Source: Promethearchaeota archaeon
GTDB taxonomy: Archaea; Asgardarchaeota; Thorarchaeia; Thorarchaeales; Thorarchaeaceae
Direction of reading: 5' to 3'
Length of the DNA: 27,936 nucleotides
NCBI GenBank assembly: GCA_048939765.1
Contig: JBHLPF010000037.1
Span: 8,353 to 36,288 of the forward strand
Part shown: in pieces, positions 1 to 27,936 of the stretch
Position numbering within the stretch: the first letter of the stretch is position 1
How the letters are laid out: each line of letters opens with the position of its first letter
Position numbers and translations under genes: made by a program
The notes under the pieces: generated by a model
Database searches by the model: none
Seen by the model: only the letters and a program-made list of their open reading frames with translations
What the model was told of the DNA's origin: nothing

Positions 1-2
1 TC

Positions 3-776
3 TTCATGATGAACAGTATCATCACGTGTTTCATTTACTCCCAGCTGAAGAACAACAGCTGCGAGTTTCTCTTTATCCTCTTCTGCTTCAACAGACTTCT
101 CCAGGTCCAGAAGGATATTTCTGGATTCCTGAAACATTCCAAGCTCTGTAAGTACGCAGGAATAGTTAAACATCGTTTCAAATAGCAGATCCTGATTCGC
201 CATTCTTGCGGCGAGCTTAGAGAGTCGATTAAGTAGAACCTCAGCACCAACGAAGAAACCCTCTTCTATCAAGATGCTTGTGAGATAGTGCACTTCATGA
301 ATAGCAAGGGCAGTTGAAGCTTCATGCCCGCGCGAATGAATAGCGTCAAGTGTCATTGACACCTCGTCAATTATGAAAGGTAAGAGAGGCCTCAGATTGA
401 GATTCAATGCAGATGTGACGGAATAGGAAAGTTGGCCCAAGATATCAAGCAATTGGGGAATTGCCTCAATGTCGGGCAGGAGTTCTGTTTCACTTCGACG
501 GAAGGCATTTGTGTATCGAACATCCAAAAGAGCGAGCATCTCTGGAAGGATACGATTCTCTTTGAATGAAAGACGGACCGTCAATTCCGTGAGTTTGGCG
601 CTCGCCAACCCAGGCCTTCGTAAGATAATCTCCTCGAGAACACGTGCAATCTCAAACAGTAGCTCGTTTTCAGATGTATTGCCTATTGCTAGATTCTGAA
701 TCGCTGAGAGACCGTCATCAAGAGACAACGACGCACATAATACATCTCTCAGTGTGACAATCAGCAATGACTCCAC
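3..776 (-). CDS. Partial (runs off the left edge) alpha-helical, TPR-like protein
   Basis: Not in the ORF track; translated by hand. GTG at 776-774 is preceded by a GAGGAG Shine-Dalgarno, and the frame stays open to the window start (VESLLIVTLRDVL...FFVGAEVLLNRLSKLAARMANQDLLFETMFNYSCVLTELGMFQESRNILLDLEK...). The Leu/Ala/Glu-rich helical pattern is TPR-like. Confidence 0.7.
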   Translation of the reverse strand, partial: MESLLIVTLRDVLCASLSLDDGLSAIQNLAIGNTSENELLFEIARVLEEIILRRPGLASAKLTELTVRLSFKENRILPEMLALLDVRYTNAFRRSETELLPDIEAIPQLLDILGQLSYSVTSALNLNLRPLLPFIIDEVSMTLDAIHSRGHEASTALAIHEVHYLTSILIEEGFFVGAEVLLNRLSKLAARMANQDLLFETMFNYSCVLTELGMFQESRNILLDLEKSVEAEEDKEKLAAVVLQLGVNETRDDTVHHE

Positions 777-822
777 GTTGGACTCTCCTCTTCCAGACTC
801 ATCTCTTCGAGGCGTCTCATCG

Positions 823-834
823 CTTTAAAGTCTT
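823..834 (-). promoter_or_regulatory. Putative archaeal BRE/TATA promoter for the TPR-like gene
   Basis: Minus-strand AAGACTTTAAAG about 50 nt upstream of the GTG at 776. Confidence 0.35.
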
Positions 835-849
835 CACAGAAAGGGCTCA

Positions 850-1560
850 TCATTCTAGAACGAAGTCATTCCAGACCCTAGATGTGTCTGTGCCTCGCAT
901 TCTCTCCATTCTAACCTTGTAATTGGGTGTATCACCCTCATCATCAATCTTGAAGCGAAGGACCGCATCCGCCATGTAAGAGAATGTTGCGTAAATCTTC
1001 TCTTCATGGACACCTTCCTCAAGAATAAACATGATACTATGAGAACTCTCCGTGACTCGGCCGCTGAGCCTTTGAACTGCTCTTGGCATCGTAGCTGGAT
1101 TGGAATGAAGAATGAGTGTTGATAGACTATCAACAACAACTCGAGCAACAACAAGTTCATCCAAGACCTCAGAAAGCACAATTCCTAGCTCACTGATATC
1201 GTCAACTTTGGCGAGAGAGTGAGCGGTGCTAGATTTGGGAGCACCCATGCGTTCGGAGTAGCCATCGATGAATACAAACTGGCCGGAATGTTCAAACTCA
1301 TCAATGGACCATCCATGGCGGCTCATATCATTCCTAATGACTCTTGGAGAAACATCAGTTGTCACAAAGACTGCTGGAAATCCAAGCCTGAGGCCGTCAT
1401 AGAGGAAGGCTTCAGCGTAGGTCGTCTTCCCAGAGCCCAAAGGACCAAGAAGAATATACGAAACCTGAGTGAGCTGGCCAAATTTGACCAGATCCCCGAT
1501 CATTGGCCGTGCAGTGGCCGGTGGGGGTTCAGTGGCTTTCGACTTTGTTTCTTCTCCCAA
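850..1560 (-). CDS. Single-domain KaiC/RAD55-family RecA-superfamily ATPase (degenerate catalytic EE)
   Basis: Walker A GPLGSGKT; VFVTTDVSP in place of the KaiC 'TFEE' motif; Walker B VVVDS; SYMADAVL; MERMRG arginine-finger motif. Confidence 0.85.
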   Translation of the reverse strand: MGEETKSKATEPPPATARPMIGDLVKFGQLTQVSYILLGPLGSGKTTYAEAFLYDGLRLGFPAVFVTTDVSPRVIRNDMSRHGWSIDEFEHSGQFVFIDGYSERMGAPKSSTAHSLAKVDDISELGIVLSEVLDELVVARVVVDSLSTLILHSNPATMPRAVQRLSGRVTESSHSIMFILEEGVHEEKIYATFSYMADAVLRFKIDDEGDTPNYKVRMERMRGTDTSRVWNDFVLE

Positions 1561-1586
1561 TAGTCACGCCTCAAGTTCTATAGATT

Positions 1587-2336
1587 CTATACTCCAGTAC
1601 TGATTTCCGCTGGCCATACTCTGATGCCTTCATCCGTTATCCTCATCGAGTGGATTCGTGAGCTGTGTTTTGAACCTCGGAGTTTCAATATCTCTATTGA
1701 TCGTGACCTTGATGTATCGCTGATCATCTCATTGTAGAGTACAATGACACCACTGGCCAAGAATGCTTCGATGTCAAACACACCGAGACCACCATCATGT
1801 TGTGCCGGAATCTCACTTGTAAGGATTAGTGTTGTATCTGCACGCGTTATGTTGGCGGCAAGCTTGAAGAACTCTTCGCGGAGGATGTCACGGCTCCGAA
1901 ACTTATAGGCTAGAATCGTAAGTGTATCAATCACGACTCTCTTGGCACCCAGCTTGTTCACATGATTGAGGATTATTGCTTCCAAGCCTGAGAGGTCAAA
2001 GCTTGGATACTCACCGATCTTCATCGGAGTGACCTCCTTGGACGGAGACAGGTCTACGATAGCCAACTTCTTCTTCTTCACCAGTGCATCGAGGTCCATT
2101 CCAAATCGCATCATGTTTCTCTTGATTGAATCCGGAGATTCTTCCAGGGTCACAAGAACTCCTGGCTCATTATACTGGGTTGCACCATTATACAGGAACT
2201 GATTTGCCATGATACTCTTTCCCGTACCTGCTCGACCTGCGATGAGGATCGTATCACCTTTTGGGAATCCTCCCTCAATTAGCTCATCCAATCCTTGAAT
2301 CCCAGTCTTTACTCTCTCTATAGTGAAATCGCTCAC
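1587..2336 (-). CDS. kaiC: Single-domain KaiC-family ATPase, strongly resembling the KaiC CI domain
   Basis: TGIQGLDELIEGGFPKG, Walker A GRAGTGKS, QFLYNG...EPGVLVTLEESP, DLSP...FDLSGL, RVVIDT, RSIEILKLRGSKH. Confidence 0.85.
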   Translation of the reverse strand: MSDFTIERVKTGIQGLDELIEGGFPKGDTILIAGRAGTGKSIMANQFLYNGATQYNEPGVLVTLEESPDSIKRNMMRFGMDLDALVKKKKLAIVDLSPSKEVTPMKIGEYPSFDLSGLEAIILNHVNKLGAKRVVIDTLTILAYKFRSRDILREEFFKLAANITRADTTLILTSEIPAQHDGGLGVFDIEAFLASGVIVLYNEMISDTSRSRSIEILKLRGSKHSSRIHSMRITDEGIRVWPAEISTGV

Positions 2337-2671
2337 TTTGATTCACCTCTCTTGGAAGTCACTTTCGCTCCCAGAATCATCTTCATTATCATATCAGGCT
2401 CTGGAATTCCCGTCACTGAAACACCACCAATCATTGTAGTTGGGAGTGCGAATATTCCAAACTCCTCTGCAGCTTCGGGATTCTCACTCACATTAATGAC
2501 CTTGAGAGAGAAAAGCCCTCCTCCGAAATCGGTCAGGGTTTCTCTCAGAACCTCTTCAGCCCTAGGGCAGAATGCACATGTATCGGACTTGAATAGGACT
2601 ACCTCAACGGTATCGTCATCTTCTTCGTCCTCCCCATTCAGGGAGTCCTTTGGTTCTGCTTTTTCAGCCAA
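2333..2671 (-). CDS. Thioredoxin-fold redox protein (CAFC), MJ0307/MTH807-type with KaiB-like segment
   Basis: CxxC (CAFCP), then LKVINVSENPEAAEEFGIFALPT with the cis-Pro motif; acidic N-terminal extension; 4-bp overlap with the downstream kaiC. Confidence 0.85.
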   Translation of the reverse strand: MAEKAEPKDSLNGEDEEDDDTVEVVLFKSDTCAFCPRAEEVLRETLTDFGGGLFSLKVINVSENPEAAEEFGIFALPTTMIGGVSVTGIPEPDMIMKMILGAKVTSKRGESK

Positions 2672-2721
2672 ATAATGGCACTCCTGAGCCTAGAGATATC
2701 AGGGTGAAGCAGTAGAATCAA

Positions 2722-2733
2722 CTTAATAGTTTT
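2722..2733 (-). promoter_or_regulatory. Putative BRE-TATA promoter of the trx-kaiC-kaiC unit
   Basis: Minus-strand AAAACTATTAAG about 50 nt upstream of the TTG start at 2671; AGGAG Shine-Dalgarno just upstream of the start. Confidence 0.45.
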
Positions 2734-2764
2734 GACGACCTAGTAAGGTGGCCAAGGTCTATAA

Positions 2765-3154
2765 TCATCGATACCTCAGTATCTTACGAATCTTGGTTGC
2801 AGCCTTACCTACAGCTCTTGAGTGATAACGCACATTCCTAGGCATTATCGTCCCAAGTATCAATGCCTGGGTCCCTTGAGATGAAATCCTTCTAAACACT
2901 GCTTTGCCTTCTGAACATCGAACGGATATATCCTTAGTTTCTCCAAGGGAGAGCTCATTTCTCACCCGTTCTACTGTGTCTGCAATATGACCAGCCATTG
3001 CAGCCACCACATCGATGTTGGTTGTCGGTGACACTGCATAAGCCATGACCAATCCGTCATCTCTAGCAAGGACTGATGTTGTAAATCCGCCCTCCTTATT
3101 CATTTCCTCTAACGTTTCAGTCAACGCTCGATAATCCGGACGCTCCGAGGTCAT
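2765..3154 (-). CDS. Roadblock/LC7 (MglB/LAMTOR-like) domain protein
   Basis: 129 aa; helix, then SVLARDDGLVMA, VAAMA, ELSLGETKDISV: the typical Roadblock pattern. Confidence 0.88.
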   Translation of the reverse strand: MTSERPDYRALTETLEEMNKEGGFTTSVLARDDGLVMAYAVSPTTNIDVVAAMAGHIADTVERVRNELSLGETKDISVRCSEGKAVFRRISSQGTQALILGTIMPRNVRYHSRAVGKAATKIRKILRYR

Positions 3155-3337
3155 AACATCATCCCTTGGATGGAAACGATTTGCGCATTTCCCTATTAAA
3201 CGTGCTGGGGATACTGTATCGCCGGGGTCCCATCTGTGAAACCAGTCACTGTCAGCAATGTGTATCTATTGGAGATTGTGGCCGCATTACAATTAAAAGT
3301 AGGATTCAGCAGTGCTCAAGGGCTAGGAGACCAATGA

Positions 3338-3886
3338 ATGCCGAGAGAGTATCGCCTGAAAATCGTCATGCTAGGTGATGGTGCAGTAGGAAAGACAGCA
3401 CTGACAATTAGATTCACCGAAGGGGGATTTGAGGCGGACTATAAGAGGACCATTGGCGCCGACTTCGCCCTTAAGGGAATTGAACTTAAGGACCTGGATG
3501 CTAATGTCACATGCATTGTTTGGGATCTCGCCGGCCAGCCTCGTTTCGAGTCAGTCCGCCAGGGTTTCTATCGAGGAGCTCGTGGAGGGCTTTTGGTGTA
3601 TGATGTAACCCGCCGTCGTACATTTCTCAATATCGACGATTGGAAGAATGAATGTTTCACCAATCTTGGAAATCCAATTCCGCTTGTAGTTGTGGCCAAC
3701 AAAGTAGACCTCGAAGACAGCCGCGTGGTGTCTAGAGAGGAAGGAACGGAGTACGCTAAGAACCACAATTTCCTGTATGTTGAGTCGAGTGCACTCACAG
3801 GTGAGAACGTAGAGGAGGCATACGCCACTCTTTGCAGAAGGGTTCTAACTGAGGGAAATGAAAGGGTGAGAAACAACAAAGGGTAA
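3338..3886 (+). CDS. Rab-like small GTPase (Ras superfamily)
   Basis: G1 GDGAVGKT, G2 T in YKRTIGADF, G3 WDLAGQ, G4 NKVD, G5 ESSAL; RabF-like IGADF, FYRGA and LVYDVT; no C-terminal prenylation Cys. Confidence 0.93.
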   Translation: MPREYRLKIVMLGDGAVGKTALTIRFTEGGFEADYKRTIGADFALKGIELKDLDANVTCIVWDLAGQPRFESVRQGFYRGARGGLLVYDVTRRRTFLNIDDWKNECFTNLGNPIPLVVVANKVDLEDSRVVSREEGTEYAKNHNFLYVESSALTGENVEEAYATLCRRVLTEGNERVRNNKG

Positions 3887-3979
3887 TGGTTCTAGGTGTT
3901 CCTTTCAAGCTGATTGCGCCACGCCGACTTGAGGAGGCGCTTGGAATAGTATGAAAAGCTCACTCAACTGAACCATCGC

Positions 3980-3992
3980 AATAAGTATTAAG
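3980..3992 (+). promoter_or_regulatory. Putative TATA box for the HEAT/appendage gene
   Basis: AATAAGTATTAAG about 40 nt upstream of the ATG at 4028. Confidence 0.35.
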
Positions 3993-4027
3993 ACAAGCGC
4001 GGTCGAGCACGAAGGGCGAGGCCTAGA

Positions 4028-5230
4028 ATGTCAGACAAGAATGGCAAGTCATCGACTCAACAGCCTGATAGCGTTCCCATGCGTGGCTTGAAGAGAGCTG
4101 CAGGCCGGCTATTCAAACCGAAAGAGGACAAACTCAAGAAGGTACTATCAACACTTTCATCGATTCAGGCCTGCAAGGATGCAGCCATTACTGGCGAGGA
4201 GGAGTTGAGGCTTCTTGCAGTCTGCAGACTGGGAGACTATGGTTCGAAGTCATTTGATACCCTGGACATAACCTTGAATGACGAGAGCAAAGTCATTCGA
4301 GCGATGACTGCAGGAGTGCTCGCTACAATAGAGGATAATAGAGCGATACCGATTCTTGAAGCCCACGCGTCTGACGATGATGAGATAGTGAGAGAGGCTA
4401 TCGGCTTTGCATTGGAATGGTTAGAGAATCGTGGTCATGAAGTTGAAGATGAACTCCTAATCCCTGAAAAGTCATCTGAGGAAGAGCAGATTGTCGAGTC
4501 TACACCAATTCGAACGAGTGATGATGTTCTTGTTACAAATGGGTACCAAGTATCCAACTCTAGACTGCTATTCAGAAGCATCATAGTCAACAAATCTACT
4601 GAAGCAATTTCGAACGTTACTGTCAGAATCATGTCATTTCCTGCAGACAGCCTCTTAGCTCCATATGCGGATACGCAGATAATTCCTTCAATTGAATCAG
4701 GCAAATCGAACTCAGTTGAGTTCGAATTCTTCGTTAACTCGGAGGCAATTGAAGGTGAAATAGTATCTTCAGTGATCTTCGTGAATGGTAATGACGAAAA
4801 GATTGCTGCAAAATCAGGCATTTGCTTCATCAGGTCAATATATTCTCAGATTGAGCCATTTGAGATGACCGCGGATGAGTTTCAAGCAATGAAGAAAGGG
4901 AAGAATACATGGAATCGAGAACATGTCATTGAGGTCGAGGCAAATACCCTCTACAAACTAGTGAAGAAATTGGCCAAACGATATAATCTCCACTCCTTCA
5001 GAGCAGAATCAAAAACAAAAGAGGGAATGCTAATGGGAGTTGTTGCTGGTGCAGGAATAGGGAAGTTCAGCGACGCCCGTTTGGCTGTCACAATAACTCT
5101 CGTCGGGAAGGTCGGTGAAGGAATCTCAAAGGTCAGAATTGATGTAATGTCAGATGACTCGGAATTAATTCAAATAGCTGCAAGCGAGTTCTTTGAACGA
5201 CTGCAAATTGAGATTCAGGTTATTGAATGA
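4028..5230 (+). CDS. HEAT-repeat protein with C-terminal coatomer/adaptin appendage-like (Ig sandwich plus platform) domain
   Basis: HEAT repeats (LNDESKVIRAMTAGVLA; ASDDDEIVREAIGFAL), an acidic linker, an Ig-like segment (IVNKSTEAISNVTV...IESGKSNSVEFEF), then IEPFEMTADEFQAM and VRIDVMSDD, resembling the beta-COP/alpha-adaptin appendage. Confidence 0.7.
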   Translation: MSDKNGKSSTQQPDSVPMRGLKRAAGRLFKPKEDKLKKVLSTLSSIQACKDAAITGEEELRLLAVCRLGDYGSKSFDTLDITLNDESKVIRAMTAGVLATIEDNRAIPILEAHASDDDEIVREAIGFALEWLENRGHEVEDELLIPEKSSEEEQIVESTPIRTSDDVLVTNGYQVSNSRLLFRSIIVNKSTEAISNVTVRIMSFPADSLLAPYADTQIIPSIESGKSNSVEFEFFVNSEAIEGEIVSSVIFVNGNDEKIAAKSGICFIRSIYSQIEPFEMTADEFQAMKKGKNTWNREHVIEVEANTLYKLVKKLAKRYNLHSFRAESKTKEGMLMGVVAGAGIGKFSDARLAVTITLVGKVGEGISKVRIDVMSDDSELIQIAASEFFERLQIEIQVIE

Positions 5231-5236
5231 CATAAC

Positions 5237-6040
5237 CTACTGACCTAGAAGCTTCAATAGCGTCACTTCGCTGAGAAGACCTAGCTTTTCTGCAATGCCT
5301 TCAACAGCGAGAAGTGCAGGCGAATGGTCGGGCAGATCAAAAACAGGCTTACCCAGATAATTCAATTCTGCTACTTTATCATCGTTTGGAATCATGCCTG
5401 CAAGAAAGAGTTCATTCTCCTCCAGTCCATTTGAAACAGCTTCAACAAGATTTGTCGGAATCCGATTACCAATCACTACAAGCTTCTTGAAGTCAATATG
5501 CACCTCCTTCGCGAGGTCTCTTATTCGCAGGGCTGCTTCAAAGGCAGCTCGGGAGGAGTCAATGACTATAATGAGAATGTCGACATTTCGATTGGTACGA
5601 CGACTGAAATGCTCGAGACCTGCGCTCATATCAAGTAGAGTAATCTCATAATTCAAGGTCAGAGTGTCGAGAATCTGTGTGAGGATTCTGTTGACATAGC
5701 AGTAGCATCCTTCACCTTCTGTGCGACCCATTGCCAAGAAATCATATCGGTCGCCTTCAATGAGAGCCTCGAAGATCTCTCCTTCAAGAATGTCTTGTTT
5801 CGCTGCAGAGGCAGGTAGAGTTCCGTCATCAATGTTTTTCCGCATCCTGGTGGCAATTTCCCCAACTGATGCTGGAATATCGACTCCCATAGCTCGAGGG
5901 AGATTCATCACAGGGTCTGCATCAACCAGAAGCAATGACCGTTGGGTCTTCTCTGCAATAGTTCTGGATAGGAGTCCGGCGGTGGTGGTCTTTCCAACGC
6001 CACCTTTTCCGGATACTGATATCACTAGACGCTCTTTCAT
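5237..6040 (-). CDS. cooC: CODH/ACS nickel-insertion ATPase CooC/AcsF
   Basis: SGKGGVGKT, LVDADP, GEGCYC nickel-binding CxC, DMSAGLEH. Start set at ATG 6040 (MKERLV) behind a GGAG site. Confidence 0.9.
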   Translation of the reverse strand: MKERLVISVSGKGGVGKTTTAGLLSRTIAEKTQRSLLLVDADPVMNLPRAMGVDIPASVGEIATRMRKNIDDGTLPASAAKQDILEGEIFEALIEGDRYDFLAMGRTEGEGCYCYVNRILTQILDTLTLNYEITLLDMSAGLEHFSRRTNRNVDILIIVIDSSRAAFEAALRIRDLAKEVHIDFKKLVVIGNRIPTNLVEAVSNGLEENELFLAGMIPNDDKVAELNYLGKPVFDLPDHSPALLAVEGIAEKLGLLSEVTLLKLLGQ

Positions 6041-6102
6041 TCTTCTTACTCCCAATAGGAAAGAGGGGCATTTTGCCCCTATGACCATTTAGGTATGGTA
6101 TC

Positions 6103-7518
6103 TTACTCTTCTTTCCATTTGCCTTCTTGGAGATACTTTGGTATTCCGCTGGAGTCTTGTGGACCAACCTTAACAGTCCAACCAGATGTTTCTTCGGTCT
6201 CCCCACTGATTCTAGCAGCCATTCCTGGACTGATGAGAATCTTGTGCTTGACCTTCTCAGATATCTTGGATTCTTCAAGAGCTTCTGCCACCTTCTCTGC
6301 AGTCAGCTTCCTACCGGCTACTGCGGATTGGACGCTCATTCCTTCAGTATCTACCACCACAAGATAGGCGTTTACTCCTGCCTGCTTGATATCGCTCTCT
6401 ACTGTGAAGTAGGTGAGGGCAAAATTGGTGGTGTACATCACTGGCGATTCCGGCCCTACATCGCCAAACTCCTGAAGTCCAGATTCAACTGCCACCGGCT
6501 TCACAGGATCTGTATAGAGGTTGCTGCGCAGAAATGTGAGTGGCAGATCGGTCCACATGTCTAGGCTATGGATTACAATAGCATCCGAGTATCGAACTAT
6601 CATCGCTGCAGCTGTTAATACCTCATCCCATTTAGTCAACTCTGGTGCAGCACCTTCCTTGTGGTCAGCCCAAACTGAGATAGGTGTTGCAAGCAGTGGA
6701 TAGCCAACAAGCTCGTTATCCTCAATAGTCGCTGCCCTTCTGAGCTGCGTGAAGTTATCAACTGTGGTACCAAGACCCGCTCGCGAAGCAGTTCCAGGGT
6801 CGAGGACAATCTCATCGACACCCATGGCTCTTAATGTATTAACAAGACTAGCTAGGTCGTCAAGTCCGCTAGGCGCGTACGCCACCAAAGGAAGGTTGTG
6901 TTTCACAGCAATGTTTCCAACGGCTGACCACGTGTCTAACGTCGCTGCGTAAAGCAGAGGTCGCTTGTCTGCAATTACATTTGCCGCTGCTGCTAGCATC
7001 TCAGGATCTAGCGAACATAGGATGATGGGCCAATCCGTAATCTCTGTCAATTTCTTTGCACTCTTCGCGAAGGCCTGTGGGTCCTGCGACACTCCTCTAA
7101 GTGCAATCCCATCAAGTCGTAGATTCTGCCCGATATAGACGTACGTCCAATCTTCAATGGCTTTGACTCTTTGGGTCAAAGCTTCACTCTCAAGTGTATC
7201 ATCCACATCAATAAAGAAGGATATTGGATTCGAGTATCTGAGGTCATGCCTGTATAGGACTAGTTTTCCGCCAATGGAGGCTGCCTTTTCCCCCATCCCT
7301 ATGACTACTTCTCTTACTGGAGGACGAATGAGATCTTCAAGCTTCGTGAGCTTCTTGGCATACTTAGCCTCTTTGTATAGAGGCGTACAAGCAGCCAGCT
7401 TCACTGTATACTCAGCTAGCTTGGTTGCAAAAGCCATGCAATTGGCCTCACCGCACTCTTGGCAATTGGTACCGGGCAATAGAGGATAGATGTCCAACGG
7501 ACCTGGGAGCTTCGCCAC
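6103..7518 (-). CDS. cdhE: Acetyl-CoA decarbonylase/synthase gamma subunit (corrinoid Fe-S protein, large subunit)
   Basis: LPGTNCQECGEANCMAFA Fe-S motif, LYTDPVKP, TTNFALTYFTVESD, GPQDSSGIPKYL. Confidence 0.96.
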   Translation of the reverse strand: MAKLPGPLDIYPLLPGTNCQECGEANCMAFATKLAEYTVKLAACTPLYKEAKYAKKLTKLEDLIRPPVREVVIGMGEKAASIGGKLVLYRHDLRYSNPISFFIDVDDTLESEALTQRVKAIEDWTYVYIGQNLRLDGIALRGVSQDPQAFAKSAKKLTEITDWPIILCSLDPEMLAAAANVIADKRPLLYAATLDTWSAVGNIAVKHNLPLVAYAPSGLDDLASLVNTLRAMGVDEIVLDPGTASRAGLGTTVDNFTQLRRAATIEDNELVGYPLLATPISVWADHKEGAAPELTKWDEVLTAAAMIVRYSDAIVIHSLDMWTDLPLTFLRSNLYTDPVKPVAVESGLQEFGDVGPESPVMYTTNFALTYFTVESDIKQAGVNAYLVVVDTEGMSVQSAVAGRKLTAEKVAEALEESKISEKVKHKILISPGMAARISGETEETSGWTVKVGPQDSSGIPKYLQEGKWKEE

Positions 7519-8712
7519 TTAGGTCCCCTCCGGAATTTCGATCTTCGTCCAGTCCACATACTCTTCGACTGGTATCGTTCGCCTCTCTCGCAACCAATCA
7601 ATGAGGTCATGGACCGTCTTCATCGCTGCAGGATGCATCATCATGAAGAGGTCATTTCCAGCTAACAAGAGTGATAGTGCTGTCACACTCTCCCAAATTG
7701 GTCCACGAAGTTCTCTTGGTCCGAGTTCTGGTGCCTTGAGCCAAGCTTCTCGAGCAGCCCAAGCATTTGTCGTTCCTGAGCTGATGGGGTATTGTAGTTC
7801 GCTATCACCCAATAGGCCTGCCAGACGCATCCGTTGCATCATGGTGAATGCATATTCAAGACCGTACCCAAGTGCAGCGGTCGTGGGATCAATCACAATC
7901 TGATCTGGTGTAAGCCACTCGATTAGCCTTCGATTCAATTCCTTCTGATCGTTGATATCGAGCGAAGTCCATGACAAGACAATCTGTTCGTGCTCCTTTG
8001 CAGCCACAGCTATTGGTTCGTAGACATCTACAGTTGCTGAGCAGAGCAGGGTTCGTTCACCCTCACATACCTCTGCAGCCTTTGCGAGAACAGGTCCATC
8101 CTTTTCAGGATCACCTGCAGATCCAATGAGCACTGGAACCTTGACTGCCTGTAGAACCTCTTCAACAGTCTTTGCGGCCTGTTGAGGTGAAGTGTCTCCC
8201 AATTGTCGGTCCGTACTGATGAGGTGTATTGTTATCACGTCAGCCCCAAACTTGTCCACACAGAGCTTTGCCCACTCGGCGGGATCATCCAGCACTTCCC
8301 TGTAGTGAGTCTTAACTGCCTTCGCCAGTGGAATTGGCATATCAAAGACATCAGCGGCGATAATAGGCTTGTTCTTCGGCGGTGATTGAAACAAATCCCA
8401 TGCAGGTGCAGTATGGCCGCCAATGGTCACTGTGTGGCTTCTTGATCCGCCGTCCTTCTTAGTAGCTCCAATTGTAATCTCCCGAATCACACCTGGATAC
8501 TCACCAAGGGGCGGCTTGAATTTGGCAGGTATGAGCGACTTTGGCATCTCAATTGCAGCCTTGGCCGCAGCTTGAGCCAGCCGTTGGACCATGGGACGAA
8601 GAGCGAGCCTCAGTTCGTCCACCTCAATGGTCACGTGCTCCAGCTCCAACTCGGCAAAATCGCCGAAGATGTCGTCTAGCGACTGTCCTCTTCCTTCCTC
8701 AGGGGACGTCAT
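7519..8712 (-). CDS. cdhD: Acetyl-CoA decarbonylase/synthase delta subunit (corrinoid Fe-S protein, small subunit)
   Basis: IGATKKDGGSRSHTVTIGG, DPTTAALGYGLEY, NAWAAREAW, LFMMMHP. Confidence 0.96.
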   Translation of the reverse strand: MTSPEEGRGQSLDDIFGDFAELELEHVTIEVDELRLALRPMVQRLAQAAAKAAIEMPKSLIPAKFKPPLGEYPGVIREITIGATKKDGGSRSHTVTIGGHTAPAWDLFQSPPKNKPIIAADVFDMPIPLAKAVKTHYREVLDDPAEWAKLCVDKFGADVITIHLISTDRQLGDTSPQQAAKTVEEVLQAVKVPVLIGSAGDPEKDGPVLAKAAEVCEGERTLLCSATVDVYEPIAVAAKEHEQIVLSWTSLDINDQKELNRRLIEWLTPDQIVIDPTTAALGYGLEYAFTMMQRMRLAGLLGDSELQYPISSGTTNAWAAREAWLKAPELGPRELRGPIWESVTALSLLLAGNDLFMMMHPAAMKTVHDLIDWLRERRTIPVEEYVDWTKIEIPEGT

Positions 8713-10115
8713 TTCTTCTTTCCACCCTTCCCTGTTCCTGTCTTTCGGATGATCACTTTCTCAGCGTAGATCTTGGCATTCTTGAAGACTATCTCAAGCC
8801 CTCCACCAACTCCACCTACCATAGCGGTCAGTTCGCCAGGCACTGCAACATAGTCATCCGAAACCTCAGCCAGAGCAGTTTCTTCTTCTTCCTCAATCTC
8901 CACCCAACGCTCTACAATGGGATGGCCATTTTCCTTAAGGAACGTCTTGAGGTCAGCTATAGTCATGACTTCCTTCTCTGTTGGAATCTTGTCTCTGATG
9001 TCCTCAGGCATGAACTCATAGATTCGTTGTTTCACTGATTCTGGCATCCAGACAACCCTGTTGTAGCCACCATCGACCTGCAGGAAACGAGGTGAACGCA
9101 TGTACTCGATTGAGAGTCCATGGAATCCAGGCACCTGTCGACCACCTGCTGTTGAGTCTGCCATGCTTGAAAAGGGCAACCCGTTCACAGTCTCACCCTT
9201 GAAGTCCCTGTGAACCACTCCGAGACCATCTACTTCGGGAATAACGAATGCGATAGCTTCGAAGCAGCCGCAACTTGTGTGAGGCTTCTCAAAGGCACTG
9301 TAAAGCGCAACCTGCGTAACCTTTCCCAATGATTTCTCTTGGGAGATCTGATTCACACCTGTGTACTGACCAGAAAACTCGTCTATTGTTTCACCTTTCG
9401 AGATTGAATAGAGAGGCCCTTTGGGGTCAACTCGTGCAGCTGCACGACCGTCGAACCAACTAATTGCTCCGCAATTTGCATATCTCTGCGGTGTTATCAC
9501 ACAGATATGAGTTGGAGCAAAAGACTGGCATAATGAGCACCCGTAGAATGTGTCTACATCTGCATCACTGAGTCCTCTTGCACGAGCATCTCTCTCGTTG
9601 TATCTGTTTATGGCCTCATCATATCGTTCGGCTATCTTCTCAGGGTCTGTGAAGAATGTCACCTGTATCTTCTCGATGATGTTCATCTCACTCTTGAAGA
9701 GCCGAATCAGGACCTTACCCAGATCTTGGAGTGTGTTGAACCCCTTCTCGAATGACTTCTTGCTGAGTCGAATCCAGATGTCGTACCGCTGGTTCAGGTG
9801 CATCATTCCTTCAACGAAGTTCACGTACTCGTGTATTCGTCTCTCGATAACTCCTTCAAGGTCAGGTTCTATCTCTTTCCCTGCGACCTCCACCAGGATG
9901 CCAAAGGGATGATAGCTTCCTTCCTCCATGTCCTTCAGATCTGGCCCAAGGATGGTGACCTTCTCATCATCAATCTCACTCATCTCCCTTGCCAGAGCCA
10001 GCTCGAACTTCTGTTCCATCTTTGGACCGCCGAGCTCTACGAACATGTCCTTTCCACGGACACGTTCGCCTTCATATACAACGCCTACATCTACTGGTAT
10101 ATCTTCGAATGACAT
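8709..10115 (-). CDS. cdhC: Acetyl-CoA synthase beta subunit
   Basis: YEGERVRGKDMFVELGGP, EGVIERRIH, CSLCQSFAPTH, CGAISW and HTSCGCFE (A-cluster ligands intact). Confidence 0.97.
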   Translation of the reverse strand: MSFEDIPVDVGVVYEGERVRGKDMFVELGGPKMEQKFELALAREMSEIDDEKVTILGPDLKDMEEGSYHPFGILVEVAGKEIEPDLEGVIERRIHEYVNFVEGMMHLNQRYDIWIRLSKKSFEKGFNTLQDLGKVLIRLFKSEMNIIEKIQVTFFTDPEKIAERYDEAINRYNERDARARGLSDADVDTFYGCSLCQSFAPTHICVITPQRYANCGAISWFDGRAAARVDPKGPLYSISKGETIDEFSGQYTGVNQISQEKSLGKVTQVALYSAFEKPHTSCGCFEAIAFVIPEVDGLGVVHRDFKGETVNGLPFSSMADSTAGGRQVPGFHGLSIEYMRSPRFLQVDGGYNRVVWMPESVKQRIYEFMPEDIRDKIPTEKEVMTIADLKTFLKENGHPIVERWVEIEEEEETALAEVSDDYVAVPGELTAMVGGVGGGLEIVFKNAKIYAEKVIIRKTGTGKGGKKK

Positions 10116-10116
10116 C

Positions 10117-10665
10117 TCATTTTCCTCCTCCTACAAATTCTGCGATTTCATCAAGCACAGTATGCCACTGCTTCTCCTTCATGTTTGGGAAGGACCAATC
10201 TGCATGCGGTTGGTAGTATCGCCCCAGGGAAATTGTCGTCAGATGGGTCCCAAAGTTCATTGTCGCGGAAAGCAGTGTCCATTGCATATAGTACGGAATT
10301 CCAAAGACCATGAGTAGATCGTGGGGACCCTTGCCAGTTGGGCCAGTCCACGCCTCATCCTGAAGATAGAATGCGACTTCCATGGCACCCATAGACTTTG
10401 CACCAGTGAAGCCCTTCTCAAGAAAAGCCTTGATGGTTCCGCCTGTGGCAATCACAGGCATCTTGCCTGCCTCTGCAAGAGATATCGCAAAATCTATCAT
10501 ATCGCCCTTTCCATGCTTCTCACTCACAGCCTCGGATCCCACTACAAGCAGTGGCTTCTTAGTGTTCTTGAAGGCCCTCTTTAGTTGGTCCACCTTTGTG
10601 AGTGATTTTGCACTTTCAGGGCCGCAGATCTCACCAGTCTGCCATGGTACCGGGCGCATGACCAT
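10117..10665 (-). CDS. cdhB: CO dehydrogenase epsilon subunit
   Basis: KKPLLVVG, WTGPTGKGPHDL, YYQPHADWSFPN; lies between cdhA and cdhC and shares a TGATG overlap with cdhA. Confidence 0.93.
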   Translation of the reverse strand: MVMRPVPWQTGEICGPESAKSLTKVDQLKRAFKNTKKPLLVVGSEAVSEKHGKGDMIDFAISLAEAGKMPVIATGGTIKAFLEKGFTGAKSMGAMEVAFYLQDEAWTGPTGKGPHDLLMVFGIPYYMQWTLLSATMNFGTHLTTISLGRYYQPHADWSFPNMKEKQWHTVLDEIAEFVGGGK

Positions 10666-13007
10666 CAGGTACCACCTCCCATGACCTGCTCCTTGAGGAG
10701 CGTCGGGTCAGGAATCTTCCGTTCCTTCCACTTGTTCTCCTTCATCTGGGCAAGAATCTTGTCCTTGAGAGTGATTGGTATGTCAGAATCTCGCCTGATG
10801 TAGGTCCAGACATCCTCCGGGAAGTACCCATAGGCATTCTCATGGATATCGATATAGTGGCTCAGCTTGATCGAGCGACCCTTACTGGTATCATTGGGTC
10901 GGATGCAAAGCTTAGCGGTGAGCACATTGGCCTCATCAACGGTCTCAGCTGCATAGAAAAGATGCTCTGGGCCAGGTGCAGTCTGAACTCTGTCCCCAGT
11001 TCTGGCATCCCAAACAACCCAATCACGATCGTGATCGACTCTGCCGAGTAGCATTCTTCGATACTTGGATCCATGAGGGCCGACAATGACAGGCACTCCA
11101 AGTCTCCAGAATCCTGCTGCAATTGATGCTGCCTTTTGGGACATTGCGCCCCATGAGATTCCCACTGCACCCACTCGATTGTGGATATAGTCTGCAATCT
11201 CAGCATAATTGCCCCGTAAGTTCCTCTTAGCGAAGATTGCTGCAATCTTGATTGCAGCTCCTGCTATGTGAGAATTAGCGACGCATGAACCAACATTCAC
11301 AACGCCGCCAGCATCAAATTCACCGTGTCTTCGTTCATAGATAGATTGACCATTCTCATCTTTGACGTGGCCCGCGGATATCGCAGCGCAACCTGATGTC
11401 ACGATGATGTACCGGCGTTTGGCAAACTCCTCGGCCATGTCATGAACAGCCTTTCCGCCGCCTGGATAGTTGGCACATCCAACATGCGCGATGACACCGG
11501 GTATTTCGCCAAAGACAATTGGCTGACCAACACGACGGATTTCAGTATCTTGGATAGCTCCTCTCCCTGTACGAACAATATGGGTCTCGTTCTTGCAGGA
11601 TTCTTCAGATACTGCCACCATCCAGCTATGGAGCTCGTAGTCATTAGGACAGGCTGACTCGCATCTAGCACATCCGATGCAGTTCTCATATACATCTCTC
11701 AATGGTTGCATATTCCCTGTCTGAGCTGCTAGAACGGCATCCATCACATTCTGATCGTTAGGACAGGCTCTGATGCACTCACTGCATTTCTTGCACTCCT
11801 CAGCCATCTTCTGAATCTGTTTTGTCGTGGGGAAGAACTTCATCTTTCGACGCTTTGGCTTGAGGGCTATTGCAACTTTAGCTGCTACTTCACCGACCTT
11901 GTGCTCATCACCAATATACGCTCCAGGAATCTTGAATGACGTAAGTTCCTCAACGATTGAGGCAACTGAATCATCAGTTCGATCCGGTAGACCCATCAGC
12001 GCCTTATCACTAGTCGAGATGACTGGTGCCTTGACTTTCTGTGCCTCTTTCACGACATCGGTTCTGACACATTGTTCATCCACTACGACAACATCGGCTT
12101 TTCCACCTCGTATAAACCGGAGCTGCCATGATATTGGACCGATCACCTTGGCCTTGGGATCATGACGTGTCATGTCCCAAGCAGTACAGCACATACCTCC
12201 AACTTCTACCTGATCGTTTATTCGCTTCTCAGTGATGTAGTCGGTTATCGCTGCCGCAGGGATAATATTGTGGCCTATCGTCAGAACTATGGCTTTGTTT
12301 GTATCCATCATCCCAATACCTGATTCAACAAGAGGCGCATCTGGATCAGCCTGAGGCATGCCAAGCGTGGAAACTTGTGCGAGATCTGCTATTTCCATGC
12401 TTAGCTGATCAATCATGCCTGCATGGAAGACCTTGCTCTCGAAATCCATCCAGCTGCCTTCCTGACCCGTGGCCGTAGCTGAGAGCGTGTGAGCCAATTG
12501 AGTTTCACAGTAATCAAGAATCAAGCTCGCATCCTCCAGTGTACGAGGACGCATTCCAGTCACTAGACGTGATACTGGAGCATGAATCTCAGTTCCCGGT
12601 CCTTGTATAAGCTCAGTCCGAGGGCCAAATTCCTCTATTAGGTGGTCTACAAGATGTCTTGAGTGAGCAAGGTGTGCTGAGCAGCCTATATTTGCTGCAG
12701 CAAGCACGATCCTGCCCTGCTGACCCTTGATATCCAACCCGCATGCTCCACGCTTATCCCCTGACAGATCACACTTGCCCATAGTACAAAGACAACAGAC
12801 CTGGCAATAGGGCATGTAGCTGGGTTGATACTTCGTCAGAATCTTATGGTCCCAAGAGCGAAGGGTGGTTGGGCCAGGCATTGGAGTTGGGCCCATAGGC
12901 TCATCCCACTCATCGTCGATAATCTGACCGATTCTGACCTCAAGGCCTTTGAAGACACCGAGACCGGTTCTAGCTTCATCAGCTTTGAAGTGTGCTTCTT
13001 TCTTCAT
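10665..13007 (-). CDS. cdhA: CO dehydrogenase alpha subunit (archaeal CdhA)
   Basis: MGPTPMP, CQVCCLCTMGKC, IGHN, GMCCT, DEQC, two ferredoxin-type motifs, VGCAN, TSGC, VGSCVAN, SQKA. Confidence 0.97.
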   Translation of the reverse strand: MKKEAHFKADEARTGLGVFKGLEVRIGQIIDDEWDEPMGPTPMPGPTTLRSWDHKILTKYQPSYMPYCQVCCLCTMGKCDLSGDKRGACGLDIKGQQGRIVLAAANIGCSAHLAHSRHLVDHLIEEFGPRTELIQGPGTEIHAPVSRLVTGMRPRTLEDASLILDYCETQLAHTLSATATGQEGSWMDFESKVFHAGMIDQLSMEIADLAQVSTLGMPQADPDAPLVESGIGMMDTNKAIVLTIGHNIIPAAAITDYITEKRINDQVEVGGMCCTAWDMTRHDPKAKVIGPISWQLRFIRGGKADVVVVDEQCVRTDVVKEAQKVKAPVISTSDKALMGLPDRTDDSVASIVEELTSFKIPGAYIGDEHKVGEVAAKVAIALKPKRRKMKFFPTTKQIQKMAEECKKCSECIRACPNDQNVMDAVLAAQTGNMQPLRDVYENCIGCARCESACPNDYELHSWMVAVSEESCKNETHIVRTGRGAIQDTEIRRVGQPIVFGEIPGVIAHVGCANYPGGGKAVHDMAEEFAKRRYIIVTSGCAAISAGHVKDENGQSIYERRHGEFDAGGVVNVGSCVANSHIAGAAIKIAAIFAKRNLRGNYAEIADYIHNRVGAVGISWGAMSQKAASIAAGFWRLGVPVIVGPHGSKYRRMLLGRVDHDRDWVVWDARTGDRVQTAPGPEHLFYAAETVDEANVLTAKLCIRPNDTSKGRSIKLSHYIDIHENAYGYFPEDVWTYIRRDSDIPITLKDKILAQMKENKWKERKIPDPTLLKEQVMGGGT

Positions 13008-13193
13008 GGTTCATACAAACCCTGTGGCTAATATGCTGCCCTGCAAAAAAGGAGCATAATAAGCTTATGAATAGGCAACAGATTTTGCCACTCCGTATCG
13101 GAATCAATCGTTAACCAGACGGACGCCGATTGTTTCATCAGATTAAATGATGTTGGTTTGAACGTTCAGAGTGTAACCTGAGTGAGAGCATGG

Positions 13194-13991
13194 TCAATCT
13201 CGAAGCTCATCTATCAGACGCGATTTTATCGCTCTGATTGCGTTCATTCCTGGAGAATTTGGATCCAAGTCAATGGGAGCTATCCCCTTTCGGTCAGCGG
13301 CTTTAATTGATTCATCCAAAGGTACTACCCCGAGTAGGGGTATACCTTCTGCTTCAACTCTATCCCTAATCATTGCCTCATCTTCAGGGCTGGCGATCTT
13401 ATTTCCAACTGCCAAAATTCGTCCCACATTGATGTCTAATGCGAGTTTCTTGATCTTGGAAAGAATTCTCAGAGACCTTCGTCCAGGCTCTGCAACAACA
13501 ATAAGAGCGTCCATTCCTGTCGTGGTACCCCTACCCAAGTTCTCCACACCTGCATCCATGTCCATCACAAACGCCTCATCTGAACCTATAACAAGAAAGC
13601 GCATCAATGCCTTGAGCATGGTTGCTGATGGACACATGCATCCAGATCCTCCCATTTCAACAGTTCCAGCCACTAGCAAGCTGACATTGTCAGGCCCTTC
13701 AACCGCAAATTGCTCACTCAAGTCATCCACTTGTGGATTTAGTTTGAATACCTCCTTGTAGGAGCCCGCACCTGAGATCTCCATTCGCTCTTTCAGCAAT
13801 TCCTCATTCTCTGTTAAAGGAACGATCTTCTCGGCCTCTTCAGCTGGAATGCCAATTGCAGACCAGAGAGTATAGCTTGGGTCCGCATCCACTGCAAGAA
13901 TGCTCAATCCATCCTGTCCCAAGAGACGAGCGAGAGTACCAGCTACTGTAGTCTTCCCAACGCCTCCTTTTCCTGCAACTGCTATTTTCAT
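13194..13991 (-). CDS. cooC: CODH nickel-insertion ATPase CooC (second paralogue)
   Basis: MKIAVAGKGGVGKT, VDADP, GSGCMCP, DMDAGVENLGRGT. Confidence 0.92.
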   Translation of the reverse strand: MKIAVAGKGGVGKTTVAGTLARLLGQDGLSILAVDADPSYTLWSAIGIPAEEAEKIVPLTENEELLKERMEISGAGSYKEVFKLNPQVDDLSEQFAVEGPDNVSLLVAGTVEMGGSGCMCPSATMLKALMRFLVIGSDEAFVMDMDAGVENLGRGTTTGMDALIVVAEPGRRSLRILSKIKKLALDINVGRILAVGNKIASPEDEAMIRDRVEAEGIPLLGVVPLDESIKAADRKGIAPIDLDPNSPGMNAIRAIKSRLIDELRD

Positions 13992-13994
13992 TGT

Positions 13995-15230
13995 CTAATC
14001 CTTCCTCTTAGTCACAAGATCATGTAGTCTAGTTAGCACATCTGATTCGTCAACGAACTTCTTGGGTTGTCCAGACCAGCGTTTGAATGATACTTCAGCA
14101 TAGTCTAGTCTTTGCATAGTTCCGGAGCCAAGAAGCATACTATTAGTTGTATGAATGGAAACCATCGCTCTACGACCTGTAATGCTACCGGGCGAGCCAA
14201 CATAGATTGTAGGTAGGCGTGCAAGTGCTTTAACTGCAGGCCCTGGAAGGTTCAATAGCGTGTCATCACCGACTACAAGGACCGCATCAAACTCGCCAGC
14301 GACCAATTTGGAAAGCGTATTGCCTGTATCAGGACCAGCTGTTTTCCGAGCGACTCCCATGATATTGGGTTCTGTTGCCATAGGCAAAGCGAATGCCTTT
14401 TTCCCGGTCCCTCTTATCGCCTCGACGAGCATCCTCAGTCCAGAAAGGTTCTCCTCCGCAGCTCCTGAGTTAATCAATCCACTCCCATAGAATATCACTG
14501 TACAATCTGACTTCTGCATATTACGAACAAGCCCAAGAAGCTCCTGGGCAGGAATGCCAACTACATCGCCAGTGATGGGGCCTTTTCCTGTGATATCAGA
14601 TGACAACGCATCAAGAAGTTCAGCGTCAGCTCCGGGCGGGATTATCAGTCGGTGATTAGCCATCTTCATTGTTTCGGTATTCCGAACATCCACAACGCCA
14701 ATTGTCCTGCTCTCTATCCCTTCTGGGATATTCTCACCACGAGGCAAAACTGCAAATTTGCTTGGATGTCGATGACTGCTCTCTGTTGGGTCCGAGCCCC
14801 AGTATAGAATGAATTCGCCATTGTTCCTGACATAGTCTAGATCGATTTCAAGTTGCATGGAATGAAGTTCATGACTCAATGCCTTAGTCATCCCAAGACT
14901 AGCAAGTGTATCAAAGGTAGCACCCAAAGAGCTTGCCAACTCAAGCCCTTTTGAGATTGCTTCATCTGTTGAGTGAGACCATCCAAAAAGCAGAGGGCTC
15001 TCTGCTGCACGTAGAATCTCTGCTGCCTTCTCCAAAGCCACATCCAGAGAAACCGTCTTTTCTGTTCCATCGTCATGAATGGCGGATTTCGCATCCAGAT
15101 GCTCAATCGTGGACACTAGATGCTGATGGCCAAGCCTGCAGAGTCCCAGAGAGTTGATCTCACCACCTTTGACTTCTGCGGAAACATCATCACAAAGCAA
15201 AGCGCATCCACTACAGACGATATCTTCCAT
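13995..15230 (-). CDS. fwdB: Formylmethanofuran dehydrogenase subunit B-like protein lacking the W/Mo-ligating Cys/Sec
   Basis: N-terminal CSGCALLCDD...CRLG [4Fe-4S] motif, PLLFGWS, YWGSDP, VVDVRNTET, GTMQRLD. The usual SxCHGP is replaced by ASLGMTK. Start set at ATG 15230. Confidence 0.8.
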   Translation of the reverse strand: MEDIVCSGCALLCDDVSAEVKGGEINSLGLCRLGHQHLVSTIEHLDAKSAIHDDGTEKTVSLDVALEKAAEILRAAESPLLFGWSHSTDEAISKGLELASSLGATFDTLASLGMTKALSHELHSMQLEIDLDYVRNNGEFILYWGSDPTESSHRHPSKFAVLPRGENIPEGIESRTIGVVDVRNTETMKMANHRLIIPPGADAELLDALSSDITGKGPITGDVVGIPAQELLGLVRNMQKSDCTVIFYGSGLINSGAAEENLSGLRMLVEAIRGTGKKAFALPMATEPNIMGVARKTAGPDTGNTLSKLVAGEFDAVLVVGDDTLLNLPGPAVKALARLPTIYVGSPGSITGRRAMVSIHTTNSMLLGSGTMQRLDYAEVSFKRWSGQPKKFVDESDVLTRLHDLVTKRKD

Positions 15231-15238
15231 ACTATCAC

Positions 15239-15697
15239 CTACCAAATCTCTATGGCATCGGTACAGCAATACTGCTCACAGACTCTACAATTGAGACGAT
15301 CGGGGGGAAATCGTCTGCACTTCTCTAGATTGATTATCTTTGAGATTCCATTCTCAACGATGAATACCGTGTCGCGGCTTTTTCCTGCTTTTCCATGACT
15401 TGTTTCAGGCTCAACTGCAACATCTACCGGACAGACCACAACGCAATTGCCACAACCCGTGCATTTTGTTTCATCGAGTTTTATTCCCGTTTCTTCAGCA
15501 GACTGCAGTGGCGCAACAAGGGCTCTTAGCTTCTCAAGGTTCTTCTCAAATCCCTCCTCTAGAAGGGGAGGGCAGTCATCTGGAAGGATGTCTCCCAGCG
15601 CCATCTTTGTGGCAAAAGCCATGCAGGTCTTTGGTTCGCATAGACGGCAGTTTGTCTTGGGTAGTAGATTGTACAGCTCCATGGGATTGAGTTTCAA
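15239..15697 (-). CDS. fwdG: FwdG-like ferredoxin with an extra N-terminal Fe-S domain
   Basis: LLPKTNCRLCEPKTCMAFA (CdhE-type Fe-S domain) plus KCTGCGNCVVVCPV...GK...IVENG...NCRVCEQYCC. Probable TTG start at 15697 behind GAGGGAG. Confidence 0.75.
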   Translation of the reverse strand: MKLNPMELYNLLPKTNCRLCEPKTCMAFATKMALGDILPDDCPPLLEEGFEKNLEKLRALVAPLQSAEETGIKLDETKCTGCGNCVVVCPVDVAVEPETSHGKAGKSRDTVFIVENGISKIINLEKCRRFPPDRLNCRVCEQYCCTDAIEIW

Positions 15698-15971
15698 GTC
15701 TTCTGGTCTCCCTCGACTGATGCATAAACACCGGTCATTGCCTGTTGGAACCGAGATTTCTACTAAAAAGAATGATGCGGTATGGCACAGCGCCTCTTGA
15801 GATAGCAAGTTCCCAAGCTATCAGAGTCTTCTTATCGTGGTAGGTTTGTTCTGAATCCTAAATGCTCACACTTATACTTGAAAGAAAGAAGCTCAACAAG
15901 TTGAAAGACCAAAGTAACACAAACAATCAGATAACACTCGACCCTAGAGTCTTTGTCATGATTAGGTGGAT

Positions 15972-18410
15972 ATGGTGAGTCGCAAAAAGAAAGGCAAAAG
16001 GAAGAAGGAAGAAAAGACTGACAAGACTGCAGTCTATCTCTGCCGTTGCGGCTCAAACATCGCAGATACTATAGATATTGACTCACTGAGAGACAAGTAT
16101 GAATCCCAGGGGATATCTCTTGTCGAAGTGAATGACCATTTCTGTTCAGAACAGGGTGTTGTTGACCTGATCAAGTCCATCAAGAAGGGCAAGGTGGACA
16201 GAGCAGTTATAGCCGCATGTTCACCTCTACTCCATAGAGAGCTATTCTCTGATGCTGTAAAAGAGGCAGGCCTCAATCCAGGACACCTCCATATGGCAAA
16301 CATCCGAGAACAATGCAGTTGGGTCCATTATGACGATTCGAAAGTAGCCACTGCGAAGGCTGCAGCGATTATTGACACTGGACTTGCCAAAGTGCGCGAC
16401 TCATATCCCATCACCACACATGATGTTCCTATCACACAGAAGGCACTTGTCATTGGTGGCGGTGTTGCGGGTCTAACCACTGCACTGGAACTCGCTGATT
16501 CCGGCATAAGCACAGTGGTGGTAGAGAGAGAGGGCTTTCTTGGAGGGCACATGGCAAAATGGGACAAGCTGTTCCCAACGTTCGACTGTGGAATCTGTAT
16601 CCTTGGACCTCTGATGGCACGGGTTTCAAGGCATGAGAATATTCAGATTTCGACCTTGACCGACATCATAGATGTGAGAGGCGCAGTAGGCCACTATAAT
16701 GTGACTCTGAGGAAACGGGCCAGATATGTTGACATCGAGTCCTGCACCGGCTGCAACAAGTGTATCGAGGTATGTCCAGTAGAAGTAGCAGACGAGTACA
16801 ACTACGGTCTCGGGAAGAGGAAGGCCATGGTACGGCCCTTGATTGACGCTATTCCCCTTGCACCATATATCGATACCGAGAACTGTATCGGATGCCAATC
16901 TTGTGCAGGAGTCTGTGAGCCAAAATCGCTAAGATATGAGGAAGAAGAGTCTACCGAAACTATCACTGTAGGAGCCATTGTTCTAGCAACAGGTTTCATG
17001 CCATTCGACCCTCGAATAGTGGAGGAGCTTGGGTATGGAGAGAATCCCGATGTCATAACATCACTCGAACTCGAGAGGCTGTTGAATCCAGGCGGACCGA
17101 GTGGGGGCAAGCTCGTCAGGCCATCAAACGGTAAGACTCCCAATAGGGTCGTATTCATCCCATGTGTGGGGAGCCGTTCCGAGCGCTTTGGGCGACCGTA
17201 CTGTAGCAGAGCCTGCTGTACTGCCTCTGTGAAAGAAGTAGTTCAAATAAAACAGCAGATCCCGGAGGCAGAGGCTTATGTCTTCCATTCTGACATGAGG
17301 ACCTTCGGAAAGGGGCATGAAGAGCTGCAAGTCCGTGCAGCGAAGGAATACAAGGTCAATTTCATTCGAGGTGCAGTAGGCGAGGTAGTTCTAGACCCAG
17401 TTACGGGGCGGACAAGTATTCGTGCAGAAGACATCACACTTGGGCGACATCTCGAGATGGACGTAGACCTAGTTGTTCTTATGGTTGGAATGGATGCGGA
17501 ACCAAGCAATATCGCGCTTTCAAGACTACTCAAAGTGCCGCTGGATGAGAATGGCTTTTTCCTTGAGCAGCATCCCAAGCTAGGACCCAGTACCACCCCA
17601 ACGAAGGGTGTCTTTCTCTCAGGAGTGGCTCAAGGGCCAAAAGACATCTCAGACACTGTAGCTCATGCCGGGCTTGCAGCATCAAAGGTCAAGACATTGC
17701 TCGCGAGCGGAAAGGTGATTACTGAGGCTTGTGTGCCATCCTTTGACCCATCATTATGCATCAGCTGCCGTCTGTGTGAACAGACCTGCACGCCCGATGC
17801 AATCTCATTCAATGATGAAAAACATCCATTCATCAATATGGCTGCATGTAGAGGATGTGGATCGTGTGCGGCTGCATGTCCCTCCGGGGCTCTTGATCTT
17901 CCATGTCTCACAAACGAGCAGTTATTGAGCGCAACAAAAGCAGCAATAGAAAACAACCCTTTGAAACCAGCCATCGTGGGATATCTCTGCCGATGGTGCG
18001 CATATGGAGCTGCGGATAGGGCCGGAACTGCAAGGATCACCTATCCACCGAATATAATTCCAATACAAGTTCCATGTACAGGACGCCTGAATGTGGAGAC
18101 TGTTATGACTGCGTTCGCAGAAGGCGCCGATGGTGTGGCAGTCATGGGGTGCCACATTCAAGATTGTCATTATCGGTCAGGCGCCAGATACGCACAGAAC
18201 AGGATGAGCAAAGTGAGAGAGCTACTCAAGGCCTCGGGAATCGATGGAAGTCGCCTGTACTTTGGTAGCGCTTCAGCCTCTGAGGCAGATAGCTTTGCAG
18301 AACAGGTGACAAGATTCGTAAACAGAATTACACGGCTCGGACCATTGGGTAGAGAGATGGTGGAGAAACCCATTGTCAAACCTCCTGTGAAAGAGGCAGT
18401 GGGAGGCTAG
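15972..18410 (+). CDS. hdrA: Heterodisulfide reductase subunit A fused to a C-terminal MvhD [2Fe-2S] domain
   Basis: CRCGSNIA, ACSP, NIREQCSWVH, GGGVAG FAD motif, FPTFDCGIC, CVGSR...YCSRACC, GPKDI. The C-terminal YLCRWCAYGAAD, PCTGR and GCHIQDCHY motifs are MvhD. Confidence 0.93.
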   Translation: MVSRKKKGKRKKEEKTDKTAVYLCRCGSNIADTIDIDSLRDKYESQGISLVEVNDHFCSEQGVVDLIKSIKKGKVDRAVIAACSPLLHRELFSDAVKEAGLNPGHLHMANIREQCSWVHYDDSKVATAKAAAIIDTGLAKVRDSYPITTHDVPITQKALVIGGGVAGLTTALELADSGISTVVVEREGFLGGHMAKWDKLFPTFDCGICILGPLMARVSRHENIQISTLTDIIDVRGAVGHYNVTLRKRARYVDIESCTGCNKCIEVCPVEVADEYNYGLGKRKAMVRPLIDAIPLAPYIDTENCIGCQSCAGVCEPKSLRYEEEESTETITVGAIVLATGFMPFDPRIVEELGYGENPDVITSLELERLLNPGGPSGGKLVRPSNGKTPNRVVFIPCVGSRSERFGRPYCSRACCTASVKEVVQIKQQIPEAEAYVFHSDMRTFGKGHEELQVRAAKEYKVNFIRGAVGEVVLDPVTGRTSIRAEDITLGRHLEMDVDLVVLMVGMDAEPSNIALSRLLKVPLDENGFFLEQHPKLGPSTTPTKGVFLSGVAQGPKDISDTVAHAGLAASKVKTLLASGKVITEACVPSFDPSLCISCRLCEQTCTPDAISFNDEKHPFINMAACRGCGSCAAACPSGALDLPCLTNEQLLSATKAAIENNPLKPAIVGYLCRWCAYGAADRAGTARITYPPNIIPIQVPCTGRLNVETVMTAFAEGADGVAVMGCHIQDCHYRSGARYAQNRMSKVRELLKASGIDGSRLYFGSASASEADSFAEQVTRFVNRITRLGPLGREMVEKPIVKPPVKEAVGG

Positions 18411-18414
18411 CCTC

Positions 18415-19767
18415 ATGTCACGACGAAATGTCACTGTTGGTGAGAAGCCAATCGTGTCTATGGATATCGATGAGGGAAAAGTCAAGCTCGAATGGAAGAC
18501 TTCTCTGCTGAAGAAGACGCTTGACCATGTGATTGACAGATGCGTGGGCTGCAGTCTATGTCTACCCTGCCCTTGGGAGGCAATTACACTCGGACCAGTT
18601 CAGGAAACAGCAGCGGGGAGAATTGAGGGGGCGCCTCTCGTAAATGTAGACCCTGAGCTCTGTACCTTCTGCGGACTCTGCGACTCTTCCTGTATCTTCA
18701 AGGCCTTCGAGGCTAGATACGAGGGAGAAGGAGCAATCAATGACTTTGTTGACATTGATGGGGTTCATAGAATTGACGAGGAGAAATGTGCTCCATGTCT
18801 TCTCTGTGAAAAGGTCTGTCCTACTGGTTCTCTGCATGCTGAAGTGAAGATCGACTGGAAGAAGGACCTAGTCAAATACGAAGGTGAGGAGTCAGCCAAG
18901 GGTACGATAAAGATAGACGAGGACAAATGTTCCCTCTGTGGGCTATGTGAACTTCTATGTCCAGAGGCCATCAAGATTTACTGGTCAGACTCAGCGGAGC
19001 CGCCAGACTTCAGACCAGCAGTGAGTATAAGAGCTATTGATGAGGAATGCGACTACTGTGGCTTGTGCGCAAAGATATGCCCTGATGAGGCCATCACAGT
19101 CGAATGCACAGAGTCCAGCCCTCGAACCATCAAGGAGCCTACCATCTCAGGCACCCTACAGCACAATGATGAAACCTGCGTCAAATGCGGCCTCTGCGCG
19201 CAAGTCTGTCCGTATGATGCTCTTGAAGTCAAGAAACCGTTCTCTGGAGAGCTTGTTGTTGCAAGGCGTGACAAGTGTGACCCGATTGGCTGCCATAATT
19301 GCTTCAACATCTGCCCAGTCAAAGCAATCTATCCCACAGGAACTGATGAGAAGATTGCCATAACTGACAACTGCGTCTACTGCGGTGCATGTGAACACTC
19401 CTGTCCATATGACGTCCTGGAAACTAGGCGTGAGGGTTACAATGTTCAGGAACTCGAAAAGGTACGCGAATGGGAGAAGGCACGGAGGCTGTTCTTCGAG
19501 GCTGTCATCGGCAAAGATCCACCCAAGAGTGGGCTATTTGAGAGAGATATAACTGTTCTAGCGGCTGAGAGGGCACGAGTCAATATACGAGAGGGACAGG
19601 GTTGGGAAGAGGATGATGCCATTCGTGAGAAGGCCATTAAAATTGCCAAGCATACGCTAAACCTTCTGAAGTCAAGTCCAAGGCTAACCCTGCAAGTGGA
19701 AAGGGGTCAACTCGATAAGGTTGTTGAGAAAATCAAGGGGCCTCCAGAAGCGAGTCGAGAGAAGTAA
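18415..19767 (+). CDS. fwdF: Polyferredoxin FwdF-like
   Basis: About eight CxxCxxCxxxCP-type motifs; the N-terminal CPWEAITLGP...GRIEGAPLVNVD is FwdF-like. Confidence 0.82.
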   Translation: MSRRNVTVGEKPIVSMDIDEGKVKLEWKTSLLKKTLDHVIDRCVGCSLCLPCPWEAITLGPVQETAAGRIEGAPLVNVDPELCTFCGLCDSSCIFKAFEARYEGEGAINDFVDIDGVHRIDEEKCAPCLLCEKVCPTGSLHAEVKIDWKKDLVKYEGEESAKGTIKIDEDKCSLCGLCELLCPEAIKIYWSDSAEPPDFRPAVSIRAIDEECDYCGLCAKICPDEAITVECTESSPRTIKEPTISGTLQHNDETCVKCGLCAQVCPYDALEVKKPFSGELVVARRDKCDPIGCHNCFNICPVKAIYPTGTDEKIAITDNCVYCGACEHSCPYDVLETRREGYNVQELEKVREWEKARRLFFEAVIGKDPPKSGLFERDITVLAAERARVNIREGQGWEEDDAIREKAIKIAKHTLNLLKSSPRLTLQVERGQLDKVVEKIKGPPEASREK

Positions 19768-20131
19768 CCTTGTCATCTGTCTTTGTGGCAGTTATCTTAA
19801 TACCATGCATCTTCGGCGGTGATCTGTCTGTCGGGACAGCAACGAGAGAAAGAGCCCAAGGACCACGAGGCATTGATGCTACACCATCCGCAAGCCGTTC
19901 ATCAACATAACCACTCACAATGACTTGAGCAGTGCCCGATTTGATATTGACAGAGCCGCTCTCCTTAATTCCTAGCCTCTGGAAGTCACTCTTGCTGAAG
20001 GACACCCTGGCTGCGATGTTCTGATACTCTTTTGAGCTCTTGTCCTTTTGAGCTTCGATATCAACCTCAAAGGAATGAGCTATCATTAATTTCAATTCAA
20101 GATGTGGAAAGAGAAAATCACCTAACGCCAT
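19733..20131 (-). CDS. fwdD: FwdD-like molybdopterin-dinucleotide-binding-domain protein, degenerate
   Basis: DFQRLGIKESGSVNIKS...GVASMPRGPWA...TD...TDDKV matches the FwdD pattern; the usual TGR and GPWAN residues are altered. Confidence 0.72.
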   Translation of the reverse strand: MALGDFLFPHLELKLMIAHSFEVDIEAQKDKSSKEYQNIAARVSFSKSDFQRLGIKESGSVNIKSGTAQVIVSGYVDERLADGVASMPRGPWALSLVAVPTDRSPPKMHGIKITATKTDDKVTSLDSLLEAP

Positions 20132-20158
20132 CTCTGCCTCGCCTAGAGTGTAAATCGA

Positions 20159-20725
20159 TTAGGTCAGACCACCTGCTTCTAGGATTTTAATAGCTAGTTC
20201 GAGGAAAGACGCCTCAACATTATAACCAGTCTTTGCTGAGGTTTCAAGAAAGCTTGTGTGAACACCGCGCTCTCTAATCCGACCTGCAAGAGCTTCGCCC
20301 TCCGCTGTCGTGACAAGGGTCTGCTGCATCACTGGATTGTCCTTGAACTGGTCTCTGAGGTCGATCTTATTGCCTATTAGAACGATTGGTATCTTCTTAC
20401 CTGCATTGTTCCAGCACTCGTCAAGCCAGTTTTCGATGTTATCAAATGATATACGTTCCACAGTTGAATAGACAGCCAATGCACCCTGCGCACCCCTGTA
20501 GAATGTAGAACGTACATTCTTGAAATGCTCTTGCCCGGCAAGATCCCAGATTTGAATGCTGACATCATGTCCGCCCTCAAGGCTCATCTTCTTGACAGCG
20601 AAGTCAGCTCCAATGGTGATCATATAGTTGGCTTTGAAGCTCTCACCCATATACCGTCGTCTAAGACTTGTCTTCCCTACCGAGCCGTCGCCCATCAAGA
20701 TCACTTTGAAGAGTGCTGAGACCAT
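20159..20725 (-). CDS. Rab-like small GTPase with an insertion after G4
   Basis: GDGSVGKT, TIGADF, IQIWDLAGQ, FYRGA, NKID, ETSAK. Confidence 0.93.
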   Translation of the reverse strand: MVSALFKVILMGDGSVGKTSLRRRYMGESFKANYMITIGADFAVKKMSLEGGHDVSIQIWDLAGQEHFKNVRSTFYRGAQGALAVYSTVERISFDNIENWLDECWNNAGKKIPIVLIGNKIDLRDQFKDNPVMQQTLVTTAEGEALAGRIRERGVHTSFLETSAKTGYNVEASFLELAIKILEAGGLT

Positions 20726-20870
20726 CTAAAGACCTCCTCGTGCCCATGTTCGGGAACTAAGGCGGTATTTTACGTTTGTGCTATTTGAGTCTATGTCGAT
20801 TGAATGAACTGTCAATTTTGACATAACCAAAGATACAAAGATGATTGCCGCAATGGCCTGATGACCTGCA

Positions 20871-21515
20871 ATGGCGGATGATATTCTAGAGTATTGGATG
20901 GCTGAAGCGCGCGAACTCGCCTCAAGGTTCAATGTTGAGGAATTCGATAAGAGCTCGGCGTTCTGGAACTGGGACAATTTCGGAAAGGAAATTGTCAAGC
21001 TTAAGAAAGTCTTGAATCTGGGAGAAGAGTATCTAGATATTCTCGGGCTTAGAGTCGACTTCGAAACTGGTAAGACAGAGGACCTGCTAACAGGCAAAGA
21101 GTTTCAAACAAGCCGATTACTCCCTCATCTCTACTACTACACGAAGGCGAAGGATGTGGGAGTTGCTGGTGAGTGGTCCAAATATAATGCCCTCCAAGGC
21201 TCTTGGGCGTGTAGATATTCTTACGACGAGGAAGATATCAAAGCACTGACTACTGTTTTTCTCGAGAAAAGGGAACAGCTCTTCGATACTCTTGAGAGAC
21301 TTGGAGCCAAGAGAGTGGACCACGGGGATGCGGGATTCGAGCTGGAGTTCCTTCCAAAGGTCAAGGTGTTAATCATATTCGAGAACGAAGATGATGAGTT
21401 CCCGGCTAGTGTTCGGCTTTTGTATGACAAGAACTCGATTTACTACCAACCGCATGAGATGCTCGGTGAAATCAGCTGGTTCCTAGCTTCCCGAGTGTTC
21501 AAGGCTTTAGCATAG
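20871..21515 (+). CDS. DUF3786-domain protein
   Basis: GDAGFELEFLPKVKVLIIFENEDDEFPASVRLLYD is the characteristic DUF3786 C-terminal motif. Confidence 0.75.
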   Translation: MADDILEYWMAEARELASRFNVEEFDKSSAFWNWDNFGKEIVKLKKVLNLGEEYLDILGLRVDFETGKTEDLLTGKEFQTSRLLPHLYYYTKAKDVGVAGEWSKYNALQGSWACRYSYDEEDIKALTTVFLEKREQLFDTLERLGAKRVDHGDAGFELEFLPKVKVLIIFENEDDEFPASVRLLYDKNSIYYQPHEMLGEISWFLASRVFKALA

Positions 21516-21610
21516 TGGCAATTAACCATAATTCATCGTCTTATCATCAAGCAGTAGTGTCAGAAGGGCCTGAGAAAAAGAAGCATGGAGAAAGCAGATT
21601 TCTTGACGAG

Positions 21611-22528
21611 TCATTTGCGAATCTTGGAATAAATCACAATTCCCAATACAAGGCATGCTATGGAAACTAGAGTAGTCACAAGGAGTAGGCCATTTCCATT
21701 GGCACCTGGAAATGTTGATACTGAACCGCCGAGCTTGTACAGAGTTGCCGAACCTGAGCCTTCGCATGTCCAAAATGCACCGTCAAACCAGGTCAGACCG
21801 CTACTAGCTCCTTCGGTTTCCATAACACCAATTGATCGCAGAGAGTTTCCATAGGAATCAGCTGCCTCCCATACATGAATTGCATCCAAGGAAGCTCCAG
21901 GTTTTGAGCAATAGATGAGTCCGTCCACCTCAACATAGTCCTGGATGTTTTCCGTTGGTGGAGGACTAATATCATTCAGGCGGTTCCTGTCAAGGTCATA
22001 CACATAGAGATTACTGGTCCCGTAGTTTCCGATGTAAACTCTCTCAAGCTGAGGAAGGATAAATATTCCACCCCAGTGCACATTGCCAATGGTGCTGCTG
22101 TTAATCCACTCATCAACAAGTAGAAGGTCAGTATCATATCGGACAATCTTGGAAGGATTATTGGGAACAAGCCCTCTTTCAGAAAGAGGTATCCAAAGAA
22201 GCCCATCATAGAAGACCATCCCTCCGCAATGATTGAGCGTGCCGTCACGCACAAGCACTTCATCAATATAGGTTCCGTTGGGGAAGAGTTTGTATAACCA
22301 GGCATCGCCGTTGCCAAACACAGTCTCTGCGGTGCTGATGTAAAAATACTCTCCATCGGTTGCGAGCCCCTCCACTTCACTCTCGGCAAACCATGTGAGT
22401 TCAATTGAGAGCTCGACCTCTGCTATATGCATCACGCTTTGCGATTGTATCAAATGAGTAAAGGAACAGCCCGTAGGCAAAACCAGCAATAATCCGAGGA
22501 CCAATGGTAATTCCAAACAGCGCTGCAC
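21611..22528 (-). CDS. Secreted/membrane-anchored beta-propeller protein
   Basis: Hydrophobic N-terminal signal; five blade-like repeats (EGLATDGEYFYIS, GGMVFYDGLLWIP, GGIFI...VYIG, QDYVEVDGLIYCS, SGLTWFDGAFWTC); C-terminal TM helix followed by KIRK. Confidence 0.7.
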   Translation of the reverse strand: MQRCLELPLVLGLLLVLPTGCSFTHLIQSQSVMHIAEVELSIELTWFAESEVEGLATDGEYFYISTAETVFGNGDAWLYKLFPNGTYIDEVLVRDGTLNHCGGMVFYDGLLWIPLSERGLVPNNPSKIVRYDTDLLLVDEWINSSTIGNVHWGGIFILPQLERVYIGNYGTSNLYVYDLDRNRLNDISPPPTENIQDYVEVDGLIYCSKPGASLDAIHVWEAADSYGNSLRSIGVMETEGASSGLTWFDGAFWTCEGSGSATLYKLGGSVSTFPGANGNGLLLVTTLVSIACLVLGIVIYSKIRK

Positions 22529-22733
22529 TTCCTACAACCAAGTAGCGCTCTTGATTGATGTTCATAAGCTTTGCCGCGCACAATACATAGCTCATATCAT
22601 CGCCATGGAATTCACGCCACTGGCGAAGCGTCTGGCGCACCAATAGTTGTTTTAATGGTGTCTGGAATGCGAGGACAGCAAGAAATCACATACACGCTGG
22701 TTAGGCCATTGTAGGTCAGTTTACTTTCGGAAA

Positions 22734-22770
22734 TCAGTCCCCCTCGGCGGAGTTTCTCTGAGAGGACTGA
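22734..22770. other. Inverted repeat/stem-loop in the divergent intergenic region upstream of the polB2 operon
   Basis: TCAGTCC (22734-22740) and GGACTGA (22764-22770) form a perfect stem enclosing further pairable CTCGG/CTGAG or CGGAG/CTCTG segments. Confidence 0.5.
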
Positions 22771-22877
22771 AACGACCCGCAAAAACCACAACGAACGGGG
22801 TTCTAACAATCTGGCCTGACTAGCCAAGACACCGCCCATCACAACACCGAACAACACGCCATTGATAGGGATGAAGC

Positions 22878-23138
22878 ATGGGAAGAACTGCACGAACGTT
22901 TCGCGAAAGCATTCGCGTAGAAGAATCTAGGTGGAAGGGATTCCGAAGGGTATTGACGCCACAGGAACGGGAAGCACTTGACCACATATTCGATAGTGCC
23001 CGAGAGTATGCCGACGCTGGAACCATGATGGTGACACCGCGTGTACTAGAGGTCGCCTTCGTGTCCATGTTTCTCAATATGCGAAGCGAGATTGATGGTC
23101 TCCGTCAGAAGGTCGCAGAGTTAGAGAAGGATGCATGA
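22878..23138 (+). CDS. Small helical protein associated with PolB2 (arCOG07300-like)
   Basis: MGRT..TFR...E..RW..FRR.L...EREA.D..F..AR pattern with a C-terminal coiled coil; ATGA overlap with the polymerase gene. Confidence 0.8.
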   Translation: MGRTARTFRESIRVEESRWKGFRRVLTPQEREALDHIFDSAREYADAGTMMVTPRVLEVAFVSMFLNMRSEIDGLRQKVAELEKDA

Positions 23139-25432
23139 TGAAGCAAGTCGGATGGCTCCTTGATGCCACCGTCGACTACAAGAATCAGGCACTGACGCTG
23201 TGGATCAAGGCCAGTGGGAAGACCCGTGGATATGTGTACAAAGAGTTCCACCCCTCAGTCTTTGTCAGTCGCGAGAAGAAGAGAGGACTGGACTGGAGTT
23301 ATGATGACATCCTCAAAGCGGCCCGTGCACATCCCAAGGTGACGAAGACAAGATTCACTCAGAAGCGTGTCAGTGTCTATGATCAAGAGATGAGCCGCGT
23401 ATTGGAGGTCTTCACTACACCAGATGCCCACAGGGAAGTGGCAGGAGACCTAGAACAGATTCCTGGAGTCACCGTGTTTCACGGAGACATCGACCCTGTG
23501 CATCAGTTCTTCATCCACGACGACATCTTCCCATTTGGCAAGGTTGTCTTCGAGTCGAAGGGAAACACTGTCACTGCGATAAGATGCATCGACAGGCGAG
23601 AGGACACTGACTATGAGATGCCAGACCTTGAGGAGATAGGCTTTGAGGTGTTCGTTGATGCCAGACGGGTCTTTCCCAGAATTGAGGACAAGATTCACCA
23701 CATTGACGTATATCATAAGGGACTGACCATTCGAATTGAGGGCGAGAGTGAGAGGGAGATTCTAGAAGAGTTTCAGAGGACCGTCGACGGAATTGACCCA
23801 GATGTGATAGTCACCAGGGATGGGGATGCGACGCTGTTCAGATACCTGACATTGCGAGCAAAGCTAAATGGCGTGCAGCTTGTCATATCACGAAACGGAT
23901 CCCCCTTGAATGTCAAGAGTAAGGAGGGAAAATCATACTGGGTGTATAATCAGATCTTCTTCAAATCAGGCAACCAAGTCATGTTCAACGGCCGAATCCA
24001 CATTGACAGGATGCAGAGCTTCTACTACTCGCCGACGGGCCTTGAGGGCGTGATGGAGGGGTGCAGGCTCTCATATGCAAGACCACAGAAAGCATCGCGG
24101 ATGTCAATTGGCACAATCAATGCGGCTGTCCAATATTACAATGCGTACAAGATGGGAATCCTGATACCACCGGTGAAGAAGAACCCAGAGTTCCTGAAGA
24201 CTGTAACCGATCTTGCTTCCATTGATAGAGGAGGTCTCATTCTTCAACCAAAGCCAGACATCTATGAGAACATTGCTGAGTGTGACTTCTCGTCGATGTA
24301 TCCCACGTTGATGGTGACACGGAACATAAGCCCAGAAACCATCTGCACAGTTGAAGACTGTCCGGACTGTCCCACGTATTGCGTCGAGGTCCCTGAGGTG
24401 CCAATCCGTATCTGTCAACGAAAGAGAGGAATTGTGGCTCGGTCACTGGAACTGGTGTTGGAGAAACGTGAGGCCTTTACGCAGCTGATAGAACGAGGGT
24501 ATGACGCAAAGAAATACGAACGCATGCAGAACACACTCAAGGGCATACTGGTGTCATGCTTTGGATACTTGGGCTTCAGGAACGCTAGATTTGGAAGAGT
24601 AGAGGCACACACGGCAGTCACTGGACTGGCACGAGATGTACTTCTACAGACGCAAGATATCGGAGAGGAAATGGGTCTTGAACTGGTACATGGTATTGTC
24701 GACTCAGTGTGGCTCAGATCCAGAGGCAGACCTGACTATAACACACTTCGGGAGTTTTGTAGACGTGTCACGGAAGAGACCAACATCAAGATGTCCCTGA
24801 AGGGGATATTCAAGTGGATGGTTATTCCCTCATCACGACTCCACCCATCTATCGCACCATTGAATCGGTACTATGGCGTCTACACTAACGGGGGCATCAA
24901 GACACGAGGTATTGAAACTAGGCGACGAGACACCTGTCTGTATGTGGGCGATTGCCAGGCTTCAATGCTCAAGGTGCTTGCCCGCGCCCAAAACAGGGCC
25001 GAATTCATAGAGAGGATACCAGAGGCACATTTGGTATGTCAGGATTTCATTGAGAGGCTCTATAGAGGAGATGTTGACATTCGGGACTTGGTCCTGCACA
25101 ATCGACTCACACGTGAACCACGCGAGTACCGTGCGACATCAAGAGCGGCAATAGTTGCTCAGCAGCTCGTGGAGAGCGGTCGAGAATTACATGCAGGACA
25201 GAAGGTACGTTATGTTCTCGTGAGCGCAGACTCAGAGAGCCCTCTGCGTCGTGTCAGGGCACTCGAGCTATTTGATGACGCCACGAGATATGACCCCGGG
25301 GCATATGCGGACCTCTGCCTTAGAGCATTTGAGAATCTGATACCACATCAGTTTCTTGAAGAACAGGATTTGCCCTCCAAAGAGGATGTTCTAGCGCATG
25401 CGCCGAAACTCCGAGGACTTTCTACTCAGTGA
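23135..25432 (+). CDS. polB2: Family B DNA polymerase, archaeal PolB2 (Dpo2-like) group, exonuclease-degenerate
   Basis: Motif A DFSSMYP, motif B QNTLKGILVSCFGYLG, motif C HGIVDSVW (instead of YGDTDS), NRYYG, RGIETRRRD; ExoI and ExoII acidic motifs are degenerate. Confidence 0.88.
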   Translation: MMKQVGWLLDATVDYKNQALTLWIKASGKTRGYVYKEFHPSVFVSREKKRGLDWSYDDILKAARAHPKVTKTRFTQKRVSVYDQEMSRVLEVFTTPDAHREVAGDLEQIPGVTVFHGDIDPVHQFFIHDDIFPFGKVVFESKGNTVTAIRCIDRREDTDYEMPDLEEIGFEVFVDARRVFPRIEDKIHHIDVYHKGLTIRIEGESEREILEEFQRTVDGIDPDVIVTRDGDATLFRYLTLRAKLNGVQLVISRNGSPLNVKSKEGKSYWVYNQIFFKSGNQVMFNGRIHIDRMQSFYYSPTGLEGVMEGCRLSYARPQKASRMSIGTINAAVQYYNAYKMGILIPPVKKNPEFLKTVTDLASIDRGGLILQPKPDIYENIAECDFSSMYPTLMVTRNISPETICTVEDCPDCPTYCVEVPEVPIRICQRKRGIVARSLELVLEKREAFTQLIERGYDAKKYERMQNTLKGILVSCFGYLGFRNARFGRVEAHTAVTGLARDVLLQTQDIGEEMGLELVHGIVDSVWLRSRGRPDYNTLREFCRRVTEETNIKMSLKGIFKWMVIPSSRLHPSIAPLNRYYGVYTNGGIKTRGIETRRRDTCLYVGDCQASMLKVLARAQNRAEFIERIPEAHLVCQDFIERLYRGDVDIRDLVLHNRLTREPREYRATSRAAIVAQQLVESGRELHAGQKVRYVLVSADSESPLRRVRALELFDDATRYDPGAYADLCLRAFENLIPHQFLEEQDLPSKEDVLAHAPKLRGLSTQ

Positions 25433-26765
25433 TAGCGTGCGCCTGCATAGCAATTCTGGGCTTGAGCTCACGTACTGGAATGCCAGTTTCCTTGGAGACC
25501 TTCATGACGTCATCAGCCTCAGGTTTGATGTTGATTATACTCCCATCAACACCACGAGAGACCTTGACACGGACCATGAACTCCATGCCCTCGATTTCCA
25601 TCTTACACACAATGGTCTCTCTTGCGGCCTTGAGTCGGTCCCAAGTTGTGTATCGAATTCCCAAGGTTCCAAGATGCCTGATCATGATTTCTGCGATTTT
25701 CTGCAATGCCGATTTAGCTGCAATCACCTTGACTACATAAGCAGGACGATTCTTCTTTCCATAGGCAGGAATCATCACCACATCATAAGCAAGGCCCTCT
25801 GACAGGAGGGTATCGAACATGGTTCCCATTATCTCGCCATCAATGTCATCAACATTGGTTTCGATAACGATTACTTCATCCGCACTCCATGAATCAATCA
25901 TCCCAAATCTATCCTCCTTTTTCTTCGTCGGTGCAGCTTTTTTCTTTGCAGGCTCTTTCTTGGGTGGTGCTTTCTTGGTTGGCTTCTTTGTTTCAGGTCT
26001 TGCCTCATCAGTAAACTCGCCGACAATGACCCTCATTCGATTAGCCACATCGCCCAGGTCACGAGAACCAAAACCAACACCTTGTTGCCTTACCATGAAG
26101 CCTTCCGATGATTCCACGAACTCAGTTGCTAATGTTACCAAAAGGGCAGCGCCTGTCGGCGTTAGGACCTCGGTCTTTGCTTCGCCCATTATGAATGGAA
26201 CATCATTTGCCACAAGTATCTCAGCTACGGCAGGAACAGGCACCTCGAGGGGGCCATGGTCTGTTTGTATGGTGCCGCTCCCGACCGCCACATGAGTGGC
26301 AATAATCTTTGTATCAGCAAGAAGGCCCGAACGTTCCATGAGATATGCAGTTCCAATCAAATCGAGGATTGTATCGACCGAACCGGTTTCGTGAAGATGC
26401 AGCTTGTCTATTGGGGTTTCATGTGCTCTCGATTCAGCCTGCAGAATCTCATCCAATGCCCTCTGAGCTATTTGCTTCGCGGGGGGTGATAGCTCCAATT
26501 CCTCGGCAACTGCATCTAGCATCTCAATCAAGTCATTTGCCCTGAAGCGTATGCCAGAGTCCTTTGAAACCTCTAATCGAACCCCTGACTCGTCACCCAC
26601 AGTCTTAGTGGTGAATCGAACCCTCAATGCTGGATCGTAAAGCAATAGACTAGCAGCCACGGGAAGAAGAGCATCGTCTTCACTCAGAAAATCGACTAAT
26701 GCAGATAGAAACATGTCCCCTGATGTGCCAGCAGTCCTGACATCAATAAGGACGGTTCGTGTCAA
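25422..26765 (-). CDS. larC: Nickel-pincer nucleotide cofactor nickel insertase LarC (DUF111)
   Basis: AGTSGDMFLSAL, HLHETGSVD, HGPLEVPVPA, TPTGAALL, GFGSRD, IETNVDD, KKNRP, TLGIR, KPE. Confidence 0.9.
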   Translation of the reverse strand: MTRTVLIDVRTAGTSGDMFLSALVDFLSEDDALLPVAASLLLYDPALRVRFTTKTVGDESGVRLEVSKDSGIRFRANDLIEMLDAVAEELELSPPAKQIAQRALDEILQAESRAHETPIDKLHLHETGSVDTILDLIGTAYLMERSGLLADTKIIATHVAVGSGTIQTDHGPLEVPVPAVAEILVANDVPFIMGEAKTEVLTPTGAALLVTLATEFVESSEGFMVRQQGVGFGSRDLGDVANRMRVIVGEFTDEARPETKKPTKKAPPKKEPAKKKAAPTKKKEDRFGMIDSWSADEVIVIETNVDDIDGEIMGTMFDTLLSEGLAYDVVMIPAYGKKNRPAYVVKVIAAKSALQKIAEIMIRHLGTLGIRYTTWDRLKAARETIVCKMEIEGMEFMVRVKVSRGVDGSIINIKPEADDVMKVSKETGIPVRELKPRIAMQAHAITE

Positions 26766-26975
26766 TTCGGCATTCTCCAGTGTGGTCGATTGTCTGACTC
26801 ATGGCGCAACTGAGCCGACCTTTTCTTTCTTTCGAGGGCATAGGTTGATGGCCTTTGTTCGTGGCCAGACTAGAATTCTTGCGGGTAGCCTAAATAATGT
26901 TGCCAGCACGAATAGATGAGCTCTGCGGCGAAAATGGGTGTACATCCGAACATTAGAGGACTCTTCGATTCGGAT

Positions 26976-27788
26976 TCATTCTTTGAATGTCATCCGCGCA
27001 TTTCTATTCGTCGCAGAGCCACCTTGCCGCCACTGCTCAAAGATTGCCATATACATGCATTCCTCTGGGCTAATCCACATATCAGAAGAGTCAAACGACT
27101 CATCGATGAACTCAACTGGTGCAGAGCGAATCAAGGCAGCGGGGATTGATTCGTCTGACTCGCCCATCACTGCGGTACATGCAGAGGCGAGATTATCCGC
27201 AATTGCTCGTCTTGTTATCCGCATTTCGTTGCCAAAGAGATCACTTCGACCTCTATCATCTGCGACTGGTCGAAATCCAGCCACGCCAAGCGCCATCCCA
27301 ATATTCCCTAAGCGTAGTGGTTGAGTCCTGCTATCAATTATCAGCACTCCGATGTTTCGCCTATATCGATCATTTGCCTCACGTCTAATTCTTTCAGCAC
27401 TCCCCCTGGGGTCAGCAGGTAGCAGAGACGCATGGCCGGGTGGTACATTGGACTTGTCAACGCCTGCGTTAGCCATGAGTGTGTTGTTCTTGATTGTTAG
27501 AATCACATAGGGAATCCCGCCCAGAATCTCATCTGCCTCCCTGAGCACAAGCTCTGCGACCTCAGGTAGGAGATTATACTCATCCGCTAACTCGATGGCC
27601 TCTTCGCTAGGGTCAATCTCACCAAGTTTGACAACTCGCCCTTCAGCAGTCCCTAGTGGAGTTTCTGCAATACAAAGGAGGTCATTATCCTTCAATTCGA
27701 TATCCTGTGCTTCTAGCGCGTCAATGAGGACATCCAGAATGTCATCATTCTCGGAGATGATTCGTGTCTTAATGGGGATTATTTCCAT
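26976..27788 (-). CDS. cofE: Coenzyme F420-0:L-glutamate ligase
   Basis: AEGRVV, MANAGVDKSN, LLPADPRGSA, IIDSR..PLRLG..G.ALG..G, DLFGNEM, ADNLASA..VMGESDESIP. Start set at ATG 27788 behind GAGGAG. Confidence 0.93.
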   Translation of the reverse strand: MEIIPIKTRIISENDDILDVLIDALEAQDIELKDNDLLCIAETPLGTAEGRVVKLGEIDPSEEAIELADEYNLLPEVAELVLREADEILGGIPYVILTIKNNTLMANAGVDKSNVPPGHASLLPADPRGSAERIRREANDRYRRNIGVLIIDSRTQPLRLGNIGMALGVAGFRPVADDRGRSDLFGNEMRITRRAIADNLASACTAVMGESDESIPAALIRSAPVEFIDESFDSSDMWISPEECMYMAIFEQWRQGGSATNRNARMTFKE

Positions 27789-27848
27789 CAGTGACTCCTC
27801 AGCTCCGGCGTGGAGGCACACCAAGATAAAACCTCTCAATGAAGGCAA

Positions 27849-27935
27849 TTAGACCTTGGAATTCTTCGACCGTTGAAGCTCCATCCTTGATTCCATTATG
27901 CATTTGTCGTCCTTTCGCCCGCCCATTGGATTATG
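27849..27935 (-). CDS. Possible 3' end of an upstream gene (partial)
   Basis: Short open frame from the window edge (HNPMGGRKDDKCIMESRMELQRSKNSKV) to a TAA at 27849-27851; no recognisable motif. Confidence 0.2.
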   Translation of the reverse strand, partial: HNPMGGRKDDKCIMESRMELQRSKNSKV

Positions 27936-27936
27936 A

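Follow-up and report, generated by a model that had tools for sequence, protein, structure and literature searches.

A cluster of archaeal genes in which a small thioredoxin precedes two KaiC-family ATPases raises the question of whether it encodes a cyanobacterial-type clock in separate pieces or a signaling module of another kind. The cluster lies within a window of 27,936 nucleotides, the whole stretch of DNA analyzed here, from a Thorarchaeia genome (contig JBHLPF010000037.1, positions 8,353 to 36,288). A preliminary description had read the three genes as separately encoded counterparts of KaiB and of the CI and CII domains of KaiC. Our analysis indicates that the module looks like a redox-linked signaling switch and not like a cyanobacterial clock split in two.

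Layout and conservation of the gene cluster

The genes for the thioredoxin (Trx, 112 aa; 2333..2671), KaiC1 (249 aa; 1587..2336) and KaiC2 (236 aa; 850..1560) are all located on the minus strand and are tightly linked, as had been described. Reading of the open reading frames gave a 4-bp GTGA start/stop overlap between Trx and KaiC1 and a gap of 26 nt between KaiC1 and KaiC2. The TATA-like element reported ahead of Trx was also present. On inspection of the Roadblock-Trx intergenic region (2672..2764, minus strand), the A/T-rich AAACTATTAAG was found at about 2722-2733, 51-62 nt before the Trx TTG start, as a candidate promoter element, and GGAG at 2680-2685, 9-14 nt 5′ of the same start, as a putative ribosome-binding site. 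The unit is larger than the three genes originally proposed, as a Roadblock gene 93 nt upstream and a large gene downstream are encoded on the same strand. The complete cluster has the order Roadblock–Trx–KaiC1–KaiC2–TPR-like protein and is divergent from the gene of a Rab-like small GTPase.

The Roadblock/LC7 protein (2765..3154, minus strand), encoded by the first co-oriented gene of the cluster, is LAMTOR2-like, with 27.0 bits against Pfam Robl_LC7 (cut-off 23) and weak matches to LAMTOR2 chains in the PDB (25 bits). The gene of the TPR-like protein (3..776, minus strand) runs off the window, so that the first 258 residues are seen of a protein of ∼770 aa in relatives; a full-length orthologue is encoded by a 781-aa frame in a relative's locus (L036:6845-9187). 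Its match to TPR_12 was weak (21.6 bits), and its closest ESM Atlas feature clusters were TPR proteins (score 0.94). The Rab-like GTPase (3338..3886, plus strand; Pfam Ras 168.5 bits) matched the crystallized ‘Thorarchaeota Rab’ (Thor-Rab; PDB 7EZB/7EZD/7EZE) with 286.8 bits over residues 1-174 and is, judged by this sequence match, its orthologue.

The preliminary description had asked for the trx-kaiC-kaiC order to be checked across genomes, and the order was found to be kept well beyond the source genome. The arrangement of Rab divergent from Roadblock-Trx-KaiC1-KaiC2-TPR was retained in 20 of 20 loci of relatives and in 64 of 64 species loci, in both sets up to the contig ends. Sixty-three of the species loci are of the Thorarchaeota type and one (L096) belongs to a neighboring family of the same order; the patterns of this search were tailored to the Thorarchaeota motif, and the wider distribution was obtained from separate searches. 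Roadblock was directly upstream of Trx in all 64 species loci, and wherever a Thorarchaeota contig extends far enough, the gene of the Rab-like GTPase was in the same place. The TPR-like gene followed KaiC2 in the Thorarchaeota species loci with a contig extending beyond KaiC2, and was not detected in L096, the single locus of the other family. The gene order was also kept in divergent lineages with the Trx motifs CPFC, CPHC or CVFC.

Linkage of Trx to KaiC was present in three further Asgard families, in which the other neighbors differed. The genomes G036 and G041 encode Trx (CGFC), KaiC1 and a RagA-like GTPase in this order, and G399 encodes Trx (CAFCP), KaiC1 and KaiC2. In family f5, a Trx with the motif CSWC was present in 29 of 31 genomes and was located directly after a fused active and degenerate KaiC in 11 of 12 loci, the twelfth ending at a contig end. 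Natural fusions of a Trx fold to a DUF7504-type KaiC were found in 12 clusters, with active KaiCs alongside, and the first Cys of the motif is lost in them (AAYC). The linkage elsewhere in Asgard archaea and these fusions are independent support for an association of Trx with KaiC. A 153-aa protein encoded 5′ of Trx in G036 and G041, suspected to have a longin or a Roadblock fold, gave no Pfam match; its AF2 model had a pLDDT of 38.

Identity of the thioredoxin and the two ATPases

KaiB is metamorphic: its ground state is a tetramer, and it switches fold to a thioredoxin-like state for binding. The preliminary description had assigned the role of KaiB to what it called a true thioredoxin, and the second half of this statement was confirmed. 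The Trx carries CAFC (2567-2578), a cis-Pro loop (ALPT) and a GIPEP loop, and both CAFC and LPT were conserved in the alignment. It scored 50.2 bits over the full length against TIGR00411 (equivalog cut-off 92.75) and, with 33.5 bits, exceeded the cut-off of 24.8 for Thioredoxin_3 (PF13192). The family profile matched 1FO5 in the PDB with 76.7 bits over the full length and 1NHO with 64.4 bits. The AF2 model (mean pLDDT 74) had the order beta-alpha-beta-alpha-beta-beta-alpha and showed a thioredoxin-like topology only; its best Foldseek matches were thioredoxins, and T7 polymerase-thioredoxin chains were among the matches listed. By these profiles, the Trx is a member of the MJ0307-type thioredoxin family and not an MJ0307 equivalog.

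The similarity to KaiB was partial and below cut-off. Against Pfam KaiB (PF07689, cut-off 27) the Trx scored 26.1 bits, with residues 40-78 aligned to positions 16-54 of the 82 in the model, and against NCBIfam KaiB (TIGR02654 / PRK09301) it scored 23 bits with cut-offs of 110-145. Some Trx orthologues reached 27-29 bits on the KaiB model, but just over positions ∼14-55, whereas true Asgard KaiBs reached 51-103 bits over positions 1-81; other Asgard thioredoxins, unlinked to KaiC, scored 27-34 bits. With a loose threshold, sub-cut-off matches to the KaiB model occurred in 10 of 14 control genomes, and only Synechococcus exceeded the cut-off. In hhalign, the Trx family scored 57.5 against Asgard KaiB and 145.8 against other Asgard thioredoxins, and the unlinked thioredoxins themselves scored 58.3 against KaiB. 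No KaiB was present among the 60 best of 165 PDB profile matches of the Trx family, nor among the 44 Foldseek matches listed for Trx (ranks 1-49). On the partial KaiB score, the hhalign comparison and the PDB profile and Foldseek matches, the assignment of Trx as a KaiB was rejected. It clusters with MJ0307-type thioredoxins, an outcome that the preliminary description had itself named among those that would speak against its reading. The segment FSLKVINVSENPEAAEEFGIFALPT, which had been called KaiB-like, does resemble KaiB, with 13 of 25 residues identical to an Asgard KaiB; as its identity with the MJ0307 thioredoxin 1FO5 is just as high (13 of 25), the resemblance is not specific to KaiB and reflects a common beta2-alpha2-beta3 motif of the fold.

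The CxxC was invariant in 16 of 16 aligned Trx members and in divergent lineages while its two middle residues varied, which suggests that the thiols themselves are under selection. The source genome encodes thioredoxin reductase homologues, and on another contig a thioredoxin reductase gene adjoins the gene of a two-domain Trx-fold protein, the two likely forming a general redox pair. Other Trx paralogues are encoded elsewhere in the source genome, and the Trx of the operon is a dedicated copy.

KaiC1 (Pfam KaiC 234.1 bits) has a Walker A motif (GRAGTGKS), the catalytic glutamate pair (TLEES), a Walker B motif (VVID) and the arginine in KLRG, and these motif residues were invariant in 18 orthologues. 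With 190.6 bits to the CI half and 68.1 bits to the CII half of a solved KaiC (8ZN5), it is a CI-like single-domain ATPase, in agreement with the earlier reading, and is predicted to be active. At 249 aa it falls short of circadian KaiC, which is a fused CI-CII protein of ∼500 aa with CII phosphosites and an A-loop; on the equivalog model (TIGR02655 / PRK09302, cut-off 408) it scored 211.9 bits, over positions 9-240 only. In the tree, KaiC1 grouped with other single-domain Asgard KaiCs (SH-aLRT 82), and this group stood beside the CI clade (SH-aLRT 99), not inside it.

The B-loop of KaiC1 spans residues 95-118 (DLSPSKEVTPMKIGEYPSFDLSGL; 1983..2054, minus strand) in the alignment to the CI B-loop. 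The part that had been taken for an insert at this position, SKEVTPMKIGEYPS, is the B-loop itself, longer by four residues than the 10 in the solved KaiC CI; as all compared single-domain Asgard KaiCs have a B-loop of this size, an insert was ruled out. F113-D114 of KaiC1 align with F122/D123 in the B-loop of KaiC CI, the substitution of which weakens the binding of KaiB and SasA (bioRxiv 10.1101/2020.06.17.158394). Single-domain Asgard KaiCs without a thioredoxin neighbor also have a B-loop with an F/Y-D motif, and its presence therefore does not mark out the pairing of Trx with KaiC1. Cysteines are absent from KaiC1 and KaiC2 in the source genome and in most orthologues, which rules out both proteins as classical disulfide substrates of Trx.

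KaiC2 scored 101.6 bits on Pfam KaiC (PF06745) and 38.2 bits on DUF7504 (PF24336, cut-off 27). It retains the P-loop (GPLGSGKT), the Walker B Asp and the Arg of RMRG, and has TTDVS in place of TLEES, with Asp and Val at the positions of the two catalytic Glu. The mean column identity in 16 orthologues was 69%, with T67, D69, D144 and R222 invariant. On this sequence evidence KaiC2 is a DUF7504-type KaiC family member with degenerate catalytic residues, and is predicted to be inactive. Its top PDB match was PH0284 (83.6 bits), and it scored 51.3 bits on the circadian KaiC model (TIGR02655 / PRK09302). The proposal that it corresponds to CII was rejected, since it was closer to the CI half of 8ZN5 (44.1 bits) than to the CII half (13.5 bits), retains a loop region that CII lacks, stands apart from CII in the tree, on a long branch, and has TTDVS instead of the glutamate pair. 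The sole hint of CII-type phosphosites was S194-Y195, which in a by-eye alignment falls at the position of CII S431-T432.

Predicted Trx-KaiC1 complex and possible roles of the module

The preliminary description had suggested docking of Trx on the CI-type B-loop, and complex prediction placed it there, with a score of 0.79 for Trx:KaiC1 and 0.00 for the best of three controls. Of 80 solved complexes, 58 reached the mark used for this score, as did 2 of 110 mismatched pairs; these counts are approximate because our own alignments were used. The model runs agreed in at least 98% of contacts, with a partner pLDDT of at least 76. In the modeled interface, KaiC1 residues 94-124, that is the B-loop including F113/D114, meet Trx residues 27-38, 61-91, 94 and 98, so that the active-site face of Trx (CxxC, cis-Pro loop and GIPEP loop) lies on the B-loop and the cysteines are within the interface. 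Twelve of the 13 invariant Trx residues are in this interface (hypergeometric P 1.8e-4), an enrichment confounded by active-site conservation, and the KaiC1 interface was not more conserved across lineages than the rest of the protein (0.76 vs 0.75). Because KaiC1 is so close to the solved KaiC CI, the pass of the model shows likeness and not binding, and the model may in part stem from recall of the solved structures of KaiB-CI and SasA-CI. The natural fusions join the Trx fold to a KaiC2-like and not to a KaiC1-like protein, and the direct partner of Trx could thus be KaiC2.

We consider that the chances are about even that the cluster represents, in its Thorarchaeota form, a conserved Asgard signaling operon in which Trx docks on the KaiC1 B-loop and a redox-gated KaiC1/KaiC2 switch results. 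Trx would be produced in step with KaiC1, for which the GTGA start/stop overlap counts, as it suggests translational coupling. Its active-site face would then dock on the B-loop, by analogy with KaiB in its switched fold and SasA's N-terminal thioredoxin-like domain on KaiC-CI, and its redox state would gate this binding, passing redox information into the ATPase hub. We infer gated binding from the exclusion of the KaiCs as disulfide substrates together with the position of the CxxC in the predicted interface. The Roadblock protein, the TPR scaffold and the Rab-like GTPase may carry the output; gating and output are both suggested by the gene neighborhood. It is distinctly unlikely, in our estimate, that Trx, KaiC1 and KaiC2 form a redox- and ATP-driven switch that controls, through the LAMTOR2-like Roadblock protein and the TPR scaffold, which nucleotide the Rab-like GTPase carries, as an Asgard forerunner of Ragulator/Rag-type signaling in which a thioredoxin that is still redox-active takes over the KaiB-style docking step. 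A bolder form of this reading would derive KaiB-type regulators from KaiC-docking thioredoxins, from CxxC Trx over Cys-deficient Trx::KaiC fusions to KaiB.

The same evidence was weighed against roles of Trx other than redox-gated docking. It is rather unlikely that Trx is an ordinary disulfide reductase which is co-transcribed with the KaiCs, acts on other Cys-bearing targets and does not dock on KaiC1. Such a role would be consistent with its MJ0307-type character in every sequence and fold test, its intact CxxC and cis-Pro and the reductase homologues in the genome, and the docking model could be a recall of KaiB-CI structures. Possible targets are the three Cys-containing products of neighboring genes, namely Rab-like GTPase, Roadblock protein and TPR-like protein, or unrelated proteins. 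Such a reductase role would not account for the linkage specifically to KaiC in four Asgard families with differing other neighbors, nor for the start/stop overlap with KaiC1; the loss of the first Cys in the Trx::KaiC fusions indicates that the fold works with KaiC without disulfide chemistry, and the reductase on the other contig likely has its general partner in the adjoining two-domain protein. The fusions, the docking score (with the same possibility of recall) and the binding of KaiB and SasA-N without redox chemistry would also suit a Trx that is a redox-independent structural or assembly subunit of the KaiC module, with the CxxC kept for stability or another role. E. coli thioredoxin is a subunit serving T7 DNA polymerase, and chains of this complex were among the fold matches of Trx. 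A subunit role is quite improbable, as the CxxC is invariant around variable middle residues and the cysteines lie within the predicted interface.

Very improbable is the clock reading, in which Trx acts as KaiB and KaiC1 and KaiC2 as CI and CII of a pre-fusion, KaiBC-like timer. The Trx-KaiC1-KaiC2 order does parallel kaiB-kaiC(CI-CII) of other Asgard genomes, KaiC1 is CI-like, the model places Trx at the B-loop, and S194-Y195 of KaiC2 can be aligned by eye with the CII phosphosites. Against it, Trx is no closer to KaiB in hhalign than unlinked thioredoxins are, KaiC2 is set apart from CII by scores, loop and tree and lacks the catalytic glutamates required for CII-type autokinase chemistry, and KaiC1 groups outside the CI clade, which leaves the proposed pre-fusion ancestor unsupported. 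Apart from the S194-Y195 hint no clock-specific feature was seen, KaiA is not present, and no double-domain KaiC was found in the source genome (88.5% complete). The Trx-KaiC1-KaiC2 module provides no evidence for an archaeal clock, and neither a clock nor a pre-fusion KaiC ancestry of the module is supported.

Relation to known systems and significance

Archaeal KaiC-like signaling hubs with inactivated KaiC paralogues have reportedly been described by Makarova, Galperin and Koonin in 2017. The module resembles such hubs in its active single-domain KaiC, its degenerate KaiC-like protein and its accessory input and output proteins. KaiC hubs with a Trx-fold partner are a known kind of arrangement, seen here in a new form. 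No description of a CxxC thioredoxin with KaiC1/KaiC2 beside Roadblock and Thor-Rab was found in the literature searched, which lay outside Makarova et al. 2017.

The CI B-loop is bound by KaiB and by SasA-N, each of which has a thioredoxin fold (bioRxiv 10.1101/2020.06.17.158394). As in these systems, the gene of a small thioredoxin-fold protein lies immediately 5′ of that of a KaiC ATPase, and docking of the protein, mainly via its C-terminal half, is predicted on a B-loop that includes the conserved F-D pair. In contrast to them, the protein is here a true MJ0307-type CxxC thioredoxin that misses the KaiB cut-offs and has its thiols in the predicted interface. Unlike circadian KaiC with its CI-CII fusion, KaiC1 is a single domain and the degenerate KaiC2 is separate, and the Thorarchaeota module shows no sign of a fold switch, of KaiA or of a histidine kinase. 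With MJ0307 and MtH895 (1FO5, 1NHO) the Trx shares full-length profile matches, CxxC, cis-Pro and the minimal fold; it differs from them in staying below the TIGR00411 equivalog cut-off, in an acidic N-terminal tail, in the family-specific conserved motifs FKS..CAFCP and GIPEP, and in its obligate linkage to KaiC genes. Bona fide Asgard kaiB-kaiC operons (L111-L120) likewise have a small thioredoxin-fold gene directly 5′ of a KaiC ATPase, but their KaiBs match the whole KaiB model and have no CxxC, and their partners are double-domain KaiCs of ∼500 aa. KaiB has been reported only alongside full-length KaiC (Schmelling et al., 2017).

If the docking is real, Trx would join KaiB and SasA-N as a third class of thioredoxin-fold proteins that bind the KaiC B-loop, and would be the first to keep its redox cysteines. 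The Trx-KaiC1 pair would then offer a direct and simple experimental approach to the way in which ordinary thioredoxins could give rise to KaiB-type regulation. In the study of Thor-Rab, the prediction of such regulator matches from genome arrangement is stated to be difficult (PMC10933270). The operon, situated beside a Roadblock gene and the orthologue of the only crystallized Thorarchaeota Rab, is a concrete candidate for an input acting upstream of an Asgard small-GTPase switch.

Gene cluster and its conservation

The three linked minus-strand genes of the preliminary description were found as reported, and its observation as a whole was largely confirmed. They encode a 112-aa thioredoxin (Trx, 2671..2333), a 249-aa KaiC-family ATPase (KaiC1, 2336..1587) and a second, 236-aa KaiC-family protein (KaiC2, 1560..850); GTGA is common to the end of Trx and the start of KaiC1, and KaiC1 and KaiC2 are spaced by 26 nt. 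A Roadblock/LC7 gene (3154..2765, minus) lies 93 nt upstream of Trx. Downstream of KaiC2, a large minus-strand gene, which is TPR-like and ∼770 aa in relatives, starts at 776 and runs out of the window. Divergent from the Roadblock gene is a small GTPase gene (3338-3886, plus), orthologous to the crystallized 'Thorarchaeota Rab' (7EZB, 286.8 bits), the gene neighborhood of which is not mentioned in the Thor-Rab paper (PMC10933270). A 400-aa HEAT-repeat protein (4028-5230, plus) is encoded directly downstream of the GTPase, and a MinD/ParA-type P-loop ATPase gene (5237-6088, minus) is convergent with it.

The order Rab (on the opposite strand), Roadblock-Trx-KaiC1-KaiC2-TPR was present, up to contig ends, in 20/20 loci of the family as well as in each of the 64 species-level loci from Thorarchaeota, which bears out synteny of trx-kaiC-kaiC as far as the contigs permit. 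This arrangement also occurred in another family of that taxonomic order (L021) and was kept in divergent lineages with CPFC, CPHC or CVFC thioredoxin motifs. A phylum-wide Trx profile scan of 400 Asgard genomes set three score groups apart: Thorarchaeota orthologues (121-182 bits), the thioredoxins of genomes G036/G041 (second family, 101-118 bits) and a single protein of genome G399 (77.6 bits), the score of which falls inside the range of generic thioredoxin domains (≤79 bits). The concept of KaiC hubs and inactivated KaiCs reportedly dates from 2017 work by Makarova et al. No description of a CxxC-Trx/KaiC1/KaiC2 module was found in the literature searched.

Identity of the thioredoxin and the KaiC proteins

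Trx had been proposed to act as KaiB. Its entire length aligned to the MJ0307 thioredoxin model (50.2 bits), and Thioredoxin_3 gave 33.5 bits, while the KaiB model scored 26.1 bits (cut-off 27) over 39/82 positions. The Trx family profile ranked 1FO5 (76.7 bits) and 1NHO at the top of its PDB matches, and KaiB was absent among the best 60 matches listed. The AF2 model of Trx showed a minimal thioredoxin topology (mean pLDDT 74), and nearly all of the 44 Foldseek matches listed were thioredoxins or thioredoxin-fold proteins, with KaiB absent among them. By hhalign, the KaiC-linked thioredoxin family scored 145.8 against other Asgard thioredoxins and 57.5 against Asgard KaiBs; other Asgard thioredoxins scored 58.3 against KaiB. 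Trx is therefore placed with the MJ0307 type, and its identity as KaiB is ruled out. The local likeness of its KaiB-like segment is real but not KaiB-specific: with 13/25 residues identical to an Asgard KaiB and also 13/25 to MJ0307, it is a common beta2-alpha2-beta3 motif. Other Asgard genomes do encode true KaiBs, whose genes immediately precede those of ∼500-aa double-domain KaiCs, and KaiB has been reported only together with full-length KaiC (Schmelling et al.). Bona fide kaiB-kaiC operons were seen in several of these genomes (L111:2762-6473, minus; L113-L120; KaiB 51-103 bits), and one genome (G160) has two tandem pairs.

KaiC1 and KaiC2 had been read as a split CI and CII. Against solved double-domain KaiC, KaiC1 scored 190.6 bits with CI and 68.1 bits with CII, and its Walker A, first catalytic Glu, Walker B Asp and the Arg of KLRG were invariant in 18 orthologues. 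The supposed insert in KaiC1 is the B-loop itself, four residues longer than the CI loop on which KaiB docks; such a loop was present in every single-domain Asgard KaiC compared, and CII domains are without it. KaiC2, with PH0284 as best PDB match (83.6 bits), has TTDVS at the site of KaiC1 TLEES, keeps the P-loop, Walker B Asp and an Arg, and is strongly conserved (mean column identity 69%). In a quick maximum-likelihood tree, KaiC1 grouped with other single-domain Asgard KaiCs (SH-aLRT 82), apart from the CI (99) and CII (97) clades, and KaiC2 formed a long branch that did not join CII. These positions therefore do not mark the two proteins as CI and CII or as ancestors of these. The CI-likeness of KaiC1 stands, but KaiC2 as CII is ruled out by its scores (44.1 bits to CI, 13.5 to CII), its retained loop region and its separate branch.

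Some KaiC1-like single-domain genes without a thioredoxin (L024, L026, L027, L028, L031) have a ∼180-aa protein upstream which, read by eye, looks like an Lrp/AsnC-type HTH regulator and would represent a different KaiC module.

Predicted docking of Trx on KaiC1

KaiC1 and KaiC2 have no cysteines in this genome or in most orthologues and therefore cannot be thiol-disulfide substrates of Trx. The proposed Trx:ATPase complex was modelled for KaiC1: with both proteins entered as alignments, the model scored 0.79 and the best of three controls 0.00. The mark was passed by 58/80 solved complexes and 2/110 mismatched pairs, counts that are approximate because our own alignments were used. Contact agreement between runs was at least 98% and partner pLDDT at least 76. 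The predicted interface comprised KaiC1 94-124, i.e., the B-loop, and, on Trx, residues 27-38 around the CxxC as well as most of the C-terminal half (61-91, 94, 98), with the tightest contacts between KaiC1 F113-G117 and Trx A75-P77. KaiC1 F113-D114 align with F122/D123 of the CI B-loop, substitutions of which weaken KaiB and SasA binding alike (bioRxiv 10.1101/2020.06.17.158394), and KaiB binds mainly via its C-terminal half. Since such complexes are already solved, the model may simply reproduce them, and its pass is evidence of likeness and not of binding. Of the 13 invariant Trx residues, 12 fell inside the predicted interface (P 1.8e-4), and these are active-site residues too; the KaiC1 side showed no such enrichment.

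The best-supported reading is that KaiC1 and KaiC2 form a hub with Trx as a dedicated, stoichiometric partner, predicted to dock on the B-loop. Binding would plausibly be gated by the redox state of Trx, and gene neighborhood and Trx-GTPase fusions suggest that output could pass to the TPR protein and to Roadblock and Rab as a pair. On another contig a thioredoxin reductase gene adjoins one that encodes a Trx-fold protein of two domains, and the genome holds further Trx paralogues, which fits a specialized role of the KaiC-linked Trx. The original interpretation is supported in part, by the CI-like KaiC1, the conserved gene order and the docking model. There is no support for a clock or for an ancestry that predates the CI-CII fusion: KaiC1 lies apart from the CI clade, KaiC2 is not CII and Trx is not KaiB. 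The CxxC-Trx/KaiC1/KaiC2 module is open to direct testing.

Linkages and fusions beyond Thorarchaeota

In G036/G041 a CGFC thioredoxin gene is immediately adjacent to a KaiC1-like gene, after which comes a RagA-like GTPase gene, and in G399 a CAFCP thioredoxin lies upstream of KaiC1-like and KaiC2-like genes, the latter with a GSGRT P-loop. Family f5 has a small CSWC thioredoxin in 29/31 genomes; in 11/12 fetched loci it directly follows a ∼474-aa protein in which an active KaiC domain is fused to a degenerate second one, and the remaining locus ends at a contig edge. A search of 1.84 billion representatives yielded only 63 clusters at E≤1e-10. It included a natural 316-aa fusion of a Trx fold to a DUF7504-type KaiC (12 clusters), in which the motif is AAYC, the first Cys being gone, and which is flanked by two active single-domain KaiC genes. 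MJ0307-type thioredoxin domains were also fused to small GTPases, as Ras::Trx (P0141, 282 aa, Heimdallarchaeota record) and Trx::Arf-like (P0108, 306 aa). As Trx fold, active KaiC and degenerate KaiC thus recur in three different arrangements, this is the strongest non-model evidence for joint function.

A conserved ∼153-aa protein without Pfam match precedes the G036/G041 genes (L102:4978-5439, minus; L023:3402-3860, plus), and a loosely similar 132-aa protein lies ahead of a KaiC in L030. Directly upstream of the G399 CAFCP thioredoxin is a monothiol thioredoxin-like gene (CSRS; L100:4674-5027, minus; Pfam Thioredoxin 18.9 bits, under cut-off). Asgard proteins of ∼670 aa combine, in this order, PAS, thioredoxin and HATPase_c histidine kinase domains (L099:3472-5508, plus; L110:3236-5242, minus; P0023; P0017); SasA likewise joins a Trx fold to a kinase, but its Trx fold is N-terminal. 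Family f20 had Trx-profile matches in 12/12 genomes, 11 of those listed in 558-703-aa frames, with the PAS-Trx-kinase architecture checked by Pfam on two proteins. Further proteins of ∼490-540 aa combine two V4R domains with a thioredoxin domain at the N-terminus (L104:3230-4777, minus; L106:4309-5916, plus; L105:4296-5759, plus; P0082), and in 2/3 of these loci the gene adjoins a Ras-like GTPase gene.

Follow-up and report, generated by a model that had tools for sequence, protein, structure and literature searches.

Five genes lying beside a CODH/ACS operon in the genome of an Asgard archaeon of the Thorarchaeota probably serve CODH/ACS as the iron-sulfur relay or scaffold of a flavin module of the HdrA2 type. 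Two of their products, a FwdB-like protein (FwdB') and a FwdD-like protein (FwdD'), are related to the CO2-reducing subunits of the formylmethanofuran machinery of methanogens. We assign them to an electron relay or scaffold because the metal site for CO2 reduction appears to be lost and the Fe-S site is retained. An earlier note on this DNA had proposed just such a repurposed pair, disabled at the cofactor site and tied genetically to CODH/ACS within an HdrA-MvhD/polyferredoxin module. That core idea was upheld by synteny and co-occurrence with CdhA, and again by purifying selection and an intact predicted fold. The features found in the window, by which we mean the whole analysed stretch of 27,936 nucleotides, are listed in Table 1.

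Table 1. Features of the module and of the neighbouring CODH/ACS genes, in window coordinates.
Feature	Position	Strand	Description or basis
Second CooC/MinD-type ATPase	5237..6088	-	closes the cdh operon; syntenic in Thorarchaeota loci
cdhA-cdhB-cdhC-cdhD-cdhE, archaeal CODH/ACS	6103..13007	-	profile matches
cooC, CooC-type Ni-insertion ATPase	13194..13991	-	PF01656/ParA-MinD family matches
FwdB-like ORF (FwdB')	13995-15269	-	FwdB paralogue, apparently catalytically disabled; frame intact
FwdG' ('FwdG2'-type Fe-S protein)	ORF 15239-15808	-	189-aa ORF
Divergent intergenic region fwdG'/hdrA-mvhD	15683..15965		presumed promoters
HdrA-MvhD fusion, HdrA2 type	15966..18410	+	profile scores and motifs
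FwdF-like polyferredoxin	18415..19767	+	450 aa, 33 Cys, ~8 [4Fe-4S] motifs
FwdD-like protein (FwdD')	19733..20131	-	132 aa, no Cys
DUF3786 protein	20871..21515	+	PF12654, E 2.5e-24

The cofactor site of FwdB' and FwdD'

FwdB' matches FwdB at E 5e-41 and scores 250 bits on TIGR03129, a profile on which the Methanosarcinales FwdB2 proteins reach 385-490 bits, over the cut-off. Translation probably begins at M14 (15230), so that the gene spans 13995..15230 (-) and the protein has 411 aa, the same length as all homologues. In the alignment with Methanothermobacter wolfeii FwdB (5T5I_B), TLASLGMTKA stands opposite NTASVCHGPS, and the DNA at the ligand position reads ctt ggg atg. As the earlier note had stated, the four-Cys [4Fe-4S] motif (CxxCxxxC...C) is kept, the W/Mo ligand is replaced, and the Gly codon at 14892-14894 is GGG, not TGA. 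Its account of the losses was correct for the ligand Cys but incomplete, as the adjacent His has become Met, the catalytic Arg of PMRGH has become Ala, and an 18-residue loop (GYPxxVDFxRGxP) has been deleted. Gly occupies the ligand position in 97% of the Thorarchaeota family, and the four-Cys motif is present in 97-100% of the members sampled. Of the 78 positions with a conservation of 85% or more in canonical FwdB, this family retains 32 (59% gone), whereas Cys-bearing proteins of its paralogue clade retain 46.

FwdD' scores 50 bits on NF042908 (cut-off 175) and 31.7 bits on the Molydop_binding profile PF01568 (cut-off 26.8), with PDB matches to 2KI8 and 5T5I_D. The reported loss of its TGR residues held true, AHS standing in place of the S/TGRT motif; the reported loss of GPWAN did not, as GPWA is retained (PRGPWAL) and only the Asn is altered. 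To judge from these alignments, the W/Mo-pterin CO2-reducing site of FwdB/FwdD is dismantled in Thorarchaeota, and FwdB' presumably no longer carries the pterin. The Mo of arsenite oxidase has no protein ligand at all, so the loss of the Cys does not in itself imply the loss of the pterin.

We therefore considered whether FwdB' and FwdD' might still hold a pterin or a different cofactor, either without a protein ligand or through a residue other than Cys, and catalyse a new HdrA-fed redox reaction with a substrate such as a C1 or sulfur compound. The family shows almost no variation in two domain II motifs (WGSDPxESxHRHP and VVDVRxTETMKMAN), FwdD' exceeds the Molydop_binding cut-off, the dN/dS ratios given below lie far under 1, and a Glu (in Hermodarchaeota) or an Asp/Glu (in many Thorarchaeota) lies near the former ligand position, all of which would fit such a function. 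However, with Gly prevailing at the ligand position itself, the residue two upstream varies (S/D/N/I/Q/E), which argues against a conserved substitute ligand, and the His, the Arg, the active-site loop and most canonical invariant positions are gone. Cys-less proteins of bacteria, putatively homologous to FwdB, also keep the WGSDP...HRH and VDVRxTET motifs, and within the paralogue clade the Cys has been lost several times independently (to Gly, Glu, Tyr and Thr). We consider cofactor binding unlikely.

Retention of the disabled genes

The earlier note had allowed that close relatives might retain the Cys and that this copy might be decaying. The opposite was found: none of the 120 clusters of homologues with at least 51% identity has the ligand Cys. 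The dN/dS and Gly conservation checks that the note had suggested gave an omega of 0.137 for FwdB' and 0.076 for FwdD', each against the closest relative (dS ~0.6-0.7), besides the Gly prevalence reported above. The AlphaFold2 model of FwdB' has a pLDDT of 91.7 and a TM-score of 0.88 to the FwdB chains 8RJA_B/5T5I_B; other structural matches were complex I NuoG/Nqo3 (TM 0.70-0.74, 17-18% identity) and FhcB (6S6Y_F, TM 0.64/0.73). Since the family is Cys-less in 120 clusters, omega is 0.08-0.14 and the predicted fold is intact, we conclude that the FwdB' and FwdD' genes are under purifying selection and not decaying. Although FwdB' evolves faster than any other gene of the cluster, at ~3 times the rate of its neighbours, and one Thorarchaeota chromosome (L085) carries truncated pieces only, more than 120 clusters of homologues and 34 genomes have intact frames, and 44-74% of the sampled words of the stretch recur in metagenome runs of two or more other studies. 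Pseudogenes or an assembly artefact, to which we give next to no chance, were thus rejected on the conservation and dN/dS results. None of the RNA data sets searched contains the locus.

Partner proteins

The label of FwdG in the earlier note had to be revised, as FwdG' is a chimera. Its first 50 residues match the [4Fe-4S] domain at the N terminus of the corrinoid Fe-S protein CdhE/AcsC and of RnfB (PF04060 at E 1.8e-10; NF003195, the CdhE profile, over positions 2-60; TIGR01944, the RnfB subfamily; PDB CFeSP 4C1N/2H9A and RnfB 8AHX_B), and only residues 66-123 match the 2x[4Fe-4S] ferredoxin FwdG (5T5I_G, E 8.6e-9). The protein is likely to comprise 147 aa from M43 (15239..15682 (-)). The HdrA-MvhD fusion scores 895 bits on NF040770 (HdrA2) over positions 2-776 of 777 and matches PF02662 (FlpD/MvhD) at E 1.7e-44; it has the FAD GxGxxG motif, the N-terminal Cys domain, the MvhD [2Fe-2S] domain, and inserted and C-terminal ferredoxin domains. 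The polyferredoxin, whose C-terminal tail is Cys-free, matches 5T5I_F (E 1e-47), 7BKB_K (E 1e-40) and NF042909 (209 bits).

Linkage to CODH/ACS

The cdh genes give 1079 bits on TIGR00314 and scores exceeding the cut-offs on TIGR00315, TIGR00316/NF003379, TIGR00381 and NF003195. Provided that FwdB' starts at M14, the gaps between fwdG' and fwdB' (8 nt) and between fwdB' and cooC (3 nt) are as the earlier note gave them. The order fwdD'<polyFd<hdrA-mvhD<>fwdG'>fwdB'>cooC>cdhABCDE recurs unchanged in 11 of 11 loci, drawn from five genera of Thorarchaeota, and is kept in Hermodarchaeota, the divergent fwdG'/hdrA-mvhD layout is common to all loci examined in both groups, and cooC is syntenic in every such locus that reaches that far. 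The DUF3786 gene adjoins fwdD' in 10 of the 11. The module also occurs with cdhA nearby in Baldrarchaeota, Bathyarchaeia and Kor3/Thermoproteota loci; the linkage is looser in Methanosarcinales and some Bathyarchaeia. The versions from Baldrarchaeota, Bathyarchaeia, the Korarchaeota-labelled MAG 'Kor3' and Methanosarcinales still have the ligand Cys.

Within Thorarchaeaceae, FwdB' follows CdhA and not canonical Fwd. Both were present in 34 genomes, CdhA alone in five (with cdhA at the end of a contig in four of the five), and a truncated module relic without CdhA in one, counts that come from related and incomplete MAGs and are hence not independent. Ten genera lack both CdhA and FwdB', and members of seven of them have canonical FwdB.

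Domain searches bore out the reported absence of fwdA, fwdC, hdrB and hdrC from the window. The search for a canonical set elsewhere in the genome, which the earlier note had proposed, was successful: a fwdD-fwdB-fwdA locus (C54) encodes a FwdB of 552 bits with SVCHG and PMRGH, ftr/fwdC-mch lie on C64, and there are at least nine hdrB-like loci. These results bear on the suggestion in that note of an Fhc-like complex, in which FwdB' and FwdD' would be structural subunits of a formyltransferase/hydrolase interconverting formate and formyl-methanofuran/H4MPT. FhcB is indeed a cofactor-less FwdB homologue found among the structural matches, and the genome encodes an H4MPT pathway (ftr, mch). Yet more than 40 loci of the Hdr-linked clade showed no FwdA/FhcA, FwdC/FhcC or Ftr gene (including any of fhcA/C/D type) within the cluster or close to it, the only fwdA, fwdC and ftr found accompany or neighbour the canonical fwdB with its Cys, the clade of FwdB' is separated at 99% SH-aLRT from that with the bacterial Cys-less representatives, and the phyletic pattern goes with CdhA. 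The suggestion was dropped as very improbable.

Comparison with known systems

FwdB' represents Thorarchaeota in a second, widespread group of FwdB paralogues (the B2 clade; fwdG2B2D2 with hdrA-pfd), which the earlier note had missed. Methanosarcinales FwdB2 falls in the same clade (99% SH-aLRT). The genes fwdG2B2D2 and hdrA1-pfd were named in Methanosarcina acetivorans by Rohlin & Gunsalus 2010 (PMC2838876), where fwdG2B2D2 is weakly expressed, and Yan et al. 2017 (PMC5296606) characterised the HdrA of hdrA1-pfd under the name 'HdrA2'. Methanosarcinales and Thorarchaeota alike have an upstream partner combining a CFeSP/RnfB N-domain with a FwdG-like Fe-S protein, a FwdD-type partner with an N-terminal extension, an HdrA-MvhD fusion followed by a FwdF-like polyferredoxin, and unlinked hdrBC; in Methanosarcina sp. 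Ant1 the fwdG2B2D2 and hdrA-polyferredoxin sets lie ~2 kb apart. The catalytic Arg is missing in both, and indeed throughout the group, Cys-bearing members included. In contrast, FwdB2 of Methanosarcinales retains the ligand Cys (Cys-Gln), whereas the Thorarchaeota protein has Gly there and is also without the His, the GH pair and the loop. In Thorarchaeota and Hermodarchaeota the genes are fused into one divergent cluster with cooC-cdhABCDE.

Homologues of HdrA, FmdF/FwdF, FwdG, FwdB and FwdD in the Methanospirillum hungatei Fdh/Mvh-Hdr-Fmd complex (7BKB) and in M. wolfeii FwdABCDFG (5T5I) are all encoded here, whereas FwdA/FwdC, HdrBC, Fdh/Mvh, the W/Mo ligand and the catalytic residues are lacking, and the genomic partner is CODH/ACS. 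By analogy, NuoG and FhcB offer precedents for cofactor-less folds of the FwdB superfamily in Fe-S or structural roles. FhcB of Methylorubrum extorquens (6S6Y) likewise lacks the metal-ligating Cys and is a structural subunit of its complex, but it belongs to another clade, and FwdB' is linked to Hdr and CODH/ACS genes instead of fhcA/C/D. In NuoG/Nqo3 the cofactor-less molybdopterin-oxidoreductase fold is an Fe-S-bearing or structural part of complex I, a different complex and a distant homologue only.

Proposed role of the module

We propose that the products of fwdD', the polyferredoxin gene, hdrA-mvhD, fwdG' and fwdB' would form one soluble flavin/iron-sulfur module, its subunit set derived from the methanogen Hdr-Fmd/Fwd machine (PDB 7BKB, 5T5I). 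In 7BKB, homologous subunits form an electron path from HdrA through FmdF to FmdG/B. The HdrA2-type FAD would split or merge electron pairs, and the low-potential branch would run from the ~8-cluster polyferredoxin through the three-cluster FwdG' to the single [4Fe-4S] cluster of FwdB'. FwdB' and FwdD', which purifying selection maintains, would be a scaffold or relay carrying this cluster, and electrons would be exchanged between it and CODH/ACS either directly (CdhA/CdhE) or via ferredoxin. The Fe-S wire from HdrA to CODH that the earlier note had suggested is plausible, and most likely the module would do no more than move low-potential electrons. The high-potential branch would be served by an HdrBC-like pair encoded elsewhere, as in M. 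acetivorans, where HdrA2 (an HdrA-MvhD fusion) has the unlinked HdrB2C2 as its partner and oxidises ferredoxin reduced by CODH/ACS (PMC5296606).

As a tentative sub-case, and the strongest version of the wire suggested in the earlier note, the module may dock on CODH/ACS as an Hdr-ACDS supercomplex, in which bifurcated low-potential electrons would pass via the polyferredoxin, FwdG' and FwdB' straight to the Fe-S clusters of CdhA, or alternatively to the CdhE cluster for corrinoid re-activation, in either case without free ferredoxin. The tight coupling of fwdG'-fwdB'-cooC-cdhA, the synteny and co-occurrence with CdhA, the N-terminal [4Fe-4S] domain type common to FwdG' and CdhE, the position of fwdG2B2D2 divergent to cdhABC in Methanoperedens, and the Hdr-Fmd supercomplex 7BKB as a precedent would all be consistent with docking. 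On the other hand, the genes stand apart from cdh in Methanosarcina, Methanothrix and some Bathyarchaeia, and cooC, which encodes no structural subunit, separates fwdB' from cdhA. The Fe-S relay or scaffold of Thorarchaeota would be a lineage-specific version of genes that already have names in Methanosarcina.

The module beside CODH/ACS

In the Thorarchaeota MAG under study (G000; 3.37 Mb, completeness 88.5%), the CODH/ACS genes of the window adjoin a module of five genes, namely fwdD', an FwdF-like polyferredoxin gene, hdrA-mvhD, fwdG' and fwdB', the prime marking genes of the second-paralogue set. Close homologues of the window proteins carry the label Candidatus Thorarchaeota. The spacings of 8 nt between the Fe-S gene and fwdB' and of 3 nt between fwdB' and cooC described in the earlier note are correct with fwdB' starting at M14, the start used by all 411-aa homologues. 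The 189-aa ORF of FwdG', which opens with TTG, is probably overextended; homologues and the start of the domain favour M43, which is probably the true start. Of 11 Thorarchaeota loci, 10 have the DUF3786 gene beside the module; a 123-aa ORF that overlaps this gene in the window gave no family match and is probably spurious. The window also encodes a pair of small GTPases of the Ras/Rab family (Pfam Ras, E 1e-48 to 1e-50), which are typical Asgard signature proteins; only in the genus of the window does the second one separate fwdD' from the DUF3786 gene. Downstream, genes for a LarC-type nickel-insertion protein and the F420-0:gamma-glutamyl ligase CofE form a neighborhood consistent with F420 use by the Thorarchaeota host.

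Features of the window and of related loci. Plain coordinates are window positions; C and L denote a contig of G000 and an extracted locus, respectively.
Feature	Coordinates	Strand	Evidence or remark
Ras/Rab-family GTPase	3338-3886	+	
cdhE	6103-7518	-	above curated HMM cut-off
cdhD, cdhC, cdhB	between cdhE and cdhA	-	all above curated HMM cut-offs
cdhA	10665-13007	-	above curated HMM cut-off
CooC-type ATPase (cooC)	13194-13991	-	ORF listing and HMM scan
FwdB-like gene (fwdB')	13995-15269	-	TIGR03129, 250.5 bits
Small Fe-S protein (fwdG')	15239-15808	-	ORF listing and HMM scan
HdrA-MvhD fusion	15966-18410	+	divergent from fwdG'; NF040770 (HdrA2 model), 895 bits, full length
FwdF-like polyferredoxin	18415-19767	+	NF042909, 209 bits
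FwdD-like gene (fwdD')	19733-20131	-	convergent with polyferredoxin
Second Ras/Rab-family GTPase	20159-20725	-	
123-aa ORF	20726-21097	-	
DUF3786 gene	20871-21515	+	
LarC-type protein	25422-26765	-	
CofE	26976-27848	-	
Second cdhA-cdhB pair	G000:C94:42279-45245 (L133 16280-19245)		
Second HdrA-MvhD/hydrogenase region	G000:C94:47400-52120 (L134 1402-6121)		
Canonical FwdA	L005 10888-12141 (G000:C54)		417 aa
HdrA/MvhD paralogues with in-frame stop codons	G000:C86:4160-4591; G000:C37:17112-17813; G000:C94:31629-32195		
FwdB2, Cys to Tyr	L094 329-1600; L099 7878-8948		Bathyarchaeia/Hecatellales
FwdB2, Cys to Thr	L105 9887-11158		Helarchaeota
Methanosarcinales fwdB2	L114, L119, L106, L115, L117, L121, L122, L129		
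Truncated relic	L085 7672-11053 (CP070658.1)		Thorarchaeota bin8 chromosome (G242)

FwdB' retains the fold and the Fe-S site of FwdB

FwdB' gave no Pfam match in the HMM scan and stayed below the TIGR03129 cut-off of 327.8 bits, against 552.7 bits for the canonical FwdB of the same genome. Its AlphaFold2 model (mean pLDDT 91.7, 52-sequence alignment) shows the three-domain FwdB fold and superposes on chains 8RJA_B, 5T5M_B/5T5I_B and 7BKB_H at TM 0.88-0.89. Alignment with Methanothermobacter wolfeii FwdB (5T5I_B, E 5e-41) placed TLASLGMTKA opposite NTASVCHGPS, so that the ligand Cys/Sec and His of SxC/UHGP are absent and ASLGMTK stands instead. The earlier note had read a Gly codon at the ligand position and had discounted a hidden selenocysteine, and both points hold: the DNA is ctt-ggg-atg with GGG at 14892-14894, and the frame contains no TGA. 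The [4Fe-4S] motif, CSGCALLC...C, is kept as the note also stated. Among sampled members of the Thorarchaeota family, the CxxCxxxC...C motif was found in 97-100% and Gly at the ligand position in 97%.

The losses exceed those named before. The catalytic Arg of PMRGH is Ala in FwdB' (PMATEPN), the GH pair that follows it is missing, and the 18-residue GYPxxVDFxRGxP loop is deleted; of 78 positions conserved at ≥85% among 15 canonical Cys/His/Arg FwdB sequences, the Thorarchaeota FwdB' family retains 32. A Ser two positions before the former Cys had been considered as an alternative ligand, but canonical FwdB has Ser there too and family members differ at this site (S/D/N/I/Q/E), so that it is no conserved substitute. 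That the WGxDP/HPRH and DxR motifs are kept was not taken as a sign of pterin binding, as putative bacterial Cys-less FwdB homologues have them too.

The other possibility raised earlier was that relatives keep the Cys while the window copy decays. None of the 120 clusters of homologues with ≥51% identity had the Cys (mostly Gly, with a few Ala or Ser), and every one of them kept the Fe-S cysteines. With the closest relative as reference (85% identity at the amino-acid level; dS 0.6), omega was 0.137 for fwdB' and 0.076 for fwdD'. These values indicate purifying selection, albeit about three times as relaxed as that on the neighboring hdrA, polyferredoxin, cooC and cdhA genes (0.03-0.045). We conclude that fwdB' is neither decaying nor mis-assembled.

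Partner proteins of the module

FwdD' scored 50.4 bits with NF042908 (below the cut-off of 175) and 31.7 bits with PF01568 (above the cut-off of 26.8). It had been described as lacking both the TGR and the GPWAN residues; the former are indeed lost (S/TGRT reads AHS), but GPWA is kept (PRGPWAL) and only the Asn is replaced, by Leu. The label FwdG likewise fits in part, since FwdG' is a chimera: residues 66-123 match FwdG (5T5I_G, E 9e-9), and residues 1-50 match the [4Fe-4S] domain that stands at the N-terminus of both the corrinoid Fe-S protein (4C1N, 2H9A) and RnfB (8AHX_B; PF04060).

The HdrA-MvhD fusion matches NF040770 over positions 2-776 of 777 and PF02662 at E 1.7e-44, with FAD and Fe-S Cys motifs present; because its score lies below the curated cut-off of 1100 bits, we regard it as a relative of HdrA2 and not an equivalog. 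It contains four ferredoxin-type CxxCxxCxxxC motifs, further Cys-rich stretches, the FAD GxGxxG motif and an MvhD domain. The polyferredoxin aligns with 5T5I_F over residues 66-342 (E 1e-47) and has six CxxCxxCxxxC and two variant motifs, giving about eight [4Fe-4S] clusters by sequence count; its NF042909 score of 209 bits lies below the cut-off of 375. The same count gives three [4Fe-4S] clusters for FwdG', one for FwdB' and none for FwdD'.

Canonical genes elsewhere in the genome

The question whether canonical fwdB/fwdD, fwdA/fwdC and hdrBC lie elsewhere in the genome had been left by the earlier note. A canonical fwdD-fwdB-fwdA cluster, whose FwdB has SVCHG and PMRGH, was found on contig C54, and ftr and fwdC-mch on C64; the window fwdB' is thus a second paralogue and not the Fwd of the organism. 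Neither fwdA nor fwdC occurs in the window or in syntenic loci, both being located on other contigs with or near the canonical copy. Other contigs also carry hdrB-like genes at no fewer than nine loci (≥236 bits), many hdrA paralogues and two [NiFe] hydrogenase loci.

The canonical FwdA matches positions 2-347 of a 556-position model and may be a short form without the C-terminal domain; fwdA matches in Bathyarchaeia loci are similarly short. Several HdrA/MvhD paralogues have an in-frame TGA (in one case TAG) and may be selenoproteins. Asgard HdrA selenoproteins have been reported (PMC11227280). The genome also holds another cdhA-cdhB pair, which encodes the alpha and epsilon subunits alone (CdhA 1094 bits). 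About 2 kb away is a second HdrA-MvhD fusion (885 aa), co-oriented with small and large subunits of an Mvh-like [NiFe] hydrogenase, so that a further CODH module lies beside Hdr.

The module accompanies CODH/ACS

Among 301 Asgard genomes, proteins ≥50% identical to FwdB' occurred in five genera of the window's family, and a clade of 35-42% identity occurred in a second family, Hermodarchaeota by its label. Within 10 kb on either side of the hits, the order fwdD' < polyferredoxin < hdrA-mvhD <> fwdG' > fwdB' > cooC > cdhABCDE > cooC2 was found in 11 of 11 Thorarchaeota loci, and in Hermodarchaeota the identical core is followed by cooC and cdhA. The five-gene core also occurred in a Baldrarchaeota MAG, an unclassified 'Promethearchaeota' lineage, Bathyarchaeia, other Thermoproteota and a MAG labelled Kor3 (Korarchaeota), where cdhA often adjoins it. 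Methanosarcinales have fwdG'-fwdB'-fwdD' as a single operon, which lies about 2 kb from hdrA-mvhD-polyferredoxin in Methanosarcina sp. Ant1 and is divergent from cdhABC in a Methanoperedens MAG. All five further genomes inspected (two Methanothrix-type, Methanosarcina, Methanococcoides and Bathyarchaeota) had a canonical FwdB alongside the second paralogue, FwdB2. From these sequence comparisons, the module is real and conserved. A look for RNA data sets that contain the locus found none.

In Thorarchaeaceae genomes sampled in both the FwdB' and CdhA searches, 34 had both proteins, five had CdhA only and one, a single-contig chromosome with a truncated relic, had FwdB' only; these counts come from related, incomplete genomes and are descriptive, with no statistical test. 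In four of the five CdhA-only genomes cdhA is at a contig end, and the fifth apparently has only the second cdhA type, judged by the model range matched. Ten genera had neither FwdB' nor CdhA, and members of seven of these keep canonical FwdB. The dead FwdB paralogue therefore tracks CODH/ACS and not the methanofuran step. The relic, in a genome without a CdhA hit, comprises HdrA-MvhD residues 1-501, a complete FwdG', and a FwdB' whose residues 1-183 run into unrelated sequence.

Graded erosion within the FwdB2 clade

In a maximum-likelihood tree of 61 sequences (quick search, LG+C20, SH-aLRT support), the B2 clade, which groups the second FwdB paralogues, was split at 99% from canonical FwdB/FmdB and bacterial Cys-less representatives. 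Within it, an Hdr-linked subclade (99%) united Bathyarchaeia, Kor3/Thermoproteota, Baldrarchaeota, one Nitrososphaerota-labelled MAG, Hermodarchaeota and Thorarchaeota, the last two being sisters at 97%. Window FwdB' belongs to B2 by its placement, its upstream Fe-S protein with a CFeSP/RnfB N-domain, and its FwdD2 partner.

The catalytic Arg is missing in every B2 member. The Cys is kept in Methanosarcinales, in most Bathyarchaeia/Thermoproteota (including Kor3), where most copies have Cys-His, and in Jordarchaeia, Freyarchaeota and Baldrarchaeota members; Jordarchaeia and Freyarchaeota copies adjoin a fwdA-like gene and keep both Cys-His and the loop. It was lost separately in Thorarchaeota (Gly), Hermodarchaeota (Glu), two Bathyarchaeia (Tyr) and one Helarchaeota (Thr). 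Hdr-linked members carry the loop in degenerate form, and some Thorarchaeota, the window among them, have a deletion of it. As read from the alignment, the catalytic apparatus has eroded by degrees within B2, and the Fe-S site and the partners are kept. Methanosarcina fwdG2B2D2 falls in the same clade as window FwdB', but has retained the ligand Cys. In Methanosarcinales FwdB2, this Cys is followed by Gln (Leu or Phe in two Methanosarcina MAGs) with no His, and Val replaces the catalytic Arg, so that its competence as a CO2 reductase is doubtful.

Possible role of the module

Cofactor-less members of this fold serve structural or Fe-S roles, as NuoG does in complex I and FhcB in Fhc, and both were among the structural matches of the FwdB' model. 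An Fhc-like complex, one of two options in the earlier note, is not supported, as fhcA, fhcC and fhcD are not among the neighbors at the loci compared and FwdB' falls in a clade separate from the bacterial Cys-less representatives. The other option was an Fe-S wire from HdrA to CODH. In the methanogen Hdr-Fmd supercomplex (7BKB), HdrA, FmdF, FmdG and FmdB/D form the electron path that links the bifurcating HdrA flavin with the site of CO2 reduction. Homologues of exactly these subunits make up the window module, which differs in lacking FwdA/C, HdrBC, and a hydrogenase or Fdh. The module would probably form a soluble relay, with FwdB'D' as the structural end-piece.

Part of this is already known, as the gene set has been named in Methanosarcina and the HdrA2 type characterized. 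Rohlin and Gunsalus gave the names fwdG2B2D2 and hdrA1-pfd in M. acetivorans, where fwd2 showed weak expression and is without an assigned role (PMC2838876). HdrA2 of this organism works with unlinked HdrB2C2, oxidizes ferredoxin reduced by CODH/ACS, and can bifurcate from F420H2 (PMC5296606). Only these two papers were found as related literature, and our search retrieved none on a Cys-less FwdB/FwdD linked to HdrA-polyferredoxin and CODH/ACS. The same logic of an unlinked HdrBC partner, CODH/ACS-reduced ferredoxin and F420H2 may apply to the window module, and it fits with the abundant HdrBC-like pairs elsewhere in the genome and the F420 ligase gene in the window. The relay would reach CODH/ACS either by direct contact with CdhA/CdhE or via ferredoxin. 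We consider it possible, albeit rather doubtful, that Thorarchaeota, Hermodarchaeota and, with the Cys in place, Bathyarchaeia, Kor3-type Thermoproteota and Baldrarchaeota have an Hdr-CODH/ACS supercomplex, in which a bifurcating HdrA2 would be hard-wired via the polyferredoxin and a gutted Fwd scaffold to the CdhA CO2/CO site or the corrinoid protein.

If true, this would be the CODH/ACS counterpart of the methanogen Hdr-Fmd megacomplex, bypassing free ferredoxin. The B2 clade also offers a natural series from metalloenzyme to electron-transfer scaffold (Arg-less with Cys, then Cys lost, then loop deleted) that parallels NuoG and FhcB, and the module points to a role for the uncharacterized fwdG2B2D2 genes of the genetically tractable Methanosarcina. 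Metabolic models of Asgard and other non-methanogenic archaea, and with them syntrophy-based models of eukaryogenesis, leave open how the very low-potential electrons of the Wood-Ljungdahl pathway are supplied or disposed of; a conserved Hdr/polyferredoxin module that was inherited alongside CODH/ACS offers a concrete and testable candidate for this electron link.
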